From contig PFQB01000098.1 in the NCBI GenBank assembly GCA_002793355.1, positions 1 through 32,142 of the forward strand: a stretch of 32,142 nucleotides of DNA, given 5' to 3'. How positions within the stretch are numbered: position 1 is the stretch's first letter; each line of letters opens with the position of its first letter. Below, one piece after another: positions 1 through 32,142 of the stretch. This DNA comes from Candidatus Dojkabacteria bacterium CG_4_10_14_0_2_um_filter_Dojkabacteria_WS6_41_15. Its GTDB lineage: Bacteria; Patescibacteriota; Dojkabacteria; GCA-002793355. Made by a program: the position numbers and the translations under genes. The notes under the pieces are model-generated. The model was not told where the DNA came from and did no database searches. It saw only the letters and a list, made by a program, of their open reading frames with translations.

Positions 1-284
1 CTTATCTCTTTGGAAATACGTTTCATCATACAATTTTACCAAATATATTACGTCAGTTTTTCTAGAAAACTGTTCTAGTATATCGGGTACCTGTCAGTAC
101 TGATAAAGAAAGTGGCAACGAATCCCTTGCCATTACAGAAGGATTAGGCGAGAATCAAAACAACTCTGCTACACGAGAGATTATTATTGGCGTTGAATAT
201 GTGATGCCTGGGATGGCGAAAAAGCTTTCTGATTTAGGTATTTAGGCTGCCAAGCAATTTCCTGACAGTATTCGCTGGGACAAC

Positions 285-1637
285 ATGCAGTCTTCAGCAA
301 AAAGTAAAATCAACTTTTCTAAAACTGATCGTTATGTGGAAGAATTCCAAAATGCCGGGTTTAAAACACTCGTACTAGCCTTACGCTCCAGAAGTTTGTG
401 GGCAAGTAAGGATTTCTTATTGGATCACTCACCGAAATTGGAGTATCTTGATGATTATGGAAATTGGATTCAGGTTGTCGTGGAGAGGTACGACAAAGAC
501 GGAATGAATGACATGCCAGGGCTAAAATACCCTGTTATTTATTATGAAATTGGTACAGAATTTTCTAGTTATGAACCGGAATCTACCCAAAATTACCTAG
601 AAATGCTGGCAACCGCATATAAAGTTGCTCATACTGCATATAGTGATGTCAAAATTCTTCATGCTGCATTTCTAACCTCAAATGTATTTAAATCCTATTC
701 TACAGAATTAGCATATTCTAACCTCAATGAGATTGAAAAACATTTTAAAGAAAACGAAGCATTATTAAAGAAACATGCCAAGCCATTAGCTGAAAACAGA
801 AAGGTATTAGACAGGTCCGATATTTTTGATGTGGTTAATTTTCACTCTTTGGGGAATCCAGAAGAAATTGAAGGTAATGTGCGATGGTTAGAGTTAGAAA
901 TGAAAAAAAGAGGAATTTCTAAACCTATTATTATTAGTGATACTGGAATTTCACCGTTTGTGGGTCTTGGTCCTGCGACTTCATGCAAGGGCAAGCAGGT
1001 TGCTATTTTATTTCCTCCAGCAAATAATAATGATCGTTGCAGATTAGCTGAATACTTTAAGAAATTGATTAATAAGGATTCGGACTCTTTAGAATGGGTC
1101 AGAGGATTTGCCGGAATAGACGTTGTGAAAAGGGTTGTTATAGCGGCAGATCAAGGAGTAACCTTAATTGATACAGTTTGGGCTGAAGAACTTCCTTTAG
1201 CTCAAGCAGCTTTATTCCAGGCGGCCTCAGGAAACAATGGCTGGGGTGGTATGACTAAGACAAATATCAATGTTTTTACCGAACAAAGAACTATTGTTGA
1301 AATATACCCATCATTTTATGCTTTAAAACAGCTGCAAGCATTTATCAAGGGATATACGCAAATAAGCAGAATCCAGACGCGAGATACTAATGTTCGAATT
1401 TATGAGCTGATAATTAACAAGAAAAAGAAATGGATTGCATGGTATGAGTCGGGAAAATTGTTGTTACCCGAAGACAAATCCTCAACAGTGCAATTTCAGT
1501 TTACTGTTGATTCTGATAAAACTGTTGAAAATGTTATAACAAAACAGAATCAAACCAATGCTCGGAAGCAGAAGATAAAAGTCGCGGGAGGTAAGGTCTC
1601 CATAACCCTTACTGACAATCCTTTATATATTTATTAA
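285..1637 (+). CDS. Hypothetical protein, possibly a TIM-barrel glycoside-hydrolase-like fold. The N-terminus appears interrupted by an in-frame TAG at 243-245.
   Basis: Long 450-aa ORF. Segments such as YYEIGTEFSSYEP and KPIIISDTGIS loosely resemble GH clan-A strand-end motifs. The same frame stays protein-like upstream (IIIGVEYVMPGMAKKLSDLGI-stop-AAKQFPDSIRWDNM). Confidence 0.5.
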   Translation: MQSSAKSKINFSKTDRYVEEFQNAGFKTLVLALRSRSLWASKDFLLDHSPKLEYLDDYGNWIQVVVERYDKDGMNDMPGLKYPVIYYEIGTEFSSYEPESTQNYLEMLATAYKVAHTAYSDVKILHAAFLTSNVFKSYSTELAYSNLNEIEKHFKENEALLKKHAKPLAENRKVLDRSDIFDVVNFHSLGNPEEIEGNVRWLELEMKKRGISKPIIISDTGISPFVGLGPATSCKGKQVAILFPPANNNDRCRLAEYFKKLINKDSDSLEWVRGFAGIDVVKRVVIAADQGVTLIDTVWAEELPLAQAALFQAASGNNGWGGMTKTNINVFTEQRTIVEIYPSFYALKQLQAFIKGYTQISRIQTRDTNVRIYELIINKKKKWIAWYESGKLLLPEDKSSTVQFQFTVDSDKTVENVITKQNQTNARKQKIKVAGGKVSITLTDNPLYIY

Positions 1638-1722
1638 GTTCTGCGTTTGAATATAGCGATACACATATGTCTTAGTAGAATTGGTGTAGAATATAACACT
1701 TAATTATTATTCACCTAGAAAT

Positions 1723-2235
1723 ATGAAAAGTACTTCAATCCAACCGTTCTTGTTGCCAGCAGCAATCGTTATTTCTGCCCTAGTGTTAGGTTGGGCTATT
1801 TACTCGAATTCTATGCAAAAGGCTATTCCGCAAGGAGGCACGCCTATACCAACAGCTTCCGCTACTCCGATTCCGACGACCCCTGTGATAACGGCGACCG
1901 TAAAGGTTACACTAGCGCCTACAACTGTAGCTCCAACACCTACAATTTCTGATTCAGTCCTTCTTAAGGCTGCTGTTTTGGCAAAGAGCGGTATTCCAGC
2001 AAACAAATTTGAGTTCTCTATTGGAAAGAATCTTGGTACCATGGCAAGTGGCTCGGTTCGTAACACAGATGACATGGGTGGAGCTGCTTGGTTTGCAGGA
2101 AAGAAAAACGGTACATGGAAGGTTTCTTATATTGGACAGGGAGTTCCTACATGTGCGGAAATTGCCGATTTTCCTTACCCGACAACCTGGTTGTCACACT
2201 GTCTGAATGCGAGCGGGGATACGATTGCGAGGTAG
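1723..2235 (+). CDS. Membrane-anchored or secreted protein with a Pro/Thr-rich linker; function unknown
   Basis: N-terminal hydrophobic helix (FLLPAAIVISALVLGWAIY), then a PT-rich low-complexity linker (TPIPTASATPIPTTPVITAT...), then a small C-terminal globular part. Confidence 0.6.
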   Translation: MKSTSIQPFLLPAAIVISALVLGWAIYSNSMQKAIPQGGTPIPTASATPIPTTPVITATVKVTLAPTTVAPTPTISDSVLLKAAVLAKSGIPANKFEFSIGKNLGTMASGSVRNTDDMGGAAWFAGKKNGTWKVSYIGQGVPTCAEIADFPYPTTWLSHCLNASGDTIAR

Positions 2236-2236
2236 C

Positions 2237-2683
2237 ATGAGCAAAAGCGACGGTAAGAGAATTATTGTTGGGGTTAATGCCCTTATCATTGATGGAGCGA
2301 CACACAGGTTGTTTTGCATTAAGAGAGCCGATACTGACAGCTTTTTTCCTGGAATGTACGCATTGCCGGGTGGTGGAATAAACAAAGGTGAGCAAATATC
2401 AGAAGCGATAAAAAGAGAATTTCTTGAAGAGACAGGTTATTTGTTTGAACATCCTACAGACGTGAAATTAGAAGCAACGGTGGATCTCGGCAAAATCGTT
2501 TTGCAAGTCTTGGTGGTGGAAGGAACGTTAGGGGATAAAGTAACTGATAAAGTTGACTCCGACATTGCCGAAGTAGGATGGGTAAGTTTTGACCTATTCT
2601 TCCGCTCATTGAGAGAACATCACTACCCAGAATCAGAAATACAGAAGTTTCGCCTATACCTACGCAACAAACTTCAGAAGTAG
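2237..2683 (+). CDS. Nudix hydrolase
   Basis: Nudix box GGGINKGEQISEAIKREFLEETG (GX5EX7REUXEEXGU). The ATG at 2237 (MSKSDGKRIIVG) is preferred over the upstream ATG at 2207, which overlaps the previous gene. Confidence 0.85.
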   Translation: MSKSDGKRIIVGVNALIIDGATHRLFCIKRADTDSFFPGMYALPGGGINKGEQISEAIKREFLEETGYLFEHPTDVKLEATVDLGKIVLQVLVVEGTLGDKVTDKVDSDIAEVGWVSFDLFFRSLREHHYPESEIQKFRLYLRNKLQK

Positions 2684-2713
2684 CATTCACTTTTCGCGTG
2701 CAATACTTGCAGC

Positions 2714-3853
2714 ATGAAAACATTTGCTGCGATTGCCACCTATCTAATCAGTAAACGACTTACGTCAAGTCAGTCGATGGCAAAATGGTTTGTCACTTTA
2801 CTTGGACAGTTTGGGGCAACGGGAAAAGCCGCATTTTATCAGGGTGAATTTCATGAAGCGATACGACAACTGTATGATAGCGATATTTTAAATAGCGAGC
2901 TTGCGTCGCATTTGTTGCAAATCACGCTGTGGTTGGACGAAGCACTAAGTTTTGTCGAAGAGTTGGAAGATAGTGGTGTCAAAATTTTGTTGCCTGGCGA
3001 TTTCGGCTTTCCTGCAGAGTTTGCCGAAATCGCCGACAAACCAGCAATATTATATTGCCGCGGTAACCTCGAACTGCTTGTTGCCAAAGAAAAAATCACC
3101 TTGGTTGGTACTAGAAATCCGTCTTTATGGGGACAATTGAAAGCAAAACAATTCGCTTTTGAGGCTGCAAACTGCAATATTGTTACTGTTTCCGGGTTGG
3201 CGCAAGGTGTTGATTCTTTGGTATTTGAAGAAACCTTGCGCGCAAAAGGAAAAACAATTGCAATACTTCCGCAACTACCTAAAAATGCAAGTGTTGAGGT
3301 TTCTGCCAATTCTTTACTTGTATCTGAGTATCCTCCTAGCGATGTAGAAATCTCGAAGTGGCAGTTCATCGCGCGAAATCGTTTACTTGCAGCCCTATCT
3401 CCAGCAACAGTAATTATTGAGGCTCCGTTGCGAAGCGGAGCGCTAATAACGGCAGATTTGGCAATCTCCTATGGCCGTTCCGTATATGTTGCAATACCCG
3501 ATCCCAATGAAGAAGTATCGTACGGAGGGCTTACTTTTGGAATTCAACAAGCACTAGGAGCCTTTATTCAAAGCCTGTACGACTTGCTTTACCTTGAAGA
3601 CCGAGGAGAGTTGCTGGAGACCTATAAGCTATTTATAGAACGTCTATCACAAGGAAAAATTGCCATCAAACCAAAGGACCATCGGCATCTGTCACAGGCA
3701 GACCTAAAGAGATACATATATGCGTCATCTAAAGGCGATTTATCCTGTTTCGAGTCTTTCGTGGTAGAATTACACCGATTTGGTATTATTAGAGAACGAA
3801 AAAACAAAATGGTAATTAATTTCTCGGGATATAATTCATGGCCAAAAACTTAG
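2714..3853 (+). CDS. dprA: DNA processing protein DprA/Smf
   Basis: Rossmann-like DprA core motifs (VSGLAQGVDSLVFEETL, IIEAPLRSGALITADLA). Conserved dprA-topA adjacency with a 16-nt overlap. Confidence 0.85.
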   Translation: MKTFAAIATYLISKRLTSSQSMAKWFVTLLGQFGATGKAAFYQGEFHEAIRQLYDSDILNSELASHLLQITLWLDEALSFVEELEDSGVKILLPGDFGFPAEFAEIADKPAILYCRGNLELLVAKEKITLVGTRNPSLWGQLKAKQFAFEAANCNIVTVSGLAQGVDSLVFEETLRAKGKTIAILPQLPKNASVEVSANSLLVSEYPPSDVEISKWQFIARNRLLAALSPATVIIEAPLRSGALITADLAISYGRSVYVAIPDPNEEVSYGGLTFGIQQALGAFIQSLYDLLYLEDRGELLETYKLFIERLSQGKIAIKPKDHRHLSQADLKRYIYASSKGDLSCFESFVVELHRFGIIRERKNKMVINFSGYNSWPKT

Positions 3854-6084
3854 TAATCGTAGAATCTCCGGCTAAAGCGAAGACAATTCAAGGCTATTTA
3901 GGGAAGGATTTTGCAGTAATTGCAACGGTTGGACATATTATTGATCTCCCAACCAGCAAACTTGGTGTAGATATAGAAAATGGATACGAAATGGTTTATA
4001 CGACCATAAAAGGGAAAGATAAGGTGATTGAGTCTATCAAGAAAGCCGTAAAAGCAACGTCAGGAACGGTATACTTAGCGCCTGACCCTGACCGTGAGGG
4101 AGAGGCTATCGCATGGCAAGTTGCGCAGATTTGTAAATTCCCAGCGAAGAGCGAGAAAGCACGTCGCGCCGTTTTCCACGAAATTACCAAAGAAGCTATT
4201 GGTGCTGCCATTCAAAATACACGAGACGTAGATGCATCGTTAGTTGAGGCACAGCAAGCAAGGAGAATTTTGGATCGTTTGGTCGGTTATCCGCTATCCA
4301 TGTTGCTTTGGAAAAAAATTCAATTTGGGCTTTCGGCCGGACGTGTTCAATCTGCAGCCTTACGATTGATTGTTGAACGAGAAGATGAGATTAAAGCGTT
4401 TGTTCCAACTCCATATATGACCTTTACCTCGAAATATAAAGGAACTGATGTTGTATTTACGTTAGTCGATGCGAAAGGAAGTATGGTCAAGGCAGTACCC
4501 GAGCAAGGAAATGAACTTAAGAAGCTCCTCGATTTGCAGGGAAAGCATGAGGTAATTGAGCACAAAACGAAAACGGTTACATCATCACCGCCACCACCTT
4601 TAGTGACTTCAACTATGCAGCAGGCAGCAAATCAAACCTATGGATTTACCGCCAAGATGACGATGAAATTTGCCCAAGAATTATATCAAGGCGTAAATAT
4701 CAAAGAGAAAGGCGGACTTATCGGGTTGATATCCTATATGCGTACCGATTCGGTCAACATGAGCGAGCAAGCAATTGCGGCAATTCGGGATTTAATCGAG
4801 AAAAAATATGGTAAGGAATATCTACATGATACAGCGCGACGATATAAGACAAAGTCGGCGGTCGCGCAAGAAGCACACGAAGCCATTCGCCCAACACATG
4901 TTGAATTATTGCCTTCGATGGTTCGGGAATACCTTACGCCGCAGCAGTATAAACTGTATGCATTGATTTGGCGCAGAGCGGTTGCTACACAAATGAAACC
5001 TCAGATTTTAGAGGAAGAAAATGTAAAGACGGTTCCCGTGCAAAGCGAGGCAAGAACTTTTGTTGACAAAGAGAAATGGGCGTTTGAGACCGTAGCGCAA
5101 CGAGAAGTCTTTGCTGGGTATCGACTGCTTAAACATGCAGAAGAGAAGGAAATTAAGCCACTTCCTGTAGTTTCCAAAGGTGACCAACTGACTGTTTCGG
5201 AAATTAAGGCCGAGAATTTAATGACAACGCCAAGAAGTCGCTTCAACGATGCAACGTTGGTTAAAGAAATGGAAAAACTAGGTATCGGTAGACCTTCAAC
5301 GTATGCATCCATAATAGGCACATTGATTGCCAGAAATTATGCTCTTCGCGAGATGAAATTCTTAATTCCAACAGAGATTGGAATCTTGGTGTGTAATTTT
5401 TTGAAAAAACATTTTGTAAAAATAGTTGATTACGCTTTTACGGCGCAAATGGAGAAGGAATTGGATGAAATCGCTAATGCAACGTTAACAAAAAAGAAAA
5501 TGCTAGAAGCATTTTATCCTGATTTCGCAAAAGATATTGAAGAGAAGAACAAGTCCATTGTAAAAGAGGAGTTAACGTCACTAGGTGAAACAGACAAAGA
5601 ATGCAGAAAATGTGGTACAAAAATGCACTTGAAGATTGGTCCCTGGGGTCAGTATTATGTTTGCCCGAACGAAAAATGCAAGAATAAAGAGCCTTTTGTT
5701 GATATGACGAAATACTTTGTTCCCGAAGAAGTCGACAAAGGTGGATATATTCTCAAAAAAGGACGCTTTGGCGTTTTTTGGGCTCATCCTGACTACCCAG
5801 AAGTAAAGAAAACGCTTCCAATGCTTCTTAAGGAAGTCTGCCCAGATTGTGATGCTCACCTTGTAGAAAGAAAAGGAAAAACTGGACGTCCCTTTATTGG
5901 TTGCTCAGCGTATCCGAACTGTAAGTATATTAAAAGCAGATTCTTTAAAAAGGGAGATGCTGCAAAATCCGGCGAAGCAAGTACAGCCAAGAGTCCTGCA
6001 GAAACAACGTCGATAAAAAAGGTAGTTAGCAAAAAAGTCATAAAAAAGAGTGCCTCAAAAGCTAAGACCAAGAGAACAAAGTAA
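3838..6084 (+). CDS. topA: DNA topoisomerase I
   Basis: TOPRIM N-terminus (LVIVESPAKAKTIQGYLG), catalytic Tyr context (ISYMRTDS), C-terminal Cys4 zinc ribbons (CRKCGT..CPNEKC, CPDCDA..CSAYPNC) and a Lys-rich tail. Confidence 0.95.
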   Translation: MAKNLVIVESPAKAKTIQGYLGKDFAVIATVGHIIDLPTSKLGVDIENGYEMVYTTIKGKDKVIESIKKAVKATSGTVYLAPDPDREGEAIAWQVAQICKFPAKSEKARRAVFHEITKEAIGAAIQNTRDVDASLVEAQQARRILDRLVGYPLSMLLWKKIQFGLSAGRVQSAALRLIVEREDEIKAFVPTPYMTFTSKYKGTDVVFTLVDAKGSMVKAVPEQGNELKKLLDLQGKHEVIEHKTKTVTSSPPPPLVTSTMQQAANQTYGFTAKMTMKFAQELYQGVNIKEKGGLIGLISYMRTDSVNMSEQAIAAIRDLIEKKYGKEYLHDTARRYKTKSAVAQEAHEAIRPTHVELLPSMVREYLTPQQYKLYALIWRRAVATQMKPQILEEENVKTVPVQSEARTFVDKEKWAFETVAQREVFAGYRLLKHAEEKEIKPLPVVSKGDQLTVSEIKAENLMTTPRSRFNDATLVKEMEKLGIGRPSTYASIIGTLIARNYALREMKFLIPTEIGILVCNFLKKHFVKIVDYAFTAQMEKELDEIANATLTKKKMLEAFYPDFAKDIEEKNKSIVKEELTSLGETDKECRKCGTKMHLKIGPWGQYYVCPNEKCKNKEPFVDMTKYFVPEEVDKGGYILKKGRFGVFWAHPDYPEVKKTLPMLLKEVCPDCDAHLVERKGKTGRPFIGCSAYPNCKYIKSRFFKKGDAAKSGEASTAKSPAETTSIKKVVSKKVIKKSASKAKTKRTK

Positions 6085-6715
6085 CCGTTTTGGGTATTCA
6101 TCGCTGGATACCTGCGATTTATGGGCTCTGGTGCTTCGTATTGGTTCAGCACAGAAATCAGTATTTGAACTATCAAGAGAGTTGGCCCCTCTTGTCGAAA
6201 ACAGCATATCTTCGGCACAATCTACGAATGAATTTAGTTCGCTTGTAGATAAGCAAATTCGTCCAGGTTCGGTTCAGAAGCATGCAATATTGGGAATGTA
6301 TGAGCTTTTACTACGGCAAAAAACGGAGAATATCCCAAGTCTCCGCTACACAACACCGGCTGCTTTAGTGGAATTGTTTCGGCATCTTCGAACAAAACAG
6401 CAAGAGTACGTTTATGGAGTATATCTCTCTCCTCGGTTGCAAATTGTTCATACGGAACTTCTAACGAAAGGAACAACGGATTCGGTGTTAATAGACGCTC
6501 GCGATGTGCTATATTTTGGCATCAAATTTCGCTCACGACAATTTGTTCTCATTCATAATCATCCATCAGGTGATCCAAAGCCGAGTTCTGAAGATATTGA
6601 GCAGACAAAGCGGATTGTTAGTGCCGCAGAATTGTTAACGATGAAATTGATTGACCATATCATCATCGCAAAGGAGGGGTATTTTAGTTTTCATGAATTT
6701 ACGAGTGTGCTATAA
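6050..6715 (+). CDS. radC: RadC-family JAB/MPN domain protein
   Basis: JAB motif HNHPSGDPKPSSEDIEQT and N-terminal HhH-like LWALVLRIGSAQKSV. The start is uncertain: the ATG at 6050 overlaps the topA tail by 35 nt. Confidence 0.8.
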   Translation: MPQKLRPREQSNRFGYSSLDTCDLWALVLRIGSAQKSVFELSRELAPLVENSISSAQSTNEFSSLVDKQIRPGSVQKHAILGMYELLLRQKTENIPSLRYTTPAALVELFRHLRTKQQEYVYGVYLSPRLQIVHTELLTKGTTDSVLIDARDVLYFGIKFRSRQFVLIHNHPSGDPKPSSEDIEQTKRIVSAAELLTMKLIDHIIIAKEGYFSFHEFTSVL

Positions 6716-6754
6716 TCAACCACCTCGAAAGAGGAAAACATTTTAAAATAATTC

Positions 6755-6789
6755 AGGTTTCCGCACTCCTGCCAAATGGTCGGAAACTT
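6755..6789 (+). promoter_or_regulatory. Hairpin in the rpsB 5' leader, a possible S2 autoregulatory element
   Basis: GTTTCCG (6757-6763) pairs with CGGAAAC (6781-6787), extendable by 2 bp, with a 17-nt loop. It lies immediately upstream of the AAAGGAG SD of rpsB. Confidence 0.3.
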
Positions 6790-6806
6790 AGGTAAAAGGA
6801 GACAAT

Positions 6807-7844
6807 ATGGACCAAGAAAAAGCAAACATTTCATTTCCTTCAACAGACGATCTGTTGAAAGCAGGCGCCCAATTTGGACACTCTGCACAACGCTGGCACC
6901 CAGCATTTCAGCCCTTCATTTACAAAGAAACCAAGGGTATTCATATAATCGATGTACGAAAAACTGTACCTGCGTTAAAAACTGCAGTTGAATTTCTTGT
7001 TGCTTCCGTTCAAAAAGAAGCACGAGTATTAATTGTTGGTACGAAAAAACAAGCTGCACCTATTGTATTGGAAATGGGCGAAAAATTTGGAGTTTACTAT
7101 GTAAATGACAAGTGGCCCTCAGGCTTGCTCACAAACTTTAAAACTGTTTCTCAGTCAATTCAAAAATTGCAAAGATTACAAGAACTTCATATCAAAAAGC
7201 GCTATGTGCTTCCAAAAATGGAGTTGCTTGCTATGCAACGAGAAATCGAGAAATTGAAAAAGCGCTTTAACGGCGTTATGTTCATGGATCGACCTCCACA
7301 GGTAATGATTATTATTGATACCAAGTTTGAAAAAATCTCTGTAAAGGAAGCCCGTGCCTTAGATATTCCGATCGTTGGTGTTGTAGACTCGAACTGTGAC
7401 CCAAGACTTATCACGTATCCTATTCCTTCAAACGATGATGCAATCAAGGCAATTCGTTTACTCTTTGGCGTTTTCAGTGAAGTTCTCAGCAAATATAGCA
7501 CTAAGCGCTTGGTTCCTATGCGCGAACAATTTGCTCGACGCTTAGTCGAACTTGAAAAATCTGTAGAAGAAGAGCACCGAATTAAGCTAGCCAGCGAAGC
7601 ACCTCAAGCGGCCTACGAACCAGTGGTTACTCCTCGAGAAGAATCAAAGACAGGTCGAACTGTTCGTGTTACCTCCTTCCGCGCTGTTGCTGATCTTAAA
7701 CTCCCCGCGTCAGTAATCGAGAAACTTACTCAAGCAGGAATTACTTCGGTCGAGCAATTGAAAGAGAAAACTCTCGACGAGCTTAAAGGAATTAAGGGAA
7801 TTGGCGCAAAGACGGCTGAGAAAATAAGCTCATTGGTCAAATAA
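6807..7844 (+). CDS. rpsB: 30S ribosomal protein S2 with an approximately 100-aa C-terminal extension ending in a helix-hairpin-helix motif
   Basis: The S2 core (GAQFGHSAQRWHP, IVGVVDSNCDP) is preceded by a strong SD. The tail contains LKGIKGIGAKTAEKI. Confidence 0.95.
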   Translation: MDQEKANISFPSTDDLLKAGAQFGHSAQRWHPAFQPFIYKETKGIHIIDVRKTVPALKTAVEFLVASVQKEARVLIVGTKKQAAPIVLEMGEKFGVYYVNDKWPSGLLTNFKTVSQSIQKLQRLQELHIKKRYVLPKMELLAMQREIEKLKKRFNGVMFMDRPPQVMIIIDTKFEKISVKEARALDIPIVGVVDSNCDPRLITYPIPSNDDAIKAIRLLFGVFSEVLSKYSTKRLVPMREQFARRLVELEKSVEEEHRIKLASEAPQAAYEPVVTPREESKTGRTVRVTSFRAVADLKLPASVIEKLTQAGITSVEQLKEKTLDELKGIKGIGAKTAEKISSLVK

Positions 7845-7845
7845 T

Positions 7846-8430
7846 ATGGCAAAAAACGATATTCTTCTAAAACTCCGTCAAGAGACGAAAGCAAGTTTTG
7901 GTCTTTGTAAGGAAGCCGCAGAAAAGTTCCCAGATAATTACGAAGAGGCAAAAAAGCTCATTATCGAACTCATTAAAGAAAAGGCAGGCAAGCGCGAAGG
8001 CCGAGTAACCCAAAACGGAATCATTCATGCCTACGTTCACGGTAACGCTACACTCGCGTCTATGGTAGAAATACTTTGCGAAACTGACTTTGTTGCTCGA
8101 AATGAAGAGTTATTGGCTTTTGCCCACGAAGTTGCCTTGCAAATTGTTGCAACCAATCCCCTATTTGTTTCTTCAGATTCGATAAAGCCAGAAGTTGTGG
8201 AAGAGATGAAAACACAATGGAAGGCAGAATTACTGGAAGAAAAGAAACCAGAAGCTGCAATCGAGAAAATCATGGAAGGAAAGCTAAAGAAATATCTAGC
8301 AGAAAATACCCTTCTTGATCAACCATATTTTAAAGATGAAAGCAAAACTATCCGTGATCTTCTAGAAGAAGTGACCGGAAAGTTAGGAGAAAACATTAAA
8401 ATATCACGCTTCGAAAGATGGCAGATCTAG
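7846..8430 (+). CDS. tsf: Elongation factor Ts (short form)
   Basis: N-terminal UBA-like LRQETKASFGLCKEA and core motif CETDFVARNEE. Standard rpsB-tsf order. Confidence 0.9.
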   Translation: MAKNDILLKLRQETKASFGLCKEAAEKFPDNYEEAKKLIIELIKEKAGKREGRVTQNGIIHAYVHGNATLASMVEILCETDFVARNEELLAFAHEVALQIVATNPLFVSSDSIKPEVVEEMKTQWKAELLEEKKPEAAIEKIMEGKLKKYLAENTLLDQPYFKDESKTIRDLLEEVTGKLGENIKISRFERWQI

Positions 8431-8981
8431 CCCAGATTTGGTCGGATTTAGATACAGATATGCAGATTGCGGTAGAATCCTTTAAGGAGGAAGCCCAAAA
8501 AATGCGCGCAGGCAGTGTGAACATTGATGCGTTAAAGAATATTCAGGTTTCTGCGTATGGAAGTGCAATGCAGTTGTATCAAATGGCGTCGATTAGTACG
8601 CCAAGTGCTGCCACTGCGGTAATTACCCCGTGGGACAAAGGAAATGTTCAGCCAATAGCTGATGCAATTCAAGCAGAAATGAAAGGTGAAGTAACGCCTT
8701 CTGTAAAAGATTCCTCAATCTATCTTAATTTTCCCCCATTAACGCAAGAGAAAAAGGAAGAGTATACGAAAATTCTCAAAGATAGGTCGGAAAATTTTCG
8801 CCAAGGTTTGCGTGATATTAGGCAAACTGCCAAATCAAAGTTCGAAGAATTAAAGAAAGAGGGCGAGTTGCCAGAAGATGCATTGTTTAAAGCCTTAGAG
8901 GATCTTGACGAAACCACTAAGAAGTTTACTGAACAAATCAACGATATTTACGAGAAAAAACGAGAACTATTGATTAAATAA
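8418..8981 (+). CDS. frr: Ribosome recycling factor
   Basis: 187 aa. Typical RRF pattern (VESFKEEAQKMRAGSVNIDALKNIQVSAYGS ... IRDIRQTAKSKFEELKK). Overlaps tsf by 13 nt. Confidence 0.9.
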   Translation: MADLAQIWSDLDTDMQIAVESFKEEAQKMRAGSVNIDALKNIQVSAYGSAMQLYQMASISTPSAATAVITPWDKGNVQPIADAIQAEMKGEVTPSVKDSSIYLNFPPLTQEKKEEYTKILKDRSENFRQGLRDIRQTAKSKFEELKKEGELPEDALFKALEDLDETTKKFTEQINDIYEKKRELLIK

Positions 8982-8986
8982 CCATC

Positions 8987-10093
8987 ATGTTGCTCAACAT
9001 ACTGCTCTCCCTTCTTGTCCTTAATATTATGGTTATTGCCCACGAATTAGGGCACTACATTCTTGCAAAGCGAAACAAAATTGGGGTTCACGAATTTGCA
9101 ATTGGTTTTGGACCAACACTTTTAAAGAAGAAATGGCACGACACTTTGTGGCTAATTAAAGCTTTTCCTTTGGGTGGGTATAACGGCTTAAAAGGCGAAA
9201 TGGATGCAGAAAAGGGAAGCGGAAATTTTAGTACTGCGCCAAAGTGGGCGAAGCTACAAGTACTTTTGGCTGGTTCGTTTATGAACGTTTTAATGGCCGT
9301 AGTTGCTTTTTATCTTGCCCTAGCGTTATATGGTTGGAAAGTTCCTATTCCGTTGAATTTCAAACCAATTGGGGCAGTAATAACCACCATTGGAAAACCG
9401 TATCCTGTTGTGAATGCGGTAGTTGAAAATTCTCCAATGGGAAAGCTTGGCTTAACACTTCCTTTTCAGATAGTTTCGGTAAATCAAGTCGCAATGACCT
9501 CTCCTGCGGAAGTAGTCAATGCCATTTCGAATTCCTCAACGGATTCAATAGATATGGAAATCATAACAAAAGATGGTAGCAATCAGATTTTTGTAATTCG
9601 CGACGAAAATAAAAAAGTTGGTATTCAGATTGGGGCTGCCCCAATTCAGTTAGATTACGGTTCAACGTTGGTAAATAAGACCTTTTCTGGCTTTTCACAT
9701 TCGGCAAATATGACCGTATTGACTGGAAGGATGCTCGGAATGATGATTGCTTTCACTGCGAAGACGGGTGATTACGAACCATTGGGCTATGCCTTTGCTG
9801 GCCCCGTTGCAATTGTTGCAGCAGTAGGTTCAGTTGTAACAGACTCCAAAACGGTAGTAGCAGATCTTGCTAATATGACGGGCTTAATTGGTATTAGCTT
9901 GGCCTTGTTCAACATGTTGCCCTTTCCAGGTCTTGATGGCTGGCACATTTTCTTGCTTTTTTATGAAAAAGCAAGAGGTCGAAAACCAAACGAGAGGATT
10001 GTGGGCATTGTTACGGCTATCGGATTATTCTTTCTCTTGGGATTGGGTGCATTGATTATGTTGAAGGATGTTTGGATGTTTTTTCTAAGATAA
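8987..10093 (+). CDS. rseP: Site-2 (M50) membrane metalloprotease RseP/RasP
   Basis: HELGH zinc motif in the first TM helix, a central PDZ-like segment, and the C-terminal LPFPGLDGWH (LDG) motif. Confidence 0.85.
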   Translation: MLLNILLSLLVLNIMVIAHELGHYILAKRNKIGVHEFAIGFGPTLLKKKWHDTLWLIKAFPLGGYNGLKGEMDAEKGSGNFSTAPKWAKLQVLLAGSFMNVLMAVVAFYLALALYGWKVPIPLNFKPIGAVITTIGKPYPVVNAVVENSPMGKLGLTLPFQIVSVNQVAMTSPAEVVNAISNSSTDSIDMEIITKDGSNQIFVIRDENKKVGIQIGAAPIQLDYGSTLVNKTFSGFSHSANMTVLTGRMLGMMIAFTAKTGDYEPLGYAFAGPVAIVAAVGSVVTDSKTVVADLANMTGLIGISLALFNMLPFPGLDGWHIFLLFYEKARGRKPNERIVGIVTAIGLFFLLGLGALIMLKDVWMFFLR

Positions 10094-10106
10094 AACTGTA
10101 TTAATT

Positions 10107-10721
10107 ATGGGTACCAATACTGTAAAGCAAGTTGGTGAGCCGGTAGGGGAAGTCTTGTTCGATCGAAGGAATCCAAAAGGAGGATTAGACAAGGCGCTAA
10201 CGAGATTACAAGAGGAGATAGCAAGGGCTACTCCAGAGGACAATACTTCAAGACATACGTATCTCTCAGAATCTTTGTATGAGTTTTTGAGTAGCGAGGA
10301 AAGTGCAAAAAGGGTTATCGATAGTTTGCAGGTTGGCAGAAACGCAACAATTAACAAATTGACCTTTCGAAAAGGTTCTAAGTTGCAAAATAAGCCATGG
10401 CGTATTTCTGTTGATTTTTCGTTGCCCAATGATTCAGGAGAGACTCCAAACCGGACGGTGAGGTTAAACGTAACTTGTAGAACATATAGAGGTATTCACG
10501 GTGCAACAGAGTTAATGCAAGAACAGCAACAAGGAATGACGTTAGCAAGAGGGAATAAAAGCCACGCGGGGATTTTTCTTATGGACAATGCTGCTAAAGT
10601 TTATGTTGTTGGATTAGTTGAAGTTAAAGGGAAAGGTCCAAAAGTAGAAGGAATTGGACATGCGCCCGGCAGGCAAATCACCCCAAGACGTGTCATGGGT
10701 CCTGATGGCGAACCTATCTAA
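10107..10721 (+). CDS. Orphan cytoplasmic protein, function unknown
   Basis: 204-aa ORF with no TM helix or signal peptide and no motif I recognise. Shares a VxCRTY strand motif with the ORF at 18890. Confidence 0.55.
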   Translation: MGTNTVKQVGEPVGEVLFDRRNPKGGLDKALTRLQEEIARATPEDNTSRHTYLSESLYEFLSSEESAKRVIDSLQVGRNATINKLTFRKGSKLQNKPWRISVDFSLPNDSGETPNRTVRLNVTCRTYRGIHGATELMQEQQQGMTLARGNKSHAGIFLMDNAAKVYVVGLVEVKGKGPKVEGIGHAPGRQITPRRVMGPDGEPI

Positions 10722-10738
10722 GCAGTTTTTTCATTTCG

Positions 10739-10747
10739 TGCTATAAT
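10739..10747 (+). promoter_or_regulatory. Extended -10 promoter element (TGcTATAAT) for the proS T-box leader
   Basis: TGCTATAAT is read directly at 10739-10747. Confidence 0.5.
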
Positions 10748-10753
10748 TCTTCC

Positions 10754-11003
10754 ATTACGCAACGAACAGGAATAGTAGCGCGTCGTAAACTTTCGCATAG
10801 TGTGAAAAAACGACAAACCAACCCGCCTGGGAGCGTTCGAGAAACCAAGTAATAAACATGTTGCTTGCTAACTCGACTGGCGAAGCAGGAAATCTTCGAC
10901 AATAAGCCGAGTTTTTCACTCGGGAAGTTAGGGTGGTACCACGAGTTTCTCGTCCCAAACGTATGCTTTCGCGGTGCGAAGGTTATATTAGTTTATTGGC
11001 GAG
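10754..11003 (+). promoter_or_regulatory. T-box riboswitch leader upstream of proS
   Basis: Canonical T-box sequence AGGGTGGTACCACGAG. It folds as an antiterminator-type element: A1 GGG(10931-33)/CCC(10954-56), a 7-nt bulge TGGTACC (10934-40), and A2 ACGAG(10941-45)/CTCGT(10949-53). A Stem III-like hairpin CCGAG(10907-11)/CTCGG(10919-23) precedes it. It lies upstream of an aminoacyl-tRNA synthetase gene. Confidence 0.75.
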
Positions 11004-11006
11004 AAC

Positions 11007-12746
11007 ATGAAATTTTCAAAAATGCTCACGAAGACGTTAAAGTCTTCAAAAACGTTCGATAGTATTAATGCCACTTATTTAACTCGTGGCGGCTTTATTG
11101 ACCAAACCATGTCCGGAGTGTATTCCTACTTGCCTCTTGGTTGGCGTGTTCTGCACAAAATTGAAAATATAGTTCGTGAAGAAATGGACACAATCGCGGA
11201 AGAAGTCTTTTTACCTTCCATGGTCCCTTTTGATATTTGGCAAACAACCGGACGTATTGATTCTGTTGATGTATTGATGAAAGCCGTACCAGCCAATGCC
11301 ATGTCGAAAGAAAGAAATGATGCAGAATACATCCTTAATTGCACACATGAAGATACCATTACCCCAATTGCAAAGAAATTTGCAACTTCATATAGAGAAT
11401 TGCCAAAAGCGGTATATCAAATTCAGACAAAGTTTCGCAACGAAGCGCGTGCCAAAGCTGGAATTCTACGAGGGCGAGAATTCCGAATGAAGGATTTGTA
11501 TTCCTTCCATGCAAGTGTTGAGGATTTCAAGCGATACTATGAGAAATCAAAAGAAGTGTATATGTCGGCGTTTAAACGACTAGGCTTGGGAAAAGACACG
11601 GTTATTGCTGCTGCTTCGGGTGGTGATTTTACTGACGATTATTCTCATGAATTTCAGACGAAATGTGAGGCAGGCGAAGACACACTTTTCTATGTTTCTA
11701 GCACACAAGAGACGTTTAACAAAGAAATTGCCCCAGCAAAAGCGGTCAAACTTTCTAAAGACACTAAGCAAAAGCCACTTGAAAAAGTTTTCGGCGAAGG
11801 TATTATCGGTGTTGACGATTTGTGCAAGTTTATGGGAATTACTCCTGAAGAAACCACCAAAACACTTATCTTCGAAACTGAAAATGGCCCAATAATCTGC
11901 TCAATTCGTGGTGATTACGATGTTAACGAGTTGAAGCTTAAGAAAGTAGCTGGGGTGAAGTCTCTCAAGCTTGCAAGTGAAAAAGTGGTGAAAAAGGTTA
12001 CTGGATCAATTATCGGTTATGCCGGAGTATATAATTTACCAAAAGGAATTCCTGTTTATATTGATGATTCCTCTGCCGATTTGGTTAACTTTGAAACAGG
12101 TGCGAATGAAGCACATTATCACATGAAGAATATGAACTGGGACAGGGACGTGAAGCGACCTGCAAAGTTCTATGATATTAAGGTAGCGAAGGTAGGCGAT
12201 ATATATCCAGAAACTGGTGAGGTATATGATACTTTCCGAGCCGCTGAGGTCGGTAATATATTTCCTTTGTATACTAGATTCTCTGACGCCGTTGGTTACA
12301 AATATACCGATGATAAGGGGAATTTACAGCCAGTGTACATGGGAAGCTATGGCTTAGGAACTACTCGTGTTATGGGAGTTCTTGTAGAAAAATTCCATGA
12401 CGATAAGGGAATCATCTGGCCTATTCAAGTTGCACCGTATATCGTTCACCTCGTAACTTTGGGAGAATCTACTGAGGTAATGGAGCTAGCAACCAGGGTG
12501 TACGATAATTTGCTTAAAAACAAGGTGGAAATTGTTTGGGATGATCGCACTTCTGTTTCCGCGGGTGAAAAATTCACCGACGCAGACCTTATTGGCTGCC
12601 CAATTCGCTTGACCATTAGTGCAAGAAGCCTTGAAAAGAATGGCGTTGAAATTAAGGCACGTTCTAGAGCAGAGAGCAAGATAATCAGTGAAGTAGAAGT
12701 GCTCAAATCTGTGGAAACCTTAGCAGACGAGTTGCTTAACGAGTAA
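11007..12746 (+). CDS. proS: Prolyl-tRNA synthetase (bacterial type with an inserted editing domain)
   Basis: 579 aa. Class II motifs (FRNEARAKAGILRGREFRMKD; GSYGLGTTRV) and a C-terminal anticodon-binding domain. Confidence 0.95.
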   Translation: MKFSKMLTKTLKSSKTFDSINATYLTRGGFIDQTMSGVYSYLPLGWRVLHKIENIVREEMDTIAEEVFLPSMVPFDIWQTTGRIDSVDVLMKAVPANAMSKERNDAEYILNCTHEDTITPIAKKFATSYRELPKAVYQIQTKFRNEARAKAGILRGREFRMKDLYSFHASVEDFKRYYEKSKEVYMSAFKRLGLGKDTVIAAASGGDFTDDYSHEFQTKCEAGEDTLFYVSSTQETFNKEIAPAKAVKLSKDTKQKPLEKVFGEGIIGVDDLCKFMGITPEETTKTLIFETENGPIICSIRGDYDVNELKLKKVAGVKSLKLASEKVVKKVTGSIIGYAGVYNLPKGIPVYIDDSSADLVNFETGANEAHYHMKNMNWDRDVKRPAKFYDIKVAKVGDIYPETGEVYDTFRAAEVGNIFPLYTRFSDAVGYKYTDDKGNLQPVYMGSYGLGTTRVMGVLVEKFHDDKGIIWPIQVAPYIVHLVTLGESTEVMELATRVYDNLLKNKVEIVWDDRTSVSAGEKFTDADLIGCPIRLTISARSLEKNGVEIKARSRAESKIISEVEVLKSVETLADELLNE

Positions 12747-12751
12747 TTCCT

Positions 12752-12779
12752 TTGCAAAAGCATATTAATTGTGTATAAT
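12752..12779 (+). promoter_or_regulatory. Promoter of a leaderless rpsU transcript (TTGCAA-16-TATAAT)
   Basis: -35 TTGCAA 12752-57 and -10 TATAAT 12774-79. The ATG at 12786 lies 7 nt after the -10 box. Confidence 0.5.
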
Positions 12780-12785
12780 TCGACC

Positions 12786-13022
12786 ATGGCAGTTATTACA
12801 GTACATCAAAATGAACCAATCGACTCTGTCCTCAGACGTTTTCAGCGACAAGTTATTAAAGAAGGCATTATCTCTGATGTTTTAGACAAGCGTTGTCACC
12901 TTTCAAAATCCGAGGCAAGGCGAGTAAAAGTCCACGAATTGGAACGTTCTGCTAAGAGGAAACGACGACGATCAAAGAGCAAGCCAAGAACATCCGTACA
13001 CGTCAAGAAGAAAATGTTTTAG
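12786..13022 (+). CDS. rpsU: 30S ribosomal protein S21
   Basis: MAVITVHQNEPIDSVLRRFQRQV plus a basic tail, typical of S21. The upstream ATG at 12771 sits inside the -10 box and is rejected. Confidence 0.9.
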   Translation: MAVITVHQNEPIDSVLRRFQRQVIKEGIISDVLDKRCHLSKSEARRVKVHELERSAKRKRRRSKSKPRTSVHVKKKMF

Positions 13023-13027
13023 TTCGC

Positions 13028-13483
13028 ATGAAGCTTGACTATTCACTAACCACGAAACAACACAAGACTGAAGTTTTACGTGTATTGGATTTCCTTTTGC
13101 AGCCCGCCATAATCCAGCTCTTGACGTATTCGCCACAATTGGCAGCGAAGAGCAAGAATCAGACCGTTTTCATCAACGTGGTGGGTACTAGCCGAATGAA
13201 ATCGTTAAACAATAAATTCCGTCAAAAAGAAACTTCCACTGATGTGCTTAGTTTCGAGTTATACGATAACGGCATTATGGGAGAATTGTATATTTGTCCC
13301 GACGATATAAGCAAAAACGCAAAAGCACTTGGGCATAGTTTCGAAAATGAATTGCTAGAAATAATTATTCATGGGCTGCTGCACTTGAGTGGGTACGACC
13401 ATTCGGATGAAATGTTCGACTGGCAAAAAAAGTTAACTGACCGTATACTGAAAGAATATGAAAATACTAGTAGGTCTCGGTAA
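13028..13483 (+). CDS. ybeY: Endoribonuclease YbeY
   Basis: HGLLHLSGYDH metal-binding motif; 151 aa. Confidence 0.9.
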   Translation: MKLDYSLTTKQHKTEVLRVLDFLLQPAIIQLLTYSPQLAAKSKNQTVFINVVGTSRMKSLNNKFRQKETSTDVLSFELYDNGIMGELYICPDDISKNAKALGHSFENELLEIIIHGLLHLSGYDHSDEMFDWQKKLTDRILKEYENTSRSR

Positions 13484-14021
13484 TCCCGGGAAAGAATACG
13501 AAAGAACGCCTCACAACGCGGGTTTTATTACGCTTGATCTATTAGCAGTAAACCTTCGTGGGCTTGGTTATGTCGTCGAGGATTGGCACGAAATCAAAAA
13601 AGAGAAAAGCATATTAAGTGAGGTTTTTTCGGGCGATGGTCGTAGAATCGCCGTATTAGTGAAACCGCAAACCTATATGAATCTTAGTGGTGGAGCAGTG
13701 CAGCAAGTTATGGCAAAGTATGGCGTTAAAAGTGCAGAAGATGTCCTAATTATCTATGACGAACTCGATATCGCCCTCGGCCTGTTCAAATATTCGCCGA
13801 TTCGTAATTCCCGCACGCATAAAGGAATCGGCTCGGTAATTTCCACAGTTGGAAAAACCGTACAATCATTCAGAATTGGCGTTGACAATCGCACAATCCG
13901 TTATATTCCGGGGCAGGATTACGTGGTAATGGCATATACAACAGCGGAGCTTTCTTCGCTATCGCAGGCAGCAGATAAGGGTATTGCCCAACATGTGCTG
14001 CCTTTCCTCGGACTGGTATAA
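13458..14021 (+). CDS. pth: Peptidyl-tRNA hydrolase
   Basis: MKILVGLGNPGKEYERTPHNAGF N-terminus, typical of Pth. Overlaps ybeY by 26 nt. Confidence 0.9.
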   Translation: MKILVGLGNPGKEYERTPHNAGFITLDLLAVNLRGLGYVVEDWHEIKKEKSILSEVFSGDGRRIAVLVKPQTYMNLSGGAVQQVMAKYGVKSAEDVLIIYDELDIALGLFKYSPIRNSRTHKGIGSVISTVGKTVQSFRIGVDNRTIRYIPGQDYVVMAYTTAELSSLSQAADKGIAQHVLPFLGLV

Positions 14022-14050
14022 TAGATAACTGCTAATTTAAAGATTATCCT

Positions 14051-14629
14051 ATGTCGTTACCAATCACGTTTACAGGAAGAGGATTCGATGTTACAGATCC
14101 GATAAAAAAATACGTCGAAGATAAATTACTCAAATTGCCTCATATTGAATTGGCAACCCAGATTGATCTTGAAGTTGGTAAAACAGTTTTTCACAAAGGA
14201 GCTGCTAAAGATTTCTATGTTCGTATTCTTATTACACTTCCTAAAGCTGTAGTTCGAATGAAAAAGGAAGGCGAGGACGTTTATGTATTGTTCGATGATA
14301 TGGCTCCAAGTTTACATGAGAAGTTAGTTCACTATAAGGACAACTTCAGAAAATGGGAAGGTGCGGAGACATGGCCAGAAACTGCAGTCGTAGAGGATGT
14401 AAAAGAGGAAGCGAAACTAGAGGACTCCTCCAGTGCAATATACGCAGGATATGTCCCAAAAATTCGCCGAAAAGTTATTACCGAGATGGCACCAATGTCA
14501 GTTACTGAAGCAATTGAAAGAATGGAACTTCTAGACAAAGACTTTTTCATTTTCAAAGATGTTCAGTCTGGAAATATTGCAGTTGTAGTGAAGAATGGAA
14601 GTGAGTACGAGATGGTAGTGGCTGATTAA
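14051..14629 (+). CDS. hpf: Ribosome hibernation promoting factor (long HPF)
   Basis: N-terminal S30AE/RaiA fold sequence, plus a C-terminal dimerisation domain (MSVTEAIERMELLDKDFFIFKD). Confidence 0.9.
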   Translation: MSLPITFTGRGFDVTDPIKKYVEDKLLKLPHIELATQIDLEVGKTVFHKGAAKDFYVRILITLPKAVVRMKKEGEDVYVLFDDMAPSLHEKLVHYKDNFRKWEGAETWPETAVVEDVKEEAKLEDSSSAIYAGYVPKIRRKVITEMAPMSVTEAIERMELLDKDFFIFKDVQSGNIAVVVKNGSEYEMVVAD

Positions 14630-14631
14630 AT

Positions 14632-14738
14632 CTTAAAGTATAAAGATTAAAGTATAAATCAATAATGGTGGATATTATTTGCCTCGTCCGATTTTTAACT
14701 TTCAGTCTTTAAACTTTGCGCTTTATTCTTTATCCTTT
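14632..14738. repeat. Heptad-periodic AAAG / CTTT repeat arms forming a long imperfect inverted repeat between convergent genes
   Basis: AAAG occurs at 14635, 14642 and 14649, with AAAT at 14656 (period 7). CTTT occurs at 14707, 14714, 14721, 14728 and 14735 (period 7). Arms 14635-14652 and 14721-14738 pair at 16 of 18 positions. An inner hairpin is formed by AATAAT(14661-66)/ATTATT(14674-79). Confidence 0.6.
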
Positions 14739-15561
14739 ATTTCGTTACGTCTTTGCTGAACAACCTTTTCACTAACTCGATACTTTTAAGGAACTTGTAA
14801 CTTTTGTTTGTTTCCGAGGTTAAGGTGTTATTTGCTGAGTTGTACCCTTCCATTGCTTTGGTAAGCCATTCCTGTCGCTTGGTGGTAAGGTTGCTTTGTT
14901 TAATGGCATCAATAATTTGCGTTTTAACATCAGCCAACTTCTTGTCGGTAAATTGCGTCTTATTTTCGTCGAAGTACGCTTGAATTTCTTTGTCTGTCGG
15001 TTCTACAGCAGTACCGTTAATTAGCTTGTCGAGTGTTACTGTTATCTTTACGTAAGCTCGATATTCTGCTTCGGTAATTCCGCTATTCTTAAGCTCGGCT
15101 TTAAAGGCTTCGTCTGTGGTGATTCCCGCTTTCTTTTTATCGGCCTCGATTGCAGCGTTAACATCGGCATCGGTAACTTTAAGCTTTTTATCTTTTGCAC
15201 CTTGTGCAATTGCAGACTTAGCTAACATTTCGTTTAATACTGGATTTCCTTGTGCTGCATCTTGCTTTTGTAATTCATTAAGGTATGCGGAACGAGAAAC
15301 ATCAGTATCTTTAAAAAACGCAACATATTGAGAGGTAATCGATGTTTGAATAACCCAGTCAAGGGCAGGAATAAGGGCTAAGGCGATAACAAAGCCAACC
15401 GCGAACTTTATTAGCGTTTCCTTTTTTATTGAAAAAGCTATTGGACGTTTTGGTGCCTCTTTTACTGAGGTTGCAACCGTTGCTTCCTGCATTTTTGGGG
15501 CGGTATCTACTGATCTTTTCTTGTCTTTCATATGACGACGTTTTAGATTAATGTGGTCCAT
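14737..15561 (-). CDS. Membrane-anchored SurA_N/PrsA-like chaperone domain protein with no obvious parvulin domain
   Basis: One TM helix (FAVGFVIALALIPAL) followed by helical repeats typical of PrsA/SurA N-terminal domains (TDADVNAAI, TEAEYRAYV, TDKEIQAYFDENK). An alternative start is at 15531. Confidence 0.6.
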   Translation of the reverse strand: MDHINLKRRHMKDKKRSVDTAPKMQEATVATSVKEAPKRPIAFSIKKETLIKFAVGFVIALALIPALDWVIQTSITSQYVAFFKDTDVSRSAYLNELQKQDAAQGNPVLNEMLAKSAIAQGAKDKKLKVTDADVNAAIEADKKKAGITTDEAFKAELKNSGITEAEYRAYVKITVTLDKLINGTAVEPTDKEIQAYFDENKTQFTDKKLADVKTQIIDAIKQSNLTTKRQEWLTKAMEGYNSANNTLTSETNKSYKFLKSIELVKRLFSKDVTK

Positions 15562-15600
15562 TATAACAAAAATTCTGTAGAATCCAAGTGGGTTGCTAAC

Positions 15601-16974
15601 TTACAATAACCTCTTACGGGAGTCTGCTCCGTCTAAATGCCAGTAAATGCTTAACAATTGATTTCCATTGTAGACTTTCCCGTGATCAACTATTGCATAT
15701 TTTCCACCCCAACTATCGGTGCCATAATATACTCTTCCGTTAAGTGCCGCAAAAATTGGTGCACCCCAGCCATTTAACGAATAGGTTCTACCTTTTGATT
15801 GCCAACAAACGGGTGTTACAATTTGGTATTTCCGGGAACTGTCTTGGTTGCCTGCGGAGGTAGAAATTCCATCGATAGAGTAGCTATCATGAAATCCCCA
15901 GGTCATCAGCATGCCGGGTAATGGAGCTTTAGCACGCGAGTCTGTCACATATGAACCGGAAAGTTTTAATAATCCTGAGCTAAAAGGGTTGACGTTAGTA
16001 TAGTATGAGCTCTTGTTACCGTTTTTGCGCTCAATGAAGCCATAATGGATGTGAGCTCCGAAAGTACAGCCGGTATATCCTTCACGACCAATAACATTTC
16101 CTCTGCTTACTGCGGTTCCGTTACCTAACTTATTCGCTTCGAACAGCTGTATGGCTACCGAAAGTGCTTGGCGGTCCGCTGCATTTTGTTGCGAAATAAG
16201 CTTTGACCGCTCTGCTGCAAGTGTCTTCTCTTGTTTAGTAAGTTCAGCTAGAAGTGTCTGTTGTTTACCTCGCTGGCTTGCCAAGGTTGCGCGTAACTTG
16301 ATGATTTCTAAGTTTGCTCGTTCCATGATATCACGCTTTTCGATAATTGCGACTTGCGCCACGCCAAGGACTTTCTCTTCTGATGATAGTTGTGTTTGCA
16401 GGTTTGTAAATTGTGCAAAGCGGACCTTTTCTTGCTGTGATACATAATCGAAGTAGCGGAGCATTTCTAATGTCGAAATCAGGTCATTTTGTGCAAGCAA
16501 GTACCAAATCGGAATGCTGTTTACTTTATACGCCATTAGCGCAATTTCGTTCACTTTTTGCATCGAATTCTGCTTTTCCTGCTTCAGCGTGTCAATACGG
16601 TTTTTGGTTTCCGAGATATCTTCGCCAATATTGGTGATTTCGATACTTGCCAGTTCGATGTCAATTTGTCTTTGTGCCAGTTCGTTTTCGTTTGCAGTCA
16701 CTTGTGCGTTAATTTCATCGACTTGCGATTGAATGTCTCCTTCTTGAACTCTAACATTTTTTAGTGTTCCTTCAATTTTCTTTCGTTGTGCAACTAATTC
16801 ATTTCGTTTCGTTATCAAATAGTCATAGCATTTGCTTAATGAGTATCCAGCAGGGCAGTCATTTGCTGCACGAACAGGCAGTGGTGAAACACCAAAATAG
16901 GAGATTAACCCTATGGCAAACACAAGCAGGGTAGAAACTGTAAGAAGTCTTTTAGTTGTTTTTCCAATATGCAT
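15601..16974 (-). CDS. Coiled-coil M23 (LytM) peptidase, an EnvC/PcsB-like partner of FtsEX
   Basis: Signal/TM segment, a long coiled coil, and a C-terminal M23 signature (GREGYTGCTFGAHIHYGF). Located directly downstream of ftsEX. Confidence 0.8.
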   Translation of the reverse strand: MHIGKTTKRLLTVSTLLVFAIGLISYFGVSPLPVRAANDCPAGYSLSKCYDYLITKRNELVAQRKKIEGTLKNVRVQEGDIQSQVDEINAQVTANENELAQRQIDIELASIEITNIGEDISETKNRIDTLKQEKQNSMQKVNEIALMAYKVNSIPIWYLLAQNDLISTLEMLRYFDYVSQQEKVRFAQFTNLQTQLSSEEKVLGVAQVAIIEKRDIMERANLEIIKLRATLASQRGKQQTLLAELTKQEKTLAAERSKLISQQNAADRQALSVAIQLFEANKLGNGTAVSRGNVIGREGYTGCTFGAHIHYGFIERKNGNKSSYYTNVNPFSSGLLKLSGSYVTDSRAKAPLPGMLMTWGFHDSYSIDGISTSAGNQDSSRKYQIVTPVCWQSKGRTYSLNGWGAPIFAALNGRVYYGTDSWGGKYAIVDHGKVYNGNQLLSIYWHLDGADSRKRLL

Positions 16975-17002
16975 ATGTATTGCTGGCGTTTTGTAATCCG
17001 TA

Positions 17003-17920
17003 CTATTTTATATAGTGCTTCGTCGCAAAGAAGGCACAAAGATAGCCAATTAGGGCTCCTAATCCCAGTTCAATTGCACCAAACGCGACGAAGAACCACG
17101 ATGGGTAGAAAAGTGCCTGAAGTCCTACACTAGACATCATGTCGTGAATGAATTTGAAGAGAATATTATCTTGTAAGACAAGGTTTGCGACTAACCAAAT
17201 CACCATTATGGAAAAGAAAGATATTGACGCCGCAACTACACCGTAGACCGCACCTTGGTACATAAAGGGCATTGCCATAATTTTTGGATCTGCGCCTACT
17301 AAGTCCATAATTTCGATTTCTTGTGCAAAGCGGTTGATGGTAAACCCGATGGTTAAGTACACTAATATAATGGAAACGATGAACAAAAAGGCTGTTATAA
17401 CCAAACTGCTGACCGTAACGGTATTGCTAAATTGTCTGATTTTTTCGACGATATCCTGGAAAAATACTTTATCAATGATTAGTGCTCCTTTATTCTTTTC
17501 GTCATCAACCATCTGCACGAAAGGCTTGTAATCGGTATTTGGCCTTAGTTGCACGCGAAGGATGCGGATTTGGTTAGCGTCGAAGGCATATTGACCTTGC
17601 TGTTCTGGGGCAATGCCAATGCTGGTTAGGTACTGCTTTTGAATATCCGCCGAGGTAGAATAGGAAACCTTCATTACGCCGGTTTGCTTCTCAAGATATC
17701 CTTTAAAAATCAGAATATTTTCTTCTTTTTCCTTCGGGTCATAAAATATCGAGAGTGTTGGCTGACTTTGCAAGTAGGTTACGGCTTTTGTCGCAAACTC
17801 GTTCATGACAAAAAATAAGGTTCCTAACGAAAAAGTAACCGTGATAATTACGACGCTTGCGAGCGAAAGACCGGGGTTTCGTCGAATGTATTTAAAGGTT
17901 GTAGCCCACACAAGATTCAT
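17003..17920 (-). CDS. ftsX: Cell division permease FtsX
   Basis: Four-TM topology with a large first extracytoplasmic loop. Tightly packed directly downstream of ftsE (one nucleotide, 17921, separates the two ORFs). Confidence 0.85.
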   Translation of the reverse strand: MNLVWATTFKYIRRNPGLSLASVVIITVTFSLGTLFFVMNEFATKAVTYLQSQPTLSIFYDPKEKEENILIFKGYLEKQTGVMKVSYSTSADIQKQYLTSIGIAPEQQGQYAFDANQIRILRVQLRPNTDYKPFVQMVDDEKNKGALIIDKVFFQDIVEKIRQFSNTVTVSSLVITAFLFIVSIILVYLTIGFTINRFAQEIEIMDLVGADPKIMAMPFMYQGAVYGVVAASISFFSIMVIWLVANLVLQDNILFKFIHDMMSSVGLQALFYPSWFFVAFGAIELGLGALIGYLCAFFATKHYIK

Positions 17921-17921
17921 G

Positions 17922-18794
17922 TTATGCCAAGTTTTTAAGGTTAGTCGCTAATTGTGAAATTTCTTTATCGGTAAACTTCAATTCATTTTTAAGGAAGTTC
18001 GGAGTTAAGTTGAGTAAATCTTCCTTCTCGTCTGGGTTAAGTGGGACTAGCTTCTGGATGAGTTCTGCAGGTAGAATTTTTGCCAGTTTTGCCATAAATG
18101 CCTTGGCAGATTTTTGTTCATTTGTAGGAGAGCTTTGAATCAACTCGCCGTTGTCCAGGTGCCAGTGGGTGTAGTCGTAGCGGTACACGAGTTCAAGATT
18201 GTGAGTGGTCATAATAATGCTGGTGCCCGCCTTATTGATTTTGCCCAACAAGGACATAATATTCTCGGTGTTATCAAGGTCAAGGTCACCTGTAGGCTCG
18301 TCTGCAATCAGCAGTTTTGGATTGTTAGCAATTGCCCGGGCGATGACCACTCGTCGCTTTTCTCCGCCTGATAACTGTTTAGGAAATAAACCTTTCTTAT
18401 CGATAATACCTACGTAATCCAAAAGGTATTCAACGGTTTTCTGCACTTCTTGCGGAGATTTATTCAGAATTTCCAGAACAAAAGCAACATTTTCGTAGAC
18501 ATTCTTGTGTTCTAACAGTTTATAGTCTTGGAAAACAACACCAACGGTGCGTCGGTATGACGGAATTAATTTGCGAGGCAATAATTCGATAGGAACAGTT
18601 TCAAAAACGATACTTCCTTTCGTTGGAAGTTCTTGGCGAATCAATAGTTTAATGAGTGTGGTTTTACCTGAGCCCGAAGGTCCGGTTAAAAAGACGAACT
18701 CACCTCGCTCTAAACCGAACGAAACATTTTTAAGGACAGGAATAACAATATTACCCTGTTTGTATAGTTTTGATAGTTTTGAAACGCGGAGCAT
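17922..18794 (-). CDS. ftsE: Cell division ATP-binding protein FtsE with an approximately 65-aa C-terminal extension
   Basis: Walker A GPSGSGKTT, ABC signature LSGGEKRR, Walker B LLIADEPTGDLD. Confidence 0.9.
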   Translation of the reverse strand: MLRVSKLSKLYKQGNIVIPVLKNVSFGLERGEFVFLTGPSGSGKTTLIKLLIRQELPTKGSIVFETVPIELLPRKLIPSYRRTVGVVFQDYKLLEHKNVYENVAFVLEILNKSPQEVQKTVEYLLDYVGIIDKKGLFPKQLSGGEKRRVVIARAIANNPKLLIADEPTGDLDLDNTENIMSLLGKINKAGTSIIMTTHNLELVYRYDYTHWHLDNGELIQSSPTNEQKSAKAFMAKLAKILPAELIQKLVPLNPDEKEDLLNLTPNFLKNELKFTDKEISQLATNLKNLA

Positions 18795-18800
18795 AGGAAG

Positions 18801-18809
18801 ATTGTAACA
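18801..18809 (-). promoter_or_regulatory. Extended -10 (TGtTACAAT on the minus strand) for a leaderless ftsE transcript
   Basis: The reverse complement of 18801-18809 is TGTTACAAT. The ATG of ftsE (18794) is exactly 7 nt downstream of the hexamer. Confidence 0.5.
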
Positions 18810-18847
18810 TACCGAGGATTAAGGTAGTGCTAATGCTTGAAAAGTAG

Positions 18848-18868
18848 TATAATTTCATTGCTTCCCCA
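18848..18868 (+). promoter_or_regulatory. -10 box plus conserved TCCCCA leader motif, copy 1
   Basis: TATAAT 18848-53, a 9-nt spacer, TCCCCA 18863-68, then 21 nt of AT-rich leader to the ATG at 18890. Confidence 0.5.
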
Positions 18869-18889
18869 CAATAATTTTTGTTTATAAAC

Positions 18890-19546
18890 ATGCCACGAAA
18901 TTTTCAGCCAGTGATTGTGGAGCCAACTCCTTTTCCATCAGAATCAAAATTTGTATTAGCAATTGAAGAACGCGTTGATGGATTCCTCCAAACAATGCTA
19001 AAAGAAGAAGAATACGTAAGTGTACAAACAGCACTATGTTCATCCAAAGGATGGGTTGATACAAGCAACCATTTCTATAAACCAAAATCAAACAAAGGAA
19101 CGGATCAGCCGCACAGAGTCAGGGAAGAAAACGTAAAAGCGCTCGATGGAACATTGTATGCATGTGTTACGCACGCATATGTGCCAGAAGCACAAGAAGA
19201 TATGGAGCTGGAGACTAGCCGGGTAATTCCCGTTGCAGGGCAACATGGTTCGGTCGAGTTAGTGTGTAGAACGTACCAAGACGGAGATTCAGATAAGAAC
19301 TGGTCGGTATCGGTTAGTCCCTATAATGGGACTCATTGGTCTCTTGAAGTGATGAGTAATGTTGATGATTCCAATAGTGCTTTACGTGTTGTTGGTCAGC
19401 ATGAAGCAAATGAAGAGTTTCTGAAACCATTTAGTACCTATTTGGGCATTTCGGTTGGAGAATTGAAGCAGCTTTTACACGAGCAAACGAATGCTCTGAA
19501 GGTTATTGAAAAAATTCGCGAAATTCTTTTTTCAGAAACAGCGTGA
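18890..19546 (+). CDS. Orphan protein, member A of a tandem paralogous triplet
   Basis: ORF with an ATG at 18890 (the TTG at 18878 is less likely). Its C-terminal block VVGQHEANEEFLKPFSTYLGISVGELKQL aligns with members B and C. Confidence 0.65.
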   Translation: MPRNFQPVIVEPTPFPSESKFVLAIEERVDGFLQTMLKEEEYVSVQTALCSSKGWVDTSNHFYKPKSNKGTDQPHRVREENVKALDGTLYACVTHAYVPEAQEDMELETSRVIPVAGQHGSVELVCRTYQDGDSDKNWSVSVSPYNGTHWSLEVMSNVDDSNSALRVVGQHEANEEFLKPFSTYLGISVGELKQLLHEQTNALKVIEKIREILFSETA

Positions 19547-19573
19547 GCATTGGTGTTGAGATTGTAGAAGTGG

Positions 19574-19592
19574 TATAACTAGAAGCTCCCCA
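19574..19592 (+). promoter_or_regulatory. -10 box plus conserved TCCCCA leader motif, copy 2
   Basis: TGgTATAAC (-10 hexamer at 19574-79), a 7-nt spacer, TCCCCA 19587-92, then 24 nt to the ATG at 19617. Confidence 0.5.
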
Positions 19593-19616
19593 CTATTTTT
19601 ATTAGGTACATTGACT

Positions 19617-20306
19617 ATGGCAGTAAAAGCAGCTAACGCGAATGGTTCAGAAGGGCTCACGACATCAATAAGGGCAAGCTTTCAATACGAGGACAATCGA
19701 TTAAGACGGGAAGTGACGGAAGAAAAGGTAGAACATGCGATTAAACAGGACCTCTCTTCACTAGCAATAAGACATTTAACCGAGCAAGAAATCGACGTGA
19801 TTCGACCTAAGAAGCAGAGTGAATTGGTCATAGAGGTTAGTAGCCCTAAGTGTCTTGGCTGTAAAAGGCAGATAGAGTATCACGCACATTTATTAGAAAG
19901 TGATAATGGCTTTTCTGTAGCATTTGACCATAAGCAGCGGGGGAAAGAGATTCTTTGTTCAGCAATTACTGTTTCAAGAGAATTTGCTGGTGTTGTTGCT
20001 GGAAATCCCAATAGTATTGTCATGAACATAGAAAGCAAGGGGGAACTTAACGAATACTCCAGGATTTCGGTGTCAATTCCCCAAGTTGACGCAACGAAGA
20101 CAGCAAAGTTAGTAATCTGCTTTCATGGATCCGTTGGTTGGGTAAATTGGAAAGACGAAATCAACAATGAAGAACTACTAGCGCTAATTCCGGATTTAAC
20201 ACCGGAGGACCTAAAGAACATGCATGTTGCTGCAACTCGTGACCGCGTATTTAACATTCTTCGCAGTATGCTATTCTTTAACAAGACGGTGGCTGAGGGG
20301 ACGTAA
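19617..20306 (+). CDS. Orphan protein, member B of a tandem paralogous triplet
   Basis: The ATG at 19617 is preferred over the TTG at 19611. C-terminal block INNEELLALIPDLTPEDLKNM. Confidence 0.65.
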   Translation: MAVKAANANGSEGLTTSIRASFQYEDNRLRREVTEEKVEHAIKQDLSSLAIRHLTEQEIDVIRPKKQSELVIEVSSPKCLGCKRQIEYHAHLLESDNGFSVAFDHKQRGKEILCSAITVSREFAGVVAGNPNSIVMNIESKGELNEYSRISVSIPQVDATKTAKLVICFHGSVGWVNWKDEINNEELLALIPDLTPEDLKNMHVAATRDRVFNILRSMLFFNKTVAEGT

Positions 20307-20365
20307 GCACTAGCGCATTGTTTAAGGTTATCAGTTAGTTATTGTAGGTAAACTGCCTGAAATGA

Positions 20366-20384
20366 TATAATTACTGACTCCCCA
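20366..20384 (+). promoter_or_regulatory. -10 box plus conserved TCCCCA leader motif, copy 3
   Basis: TGaTATAAT (-10 hexamer at 20366-71), a 7-nt spacer, TCCCCA 20379-84, then 22 nt to the ATG at 20407. A possible -35 TTGTAG lies 18 nt upstream. Confidence 0.5.
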
Positions 20385-20406
20385 AGTTAAATTACGCAAA
20401 TAGATT

Positions 20407-21108
20407 ATGCCAAGTGCTGATACAGAACATATTAGTAAGGAAAAAATTTTCGTTTATAAAGACCCACAAGGTGGACCAGTCTCTGAAAACGATAAAAGGG
20501 TAGTTACAAGAGATATTGCTACGAAAATAGGTAAGCTTGTAAAGGAGTCCTTTCCAAAAGCATTTTTGGATGAAGTCTTGGCTGAATGTCCGGAACTGGA
20601 GTGTAGTGCAACGACACCTAGAAAACATCTTGATGGTAATTTTAGGGCAATTAAATATACAGCAACTGCTAATTATCCCACAAAGAACGGTGCAGCTGTA
20701 AGAATTAGTCTCAACAGAGAACCCGAGCGACAAGCCAGCCGAAAGATTGTTGTTAAAAGAGAAAATGAAGGTAAGTTCGGCATATGCTCAGTAAAGTATG
20801 TTACCGCATGGAATCCCGGAGCTAATCAACATACAGAGTTTGTCGAGGTCGCTGTCATAGGAGATGATTATAAGCCAGCTTCGTTGATTATTTCCAGAAG
20901 AGCTGATGGAAAACGAAATGTAAAAATTGTTGGGGAAGGTGCAACTAATCCTTCGGCCATCGGAGAGATAAAAGATTATCTTGGTTTAAGAAGCGATATC
21001 ACTCTTATGAAGCCAGGAGCTGAAGATGTATGGGAATTTTCGCCAGATGCTGAAGACATCGAAGGAAAAGTGCTCTTAATGGTGTTCGCCAATCGTTGCG
21101 GAGATTGA
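20407..21108 (+). CDS. Orphan protein, member C of a tandem paralogous triplet
   Basis: C-terminal block IVGEGATNPSAIGEIKDYLGLRSD aligns without gaps to member A (VG..N.........YLG[IL]). Confidence 0.65.
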   Translation: MPSADTEHISKEKIFVYKDPQGGPVSENDKRVVTRDIATKIGKLVKESFPKAFLDEVLAECPELECSATTPRKHLDGNFRAIKYTATANYPTKNGAAVRISLNREPERQASRKIVVKRENEGKFGICSVKYVTAWNPGANQHTEFVEVAVIGDDYKPASLIISRRADGKRNVKIVGEGATNPSAIGEIKDYLGLRSDITLMKPGAEDVWEFSPDAEDIEGKVLLMVFANRCGD

Positions 21109-21126
21109 GAAACTTATCTGTAGGGA

Positions 21127-22047
21127 TTAACGAAGCAGTTCTCTCCACACAAATGCCCCAAGTTCTCCTTTCAATACTTTTTCAACTTGTGAAGTTTTAT
21201 ATCCAATTCTTGTATCTTTTACGTAGTTTAACCCAAAATCGTAGGTGCGAATGACGGATTCCAGAGAAGTCGCCTTGTAGCTTGCAAGTTCTTTGGCTTG
21301 GCGTTCTTCTTCTCTTTTTAGGAGTGCAGCTCTTAGCAAAGTAAGGGCATTTTGTTTATTTTGCAACTGACTTCGAGATTGACTGTTTTTGATCATAATT
21401 CCCGTCGGGATGTGCTTGACGATAACTGCAGTTTCCACCTTGTTCACATTCTGTCCACCGGGGCCACTAGTACGTCCGGTCTTTATTTCCAAATCGCTTT
21501 CTTTAATGAGTACCGAATCTTTGGCGCTTGCCGTTGGATAAATCTGTACTAGGCAGTTAGAAGTCTGCATTTTTCCCTTTGTCCCGAAGGGTGACTTACG
21601 TTCTAAACGGTGTGAACCTTCCTCTTTTTGAAAGGCAAGGTACGCATAAGAATCCGAAATTTCAATGCTGGCATGAGTTATTCCTGCGGTCGGATCCGGT
21701 TCATATTCCAATAATTCATATTTTGCCCCCAAGTGCTTTAAATACTCAATGTACATGGTGGTAAGCATATCGGTCCAGTCTTGGGCATCTAACCCACCTT
21801 GGCCAACGCGAAGATCAAGGATACAACCACGGGATTCGAAACTACTAACGTTATTTTGCAATATTTCGGGAAGAATTCGCTGCGTTTCTGCATGCACTTC
21901 TGCAAGCAATGAAGCGTCGGATACGGCCATTTGCCATAACTCCTGCAACGAAATACCCTGGGGGGTATGCCATAGCTTGCTCTCGTAGGCGAATAAATCG
22001 GGTAATTCCTTCTCGGTCAATTGGTTAAATATGTTGTGCAATAGCAT
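21127..22047 (-). CDS. prfB: Peptide chain release factor 2 (short N-terminal domain, no frameshift site seen)
   Basis: SPF tripeptide (RKSPFGTKGK) and GGQ motif (SGPGGQNVNKVETAV). 306 aa. Confidence 0.9.
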   Translation of the reverse strand: MLLHNIFNQLTEKELPDLFAYESKLWHTPQGISLQELWQMAVSDASLLAEVHAETQRILPEILQNNVSSFESRGCILDLRVGQGGLDAQDWTDMLTTMYIEYLKHLGAKYELLEYEPDPTAGITHASIEISDSYAYLAFQKEEGSHRLERKSPFGTKGKMQTSNCLVQIYPTASAKDSVLIKESDLEIKTGRTSGPGGQNVNKVETAVIVKHIPTGIMIKNSQSRSQLQNKQNALTLLRAALLKREEERQAKELASYKATSLESVIRTYDFGLNYVKDTRIGYKTSQVEKVLKGELGAFVWRELLR

Positions 22048-22069
22048 AGGTAGGGTATAATGAAATCAG

Positions 22070-23656
22070 ATGAAACCTGTCCTACTGATTATAATGGATG
22101 GACTCGGCGTTGGCAAAGATTATGCAGGCAACGCAGTGCTCCATGCAAAAACCCCCACGCTAGATCGATTGTGGACGCGCGCAGATAAGCGGTTGCTTCT
22201 TGGCGCTTCCGGCCCAGATGTTGGGCTTCCTGCTGGTGTTCCGGGCAACAGCGAAGTTGGCCATTTGAACCTTGGCGCCGGTACGGTTGTGTATCAAATG
22301 ATTTCTACCATTAATGATTCGATTATTGACGGATCATTTTTCAAGAGTGAGGTGTTAATTCGCATGGCAAAGGACGTTAATCAGAATCACCGAACGCTGC
22401 ACATTATGGGGCTTTTGTCGGCTTCTGGTGTACACGCGGATGTCCGTCACCTTTTTTCGCTCATGGAATTTTGCCACAAGAATAAGATTGATCCTGTTTT
22501 TCATATTATTACCGACGGTCGGGATACCCCACGCTTCGAAGCCCGTTTTTATCTAAAGAAACTGCGAGAAAAGATGTTCCAATATGGCATGAAACGGATT
22601 GGAAGTGTTAGTGGTCGTTTCTACGCTATGGATCGTAATAATGCCTGGGATAGAATCAAACTTGCGTACGATGCAATGGTTGGGCGCAGTGGACTGAAAG
22701 AAACCGAACCCGAGGTCGCTTTAGAACATGCCTATGCACGGCAAGAAGATGACGAAACTCTGACTCCAACAATTATTGTTGACACCAATGGAAACCCAGT
22801 CGGTCCTGTTACGCAAAACGATGTGGTCCTATTCTTTAATTTTCGCGAAGATCGGGCACGTCAAATCACCAAGGCGTTCGTATCACCAACCGAAAAGTTT
22901 GCAGAGTTCGATCGCCCCTTTGTTATCGAACGCTTTATTACCATGTCAGGGTATGAAGAGGGCCTTCCTGTCGATGTTCTGTTCTCGTCAAAAGAGAATT
23001 ATGAACCAATTTCGGACACGATATCAAAAGCAGGCAAGAAACAATTTCATATTGCAGAAACAGAAAAATATGCCCACGTTACGTACTTTTTTAATGGGGG
23101 GAGAGAGGCGACTGCCGAAGGTGAAGAATTCAGTATAATCCAGTCGCCAAAAGTAAAAGATTATTCAACGGTACCGGAAATGTCCGCCTATCAAGTTACT
23201 GATGTTTTGCTTGAAAGGATGCGAAAAAAGCAGGATGACTTCTATCTGTTGAACTTGGCAAATCCTGATATGGTTGGCCACAGCGGAAAACTTATGCAAA
23301 CTGCGCGTGCTGTCGAAGTTACCGATCGTTGTGTGTATTTTTTGGTAAAAGAAATGCTGTCGCAAGGTGGGCAAGTGCTTATTACTGCAGACCACGGCAA
23401 CGCCGAACAAAAAATAAACCCTGTAACTGGCGAACCAGACAGAAACCATACGTTAAACTTGGTCCCGTTTATGCATATTGTAAATCCTGATGTTTTCGAT
23501 GATGGCAAATGGAATGATGGGACGAATCTTCTTAGGCTGGTATATGATGCAACCGTAATGGACAAAAACGGCATACTTTCTGATATTCCCGCAACTATTC
23601 TCAAGCTGTTGGATGTAAAAGGAGCGGACAGTATGACGGGGCAGAGTTTGGTGTAG
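22070..23656 (+). CDS. gpmI: 2,3-bisphosphoglycerate-independent phosphoglycerate mutase
   Basis: 528 aa. GNSEVGHLNLGAG and ADHGNAE metal-site motifs. TATAAT at 22056-61 lies 8 nt before the ATG. Confidence 0.95.
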   Translation: MKPVLLIIMDGLGVGKDYAGNAVLHAKTPTLDRLWTRADKRLLLGASGPDVGLPAGVPGNSEVGHLNLGAGTVVYQMISTINDSIIDGSFFKSEVLIRMAKDVNQNHRTLHIMGLLSASGVHADVRHLFSLMEFCHKNKIDPVFHIITDGRDTPRFEARFYLKKLREKMFQYGMKRIGSVSGRFYAMDRNNAWDRIKLAYDAMVGRSGLKETEPEVALEHAYARQEDDETLTPTIIVDTNGNPVGPVTQNDVVLFFNFREDRARQITKAFVSPTEKFAEFDRPFVIERFITMSGYEEGLPVDVLFSSKENYEPISDTISKAGKKQFHIAETEKYAHVTYFFNGGREATAEGEEFSIIQSPKVKDYSTVPEMSAYQVTDVLLERMRKKQDDFYLLNLANPDMVGHSGKLMQTARAVEVTDRCVYFLVKEMLSQGGQVLITADHGNAEQKINPVTGEPDRNHTLNLVPFMHIVNPDVFDDGKWNDGTNLLRLVYDATVMDKNGILSDIPATILKLLDVKGADSMTGQSLV

Positions 23657-23675
23657 CAAGATGTGGTACGGATAC

Positions 23676-23704
23676 TTGTCTGTTTTTGCTAGATATCCTA
23701 TAAT
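23676..23704 (+). promoter_or_regulatory. Promoter TTGTCT-17-TATAAT driving a leaderless transcript
   Basis: -35 at 23676-81 and -10 at 23699-704. The ATG at 23710 is only 5 nt after the -10 box. Confidence 0.55.
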
Positions 23705-23709
23705 ACGCG

Positions 23710-24549
23710 ATGGCGGTAGTAAAACCAGCACAAGAGCCTTGGAAAGAAGGTAAACCTCAATCGTATTCAATCAGTGAAATTACTGAAGCAAGAAAAGTTG
23801 GGCTAAGAAGTGACCCAACACTAAGAGCGCAAATGACCCCTATCGAAGGGAGAACGGCTTCTCGTGGCATAGCTTATGTGAATTTAGGCTTAATTGCGAA
23901 GCATGGCGCAGACCAAAGCGACGTAATTTTTGGTGGGCACGACGACAGTTGGAGTGTTGCTGCTGTAAACACCTCTTGTCTTGATTCTGTTGATGGTATG
24001 GTCGGTTCAGGTAGAGCAATTATCGAGACGAATAGTCAACGACCAAAGGTTAATACTACATATGCACTAGATACAGATTTGAAAGATCCCAATGCTATTT
24101 GCGTTGATATCGAAAGTGAGGCGTTGCCCGGTAAGCACGGCTTAGGTTTGGCACTTTGGACAAAGAGTGGCAATAAACCTGTGCAAATTGACTTAACAGA
24201 TCCAGATTTAAGTGCGCTGGCAATAGTGAACAACTCATGTTTGTTGCCTATACTGTATGAATTGAAAGTGCCTACAGATACAGGAACTATCGACATTTCA
24301 CTCGAAATCATCATGACGAACCAGCAGCTAGATATACGTATTATCAGTGCTGAAGCACACTTTAGTATTCAAGTTCCTAAAGCTTCAATGTCTGTCTTTA
24401 ACGAATTAACTTCTGACGTGTTTGACTCATTATGTCAAGGCAAAGTATTTAACCCTTATCGCCCGAAAGTATACAAATTCAATAAGGATAGTTCTCCTTC
24501 GAATCTGGGAATTTCAGCAGTTGGTTCTGGCTCGTGGTATCTTTCATAA
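23710..24549 (+). CDS. Orphan cytoplasmic protein, function unknown
   Basis: 279-aa ORF with its own promoter and no recognisable motif. Confidence 0.6.
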   Translation: MAVVKPAQEPWKEGKPQSYSISEITEARKVGLRSDPTLRAQMTPIEGRTASRGIAYVNLGLIAKHGADQSDVIFGGHDDSWSVAAVNTSCLDSVDGMVGSGRAIIETNSQRPKVNTTYALDTDLKDPNAICVDIESEALPGKHGLGLALWTKSGNKPVQIDLTDPDLSALAIVNNSCLLPILYELKVPTDTGTIDISLEIIMTNQQLDIRIISAEAHFSIQVPKASMSVFNELTSDVFDSLCQGKVFNPYRPKVYKFNKDSSPSNLGISAVGSGSWYLS

Positions 24550-24578
24550 TCTGCAATGAGTACAAGCACATAAATTAT

Positions 24579-24587
24579 TGATATAAT
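24579..24587 (+). promoter_or_regulatory. Extended -10 TGaTATAAT driving a leaderless transcript
   Basis: Element at 24579-24587. The ATG at 24593 is 5 nt after the -10 box. Confidence 0.55.
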
Positions 24588-24592
24588 ATAGG

Positions 24593-25495
24593 ATGTTTGA
24601 CAACTTGGAGAATCTTGGTGGTGATTCTGAAGATTCACTTGCTAGGTTAATGCAAGATGCGAGAGAAAATGGATTACAGATTCAGACTATACCAGGGAAT
24701 CATTCTATTGGAGGAGGTCGTTCAATATTCGTTTTTGTTACCCATCCTCGCCAAGATGGAGATGTTCAATTGGCTTATTATGAAGTTGAGGACACATATT
24801 ATGAACTTGGTGAGCATACTGTGGACTGTTCTCTTGCAGGTGAAGGCTTTCAGTGTGAAAGTGGAGAACGTACTATCTTAACTGGCCAGAATCCTGGAGC
24901 TGAATGCCATTCAATAATAACATTTCCGACTGCAGGTGGCACACCAAATATGGCGATGAATTTTCAGGCATCCTCCTATATGCTTGCAAATGGAGGTAAA
25001 ACTTCGCAATCTGTTGAAATTACGATTGGGGCAGCGTCTGTAAGTCTAAATCTTGACGATTTTGAATTAATTGATGATTCTGCCCTTGAAGCAGTCGAAA
25101 CAGATTCTGGCGCTGAAGTTGGGGCTGAGGATGATATTGTATTTGATATTGATGAGAAGGGGCTTCATCTAGTCGAGAGCTCGCGATGCCAAGAAGAAAT
25201 AGTCCAGGATATCGATTTGACTTCAGCATTATTTTTCGATGAAGTACGAAATACAAGAAAATACCATTTAGAAGGCTTGGCACATCCTATTGCTGTTACC
25301 TGCTTTCGCTACGCCTCGCATACTCTTATCACGTTGCGCTATCAAGGAACAAAAATAAAAGTGGATTTTCCTGTTCCGACAAGCGAGGGATTATTAGATA
25401 TTGAAGAAATGGTTGGGTATGCACTGCAAGATGGAAATCTACCAATGTTTGCGGTCCCAAAAGTGGTTGATTTGCAAAGACACCTTGCGCAATAA
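24593..25495 (+). CDS. Orphan protein with a central acidic segment, function unknown
   Basis: 300-aa ORF with the acidic stretch DDFELIDDSALEAVETDSGAEVGAEDDIVFDIDE. No motif recognised. Confidence 0.6.
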   Translation: MFDNLENLGGDSEDSLARLMQDARENGLQIQTIPGNHSIGGGRSIFVFVTHPRQDGDVQLAYYEVEDTYYELGEHTVDCSLAGEGFQCESGERTILTGQNPGAECHSIITFPTAGGTPNMAMNFQASSYMLANGGKTSQSVEITIGAASVSLNLDDFELIDDSALEAVETDSGAEVGAEDDIVFDIDEKGLHLVESSRCQEEIVQDIDLTSALFFDEVRNTRKYHLEGLAHPIAVTCFRYASHTLITLRYQGTKIKVDFPVPTSEGLLDIEEMVGYALQDGNLPMFAVPKVVDLQRHLAQ

Positions 25496-25548
25496 CAAAT
25501 TCTGAATACTTGAATTTTCTTTTTTTGAAAAATGCTACAATGTTTTCG

Positions 25549-26793
25549 ATGACCCGAGTCCTCGATTTTTTTAAGAAATACTGGCTACCCATAACACTGA
25601 TTTCGCTGGCGATAACGTCCAAGTTTATTGGTTTTCTGCGTAATGCCTTTATCGCCTACTTCTTTGGCGCGTCGTATACGTCGGATTTGTTGGGAATTTT
25701 GATGTTTCCAACGGACTTTGTGTTGGCATACCTGATTAACCAAACGATTATTACCGCGTTAACAATCTTTTTCTCGCGAGACCAATCTGCAAAACGGGAA
25801 GTTTTTTTACGAACGTTCCATTTTTACCGGGTAATTCTCACTATAGCTTCGGTAGTCTTGGCAATTGTGATGATTGTTGTGTATCCAACGGTTCCCTGGC
25901 AGTACGGTGTTTTAGCAGCGATCCCCGGGATTTTCTATGGTATGGCGGGCATTATTCAAAGTTACCTGAACTACAATCGGGTATTTATATGGCCAGCAAC
26001 GCAAGAATTAATTGCGAATCTCGTTTTGTTATTCGGCGTTGCTCTTGCTGCGAAATACGGAATTTATTGGTATGTGGTGGTGATGATTGCGGTGGGAATG
26101 TTGCGGATTTTAGTGATGTACCCCGATTTGCGCAGACTGCTGGCGGATAAACCCTGGATTCGCGAATTATTTGGTATTCAGAAGATAAAGTTTGAAAAGG
26201 AATTACTTATTTATATCGGCCCGATTTTATTTACTTTTATTTTGTCGGGCCTGCCCGGCTTCCTGATTTTGCACAAGCTAAATGCAGCCGGCGAAGGCTA
26301 CATTGCAGCATACAACTATGCCAACAAGATTATCAACCTGTTTAACCCCATTTTTGTGATTCCGCTGACCACCTACCTGATTCCCACCATGCAACGGTGG
26401 ATAGAAGAGAAACGATCAGTTGTTGCGGTCAATACGACCGCTTTCTTGTTGCTGGGCTCGGCCTCTTTTGCCTTCGCCCTCGTCCTCGTCCTCTGGCCCG
26501 ACTTTCTAATAAACGCGATTTATGCCCGTGGGCACTTTGACCATCAAGCCTTGTGGTTAACCAGTAAGTTCCTGCGGTATCAAGCGTTTGCGGTGGTGGG
26601 CTACGCGCTGATGTACTACCTGTTGCAGTTGACGTTGCTGCATAACAAGCCCCGGCGTCTGATGGCCTCGTTTATTCTGGGCACGCTGGTGATCATCGGG
26701 CTACTGTATTTCTTGCCCTTTGCCCCGTACATTACGGTTGGTCTCTCGCTGACGTTGGGGGTGCTGGGGAGTATAGTTGTGTTGATACTTTGA
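25549..26793 (+). CDS. murJ: Lipid II flippase MurJ/MviN family
   Basis: Multi-TM protein. The N-terminal KFIGFLRNAFIAYFFGASYTSD matches the MurJ signature region. The start is uncertain (TTG 25510, ATG 25540 or ATG 25549). A TGcTACAAT element at 25533-41 favours a leaderless start at 25549. Confidence 0.8.
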   Translation: MTRVLDFFKKYWLPITLISLAITSKFIGFLRNAFIAYFFGASYTSDLLGILMFPTDFVLAYLINQTIITALTIFFSRDQSAKREVFLRTFHFYRVILTIASVVLAIVMIVVYPTVPWQYGVLAAIPGIFYGMAGIIQSYLNYNRVFIWPATQELIANLVLLFGVALAAKYGIYWYVVVMIAVGMLRILVMYPDLRRLLADKPWIRELFGIQKIKFEKELLIYIGPILFTFILSGLPGFLILHKLNAAGEGYIAAYNYANKIINLFNPIFVIPLTTYLIPTMQRWIEEKRSVVAVNTTAFLLLGSASFAFALVLVLWPDFLINAIYARGHFDHQALWLTSKFLRYQAFAVVGYALMYYLLQLTLLHNKPRRLMASFILGTLVIIGLLYFLPFAPYITVGLSLTLGVLGSIVVLIL

Positions 26794-26890
26794 AAGATGT
26801 AACTATTCCTTTACAACAAGTAATATATGAGAAATACTATCTTGATATGGTAACAAAGTATACATTCAAGGAGTATCGAAAACATACCGT

Positions 26891-27163
26891 TTAAGGATTA
26901 TCATTGGAACTTGGTATTTCGAATAAAATTCCAGTTGATTGAAATTTTTCATACAGTGCATCAAGAATAGTTTCTTCAAGGTCTTTAGGTAAGCGCTTGG
27001 GTGTACCTAATATATCACCAGAACGAACCCCACTGACAACAACGATACATGTGCGAATTTCAGGTGGTAATGATATTGAAACACTACAGTAATAATTTGC
27101 AAAGTTTTGTGAACAGAAATCTTCTGTGAATGTTTGAATGTCTTGTTTGGTTATTTCTTTCAT
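26891..27163 (-). CDS. Small hypothetical protein (90 aa)
   Basis: The only ORF longer than 60 aa in the 1.56 kb gene-poor region. On the minus strand a TGtTACAAT element ends 6 nt before its ATG, the leaderless arrangement used elsewhere in this window. Confidence 0.4.
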   Translation of the reverse strand: MKEITKQDIQTFTEDFCSQNFANYYCSVSISLPPEIRTCIVVVSGVRSGDILGTPKRLPKDLEETILDALYEKFQSTGILFEIPSSNDNP

Positions 27164-27246
27164 TCGTTAATTGTAACATGGTGCGAAATGCTTGCTATTA
27201 CGGAATAGTCACCAAAATGTATTATGTGGATGTGGTTAGAATGAAC

Positions 27247-27255
27247 TGATATAAT
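27247..27255 (+). promoter_or_regulatory. Extended -10-like element TGaTATAAT
   Basis: Read directly from the sequence. No clear -35 box. Confidence 0.3.
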
Positions 27256-27297
27256 CAGAGCCTACACACTTTACCTCTTTAATGAGAATCACAATAC

Positions 27298-27327
27298 TTG
27301 ACTTGCGTCAAGTATCCGTACTATAAT
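27298..27327 (+). promoter_or_regulatory. Promoter TTGACT-18-TATAAT with a palindrome over the -35 box
   Basis: -35 at 27298-303 and -10 at 27322-27. The palindrome ACTTGAC-ttgc-GTCAAGT spans 27296-27313. Confidence 0.6.
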
Positions 27328-27333
27328 ATCGAT

Positions 27334-27430
27334 ACAAACAAATATTGGGGCTGTTTGCTAGATACAGGCAGCACCAGAGGAGAGAAACGAGCGTCTCAAT
27401 TTCAGAGAAGCCACGCCTCTCTTTTTTTTG
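27334..27430 (+). ncRNA. Candidate small RNA of about 97 nt, from the predicted TSS to the intrinsic terminator
   Basis: The predicted +1 is at 27334 (A, 7 nt after the -10 box). It contains no ORF. It ends in a bulged GC-containing hairpin (27379-27422) followed by T8 (27422-27429). Confidence 0.4.
27379..27429 (+). terminator. Intrinsic terminator-like hairpin plus U-tract
   Basis: GGAGAG(27379-84)/CTCTCT(27417-22), GCGT(27391-94)/ACGC(27413-16), and an inner CTC/GAG pairing, followed by eight T residues. Confidence 0.45.
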
Positions 27431-27475
27431 GCCGACGTCTTGTTTGACCTTAATTGGCATTTTTGCCCGGATTTC

Positions 27476-27504
27476 TTGACAAGCGAGTGCGGCCCAATTA
27501 TAAT
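27476..27504 (+). promoter_or_regulatory. Perfect consensus sigma70-type promoter TTGACA-17-TATAAT
   Basis: -35 TTGACA at 27476-81, a 17-nt spacer, -10 TATAAT at 27499-504. Predicted +1 at 27511 (A). Confidence 0.7.
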
Positions 27505-27597
27505 TGTAGTAACTTTATTTTCTCAGGCTATCTAAATCGCAAGGCCAGAGAAATATAAATATTTGTTTGTTTTTCCAACGACGTAAGGAGAGACAAA

Positions 27598-27660
27598 ATG
27601 CTCAGCTTTGACCAGTCAAATAGGATTAGGTTGGCTTTGTGTATGTTCTTTAACAATTAG
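27598..27660 (+). CDS. Mini-ORF of 20 aa (MLSFDQSNRIRLALCMFFNN), a possible leader peptide
   Basis: Strong SD TAAGGAGAG (27584-92) 7 nt upstream of the ATG. Ends AAC AAT TAG. Confidence 0.35.
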   Translation: MLSFDQSNRIRLALCMFFNN

Positions 27661-27670
27661 ACGGAGATAT

Positions 27671-27904
27671 GGTACACCCTTCTAGATTAAGCAAACAGGA
27701 GGTATTTTACAATGGCTAAAACGAAGTCATCTAGTTACGGCGTTCAGCGTCAGAAAATTGTTCCAGTAAGAAGTTACAGAACAAAAAACGGTACTAGAGT
27801 GAGAGGTCATCGAAGATCTACACCAAACTAGTACCAAACAGGTATTAAGGCATCTCATACGCAAATATGAGTGGTACATAATTTAACCCTCGGAAGGGTG
27901 TACC
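27671..27904 (+). repeat. 12-nt long-range inverted repeat bracketing the 39-aa mini-ORF
   Basis: GGTACACCCTTC (27671-82) is the exact reverse complement of GAAGGGTGTACC (27893-904). Confidence 0.6.
27712..27831 (+). CDS. Mini-ORF of 39 aa, a highly basic peptide (MAKTKSSSYGVQRQKIVPVRSYRTKNGTRVRGHRRSTPN)
   Basis: SD CAGGAGG (27696-702) about 9 nt upstream of the ATG. 12 of 39 residues are Lys or Arg, plus one His. Ends AAC TAG. Confidence 0.5.
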   Translation: MAKTKSSSYGVQRQKIVPVRSYRTKNGTRVRGHRRSTPN

Positions 27905-27914
27905 TTACCTCTAT

Positions 27915-28029
27915 CTAAAGAAGATATTTAAGAATCTCGTAGTAGCTCCAATTTGTAGAGCAATGGGCCGTTAACTCATTGGTTACAGGTGCGAATCCTG
28001 TCTACGAGATTCTTAGTTATCTTCTTTGG
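27915..28029 (+). ncRNA. Extended leader/trailer helix that coaxially continues the acceptor stem of the tRNA-like element
   Basis: 27915-27935 pairs with 28009-28029: about 21 bp with one mismatch and two G-U pairs. The discriminator base (28009) is included in the pairing. Confidence 0.5.
27936..28009 (+). tRNA. tRNA-Asn(GUU)-like cloverleaf, non-canonical (C33, G55, no GG in the D-loop, no encoded CCA); possibly a tRNA mimic or pseudo-tRNA
   Basis: Manual fold. Acceptor CTCGTAG/CTACGAG. U8 A9. D-arm GCTC-CAATTTGTA-GAGC. Anticodon arm ATGGG-CCGTTAA-CTCAT. Variable loop TGGTT. T-arm ACAGG-TGCGAAT-CCTGT. Discriminator A. Confidence 0.5.
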
Positions 28030-28351
28030 GGAATTATATTAGGGACAAGTACTGGAAATTTTTCCATATCATTTATATGATAGTGCGGTAAACCTTACTT
28101 GTCAACAATGCTTATTGTAACCCACATTACCGCTCACTGTCAATACTATAGGTTAGCCATTCCCCATTATTCCTCTTAACTCCAACCTAAGTTATTTCAT
28201 TGTTTTTCTATCTCTTGCGGTCAGGGGATAGTTACCTAGAAAGATGAGGTTGACAGCAAGATTACAATGTTAGATACTCATTAATGGTATTGAAACTACT
28301 TGAGGTGGCAATCCTCACAATTGCACCTTTGCTTGCAAAGATTAGACTTCC

Positions 28352-29011
28352 GTGGTCCCCATAGTGAGTGTCTCTTCATTGCTTCTAAAAAAGGATTGGT
28401 TAGGGCTTTATCTTAGCCGATTACCCTTCCCTAAAAGCCTGTATTATTTTGTGTTTTTGTCGCGTTATTATAAGTTTTTACTAGAATACCTTTCTCTTGA
28501 ACAAATTGTGGTATTGCACCAAGGGTATGAAAAATACCTCGATTCTGAACTATCAAGTAAAGCGCTACTTGATACTCTGTTGCTAGACACATTAATATTC
28601 GCTAAGGCGTATGAAGATGATAGGACACTGGAGTTGATTTTAGAAAATTGGACGGAGACAATAGTTAAGGCTCATTCGTTCGATTTAGTAAAAAGAGCAA
28701 CTGAGGACCAAATCGTTCTGAGAGTAGAACGTGCTATTTACCTATTGTTAGATACAAGAAATCTGATGCCGAATGACGTATCGCAGTATAAACAATTTTT
28801 TACCAGCTATTACATTATGCGCCAAATATTTGATGATATTGGTGATTACGTTGATGATATGCGTAATGGGATACGTACTTTCGTTCTAGAGGTTGGAAAG
28901 GTGAAGGCAAGAGAAACGATATTGAAGCACCACTTTAATATTCAGCGATTACAGATGCCTCTATATTACAAGCGTTTAATTAATTTGTACTGTCAATATT
29001 ATCTTAAATGA
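28352..29011 (+). CDS. Hypothetical helical protein with Asp-rich motifs faintly resembling class I isoprenoid synthase folds
   Basis: 219-aa ORF with a GTG start (uncertain). RQIFDDIGDYVDDMRNGIRTF resembles the second Asp-rich motif region of phytoene/squalene or polyprenyl synthases. AKAYEDDRTLE is a possible first motif. Confidence 0.45.
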   Translation: MVPIVSVSSLLLKKDWLGLYLSRLPFPKSLYYFVFLSRYYKFLLEYLSLEQIVVLHQGYEKYLDSELSSKALLDTLLLDTLIFAKAYEDDRTLELILENWTETIVKAHSFDLVKRATEDQIVLRVERAIYLLLDTRNLMPNDVSQYKQFFTSYYIMRQIFDDIGDYVDDMRNGIRTFVLEVGKVKARETILKHHFNIQRLQMPLYYKRLINLYCQYYLK

Positions 29012-29082
29012 GGTGACGCAGTCTTCTAGTAGCTTATTAAGTAAAGATGAATTTGCGCAGATTCTGAGTTGGTGTGGAAGCA

Positions 29083-32000
29083 CTAGTTTAATGGCCACTT
29101 AGGTAATAATCCATCAATTTCTTTCATAATTCTGTCAGTATTTACTAATGCAACAATAATTCTCTGATAGTGTAGAACTTCATCAAAAGTAAGTTTCTTT
29201 CCTTTTCTATCTTTTAGCCATTTCTGAGTTGGTTGATAACCACCGATATATAAATCCCATGCAATTTGAGGAACATTATCAAAATATTGAGTATCATTTA
29301 TCCAAACCTTATTTTCTGAATACTTAAGATTAATAACTTCGTTTTCACCTGCTACTGGATATTGTGTGATTAACGAACTGCTATTTGGATGTTCCATCAA
29401 GTGATTCTGTCTAATTACTCTACCTTTTTCTACTAATGACCAGAATAGCTTTTGATCAGATGTGAATGGAATTCGTGGAAAATCAAATTTCAAGAATTCT
29501 TTGTATCGTTCTCGATATGTTGGAGAGTGAAGAATTGCGTAAACATAATCAAGCACATCCAATGGATTGAATGTCCCTTCTTTGCCTGAATCAGCGTGTT
29601 CGTGATCGGGTATAAATTGAAGCTTTAGCTTTTGTGCTATTTCAGCAATGATTTTTTCGTCAAGGTTTGGTTTGCGAGTTGAAGAATCAAGTTGGTTTTC
29701 TGAGTATAAATATAAAGGAAACATGTAATCTGAACCTTGGACACCAGGACAAGAATAGACTCGAATATCTGCGATTTCATTGGTTATATGGCATGGTGGA
29801 GAATTAAAGTCTTGTCCTCTTTTTGTAATAATTGAATAATTATCATATATCATATGACTATTAATCTTTTTGCCTGGAGTTCCAATAAATCCTTTTGAAT
29901 TACCTGAATACCATGTCCATCGTTTATCAAAAGGGCGATACAGTACTTCTTTATACAAATCCGAATGAATGTTTCTGCGGACGTCATTTACTGCATTCTT
30001 TAACTTCCAATCTCGTGTATCGTATGTGCTGTACTTGTTTTTTAAAGATATTTCATCTAGTTTATAAAAATCATTAACAACATTTTTAATATCACTAATA
30101 CTTGATTGAATACATATGCTATCTCTCTCAGTTTTTAATCCTGAACTGTACAACCTAAATAAATCTTGAATAGAAAAGTTGGCATTATTTTCTCCTGCAA
30201 GTTCAAGATTTTTATGTACAAAAAAGTATTCTGGTTCAAGATAATCAAGCTTCTTCCATTTCAATTTATTAACATTGCTTTGTAATGCTTCATACTTCTT
30301 TTCTCTCTTGCCCCACAATTCAGAATGGTAAACTTCTCCAAGTTTGTGCTTAGAACTCCTGTTTTTTACAAAAATATTGATACTTACGCCTTGCATAATA
30401 TCGAATACATTTTCATCTTTAGAACCGTCTGGCGATACTTCTTTCTTTTTTGCATTTCCATGCAAATCCAAAATATAAATCTTGTTAAATGTTTCTAGTA
30501 ATGATTTTCTCATCTGCCTGTGTGTTATTCCGTCAATAAACGAATTGTTTGAGATATACGCAATAATCCCCTCACCATTTTTTTCAATAAACCACTGAGC
30601 ATAACGAATGAACTTGATATAATCGTCATCTAAGTTCAATTTCTTCTCCTTTAGATCCTTTTTGTAATCTTTGATGAGATTTTGAATCCACTCGCCCTTA
30701 TTTGAACTACTTATTGAGTAAGGAGGATTCCCCATAACAACCATAATTGGCTTTTCCTTCTTAACCTCGTTAGCTTCCATACTTTCAGTAGTAAGCCATT
30801 GTGAAAACAAATCTCTTTGATGCGCTTCTGGTTCTTCTAGAGTGTTCGTAAGATACACACCTAAACGCTTTCCTTGCCCCTTAGATGAGTCATAACCAGT
30901 TTCTGCGAGAGTAATATCAAGTTTAAGATGAGCCATTGAGTAACTAGCCATCAGAATCTCAAAACCATGAATTCTTGGGAGTAAGTGCTCGTCAACGTAG
31001 CCTTGCCAAATACCTTGTTGGCCTTTGAATTTCGAGTTATAGATATGCTTTATTACATGATCAAGAAATGTACCAGTACCAGTAGCGGGGTCAAGTACTT
31101 GAACTCTGTGTTCCATTGCCTTTTGTTTCTTCTTGCTACCTTGTACTTCTTTTTCAACTTCAATTTTGCATGTATCTGCCAAACCATCTGTAATCCCAAA
31201 TTCAGTTTTAAGTATGTCATCGACAGCCCTTACAATAAAATCGACTACAGGTTCAGGAGTATAGTAAACACCTCTAGACTTACGCATTTTTTGGTCGTAC
31301 TCTCCAAGAAATGTTTCGTAAAAGTGAATAATTGCATCATGTCGTTTTGTTTCCTTGCCATAGTTTGCAAGGAGTTCGCGAACGTCAACATGGTTAAACA
31401 ATTCCGCAAGGTCATCAACAATCCATACGATTCTTTTATCGATGTTGTAGCCTGCGATAGTTTGAAAAAAGTTTCTAAGAAATGGATTCGATTTTGGTAG
31501 TAAACTGTTAGCTTCATCTCTGGTAAATGTATTCAAAGAATTATCATGGTATCGCGCTGCAAACATACCGTATGCTACTGTTTGAGCATAAATGTCCGCA
31601 TATTGTTCCAATGATAAATCGTGAATAAGCATTTGTTTAAATACTTCATATTGTTGTTCAACTTGTCCTTTTTCTTCTGACTCATCCTTCAATGATAGAT
31701 ACACAACATTTTTGAGCATTTTCGCCTTTTCAGCCATCAACGAAGCAAGTTCCTTGGGACTTCTAATAGAAATTGATTTTTGTGTTGTAAAATTTTTAAG
31801 GATGCTTTCGAGTAAAGGAATATTATCTGGTATTAACTCAATCGTGTTATCTATAAGTCTTGCGATAGCCACTTTCTGAATCGCTTGTCCATCAAGATAA
31901 AAGTGAAAATCCAAGTAATTAGTAAAGCAGAGATTGTTTAAGGAAGCTTTGTATCTATTGAACTGATTCTTTGTTTTAAATTCCTTCTCTAAATCAATAT

Positions 32001-32142
32001 CGACATCCTTTGCTTCAATATAACCGATTGGGGTTTTACCTTTAAGTAATACAAAGTCAGGTGCGCCAACTTTTTGTTGCTTTGGATCGTTTACTGCATT
32101 TATAGATGGATTTATAGATTCGACCAATGCCTCTAAAGCCGG
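29083..32142 (-). CDS. Type IIG restriction-modification fusion enzyme: PD-ExK nuclease, gamma-class N6-adenine methyltransferase and a target-recognition domain. The 5' end is partial at the window edge.
   Basis: N-terminal PDFVLLKGKTPIGYIEAKD (PD...ExK), SAM motif VLDPATGTGTFL, catalytic VVMGNPPYS, and a C-terminal HSPTYRERYKEFLKFDFPRIP block typical of the type IIG/ISP specificity region. The reading frame stays open upstream of the annotated TTG at 32127 to the end of the window. Confidence 0.85.
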   Translation of the reverse strand, partial: PALEALVESINPSINAVNDPKQQKVGAPDFVLLKGKTPIGYIEAKDVDIDLEKEFKTKNQFNRYKASLNNLCFTNYLDFHFYLDGQAIQKVAIARLIDNTIELIPDNIPLLESILKNFTTQKSISIRSPKELASLMAEKAKMLKNVVYLSLKDESEEKGQVEQQYEVFKQMLIHDLSLEQYADIYAQTVAYGMFAARYHDNSLNTFTRDEANSLLPKSNPFLRNFFQTIAGYNIDKRIVWIVDDLAELFNHVDVRELLANYGKETKRHDAIIHFYETFLGEYDQKMRKSRGVYYTPEPVVDFIVRAVDDILKTEFGITDGLADTCKIEVEKEVQGSKKKQKAMEHRVQVLDPATGTGTFLDHVIKHIYNSKFKGQQGIWQGYVDEHLLPRIHGFEILMASYSMAHLKLDITLAETGYDSSKGQGKRLGVYLTNTLEEPEAHQRDLFSQWLTTESMEANEVKKEKPIMVVMGNPPYSISSSNKGEWIQNLIKDYKKDLKEKKLNLDDDYIKFIRYAQWFIEKNGEGIIAYISNNSFIDGITHRQMRKSLLETFNKIYILDLHGNAKKKEVSPDGSKDENVFDIMQGVSINIFVKNRSSKHKLGEVYHSELWGKREKKYEALQSNVNKLKWKKLDYLEPEYFFVHKNLELAGENNANFSIQDLFRLYSSGLKTERDSICIQSSISDIKNVVNDFYKLDEISLKNKYSTYDTRDWKLKNAVNDVRRNIHSDLYKEVLYRPFDKRWTWYSGNSKGFIGTPGKKINSHMIYDNYSIITKRGQDFNSPPCHITNEIADIRVYSCPGVQGSDYMFPLYLYSENQLDSSTRKPNLDEKIIAEIAQKLKLQFIPDHEHADSGKEGTFNPLDVLDYVYAILHSPTYRERYKEFLKFDFPRIPFTSDQKLFWSLVEKGRVIRQNHLMEHPNSSSLITQYPVAGENEVINLKYSENKVWINDTQYFDNVPQIAWDLYIGGYQPTQKWLKDRKGKKLTFDEVLHYQRIIVALVNTDRIMKEIDGLLPKWPLN

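Follow-up and report, generated by a model that had tools for sequence, protein, structure and literature searches.

A lineage-specific triplet of orphan genes between prfB and ftsEX in a Dojkabacteria-like genome shares a conserved C-rich motif next to its predicted promoters

Why would three consecutive genes without a recognisable domain, set within a conserved string of cell-division genes, each carry the same C-rich hexamer between a -10 box and the start codon? The genes, here called A, B and C, lie in a 32,142-nt stretch of DNA from an uncultured groundwater bacterium, referred to as the window, and were first described in a sequence-only reading as diverged tandem paralogs of a fast-evolving, immunity-type family, each with an independent promoter and a conserved leader.

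Three orphan genes inserted beside ftsEX

The three ORFs, encoding proteins of 218, 229 and 233 aa, are present where the sequence-only reading had placed them, and the locus is laid out as follows.

18795..18889, no strand: spacer separating gene A from the divergently transcribed ftsE (minus strand), with the ftsE promoter and the promoter and leader of A
about 18801-18806, minus strand: ancestral leaderless ftsE promoter, TACAAT
18848..18853, plus strand: predicted -10 hexamer of gene A, TATAAT, preceded by TAG and hence without a TG extension
18863..18868, plus strand: TCCCCA of gene A, context GCTTCCCCA, 9 nt past the -10 box and 21 nt before the ATG
18890..19546, plus strand: gene A, a 218-aa orphan protein without signal peptide or TM segment
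19571..19579, plus strand: predicted extended -10 of gene B, TGGTATAAC, its last base C and not T, conserved as TGGTATAAG in B'
19587..19592, plus strand: TCCCCA of gene B, context GCTCCCCA, 7 nt past the -10 box and 24 nt before the ATG
19617..20306, plus strand: gene B, a 229-aa orphan protein with divergent alleles
20363..20371, plus strand: predicted extended -10 of gene C, TGATATAAT, conserved as TGGTATAAT in C'
20379..20384, plus strand: TCCCCA of gene C, context ACTCCCCA, 7 nt past the -10 box and 22 nt before the ATG
20407..21108, plus strand: gene C, a 233-aa orphan protein whose sole known relative is C'
21109..21126, no strand: 18-nt gap that separates the stop codons of C and of the convergent prfB and forms the right-hand boundary of the insert

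Since prfB is directly followed by ftsE in the closest relatives of this Dojkabacteria-like Patescibacteria genome, the triplet is an insert of 2.3 kb that is specific to the lineage and runs antisense to prfB-ftsEX. In the three relatives L014, L015 and L016 (RF2 identity 70-76%) the cassette is absent from the syntenic site and the gap from prfB to ftsE is 25-60 bp. The leaderless ftsE promoter of the window is also found in these relatives, as TATGTTACAAT-N5-6-ATG in L014 and L016 and as the near-identical TATGCTACAAT in L015. A further relative, L017, carries another gene at the site of the cassette, glycosyltransferase-like as judged by eye.

In these respects the cassette resembles the strain-specific ORFan islets found at intergenic hot spots: the nearest relatives lack it at this position, L017 has another gene there, the genes of the cassette are without known homologues, and allele replacement and IS insertions are seen in variant strains. 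It differs from such islets in that it lies antisense within the conserved prfB-ftsEX string, has a promoter module of its own for each gene, and lacks flanking repeats, a composition shift (its G+C of 0.39-0.43 is the same as that of the flanks) and, in this window, any integrase, transposase or tRNA site. The IS elements of the locus are restricted to the variant strains. In one, the end of an IS-like element lies 35 nt upstream of the -10 box of B. In another an IS200 cuts short B', the counterpart of B in a divergent lineage, and C', the counterpart of C, there retains its own promoter-motif module.

The absence of a recognisable domain was borne out, as Pfam, NCBIfam, PHROG and PADLOC were all without a match for A, B and C. 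Homologue searches with A and with C each found the query alone, and HMMER of C against 1.84 billion proteins returned C itself and neither A nor B. There were no relatives in GenBank phages, IMG/VR, a set with one genome per species, or 2 Mb of other loci. We conclude that the three proteins, all of them cytoplasmic, are true orphans. A, B and C are real coding genes: dN/dS of B is 0.30, and C and C' align at 42% identity with E=2e-56.

B is under purifying selection and exists as divergent, recombining alleles. Its alleles share 96, 73 and 70-72% aa identity, B' being 72% identical to B. One allele is 73% identical within near-identical flanks, and a mosaic allele is also present. The sequence of A is identical across the 22 contigs read among those carrying it. 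The allele diversity of B fits the idea of a fast-evolving accessory locus. The suggestion of an immunity-type family found no support, as PADLOC (none of the three proteins matched at E<=1), the phage searches and the structure searches were all without a match. Mutagenesis of the DGR type was considered for B and rejected, as the substitutions are scattered over the whole gene and are not specific to A bases. We also rejected the notion that sequencing run X20, with 5000-fold depth, represents a cloned insert, the very uneven depth over 15 kb fitting a single-cell amplified genome.

A C-rich motif between the -10 box and the start codon

Upstream of A, B and C, TATAAT or, for B, TATAAC comes first, TCCCCA lies 9, 7 and 7 nt further on, and the ATG another 21, 24 and 22 nt beyond, as the sequence-only reading had it. 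The composite pattern TATAAY-N7-9-TCCCCA-N21-24-ATG occurs three times in the window, each time before one of these genes, where 0.04 occurrences are expected, and none of 100 shuffles reaches three. No match was found in 64 unrelated or syntenic loci, and a scan of IMG/VR with the whole pattern gave, among the matches listed, single chance occurrences per contig and no clusters.

Conservation in orthologous loci had been set beforehand as a test of the motif, which it passes. TCCCCA is kept before C' (TATAAT-N7-TCCCCA-N20-ATG, in an otherwise scrambled spacer) and, with an extra C, before B' (TATAAG-N7-TCCCCCA-N23-ATG). Between the lineages the 26-nt block of the B-C spacer that runs from the -10 box to TCCCCA is identical at 23 of 26 positions (corrected P about 3e-4), and the remainder of this spacer is 45% identical. 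The motif is thus retained next to a protein, C', that is itself only 42% identical to C, which supports the view that it is a cis-element kept by selection at a set position relative to the -10 box and the ATG. The C-rich motif is real and under purifying selection.

The spacers upstream of the three genes, 95, 70 and 100 nt long, all contain a -10 box, but the exact TATAAT first described is not found in B, which reads TATAAC. The extended -10 consensus TGnTATAAT is fully matched in C and C', and C has in addition a possible -35 box, TTGTAG, 18 nt upstream. In B and B' the TGG is present and the hexamers TATAAC and TATAAG lack the near-invariant final T; A has TATAAT without the TG and without a good -35 box. 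No terminators were found between A, B and C, nor in the 18-nt gap between C and prfB. Because the promoters of A and of B and B' look weak, and because terminators are lacking between the genes, some of the units may depend on read-through. Independent promoters, as first suggested, are plausible in that the promoter-motif block is retained although IS elements part the units in variant strains; promoter activity is predicted, and not all of the boxes are good.

The layout also sets the cassette apart from its surroundings. Most genes of this genome look leaderless, with a TATAAT-like box 5-8 nt before the ATG in at least five neighbours (ftsE, gpmI, the orphans at 23710 and 24593, and the ORF at 26891). 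In A, B and C, 35-37 nt and not 5-8 nt separate the -10 box from the ATG. Hidden leaderless starts were considered for the three genes and discarded, as no -10 box lies 5-8 nt before their ATG. Other leadered genes of the window (hpf and the ORF at 1723) are without a conserved C-rich 5' element. The leaders of A, B and C are AU-rich and devoid of a Shine-Dalgarno sequence, as had been noted from the sequence: they are 75-86% A+T and contain no GGAG. They are in this similar to the SD-less A/U-rich leadered mRNAs of genomes that have many leaderless genes, for which S1-dependent or structure-free initiation is considered, and folding is no stronger than in shuffled sequences (z from -0.6 to +1.7); unlike those mRNAs they add the conserved C-rich 5' element. 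Rfam matched no family, and the RNA sequencing runs searched for the locus gave no match. We discarded a hairpin presenting the C-rich sequence in its loop, since C' does not keep the inverted repeats of 3-4 bp that A, B and C have on either side of the motif, and since part of these repeats would fall upstream of the predicted start. Pairing of the C-run over a long range with G-rich coding sequence was likewise rejected, being seen in A and C' and not in B or C, with z-scores that are not significant.

Are the three proteins related?

The claim of tandem paralogy fails by the measure proposed along with it, because no significant similarity was found among the proteins by BLASTP, shuffle tests, hhalign or HMMs. 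BLASTP gave E=0.012 for A-C, 1.6 for B-C and 7.9 for A-B, and within the proteome of the window the A-C pair scores E=0.5, the same as random pairs. Pairwise shuffle z-scores are below 3, and the profile alignment that had been called for returned an hhalign probability of at most 1.6%. The central hydrophobic-x-Cys strand ascribed to all three proteins is not kept in C'. By sequence, B is unrelated to A and C. A further orphan of the window, at 10107-10721, shares no similarity with any of the three.

It could still be that the triplet arose by tandem duplication of one promoter-leader-gene unit, selection having preserved the leader motif while the proteins diverged past recognition. We consider this possible but doubtful. 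It would account for the promoter-leader module common to all three genes and for their similar protein lengths (218-233 aa). The weak best matches are moreover collinear, pairing residues 163-197 of C with 156-190 of A (P=0.033) and residues 77-124 of C with 81-127 of B (P=0.15), and an HMM of the C family places A above 497 of 500 shuffles (best 3/500). The AF2 models of A and B agree in the succession of their elements, namely an N-terminal helix, 6-8 strands and three C-terminal helices, but with pLDDT of 39 (A) and 47 (B), below 50, these models are unreliable, and a Foldseek search of PDB and BFVD with the B model found nothing significant (TM <=0.23). The best nominal p-values, about 0.006-0.03 for A against C, leave nothing significant once multiple comparisons are allowed for, and the search of 1.84 billion proteins with C, which recovered neither A nor B, also speaks against common descent.

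What the shared element could do

We favor the interpretation, to which we give slightly better than even chances, that A, B and C form an accessory cassette of orphan genes under common control, through a cis-element (RCUCCCCA) that lies next to the promoter or at the 5' end in every unit. Each gene would be its own expression unit, beginning with a -10-dominated, mostly extended -10, promoter of the sigma-70 type. On the predicted transcript the conserved element, R-C-U-(U)-C-C-C-C-(C)-A, would cover roughly positions +1 to +8, ahead of an unstructured, A/U-rich leader of 20-24 nt that has no Shine-Dalgarno sequence. Most likely the element acts as a common cis-signal at the transcription start or at the mRNA 5' end, by which the three genes would be controlled together. 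It could be an operator overlapping +1 for a repressor or an activator, or a tag at the 5' end of the RNA that an RNA-binding factor reads. We found no candidate for a regulator acting on the cassette.

A parallel is offered by the early promoters A1 and A3 of phage T7 and by repeated phage promoter cassettes, which likewise have a short conserved sequence 7-9 nt past a -10 box of the sigma-70 type, in a module that recurs upstream of several genes in a single mobile block. The motif of the cassette differs in being C-rich, only about 8 nt long and present in three copies, and the cassette yielded neither phage genes nor viral relatives. A more specific proposal is that RCUCCCCA is a 5'-terminal RNA tag, similar in function to BoxA or to a phage start module, that marks the transcripts of an orphan cassette spreading horizontally for a host factor, in a bacterium whose translated mRNAs are otherwise mostly leaderless. 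Nus factors, S1 or a KH-type C-binding protein would be candidates, as would a cassette protein acting on its own messages. We regard this as unlikely; if true, it would give Patescibacteria a way of expressing or silencing genes that is private to the cassette.

Somewhat less probable again is that GCUCCCCA is itself a BoxA-like site, resembling the 8-nt RNA GYUCUUUA bound by NusB-NusE, which would load Nus factors at the 5' end of the transcript; taken together with its suggested effect, shielding poorly translated SD-less mRNAs from Rho or repressing their translation, we consider this improbable. BoxA is 8 nt long (PMC3177189) and also regulates non-rRNA genes, including a toxin gene (10.1101/091223). 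The cassette element is likewise a pyrimidine-rich element of 8 nt in a 5' leader just downstream of a promoter, with a GCUC start and an A at its end, and it agrees with the gamma-proteobacterial consensus GYTCTTTAANA at G1, Y2, U3, the critical C4 and A8 (10.1101/091223). The window contains no rRNA operon whose leader could be compared. However, positions 5-7 read CCC instead of UUU, which alters the U-rich core in the region where a C4T/T6C double mutation has been used to inactivate the BoxA of E. coli (10.1101/091223). First base and length also vary in the cassette, C and C' beginning with A rather than G, A having one more U and B' one more C, and although C4 is present the agreement is 5 of 8 positions in B and lower in A, C and C'.

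The invariance of CCCCA in all five instances could alternatively mean that it belongs to the -10 element of an alternative-sigma promoter of the sigma-32 type (TTGAAA-N13-17-CCCCATNT), with TATAAT falling in the spacer or in an overlapping second promoter. A GAA-rich hexamer does lie upstream of each instance (TTGAAA, TAGAAG, TCGAAA, CTGAAA, GGGAAT), and TATAAC and TATAAG in B and B' are poor sigma-70 boxes. Against this, the spacing from the GAA hexamer to CCCCA varies between 16 and 21 nt, the bases past CCCCA do not follow ATNT, and TATAAT is clearly a working -10 box of this genome at the leaderless genes. RpoH is moreover, to our knowledge, a proteobacterial factor not known in Patescibacteria, and we hold this explanation to be very improbable. 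We give the lowest probability of all to reiterative transcription, in which RNA polymerase slippage at the C-run near +4 to +7 would let initiation sense CTP or ATP as at pyrBI, codBA, upp and pyrG: a homopolymer of 4-5 C does fall within the first 8 nucleotides from the predicted start, and varies in length (4 or 5 C) while keeping its position, but the run in known cases usually starts earlier, at +1 to +3, and nothing ties the orphan genes to nucleotide metabolism.

The genomes of Patescibacteria are tiny, and hardly any experiments have addressed their gene-expression signals. The immediate impact of our finding is modest. Nevertheless, a selected transcript-start motif that is specific to one cassette and stands beside pervasive leaderless genes offers a small and concrete target for learning how such cells regulate their accessory genes, and the locus indicates that even a conserved cell-division gene string such as prfB-ftsEX can be an insertion hot spot for orphan genes.

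The triplet and its leaders

Genes A, B and C, three consecutive orphan genes, were found at the positions and with the lengths first read from the sequence. All three start regions share one arrangement: -10 hexamer, short gap, the hexamer TCCCCA, leader, ATG.

Genes of the triplet and their leaders
18890-19546, plus strand: gene A, 218 aa; -10 hexamer TATAAT, 9-nt gap to TCCCCA, 21 nt on to the ATG
19617-20306, plus strand: gene B, 229 aa; -10 hexamer TATAAC, 7-nt gap to TCCCCA, 24 nt on to the ATG
20407-21108, plus strand: gene C, 233 aa; -10 hexamer TATAAT, 7-nt gap to TCCCCA, 22 nt on to the ATG

The leaders are 75–86% A+T and lack GGAG. The ATG is the start used by public gene calls for the triplet, and a TTG 6–12 nt upstream offers an alternative start for A and B. 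Elsewhere in the window, no fewer than five genes have a TATAAT-like box 5–8 nt before the ATG and no Shine-Dalgarno (SD) sequence; from this spacing ftsE, gpmI, the orphans at 23710 and 24593 and the ORF at 26891 look leaderless, which sets A, B and C apart as genes that have a leader but are SD-less. An imperfect 28-nt inverted repeat (19487-19554, 71% complementary) lies across the A stop codon, a short way upstream of the promoter of B, and no T-run follows it. Inside C, AAAAATTGTTGGGGA (20921-20936) is 86% complementary to the A and B leaders (TCCCCACAATAATTTTT, CCCCACTATTTTTA), which could be chance or could reflect an intramolecular or antisense pairing site.

A conserved element near the predicted transcription start

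TATAAY-N6-10-TCCCCA occurs three times in the window, always at the triplet, where 0.04 occurrences are expected, and none of 100 shuffles reached three; TCCCCA by itself is not enriched (13 found, 10 expected). A neighbouring cassette holds two further arrangements with a spacing unlike that of the triplet, TACTAT-N11-TCCCCA on the plus strand (28150-28166) and, on the minus strand, a TATAAT that touches TCCCCA with no gap (28018-28038).

The expectation that the motif is kept in orthologous loci was borne out in a variant lineage (contigs L199 and L200), which carries B', 72% identical to B, and then C', a counterpart of C (42% identity, E=2e-56). The C' leader reads TGGTATAAT-TACAGAC-TCCCCA-N20-ATG and the B' leader TGGTATAAG-TAGATGC-TCCCCCA-N23-ATG, with one C more than TCCCCA. 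When the B-C spacers are aligned, a 26-nt block that starts just ahead of the -10 box and runs through TCCCCA is identical at 23 positions, against 45% identity in the remaining 74 columns (P ~3e-4 for the block, corrected for window position). In all five instances (A, B, C, B' and C') a purine lies 6–7 nt past the -10 hexamer, and C-U-(U)-C-C-C-C-(C)-A comes directly after it. Both the motif and its conservation are real. Should the hexamer be the -10 box, the transcript would begin with the conserved element, which would make up roughly its first eight nucleotides. The leaders showed no unusually stable or conserved structure (z from -0.6 to +1.7) and no match to Rfam.

In strain variants the locus is interrupted by insertion sequences. 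An IS200-type transposase gene (Y1_Tnp) truncates B' N-terminally in three contigs, and an IS-like element, whose 380-aa ORF has no Pfam match, has inverted ends of ~65 bp that each hold two copies of GTAGACAA-N7-8-TGATACCG.

Inserted elements in strain variants
L199 2-169, L012 1-153, L202 1-40: C-terminal end of the Y1_Tnp transposase gene, directly upstream of truncated B'
L202 626-1920: IS-like element, 1.3 kb, in the B'-C' spacer
L012 715-790: further location of the IS-like element
L011 1-46: one end of the IS-like element, 35 nt upstream of the B -10 box

The adjoining promoter-motif block is intact in each case, which, as far as sequence can tell, fits with self-contained expression units at a dispensable and changeable locus. 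This favors the proposal that every gene has its own promoter; on the other side, the extended -10 TG of B and C is absent in A, and the B hexamer ends in C. The C' frame continues beyond the end point of C into a G+C-rich hairpin-like CTCCCCGCCCTCACGGACGGGG at the contig end (L199 1505-1533, L200 1617-1650), perhaps the border of a further inserted element.

On balance we lean towards a cis-element common to the three predicted units, located at the transcription start or the mRNA 5' end, which would couple their expression, either as a DNA operator overlapping +1 or as a 5'-terminal RNA tag, two forms to which we give equal standing. Duplication of one promoter-leader-gene unit, a tentative explanation, is compatible with such an element, being about origin and not mechanism. 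We think it improbable that the motif is a BoxA-like Nus-factor site: BoxA is GYUCUUUA, with C4 critical (10.1101/091223; PMC3177189), and GCUCCCCA matches this gamma-proteobacterial consensus at G1, Y2, U3, C4 and A8, but its U core is replaced by CCC, so that it does not qualify as a BoxA. That CCCCA is a sigma-32-like -10 box is very unlikely given the variable distance (16 to 21 nt) to the upstream GAA hexamer, and reiterative transcription on the C-run is less likely still.

Coding reality and kinship of the three genes

As the sequence-only reading had it, A, B and C have no recognisable domain: they match nothing in Pfam, NCBIfam, PHROGs, PADLOC, PDB sequences, GenBank phages or IMG/VR, and an index of 5.8 billion proteins holds no relatives of A and C. 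B is a genuine gene: purifying selection acts on it, and its divergent alleles are exchanged by recombination. This is seen from its population variants (96, 73 and 70–72% identity), from a dN/dS of 0.30 (dS 0.52) when the 73% allele is compared with that of the window, and from one contig on which B is a mosaic of these two. Where the 73% allele occurs, the adjoining C differs at only 3 of 405 bases. DGR-type mutagenesis of B was ruled out, since the substitutions are found throughout the gene and are not specific to adenine.

The claim that the three are tandem paralogs found no significant similarity to stand on, an outcome that the sequence-only reading had itself named as grounds for refuting it. 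Single BLASTP comparisons gave E=0.012 for A-C, 1.6 for B-C and 7.9 for A-B; within the window's own proteome A-C reached E=0.5, on par with unrelated pairs, and local and semi-global scores of the pairs stayed at z <3 against 1000 shuffles. HMMER with C against 1.84 billion representative proteins retrieved only C itself. Profiles built with the B variants and the C orthologue gave P=0.033 for the C-family with A and P=0.15 with the B-family, and nothing for the B-family against A or C, while in an HMM of C and C' A outscored 497 of 500 shuffles and B only 463 of 500. The AlphaFold2 models of A (pLDDT 39) and B (pLDDT 47, pTM 0.44) have the same element order (helix, 6–8 strands, three C-terminal helices), in models too uncertain for this likeness to count; Foldseek gave no significant match in PDB and BFVD. 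As the weak matches are collinear, common descent is possible, for A and C above all, and from these comparisons paralogy is unproven.

An insert between prfB and ftsE

The window, a groundwater metagenome contig of 40% G+C, carries topA, rpsB, proS, pth, hpf, ftsEX, an M23 peptidase gene, prfB, gpmI, murJ and a Type ISP restriction enzyme gene. By RF2 (70–76% identity) the closest genomes belong to Patescibacteria and include a complete Candidatus Dojkabacteria genome. In all three RF2-nearest relatives prfB is followed after 25–60 bp by ftsE on the same strand, and the leaderless ftsE promoter TATGTTACAAT-N5-6-ATG is common to window and relatives (near-identical TATGCTACAAT in L015). Judging from this gene order, the triplet is 2.3 kb of DNA inserted into that spacer, on the other strand; 18 nt and no terminator lie between its end and the prfB stop codon. 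A fourth relative, L017, has a different gene at the site (613-1545; 310-aa ORF, glycosyltransferase-like by eye only); by this comparison the spacer (window 18795-21126), empty in three relatives and filled in L017 and the window, is an insertion hot spot. Neither flanking repeats nor an integrase were found around the insert, whose G+C equals that of its surroundings.

Past gpmI, the next large ORF in the relative L014 has 440 aa, comparable to murJ in size, and lies on the same strand, so the window's two leaderless orphan genes between gpmI and murJ (23710-25495) look like another lineage-specific insert. Four strain-variant contigs (L004, L005, L007, L008) are identical to the window outside tight clusters of 8–15 substitutions; the clusters, which fall within ftsX, the M23 peptidase gene and the 23710-24549 orphan (16357-16486, 17095-17183, 17816-17915 and 24081-24129), look like short recombination tracts. 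In X20, a small public run, depth over window 9000-24000 ranges from 0 to ~19,000-fold within 15 kb, a profile typical of a genome of this organism amplified from a single cell.

On present evidence the triplet represents no new kind of system; it is an accessory cassette of modest interest whose regulatory element can be tested, and the history of its insertion is new information.

Follow-up and report, generated by a model that had tools for sequence, protein, structure and literature searches.

The segment at positions 26796–28248 of the window (the whole 32,142-bp stretch of DNA analysed here) is a strain-specific insertion or deletion, and it is probably best described as a discrete cassette made up of several small, distinct units, none of which is a large RNA. 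Two haplotypes, L001 and L074, are 99% identical to the window through murJ and, in junction alignments, lack exactly this segment; L001 follows window positions 23625–26795 at 99.1% identity and then resumes directly at 28249, at 80.6% identity. Both alleles were obtained from one sample, ERZ27293351 (L074 empty, L063 occupied). In a further haplotype, L073, a response-regulator gene stands directly 3′ of murJ, which makes the murJ stop codon the border of the variable island. The region is located at the exact junction of the conserved backbone and a strain-variable restriction/defence island. The features are listed in Table 1.

The cassette and its ends

The initial annotation, made from the letters alone, had described the stretch downstream of murJ as poor in ORFs, rich in promoters, visibly AT-rich and interposed between murJ and a restriction-modification gene in an otherwise compact genome, and this description was borne out. 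From the murJ stop (26793) up to the following long ORF, which starts at 28352, the ORFs of at least 30 aa comprise one of 90 aa on the minus strand and short ones, and the remainder of the window consists of tightly packed housekeeping genes. The neighbours are MurJ on the left and a Type IIG/Type ISP restriction-modification enzyme on the right. Computed GC content is 37.1% in the insert as against 41.5% in the backbone (1–26795), and 34.8% in 28249–32142. When the whole window was scanned for TTGACA-N16–18-TATAAT with at least 11 of 12 positions matched, four of the five near-consensus sigma-70 sites fell inside the insertion, at about 84 times the density of the remaining window. The three plus-strand elements claimed previously were all recovered (P1, the perfect P2 and an extended −10 element), and two antisense promoters in tandem (28077–28143) read back towards the tRNA-like gene and, beyond it, the small gene.

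Table 1. Features of the insertion and its borders, in order of position.
Feature	Position	Strand	Details
Direct repeat, left copy	26786–26799	+	TACTTTGAAAGATG; overlaps murJ stop; perfect 8-nt core GAAAGATG at 26792–26799
murJ stop codon	26791–26793		TGA; left neighbour MurJ
Strain-specific insertion or deletion	26796–28248		~1,447–1,453 bp; exact ends ambiguous within direct repeat
Left terminal inverted repeat	26799–26825	+	GTAACTATTCCTTTACAACAAG...; pairs with 28209–28235 and 27191–27212
Orphan 90-codon ORF	26891–27163	-	Coding status doubtful
Internal third end-repeat copy	27191–27212	-	GTGACTATTCCGTAATAGCAAG; orientation as right end; delimits 414-bp left module
Extended −10 element	27247–27255	+	TGATATAAT; read from sequence
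Promoter P1	27298–27327	+	TTGACT-18-TATAAT, 11/12
Predicted small RNA, ~95 nt	27334–27429	+	Two hairpins and U8 tail
Promoter P2	27476–27504	+	TTGACA-17-TATAAT, 12/12; sole 12/12 site in window
5′ leader	27511–27656	+	Hairpin 27514–27559; small RNA target 27558–27570; hairpin 27566–27576/27587–27597
uORF, 20 codons	27598–27660	+	MLSFDQSNRIRLALCMFFNN; Shine-Dalgarno AAGGAG 27585–27590; read from sequence
Bracket stem, 5′ arm	27657–27683	+	Long-range pairing; 26-nt repeat arms 27657–27682/27893–27918
Gene for very basic 39-aa protein	27712–27831	+	MAKTKSSSYGVQRQKIVPVRSYRTKNGTRVRGHRRSTPN; Shine-Dalgarno GGAGG 27698–27702
Bracket stem, 3′ arm	27892–27918	+	Pairs with 27657–27683
Clamp stem of tRNA-like gene	27917–28027	+	26 bp; arms 27917–27942/28002–28027
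tRNA-Asn(GUU)-like gene	27936–28009	+	Infernal 52.8 bits; ARAGORN tRNA-Asn(GTT)
Antisense promoter	28105–28077	-	11/12
Antisense promoter	28143–28114	-	11/12
Right terminal inverted repeat	28209–28235	-	GTAACTATCCCCTGACCGCAAGAGATA (minus-strand reading)
Direct repeat, right copy	28233–28246	+	TACCTAGAAAGATG; core 28239–28246
Promoter-like site of downstream 219-codon ORF	28250–28278	+	Outside insertion; retained in empty-site haplotype (alignment with L001, L074)

The insertion is flanked by an imperfect direct repeat of 14 nt with a perfect 8-nt core, which occurs in one copy in the empty-site haplotypes L001 and L074; TACYTWGAAAGATG is matched in the window only twice, at the two junctions (0.05 expected). 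The left and right terminal inverted repeats are 74% paired over 27 nt, with the outer 8 nt perfect, and the left end pairs with the internal copy over 22 nt (77%). According to a motif scan and three-way alignment, the inverted end motif GTAACTATYCC... has three occurrences in the window, one at either end of the insertion and one at 27212. The indel would be explained equally well if the other haplotype had undergone a deletion between short repeats, or if integration had been site-specific. The ORF list and profile searches revealed no mobility gene inside the insert (integrase, transposase or repressor), and no cognate transposase is known. Searches of phages, plasmids and IMG/VR turned up no further copy of the cassette, of either end, of the small RNA or of the tRNA-like gene; the metagenome was covered by queries with MurJ. 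The occupied contigs are all nearly 100% identical, with an essentially identical cassette in about 10 assemblies from several samples, so that within it only the stem bracketing the small gene is open to a covariation test, across non-homologous loci.

The region is therefore viewed as a non-autonomous, repeat-bounded insertion of about 1.45 kb which, having no transposase, looks like a mobile insertion cassette (MIC), located at the edge of a variable defence island. The earlier suggestion of a "regulatory core of a small integrated element" holds as regards a discrete insertion bounded by repeats, with dense promoters, small RNAs and a gene of mobile type; as integrase, transposase and repressor are all missing, "cargo cassette" is the better label. 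MICs and MITEs consist of passenger DNA between IS-type inverted repeats, without a transposase (PMC4337579). The cassette shares with them its absence from a sister haplotype, its terminal inverted repeats and flanking direct repeat, and passenger genes unaccompanied by a transposase; it differs in being known from one copy only, with no cognate IS found and a third, internal end copy, and in that a gap of 3–4 nt separates the 8-nt direct repeat from the right inverted repeat. Elements of the IS66 family make 8-bp duplications. Their inverted repeats begin with GTAA (PMC12888890). The cassette ends begin with GTAAC and its direct repeat is 8 nt, the similarity of the ends being limited to 5 nt.

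Small units within the cassette

A copy of the end repeat lies at each side of the 414-bp left module. Its orphan ORF is without a match in Pfam, NCBIfam, PHROG or PADLOC, retrieves only itself among 5.8 billion protein clusters and has no visible Shine-Dalgarno sequence upstream; it is probably non-coding.

The 39-codon gene of the right module, as judged by comparative sequence analysis, is established as real. Its differences from 32 homologues amount to 315, 331 and 694 at codon positions 1, 2 and 3 (a third-position excess), and nucleotide similarity to other loci ends at the borders of the CDS. The protein matches phrog_21154 (E = 5e-8), and its homologues were found in 8 clusters of the 5.8-billion-cluster set, 40 loci of GTDB genomes and 10 IMG/VR loci, and among proteins clustered at 50% identity in 135 cluster representatives. 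The family occurs across phyla in phages, prophage immunity regions and restriction/defence islands, where its neighbours include integrase, M78 peptidase, LexA, RloB/AAA_21, AlbA_2, PDC-S01 and type I and type III restriction-modification genes. The 39-aa protein is hydrophilic and extremely basic, has no hydrophobic helix and finds no match in PADLOC. Its nearest known counterparts are the PBCV-specific basic adaptor domain (Pfam PF08789) and the repeat "VxVxGYTRxDGTxVxxHxRSxP", of which residues 15–38 form one copy. Matches to the family profile include proteins with 2–6 copies of the repeat, and one member (P0046) passes the PF08789 cut-off (21.3 vs 20.4 bits). The window protein, in contrast, does not match PF08789 even at E ≤ 10; it consists of one repeat standing alone, with a MAKTKSS motif of its own at the N terminus. 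That it is extremely basic and has a fold of a short repeat type suggests binding to nucleic acid.

The two most striking repeats of the region, the 26-nt arms around this mini-ORF and those around the tRNA, do not appear in the initial annotation. The stem bracketing the gene appears in the MFE as well as the centroid structure (z = −5.2), and the fold of 27510–28050 has z = −6.8. Four unrelated loci (L019, L028, L041 and L058) have a corresponding stem around their copy of the gene, with compensatory changes, and a cross-locus null is surpassed in 5 of 52 loci. With the register fixed, pairing was seen in 98 of 110 cells and double-sided changes in 19 of the 22 pairs; shifted registers gave 37–53% of cells paired, and arms taken from different loci paired at 10.8 of 22 positions. 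At the level of covariation across loci, the bracket stem is demonstrably under selection.

The tRNA-like module proposed earlier was detected by both Infernal and ARAGORN. Its clamp stem is composed of the acceptor stem and 19 flanking base pairs, and the clamped unit folds at −52.6 kcal/mol (z = −8.1). The gene has C33 and G55, lacks G18G19 (a D loop without GG) and does not encode CCA; the other tRNAs in the loci examined have U33 and the D-loop GG in all 12 cases. Changes in the T loop, the D loop, the discriminator and the first base pair make its aminoacylation questionable. Bacterial Y RNAs of the YrlA type combine a tRNA-like domain with a long stem in which the 5′ and 3′ ends pair (PMC4201824). 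The likeness lies in a tRNA-derived fold atop a long stem of flanking 5′ and 3′ sequences; in contrast to YrlA, the cassette element has a complete anticodon arm with GUU and its Rfam match is to tRNA only, no Ro60/Rsr gene was present among the window ORFs scanned, and the Ro-binding helix motif was not recognised. The targets of colicin E5 include GUU-type tRNAs. For variant tRNAs on phages and mobile elements, resistance to anticodon nucleases via anticodon-loop changes has been proposed, in a study that discusses colicin E5 (PMC10264068). The cassette tRNA likewise combines mobile DNA, a defence-island setting and an altered anticodon loop (C33), but it resides in a cellular genome rather than in a phage, a nuclease partner was not identified, and the alterations extend beyond the anticodon loop to the other sites named above.

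Upstream of these elements, an irregular hairpin (27376–27427) of the predicted small RNA leads into a U8 tract (27422–27429). The intrinsic terminator claimed initially therefore stands as to hairpin and U tract, although a strict scanner made no call, and the structure is terminator-like rather than textbook. The small RNA folds at −30 kcal/mol (z = −2.6) and has no match in Rfam. Its first 13 nt (27334–27346) are exactly complementary to the leader at 27558–27570, a run equalled by one of 2000 dinucleotide shuffles of the small RNA. This is one of two long-range inverted repeats reported before as exact; the other, of 12 nt (27279–27290/28273–28284), agrees at only 11 positions. Among the hairpins noted at that time, 27520–27552 folds as 27514–27559, and both 27854–27871 and 28086–28092/28128–28134 are present in the fold. 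The two leader hairpins have z = −3.4 and −2.7, the one at 27566–27576/27587–27597 sequestering the Shine-Dalgarno sequence of the uORF, and the uORF stop codon falls within the 5′ arm of the bracket stem. The uORF is not conserved in other loci, and neither it nor the small RNA nor a linked tRNA was found beside the 39-codon gene elsewhere.

Alternative readings of the region

The initial annotation suggested one or more functional non-coding RNAs and pointed out that GOLLD and ROOL often occur near tRNAs. In this reading the region would encode one or more large, ornate, tRNA-associated RNAs of the GOLLD, ROOL, OLE, HEARO or raiA type, or a new one. A tRNA does adjoin, in foreign-looking DNA, and the 1.5 kb is ORF-poor and folds well below shuffled controls. 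Such an RNA is nevertheless extremely improbable. A cmscan search with all 4227 Rfam families (gathering scores over the whole window; E ≤ 10 over 26700–28500) gave tRNA as the sole match, on which the GOLLD/ROOL idea fails. The internal promoters and terminator divide the stretch into small separate units, one of them a protein gene; the strongest structure consists of two simple long stems, around that ORF and the tRNA; 28030–28360 folds no better than shuffles (z = −0.2) and 26796–27215 has z = −1.6; and in about 60 related loci homologous non-coding sequence is absent, conservation being confined to the 120-nt protein-coding stretch. It is somewhat easier, though still unlikely, to regard the signals as functionless leftovers of a dead integrated element, namely the edge of a prophage or ICE whose captured tRNA is degenerating. 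The orphan ORF, the missing integrase, transposase and repressor, the deviations of the tRNA-like gene at universal tRNA positions, conservation elsewhere of the 39-codon CDS only and the location of that gene at prophage immunity or integrase edges in other genomes are all in keeping with decay. The cassette has, on the other hand, four intact near-consensus promoters (one perfect), an intact 39-codon ORF typical of its family and two 26-bp stems that are 85–92% paired; it is essentially identical across assemblies and samples, and in other lineages the bracket stem is kept by compensatory change.

The "compensatory" pattern of RNA stems is produced equally by inverted repeats in DNA, and the 26–31-nt repeats around the small gene might act as such, as recombination sites of an invertible switch (inverton) that turns the gene towards either P2 or the antisense promoters, or as the ends of a mini transposable element. 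Inverted repeats of 19–35 nt flank 210–290 bp in five loci, an inverton-like geometry; in L028 the unit has a large serine recombinase 180 bp away; the window unit has facing promoters on both sides; and two independent assemblies break within it, at 27701. Against this, neither of these contigs has the inverted order, the window, L041 and L019 have no recombinase close to the unit (in L058 the scan covered part of the neighbours), and the arms lack target-site duplications and are not conserved between loci save for CCCC/GGGG, whereas a recombinase or transposase common to these loci should require sites that are conserved. On the sense strand G-U pairs exceed A-C mismatches by 16 to 6 (p = 0.026), with 11 to 1 in L019 and L028 and 2 to 2 in the window, the last count favouring the DNA reading. 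Action in DNA is accordingly considered improbable, and much the same holds for a type I toxin-antitoxin-like right module, in which the 39-aa protein would be the toxin, its mRNA locked by 5′-3′ pairing, and the small RNA and/or antisense transcripts the antitoxin. In type I loci such as hok/mok/sok, tisB/istR-1 and aapA/isoA, the mRNA is 5′-3′ locked and coupled to a reading frame upstream. The cassette resembles them in its ORF of under 60 codons, long structured leader, long-distance stem enclosing the ORF, uORF arranged like mok, adjacent small RNA with a 13-nt perfect complement to the leader, convergent antisense promoters and mobile or defence-related context. Type I toxins are mostly membrane peptides, however, and the 39-aa protein is hydrophilic, without a PADLOC match; its C-terminal 25 residues are a repeat recurring many times in large proteins, a poor fit to a dedicated toxin, and the small RNA and antisense promoters are not conserved beside its homologues.

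Proposed expression of the right module

Under the preferred reading, that of a cassette of small units, the 1-kb right module would be a self-contained expression unit. P1 would give a terminated RNA of about 95 nt, and P2 a transcript of about 520 nt or more carrying the structured leader with its 20-codon uORF, the 39-codon gene, whose very basic product is predicted to adopt a small beta-sheet fold, and then the tRNA-Asn-like element. The E. coli tyrT operon, in which tRNA-Tyr genes are co-transcribed with tpr (encoding a protamine-like basic protein of about 30 aa), likewise has a tRNA gene and the gene of a tiny, highly basic protein together in a single short transcription unit, but the gene order in the cassette is reversed and tyrT is without long clamping stems.

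The stems around the small gene and the tRNA-like element, of about 26 bp each, abut. RNase III processing stems bracket 16S and 23S rRNA in rRNA operons, and the early genes of phage T7 have intergenic stem-loops. The cassette shares with these systems long duplexes (at least 20 bp) of sequences flanking a functional RNA and two abutting stems in one transcript with one product inside each; here, by contrast, the products are a 39-codon mRNA and a tRNA-like RNA, and cleavage is putative. Taken alone, the processing and regulation steps (RNase III-type processing, and control by small RNA and uORF) are put forward tentatively, as a possibility more doubtful than the anatomy itself. The two stems may serve at the RNA level as RNase III-type processing and stability elements, cutting the small mRNA and a tRNA-like precursor out of a single primary transcript, much like the stems of rRNA operons. 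Pairing of the small RNA 5′ end with the leader, beside the anti-Shine-Dalgarno strand, would free the ribosome-binding site of the uORF, and ribosomes completing the uORF would meet the 5′ arm of the bracket stem and so might tune processing or translation of the 39-codon gene. The two strong antisense promoters would fire back across the small gene and the tRNA-like element, and this antisense transcription may provide added repression.

An insertion polymorphism at the murJ border

Between the murJ stop codon (26793) and position 28352, ORFs of at least 30 codons are limited to one 90-codon minus-strand ORF and mini-ORFs, as the initial annotation had described, and the tight packing it saw elsewhere corresponds to a housekeeping backbone (DprA, TopA, RadC, S2, EF-Ts, RRF, RseP, ProRS, YbeY, Pth, HPF, ABC-transporter ATPase, RF, iPGM and MurJ). 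The AT-richness judged by eye was borne out by computation (GC 37.1% in the insert vs. 41.5% upstream and 34.8% downstream), and the local hairpins and the 13-nt exact inverted repeat listed are present. The abundance of promoters also held: in a scan of the whole 32 kb for TTGACA-N16-18-TATAAT with at least 11 of 12 positions matched, four of the five near-consensus sites fall within 26796-28248. The proposed intrinsic terminator stood in part, as an irregular hairpin runs into a U8 tract but is not called by a strict scanner. Within the backbone, the ribosomal protein S2 gene (6807-7844) encodes 345 residues, of which the C-terminal ~110 form an extension matching profiles of the helix-hairpin-helix and of the RNA polymerase alpha-CTD, an unusual fusion.

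Features of the insert and its borders, in window coordinates (a slash marks the junction)
Feature	Position or sequence	Strand	Remarks
Left junction	ACTTTGAAAGATG/TAACTATTCC
Right junction	GGGGATAGTTAC-CTA-GAAAGATG/AGGTTGACAGC
Empty site	ACTGTGAAATGGTGTTGACAGC
90-codon ORF	26891-27163	-	orphan; no visible ribosome-binding site
Promoter P1	27298-27327	+	at least 11/12 match
Predicted sRNA, ~95 nt	27334-27429	+	downstream of P1; two hairpins, U8 tail
Promoter P2	27476-27504	+	perfect 12/12 match
Leader hairpin	27514-27559	+	predicted by folding
SD-sequestering hairpin	27566-27576 and 27587-27597	+	predicted by folding; occludes AAGGAG of the uORF
uORF, 20 codons	27598-27660	+	stop codon within the 5' arm of the bracket stem
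Bracket stem arms	27657-27683 and 27892-27918	+	26-27 nt, 85% paired; encloses the small gene
Small gene, 39 codons	27712-27831	+	good GGAGG; sole cassette piece conserved elsewhere
Clamp stem arms	27917-27942 and 28002-28027	+	26 nt, 92% paired
tRNA-Asn-like gene	27936-28009	+	cloverleaf, GUU anticodon
Antisense promoter	28105-28077	-	at least 11/12 match
Antisense promoter	28143-28114	-	at least 11/12 match

The insert is a presence/absence polymorphism with an intact empty site. The Logan contig L001 encodes an identical MurJ protein, matches window positions 23625-26795 at 99.1% identity and resumes directly at 28249, where identity is only 80.6%; the empty site recurs in L074, a contig from the ENA sample that also yielded an occupied one (L063). 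Both lack exactly 26796-28248, and relative to them the window carries about 1,447 extra bases. A MurJ-based metagenome scan added one locus, L073 (murJ 97% identical), in which an OmpR-type response-regulator gene overlaps the murJ stop. Because the L001/L074 haplotype, L073 and the window differ past murJ, comparison of these sequences identifies the murJ stop codon as a recombination border at the edge of a strain-variable region. The three haplotypes, 97-99% identical through murJ, diverge completely at one same base (window 26786-26799; L001 3160-3180; L073 570-585), beyond which one carries the cassette, a 219-aa ORF and a Type IIG enzyme, another a homologue of the 219-aa ORF (77-80% identical) and other genes, and the third the response-regulator gene.

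In the window, the variable region holds a 219-codon ORF without known family and, in agreement with the restriction-modification neighbor reported initially, a Type IIG/ISP restriction-modification enzyme. The 219-codon ORF (28352-29011) lies between cassette and enzyme, contains a DDIGDYVDD motif and is called as 186 aa on L002, L003 and other JGI/ENA contigs and as 215 aa on L067 and L069; it belongs to no family and has one other cluster only (two in all) among 5.8 billion proteins. Its promoter-like site (28250-28278) is kept in the empty-site haplotype. Just upstream of murJ, a pair of neighboring ORFs (279 and 300 aa; 23710-25495) is 99% conserved in L001 and matches nothing in Pfam, NCBIfam or PHROG.

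About 27 contigs carry the 90-codon ORF, and those examined share one context and are nearly 100% identical; L070-L072 differ at only 1-3 positions within the cassette, too few for covariation. The ORF belongs to no family and has no homologue among 5.8 billion protein clusters, and its coding status is doubtful. Two independent assemblies, L070 and L071 (JGI 3300008094, ENA ERZ27293368), both end exactly at window 27701, within the Shine-Dalgarno (SD) sequence of the small gene, and have two variants in common, a C>G change at 26808 and a U8 tract (27422) shortened by one T, which suggests an additional haplotype diverging from 27702 onward.

Both ends of the insert are bounded by repeats. 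GTAACTATYCC occurs at the two ends in inverted orientation, extendable to 27 nt at 74% (degenerate pattern GTRACTATYCCNTNANNNCAAG), with three matches in the window vs. 0.79 expected. The third copy (22 nt, GTrACTATyCC.T.A...CAAG, at 27191-27212) is oriented like the right end and delimits a 414-bp left module containing the 90-codon ORF. An 8-nt perfect direct repeat, GAAAGATG, is found at 26792-26799 and 28239-28246 (14 nt imperfect) and nowhere else in the window; it sits 3-4 nt from the right inverted repeat, not flush with it. IS66 elements make 8-bp duplications. IS66-family elements typically have repeats beginning with GTAA (PMC12888890), and passenger DNA held between IS-type inverted repeats has been termed a mobile insertion cassette (PMC4337579). 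Judged by its sequence, the insert has the anatomy of such a cassette. With mobile insertion cassettes and MITEs it shares the presence/absence polymorphism and terminal inverted repeats, but it differs from them in having a single known copy and no cognate transposase with the same ends in the window, phages, plasmids or IMG/VR. No transposase, integrase or repressor is encoded within the insert, and no further copies of ends or cassette were found elsewhere in the window or in phages, plasmids or IMG/VR. Whole-insert DNA similarity gave no phage match and one 78-nt plasmid match at chance level, and exact-pattern scans of IMG/VR (tRNA T arm plus acceptor, tRNA anticodon arm, left end, sRNA hairpin) gave none. 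Alternatively, the other haplotype may have lost the segment by deletion between the short repeats, or the segment may have integrated site-specifically at a GAAAGATG core.

The small gene and its enclosing stem

The transcript from P2 is predicted to start near 27511. Differences between its 39-codon gene and 32 homologues fall 315/331/694 at codon positions 1/2/3, a bias indicating that the gene is translated. The product is highly basic and hydrophilic, 74-82% identical to the homologous proteins P0002-P0008, and matches phrog_21154 over residues 12-39 (E = 5.2e-8). Residues 15-38 constitute one copy of VxVxGYTRxDGTxVxxHxRSxP, which occurs in 2-6 copies in larger proteins. One family member, P0046, reaches the Pfam cut-off for the PBCV basic adaptor domain and the window protein itself falls below it. 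A PDB sequence search with the family profile returned nothing significant, and an AlphaFold (AF2) model predicts a small beta sheet without helix at low to moderate confidence (pLDDT 69.8, pTM 0.31). The protein probably binds nucleic acid.

A word-indexed search placed the homologues in eight clusters, and a full HMM search extended the family to at least 135 proteins, each representing one 50%-identity cluster. In GTDB species genomes the gene occurs at 40 loci, in Patescibacteria (Komeili-, Woese- and Buchananbacteria, Saccharibacteria), many Clostridia, Gammaproteobacteria MAGs and one Bathyarchaeia MAG, and it is present on 10 IMG/VR contigs. In every locus nucleotide similarity to the window ends at the borders of the CDS. 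Its neighbors in other genomes are consistently mobile or defense genes: integrase, M78/ImmA peptidase and LexA; RloB with AAA_21; PDC-S01; AlbA_2 proteins, directly downstream in two cases; type I hsdM/hsdS with a large serine recombinase; and, for one small gene, type III res and mod on either side. Linkage to a tRNA was rejected as a family trait, only L013 having a tRNA within 100 nt, on the opposite strand.

AlbA_2 proteins are Schlafen-related and bind DNA or RNA. In two unrelated genomes (L005, 6001-7444; L029, 4001-5381) the small gene lies just upstream of, or overlaps, a gene of ~420-450 codons assigned to AlbA_2 by Pfam for L005 and by N-terminal similarity to L005 for L029, as if the two formed an operon; neither AlbA_2 protein has a PADLOC match. 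In the prophage-like loci of Clostridia (L020, L034, L038, L043, L044, L047, L059 and L010) a gene ending in ...YGKKAFRFWV, an M78/ImmA peptidase in L010, precedes the small gene, and in the ~100 nt before the latter lies a conserved hairpin whose 3' side includes the small gene's ribosome-binding site, GGAAGGGAG; the family thus seems to have a second type of leader here, one that sequesters the SD. An antisense ORF across the small gene was rejected, since only 15 of 48 homologues keep it open. Within the small gene (27790-27833), the minus strand has an 8-bp hairpin (GGUACUAG...CUAGUACC, with a loop of ~28 nt) and, after it, GUUUUUUGUU, spotted solely through a sub-threshold alignment to the L10 leader; it could terminate an antisense RNA of ~300 nt from the promoter at 28105 or 28143.

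The small gene is enclosed by the long-range bracket stem, which is present in both minimum-energy and centroid folds (z = -5.2). When the gene's flanks (200 nt on the upstream side, 150 nt on the downstream side) were scored for such a stem in 52 non-redundant family loci, five stood out (L028 22.3, L041 19.4, L019 17.9, the window 17.8 and L058 14.5); the null, in which the two flanks came from different loci, reached at most 14.7. An inner CCCC/GGGG core is all that the arms of the five loci have in common. Counted by script in a fixed register of 22 pairs (a MAFFT arm alignment introduced gaps), 98 of 110 cells are standard pairs and 19 of the 22 pairs have changed on both sides; shifted registers pair in 37-53% of cells, and arms from different loci at a mean of 10.8 of 22 positions. 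The bracket stem is thus maintained by compensatory change. This pattern is equally expected from DNA inverted repeats, and positions that are not Watson-Crick pairs were counted as a discriminator: G-U on the sense strand (16) exceeds A-C mismatches (6), which are G-U on the other strand (p = 0.026), with ratios of 11 to 1 in L019 and L028 together and 2 to 2 in the window. The excess modestly favors an RNA stem on the mRNA strand over a DNA repeat.

The four loci other than the window have a constant geometry, with 91-103 nt between the end of the 5' arm and the ATG and 17-32 nt between the stop and the 3' arm, and their leaders share a hairpin, GACUGCAUUAAGCAGU, which is not in Rfam. The bracket of the window is shorter (28 nt before the ATG, 60 nt past the stop) and lacks this hairpin. 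Genes of the family's 38-aa subtype have a conserved leader hairpin upstream, GCAGACUGCAUUAAGCAGUYGGC, absent from Rfam and replaced in L019 (3900-3930) by a compensatory variant, GACCACAUUUAGUGGUC; the remaining loci are L028 3950-3985, L041 3945-3985, L058 555-580 and L032 3935-3965. Its hosts include Patescibacteria, a Gammaproteobacteria MAG and an IMG/VR contig, with only one exact match in IMG/VR, and several of the small genes that follow it have no obvious SD sequence.

The tRNA-like gene and the predicted small RNA

The tRNA-like module of the initial annotation was recovered by Infernal, at 52.8 bits on RF00005 (gathering score 29), and by ARAGORN as tRNA-Asn(gtt). Its clamp stem, which adjoins the bracket stem, consists of the acceptor stem and 19 flanking base pairs and appears in minimum-energy and centroid folds (z = -8.1). 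Tested against the canonical elongator tRNA-Asn positions (U33, G18-G19 and U54-U55-C56), the gene deviates at each: the anticodon loop, CCGUUAA, has C33, the T loop, UGCGAAU, has G55 and the D loop, CAAUUUGUA, has no G18-G19. CCA is not encoded. Bacterial tRNA-Asn normally has a G73 discriminator and a U1-A72 pair, for GatCAB. The acceptor reads C1-G72 and A73 in the Infernal register, and U1-A72 in the ARAGORN register, but there with an 8-bp stem and U73, and this identity set (G73 with U1-A72) is absent in either. The other tRNAs in the fetched loci (12, seven from Patescibacteria loci) all have U33 and the D-loop GG and score 59-70 bits.

The gene would thus be a working tRNA, divergent and of mobile-element type, or else a mimic of a tRNA. 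Its design, in which paired flanks form a long stem beneath a tRNA-like fold, resembles the YrlA Y RNA (PMC4201824), but the gene has no Rfam YrlA match; no TROVE-domain (Ro60/Rsr) protein was found among the window ORFs scanned. Escape from anticodon nucleases has been proposed for variant tRNAs carried by phages (PMC10264068), a lead only for the present gene.

The first 13 nt of the sRNA predicted from P1 (27334-27346, from the predicted +1) would pair without mismatch to 27558-27570 of the P2 leader. Runs of this length were reached in 1 of 2000 dinucleotide shuffles of the independently defined sRNA and leader segments; this exact-run statistic was preferred to duplex energies, discarded since shuffles scored equally well. 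Because an exact repeat of at least 13 nt arises somewhere in the whole insert in 12% of shuffles, the evidence that the sRNA targets the leader is suggestive, not conclusive. The complementary segment overlaps the anti-SD strand of the hairpin hiding the ribosome-binding site of the uORF, which offers a simple activation model.

Possible function and origin of the cassette

The initial annotation had considered a large RNA of the GOLLD/ROOL type. At gathering thresholds, cmscan with Rfam 15 (4227 families) found only tRNA in the whole window, and at E <= 10 over 26700-28500 it gave no GOLLD, ROOL, OLE, HEARO or raiA match. Three weak matches (L10 leader, a plant miRNA and a fly lncRNA) were rejected as artefacts of long stems. 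A single ncRNA of 400-800 nt or more is not expected across the stretch, which is split by two plus-strand promoters, the terminator-like hairpin with its U8 tract, the tRNA and a conserved ORF that codes for protein. Structure is unevenly distributed: 27510-28050 folds much better than shuffles (z = -6.8), 26796-27215 only marginally better (z = -1.6) and 28030-28360 no better (z = -0.2). With strong folding confined to one segment and no Rfam family except tRNA, a large ornate RNA is highly improbable, and the giant RNA is a false lead now removed.

The most likely way in which the parts would operate together is the following. From P2, one transcript would comprise leader, uORF, small gene and tRNA-like RNA, and the two duplexes of ~26 bp would be processing or stability elements of the RNase III type, whose cleavage would free a small mRNA and a tRNA-like precursor in the manner of rRNA operon stems. 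The sRNA would open the hairpin carrying the anti-SD, translation of the uORF might drive ribosomes into the 5' arm and thereby modulate processing or translation of the 39-codon gene, and the tandem antisense promoters (28143-28077), which point back at the tRNA-like and small genes, may repress.

The cassette may be a working RNA-centered accessory module of defense islands, in which a bracketed small-ORF transcript, representing a new structured mRNA class across phyla, is fused in this genome to a clamped tRNA-Asn mimic; taken whole, this reading is tentative and rather unlikely. Among the rival explanations, debris of a dead element is the least unlikely, though still a minority view; an enclosing stem in five unrelated loci is hard to account for without function. 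Two further explanations are given a low probability, slightly below that of debris. A type I toxin-antitoxin-like system would make use of the 13-nt sRNA-leader complement, with the shuffle frequencies described, and of the antisense promoters, but the basic, hydrophilic protein, modeled as a beta sheet, is not a small hydrophobic membrane toxin. Equally improbable is that the repeats act in DNA, as an inverton or the ends of a mini-element: a large serine recombinase adjoins the unit in L028, but none occurs within the window, and the preponderance of sense-strand G-U argues modestly against repeats maintained at the DNA level.

The general kind is familiar, that of a small defense-island cargo cassette with a phage-type small gene and a mobile-element tRNA. 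In the sources searched, no description was found of the cross-phylum bracketed small-ORF unit, of the 39-aa protein family or of a dsRNA-clamped tRNA-Asn-like gene with altered universal positions. The value of the finding lies in sharply defined small constructs for experiments; the tRNA-like gene, with three altered universal positions and a 26-bp clamp, is a cheap testable candidate given recent work on tRNA-targeting immunity and on variant tRNAs of mobile elements.

The cassette is among the smallest self-contained accessory cassettes imaginable in a reduced genome of the Patescibacteria type, and it was apparently captured in a polymorphic state, present in one haplotype and absent from another, where a defense island begins. 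The 39-aa family ranges over phages, prophage immunity regions and restriction/defense islands, from Patescibacteria to Clostridia. If the reading as an RNA-centered module is true, the bracketed mRNAs would form a class defined by a long 5'-3' stem with a conserved CCCC/GGGG core, joined in four loci by the leader hairpin GACUGCAUUAAGCAGU, and tied to restriction-modification and defense loci, and the mimic released by RNase III would not be an ordinary tRNA; it may instead stand in as a spare that resists nucleases, divert anticodon nucleases as a decoy, or act with the 39-aa basic protein in processing or regulation.

Follow-up and report, generated by a model that had tools for sequence, protein, structure and literature searches.

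The preliminary description of this locus, made from the sequence alone, placed a tRNA-Asn(GUU)-like cloverleaf at the tip of a long leader/trailer helix and noted changes at tRNA positions that are conserved almost everywhere. Is the element a working tRNA, an RNA that imitates one, or a gene in decay? The question was addressed within the window, i.e. the whole stretch of 32,142 nucleotides of Candidatus Dojkabacteria DNA (contig PFQB01000098.1) that was analysed. ARAGORN called positions 27935–28010 as tRNA-Asn(gtt), the sole tRNA of the 32-kb window, and the Rfam model RF00005 covered 27936–28009 on the plus strand end to end (model positions 1–71 of 71), at 52.8 bits (E 8.5e-09) against a gathering score of 29. 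Both scorings call a tRNA and, together with a direct reading of the sequence, they bear out the full cloverleaf that had been folded by hand at 27936–28009.

As can be read from the gene, the acceptor stem is CUCGUAG/CUACGAG, followed by U8 and A9; the D-stem is GCUC/GAGC with the D-loop CAAUUUGUA; the anticodon stem is AUGGG/CUCAU, one G-U pair included, with the loop CCGUUAA, which puts a C at position 33; the variable loop is UGGUU; and the T-stem is ACAGG/CCUGU with the loop UGCGAAU, which puts a G at position 55. All 21 stem pairs are intact. The near-invariant nucleotides U8, probably G19, G53, U54, C56, A58 and C61 are kept, and with them U54-A58 and G53-C61, and four positions deviate (C14, U18, C33 and G55). 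Reading the gene along the RF00005 alignment confirmed C33 and G55 of the hand fold, to which we add the correction that position 14 is C and not A. The earlier statement that the D-loop lacks the G18-G19 pair holds in part: GG is absent and G18 is changed to U, but G19, which pairs with C56, is in all likelihood present because the D-loop ends in UGUA. Most likely, then, the G19-C56 contact is kept and only G18 is replaced. The 3' end reads A73 followed by UUC, so that CCA is not encoded, as had been noted. This is no defect, since three distinct chromosomal tRNA genes of related Patescibacteria also lack an encoded CCA. The identity element of Escherichia coli tRNA-Asn is G73. Because A73 differs from it and C33 removes the U-turn nucleotide, charging with asparagine is at most putative.

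The combined loss of G18 and change of U55 to G55 had been put forward as co-variation rather than random decay. We defined a class of tRNAs by a T-loop UGCRANU together with a D-loop that lacks GG and ends in xGYA; the tRNA-Asn, with UGCGAAU and a D-loop ending in UGUA, belongs to it by sequence. A pattern search recovered G55 with a D-loop lacking GG at no fewer than, i.e. at least, 120 IMG/VR loci. Among the tRNAs that neighbour pattern matches, G55 was accompanied by a D-loop without GG in 39 of 43 cases and U55 by GG in 77 of 82. Counts at IMG/VR loci were 64 without and 17 with GG for G55, an uncounted share of these rows having been chosen by a search pattern that itself demanded a D-loop without GG, and 6 without and 175 with GG for U55. 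Since G55 goes with non-GG and U55 with GG, the comparison argues that the 18/55 changes are a covarying, recurrent alternative elbow and not decay, in agreement with the earlier proposal. The class is phage-associated, broad and spread over many amino-acid specificities, and further members lie on IMG/VR contigs, of which one measures 427 kb. No earlier description of an A/U18-G55 elbow was found in the literature searched.

The narrower pattern C33-GUU-G55 was found at 2 genome, 2 viral and 28 metagenome loci, mostly within dense tRNA arrays, and the D-loop GG was absent in every match. Several of these tRNAs are the only Asn tRNA of their array and several carry an encoded CCA, while compensatory changes were seen at 16 of the 21 cloverleaf pairs in a set of 16 members. 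The closest relative of the tRNA-Asn is an Asn tRNA in the metagenomic arrays L024 and L031 (82.8% over 58 nt), from which it differs by compensatory changes in the stems. Such patterns suggest that members of the class behave like working tRNAs. Whereas phage genomes and dense tRNA arrays are where members of the class would be sought, the tRNA-Asn studied here sits in a bacterial chromosome, on a cassette of 1.44 kb.

The helix that prolongs the acceptor stem was recovered much as first described, with flanks that add ∼21 bp. The 5' leader arm (27915–27935) and the 3' trailer arm (28009–28029), both on the plus strand, pair at 20 of 21 positions, two of the pairs being U-G, and the sole mismatch is a U-U at 27927/28017. 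This helix, I1, also appears as an inverted repeat of 26 nt with 92% complementarity and together with the acceptor stem comprises ∼28 bp. The discriminator base A73 (28009) lies within the trailer arm and is thus swallowed by the helix, as had been stated. The fold of I1 with the tRNA has an MFE of -58.2 kcal/mol (z = -6.6), a stability reached by 0 of 200 shuffled sequences, and the arm sequence occurs at two sites only in the window, where 0.07 matches are expected. Scored for extension of the acceptor stem, the tRNA-Asn reached 19, compared with a maximum of 8 in the other 156 of 157 unique array and relative tRNAs and of 10 among 268 unique IMG/VR phage tRNAs. I1 therefore lies far beyond the range of the 425 comparison tRNAs and is the only truly unusual feature of the gene; such a helix is absent from all 21 other unique members of the class. 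A leader paired to the trailer through positions -1/73 makes a poor substrate for RNase P and RNase Z.

A second helix, I2, encloses a small ORF upstream of the tRNA. Its arms, at 27657–27682 and 27893–27918 on the plus strand, form an inverted repeat of 26 nt (85% complementary; 26 bp with three mismatches) that is present in the MFE fold of 27505–28060 (z = -7.3), and its 3' arm abuts the start of I1 with an overlap of 2–4 nt. The enclosed ORF (27712–27831, plus strand) codes for a basic protein of 39 aa (MAKTKSSSYGVQRQKIVPVRSYRTKNGTRVRGHRRSTPN), is preceded by an AGGAGG ribosome-binding site and ends 105 nt before the start of the tRNA-Asn. A search returned 31 proteins at E ≤ 0.01, of which 30 besides the window's own show 59–82% identity; the ORF matches phrog_21154 (E 5e-8), and its family is present in temperate Lacticaseibacillus and Marinitoga phages. 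Homologues adjoin integrases at the ends of tRNA-Ser-integrated elements, and beside homologues in other genomes neither a tRNA-Asn nor flanking repeats were found. Because sequence similarity to other loci extends over the ORF and the tRNA body but no further, the arms appear to have been added around each cargo. A sigma-70-type promoter, TTGACA-17-TATAAT, at 27476–27504 on the plus strand (a 12/12 match, by consensus only) is positioned so that it could serve both ORF and tRNA. Two further promoter-like sites at 28077–28143 on the minus strand (11/12 each, likewise consensus matches only) point back through tRNA and ORF. With regard to strand, three G-U pairs in I1 and I2 favour the plus strand, and one position, C-A on the plus strand, pairs as G-U only on the minus strand.

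Both helices and their cargo are carried by a 1.44-kb strain-variable insertion cassette (26800–28238). In the contig of a related strain, L057, the 3' end of MurJ runs straight into the 5' region of a 215-aa ORF; the segment is therefore absent there, and the empty site reads TGAAATGG. Exactly at the boundaries that L057 defines independently, we found an 8-bp direct repeat, GAAAGATG, at 26792–26799 on the left (12 nt from 26788 if two mismatches are allowed) and at 28239–28246 on the right, as well as a terminal inverted repeat, I3, with arms at 26799–26825 (GTAACTATTCC...) and 28209–28235 (...GGGGATAGTTAC). I3 is 27 nt long and 74% identical, its first 8 nt matching perfectly. An insertion cassette should display terminal inverted repeats, a direct repeat on either flank and an empty site in a relative, as is the case here; in principle, the segment could instead have been deleted in L057. 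The cassette holds no recombinase or transposase gene, no cognate transposase with matching ends was found, and neither the window nor the fetched loci contained a second copy. The locus recurs on three other contigs, all 100% identical. Pattern scans of genome, metagenome and viral collections yielded no close relative of the locus and no diverged copy of the cassette, and DNA searches of phage and plasmid collections gave one weak match only, to the tRNA body on a Bacillus plasmid (E 4e-3). Reading I1 and I2 each as a MITE was rejected, as neither has target-site duplications or other copies. The cassette also contains a 90-aa ORF (26891–27163, minus strand), taken from the ORF listing and called as a gene on L036, for which Pfam, PADLOC, PHROGs and NCBIfam gave no match. 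It is one of nine window ORFs of unknown function, together with the extra ORFs beside ftsE/prfB and murJ and three near the window start, among which no paralogy was detected.

The insertion site lies between murJ and a small restriction island. On contigs with MurJ orthologues (71–77% protein identity), the upstream gene order is kept; on the downstream side follow a response regulator and gatCAB, and the tRNA, the 39-aa ORF and the restriction enzyme are all missing; the assembly L055 is strain-chimeric and uninformative for MurJ synteny. Related Patescibacteria loci yielded three distinct tRNA genes, namely tRNA-Ser(CGA) in two variants and a tRNA-Arg(CCG); each combines U33 with GG in the D-loop and UUCGA in the T-loop, and each lacks both an encoded CCA and a flanking helix. 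The tRNA-Asn is foreign to the host lineage.

The reading that we favour, with a probability of roughly 0.55, is that of an accessory, mobile-element-borne tRNA-Asn(GUU) of phage-type design that is provided with RNA processing or stability stems. The gene would have been delivered to the Patescibacteria chromosome on the 1.44-kb non-autonomous cassette, and its phage-type design would consist in the replacement of the G18-Psi55 contact by a non-G at position 18 and G55, with C33 as an additional change here. From the consensus promoter of the cassette, one transcript of ∼550 nt would be made in which a separate leader/trailer helix of 26–28 bp loops out each cargo, the phage-derived 39-aa ORF and the tRNA. 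At the RNA level, the helices would most likely be duplex stems that serve processing or stability and, like the stems enclosing rRNAs, are substrates of an RNase III-type enzyme. The cut would part the mRNA from the pre-tRNA, the resulting ends being base-paired and exonuclease-resistant, and the tRNA would be finished by RNase P, RNase Z and the CCA-adding enzyme. The mature tRNA, once aminoacylated, could then be used in translation as a spare reader of AAY codons, with an elbow unlike that of the host tRNAs. It would stay queuosine-free, because C33 removes the U33-G34-U35 motif needed by tRNA-guanine transglycosylase. Several points count against the accessory tRNA: pairing through -1/73 makes it a poor substrate for RNase P and RNase Z, a cut by RNase III would still leave several flank nucleotides paired, C33 takes away the canonical U-turn nucleotide, A73 is not the identity base of the E. 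coli tRNA, and the 21 other unique members of the class lack a helix of this kind. A bolder and rather improbable version is a helix-masked 'pro-tRNA', in which a spare queuosine-free tRNA-Asn with a variant elbow, brought to a Patescibacteria host by a mobile cassette, would lie inert in the 28-bp duplex until a double-strand-specific RNase cuts it, the same device bracketing the small phage ORF on the shared transcript and the convergent antisense promoters possibly controlling the cut. If true, it would represent a novel means to package a tRNA and to activate it on condition, and would tie the widespread phage G55/non-G18 elbow to escape from host tRNA-directed enzymes.

Alternatively, the RNA might never be matured or charged. 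As a non-translating tRNA mimic with permanently masked ends, it could serve as a decoy or sponge for an enzyme or toxin that binds tRNA, or as a cap against exonucleases or a processing mark at the 3' end of the 39-aa ORF mRNA. This is unlikely in our estimation, even though the 28-bp helix swallows the discriminator and position -1, C33 and the altered elbow occur in a gene without encoded CCA, the tRNA lies 105 nt past the ORF stop codon in the same predicted transcript, and the two antisense promoter-like sites suggest regulation at the RNA level. The C33/G55/non-G18 design is ordinary in arrays, where it often comes with CCA, is sometimes the sole Asn tRNA and has covarying stems, and the three chromosomal tRNA genes of related genomes do without CCA as well. 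Neither a Y-RNA nor another tRNA-mimic family was matched, and no candidate partner (Ro/Rsr, RtcB or a nuclease) turned up in the window, of which the larger ORFs were scanned, the neighbouring gene being prenyl-synthase-like. The closest known mimics, the YrlA RNAs bound by Rsr (Ro60), resemble the element in having a tRNA-like domain on a long stem formed by distant sequences, and the preliminary description had proposed a module of this kind. YrlA is built the other way round: its long stem issues from the anticodon side, with the acceptor-like stem closed, whereas the element studied here has a complete anticodon arm with GUU and a stem that prolongs the acceptor. A cmscan search of 26700–28500 at E up to 5, with a library in which the YrlA model may be missing, found no Rfam family besides tRNA above chance (the tRNA itself and three chance-level hits), and a scan of the window's larger ORFs against Pfam showed neither rsr nor rtcB. 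The YrlA-like reading was dropped.

Two other readings deny the helix a role in RNA. The inverted repeats could act on DNA, as sites where a hairpin or cruciform is used by a recombinase or in replication, or could be module borders that remain from the assembly of the cassette; the ORF and the tRNA are each bracketed by their own inverted repeat, homology ends at the cargo, as expected of modules captured between repeats, and the whole unit is mobile DNA. We consider this improbable, given that target-site duplications are absent around either repeat, the window has no further copy of an arm, the cassette lacks a recombinase or transposase gene, and the ends of I1 do not carry the integron attC-type consensus. 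In addition, the G-U pairs favour the transcribed plus strand, and the helix stands in exact register with the acceptor stem, for which a DNA site has no reason. Decay is less plausible still: in a tRNA pseudogene or attachment-site remnant at an island junction, the substitutions would be neutral damage and the flank complementarity an accident. The gene does lie in inserted DNA beside a restriction island, as this part of the preliminary description had it, four near-invariant positions (14, 18, 33 and 55) deviate, and in relatives the gene for the 39-aa ORF adjoins a tRNA-Ser attachment site. However, the 21 stem pairs are intact at 52.8 bits, the changes at 18, 33 and 55 are those of a class that recurs and covaries, and complementarity over 21 flank positions is far outside what the 425 comparison tRNAs show, all of which makes decay very doubtful. 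Nor does the tRNA mark a junction: it is internal to the cassette, at least 229 bp from either end and in an orientation opposite to the attachment-site arrangement in L042, there is no integrase in the window, and no second copy of an arm or of the tRNA body was found.

How does an accessory tRNA of this kind compare with known systems? Like the accessory tRNAs of phages (T4/T5-type clusters, mycobacteriophages, megaphage arrays), it is a full cloverleaf on mobile DNA, and it shares with them a change in the anticodon loop, C33, its GUU anticodon being one of the four GUN types targeted by enzymes of the colicin E5 type. Anticodon-loop substitutions in tRNAs of phages and mobile elements have been proposed to evade host tRNases (eLife 2023, PMC10264068). 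In contrast to the phage arrays, there is a single tRNA here, on a transposon-like 1.44-kb cassette in a cellular chromosome, and none of the 425 array and phage tRNAs has the 28-bp leader/trailer helix. If the tRNA is active, accessory tRNAs would reach the small genomes of Patescibacteria on tiny transposon-like cassettes and not through phages alone. Escape from colicin E5 itself was ruled out: since a minihelix is cut by E5 whether position 33 is C or U (PMC1635277), C33 would not protect. For the helices, the nearest likeness is with the RNase III stems of 16S and 23S rRNA operons and of phage polycistronic transcripts, where long, near-perfect helices, of 26–28 bp in the present case, also arise from the sequences on either side of a stable RNA or cistron; here, too, two helices stand in tandem on one predicted transcript downstream of a strong promoter. 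Both have the length of an RNase III stem (some two turns, 20 bp or more, nearly continuous), I1 with 28 bp and one mismatch and I2 with 26 bp and three. The cargo differs, being a tRNA and a 39-codon mRNA, cleavage is predicted here, and I1 runs straight into the acceptor stem with no unpaired spacer. The paired helices would extend the rRNA type of processing stem, in compact form, to other cargo or, should the tRNA be inactive, a tRNA shape would have been put to new use as a module at the 3' end of an mRNA.

Non-canonical elbows are also known from tRNA-Pyl, which lacks G18G19 and T-Psi-C, and from the non-proteinogenic tRNA-Gly of the staphylococcal cell wall. In these tRNAs, as here, the G18/Psi55 contact is replaced and the L-shape presumably kept, whereas the anticodon and the context differ and the tRNA-Asn retains G19-C56, U54-A58 and G53-C61. 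'Broken' universal positions need not mean decay or mimicry: G55 with non-G18 is a coherent alternative elbow design that is common in phage tRNAs, and one that annotation pipelines and readers should recognise. The cassette resembles mobile insertion cassettes (MICs) in its terminal inverted repeats, direct repeats, passenger genes, lack of a transposase and empty site. It differs from them in that we have one sequence (identical on the three other contigs), no second insertion site or cognate transposase, and an I3 with only 74% identity over 27 nt.

The preliminary description had further suggested a decoy linked to the adjacent restriction system and to anticodon nucleases. Between the tRNA and the Type IIG/ISP enzyme lies an ORF that does not have a nuclease fold, and this reading was abandoned. 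A PADLOC match of the ORF to 'Cas13a' is weak (E 0.014) and accompanied by an R-x5-H string, raising the possibility of a HEPN nuclease; this is outweighed by an invariant DDIxDYxxD-type motif in the ORF family, a weak sequence match to trans-prenyltransferases and a confident, all-alpha structural model whose best fold matches, all weak, are polyprenyl diphosphate synthases. Judged by the model, the neighbouring ORF looks like a prenyl synthase with a DDxxD-type motif. The same ORF is also present, without the tRNA, in a related contig.

ARAGORN placed a tRNA-Asn(gtt) at 27935–28010 as the sole tRNA of the 32-kb window, and the Rfam tRNA model matched 27936–28009 end to end with 52.8 bits (gathering score, 29). 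Direct reading of 27936–28009 gives the acceptor stem CUCGUAG/CUACGAG followed by U8, the D-stem GCUC/GAGC with the D-loop CAAUUUGUA, the anticodon stem AUGGG/CUCAU with the loop CCGUUAA (C33), the variable loop UGGUU, the T-stem ACAGG/CCUGU with the loop UGCGAAU (G55) and discriminator A73, CCA not being encoded; position 14 is C. The cloverleaf of the preliminary description, with its stems, C33, G55 and lack of an encoded CCA, is thereby borne out. That description also had the D-loop missing both G18 and G19. G18 is indeed replaced, but since the loop ends in UGUA, G19 probably remains to pair with C56, so that G18 alone is lost.

The flanks of the gene, 27915–27935 and 28009–28029, are complementary at all but one of 21 positions, a U-U mismatch; two of the 20 pairs are U-G. 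Together with the acceptor stem these arms (the inverted repeat I1) form a continuous helix of ∼28 bp, as had been described earlier, and the fold of the 156-nt tRNA segment has an energy of −58.2 kcal/mol (z = −6.6). The arm sequence occurs in the window at these two sites only (0.07 matches expected). When leader/trailer complementarity was scored for all ARAGORN tRNAs of the comparison loci, the window tRNA reached 19 over 22 nt, whereas the 157 unique tRNAs of the arrays and relatives, leaving out the window's own (156), reached at most 8 and 268 unique IMG/VR tRNAs at most 10 (120 loci, among the matches listed). None of the 21 other unique tRNAs combining C33, anticodon GUU and G55 (C33-GUU-G55) carries a helix extension. 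I1 is thus exceptional among the tRNAs scored.

The C33-GUU-G55 class was searched for with a pattern comprising a GCUC/GAGC D-stem, CCGUUAA and UGCRA, which matched at two loci in species-representative genomes, two in IMG/VR and 28 in metagenomes. Every match had a D-loop without GG, although the pattern left the D-loop free. Most lie in dense tRNA arrays (e.g. 18 tRNAs per 4 kb), in which many other isoacceptors also have a UGCRANU T-loop, and one is on a 427-kb IMG/VR contig. When 16 C33-GUU-G55 tRNAs were aligned, compensatory changes appeared at 16 of the 21 base pairs of the cloverleaf. CCA is encoded by several class members, and several supply the sole Asn tRNA of an array, an argument for the design being functional in translation. 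C33 is a minority form, found in one of the nine tRNA-Asn genes of the IMG/VR sample (among the matches listed). The closest relative of the window tRNA, an Asn tRNA, comes from the L024/L031 arrays (82.8% over 58 nt); the two have in common the CCAA...GUA type of D-loop and the variable loop UGGUU.

In several arrays two tRNA-Asn(GUU) genes are adjacent, one with C33 (CCGUUAA) and one with U33 (CUGUUAA or UUGUUAC), as at L006 788–939, L015 712–864 and L007 953–1108; their occurrence side by side suggests different roles for the two forms. Other arrays (L004, L009, L012, L013, L020, L021, L033 and L035) are GC-rich, with up to 18 tRNAs in 4 kb, and one of their contigs is labelled as a Methanomassiliicoccales MAG. 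They include genes with a CUA anticodon, called tRNA-Pyl by ARAGORN, and a tRNA-Phe with the T-loop UUGGACU, which a C33/G55 tRNA-Asn follows immediately, with no spacer.

The preliminary description had also proposed that positions 18 and 55 co-vary at the elbow. Among neighbouring array tRNAs, counted without the pattern-selected Asn genes, those with G55 lacked GG in 39 cases and had it in 4, while those with U55 lacked it in 5 and had it in 77. A D-loop ending in AGUA or AGCA is typical of the G55 neighbours. A second pattern, a non-GG D-loop plus a G55-type T-loop with any anticodon, returned at least 120 IMG/VR loci. In the loci listed, 64 G55 tRNAs lacked GG and 17 had it, an uncounted share of these G55 tRNAs having been chosen by the pattern, which itself demanded a GG-free D-loop; the U55 tRNAs numbered 6 without and 175 with GG. 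The association is strong in both samples. By these sequence counts the co-variation idea was therefore right, but as a common phage-type design, not one peculiar to the window gene. At L024 1025–4059, all 16 of 16 tRNAs combine a UGCRANU T-loop (G55) with a GG-free D-loop, typically ending in AGUA or AGCA, and further arrays of this kind are L022, L030, L031 and IMG/VR loci from L060 onward. The literature searched yielded no account of the G55/non-G18 elbow class, which may merit study of its own.

The window is a segment of a Patescibacteria chromosome, with dprA, topA, rpsB, rseP, proS, ftsEX, prfB, the iPGM gene and murJ. Upstream of murJ, contigs carrying MurJ orthologues (71–77% protein identity) share the gene order of the window; on the downstream side a response regulator and gatCAB follow, and the tRNA, the 39-aa ORF and the restriction enzyme of the window are all absent there. 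The three distinct tRNA genes of these loci (two Ser-CGA variants and one Arg-CCG) are canonical: their D-loop has GG, position 33 is U, the T-loop contains UUCGA and a flanking helix is absent. CCA is likewise not encoded. The 215-aa ORF downstream of the tRNA occurs in only one diverged contig, L057 (76% amino-acid identity). Since its murJ 3′ end (∼97% identical to the window) joins the promoter region of that ORF directly, 26800–28238 (1.44 kb) is, on this comparison, an indel relative to L057. The segment lies between the two copies of a perfect 8-bp direct repeat, GAAAGATG (D5, 26792–26799 and 28239–28246), and has exactly at both ends a 27-nt inverted repeat (I3) whose first 8 nt, GTAACTAT, are identical. 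No transposase or integrase was detected within it, and the only copies found were identical ones. Judged by these features, it has the anatomy of a non-autonomous insertion cassette.

Besides the tRNA, the cassette contains a minus-strand 90-aa ORF with no family match, a consensus promoter (12/12; 27476–27504) and a basic 39-aa ORF with a good ribosome-binding site (27712–27831). Downstream of the tRNA, two strong sigma-70-like promoter matches on the minus strand (11/12 each; 28077–28143) are directed antisense across both the tRNA and the 39-aa ORF, making convergent transcription or antisense RNA possible. The 39-aa ORF family comprises 31 proteins at E ≤ 0.01, 30 besides the window's own (59–82% identity). 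It matches phrog_21154, is represented in temperate phages of Lacticaseibacillus and Marinitoga, and its homologues adjoin integrases at the ends of tRNA-Ser-integrated elements, or restriction systems. The closest homologue, in L041, adjoins an integrase fragment, and downstream of it (2754–2856) the motif CCCGTAAA is repeated about every 20 nt, which looks like iterons or integrase arm sites. In the window the ORF is enclosed by a second helix, I2 (27657–27682 with 27893–27918; 26 bp, 85% complementary), whose 3′ arm abuts the 5′ arm of I1. Both helices appear in the predicted fold of the 556-nt stretch of ORF and tRNA (z = −7.3). Homology to other loci is confined to the 39-aa ORF and the tRNA body, so the unmatched arms of I1 and I2 are specific to this cassette.

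We propose that the gene would be an accessory phage-type tRNA-Asn, which arrived on a small mobile cassette alongside a phage 'moron'-like peptide gene. Mobile elements are well known to carry accessory tRNAs, and the odd bases of the window tRNA are typical of the phage class; the unusual points are the use of a 1.44-kb cassette, ending in terminal inverted repeats, as the vehicle into a Patescibacteria chromosome, and the 28-bp leader/trailer helix with a second helix round the adjoining small ORF. I1 and I2 are most simply RNA elements, since they share one predicted transcript, their register with the ends of the cargo is exact and their G-U pairs favour the plus strand 3:1. As in rRNA operons and polycistronic phage RNAs, they may serve as RNase III-type processing or stability stems, which would split mRNA and pre-tRNA apart with paired ends remaining.

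The burial of the tRNA ends in the helix would also suit a permanently masked tRNA mimic, serving as a decoy or capping an mRNA at its 3′ end, but the class looks translational and neither a partner gene in the window nor a matching RNA family was found, and we regard this as unlikely. The helices might instead be palindromes acting at the DNA level, as each cargo is bracketed as a module; the register with the acceptor stem is exact, however, and no duplications, further copies or recombinase were found, which leaves this explanation distinctly improbable. A decaying pseudogene or attachment-site remnant would be very improbable indeed, given intact stems, class-typical substitutions and the position of the tRNA inside the cassette.

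A decoy RNA had been suggested as well, in view of the neighbouring restriction system and of the anticodon nucleases that target Asn-type loops. Between the cassette and the Type IIG/ISP restriction-modification protein (29083–32127, minus strand) lies the orphan 215-aa ORF (28364–29011), from a family for which 1.8 billion proteins contain only 10 representatives. The aspartates of a DDIxDYxxD-type motif are invariant, the predicted structure is confident and all-alpha (pLDDT 88), and polyprenyl diphosphate synthases come out as the best, though uniformly weak, matches. Next to a restriction gene such an ORF is unexpected. Since the ORF is not recognisable as a nuclease and is present without the tRNA in L057, the nuclease-decoy reading is unsupported. 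As for C33, tRNA-guanine transglycosylase requires a UGU motif, according to Nakanishi 1994 as cited in PMC1635277; C33 abolishes that motif, so that the window tRNA would remain queuosine-free. It would give no protection against colicin E5, an enzyme that accepts either pyrimidine at position 33 (PMC1635277). Phage tRNAs have been proposed to escape host tRNases through anticodon-loop changes (PMC10264068).

Elsewhere, the end of contig L055 (11192–11648) repeats window 26282–26738 at 95.6%, right after a 100%-identical stretch; L055 is a strain-chimeric assembly, with at least two strains of the organism co-occurring in the sample. Two further insertions relative to the relatives are lineage-specific: 18878–21108, with three ORFs of ∼220–233 aa between ftsE and prfB, and 23710–25495, where ORFs of 279 and 300 aa separate the iPGM gene from murJ, an interval that in relatives holds no ORF or one of 133–270 aa. 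The ORFs of both showed no Pfam match and no paralogy among them. Finally, ribosomal protein S2 (6807–7844) has a C-terminal helix-hairpin-helix extension (residues ∼292–342) similar to the alpha-subunit C-terminal domain of RNA polymerase.
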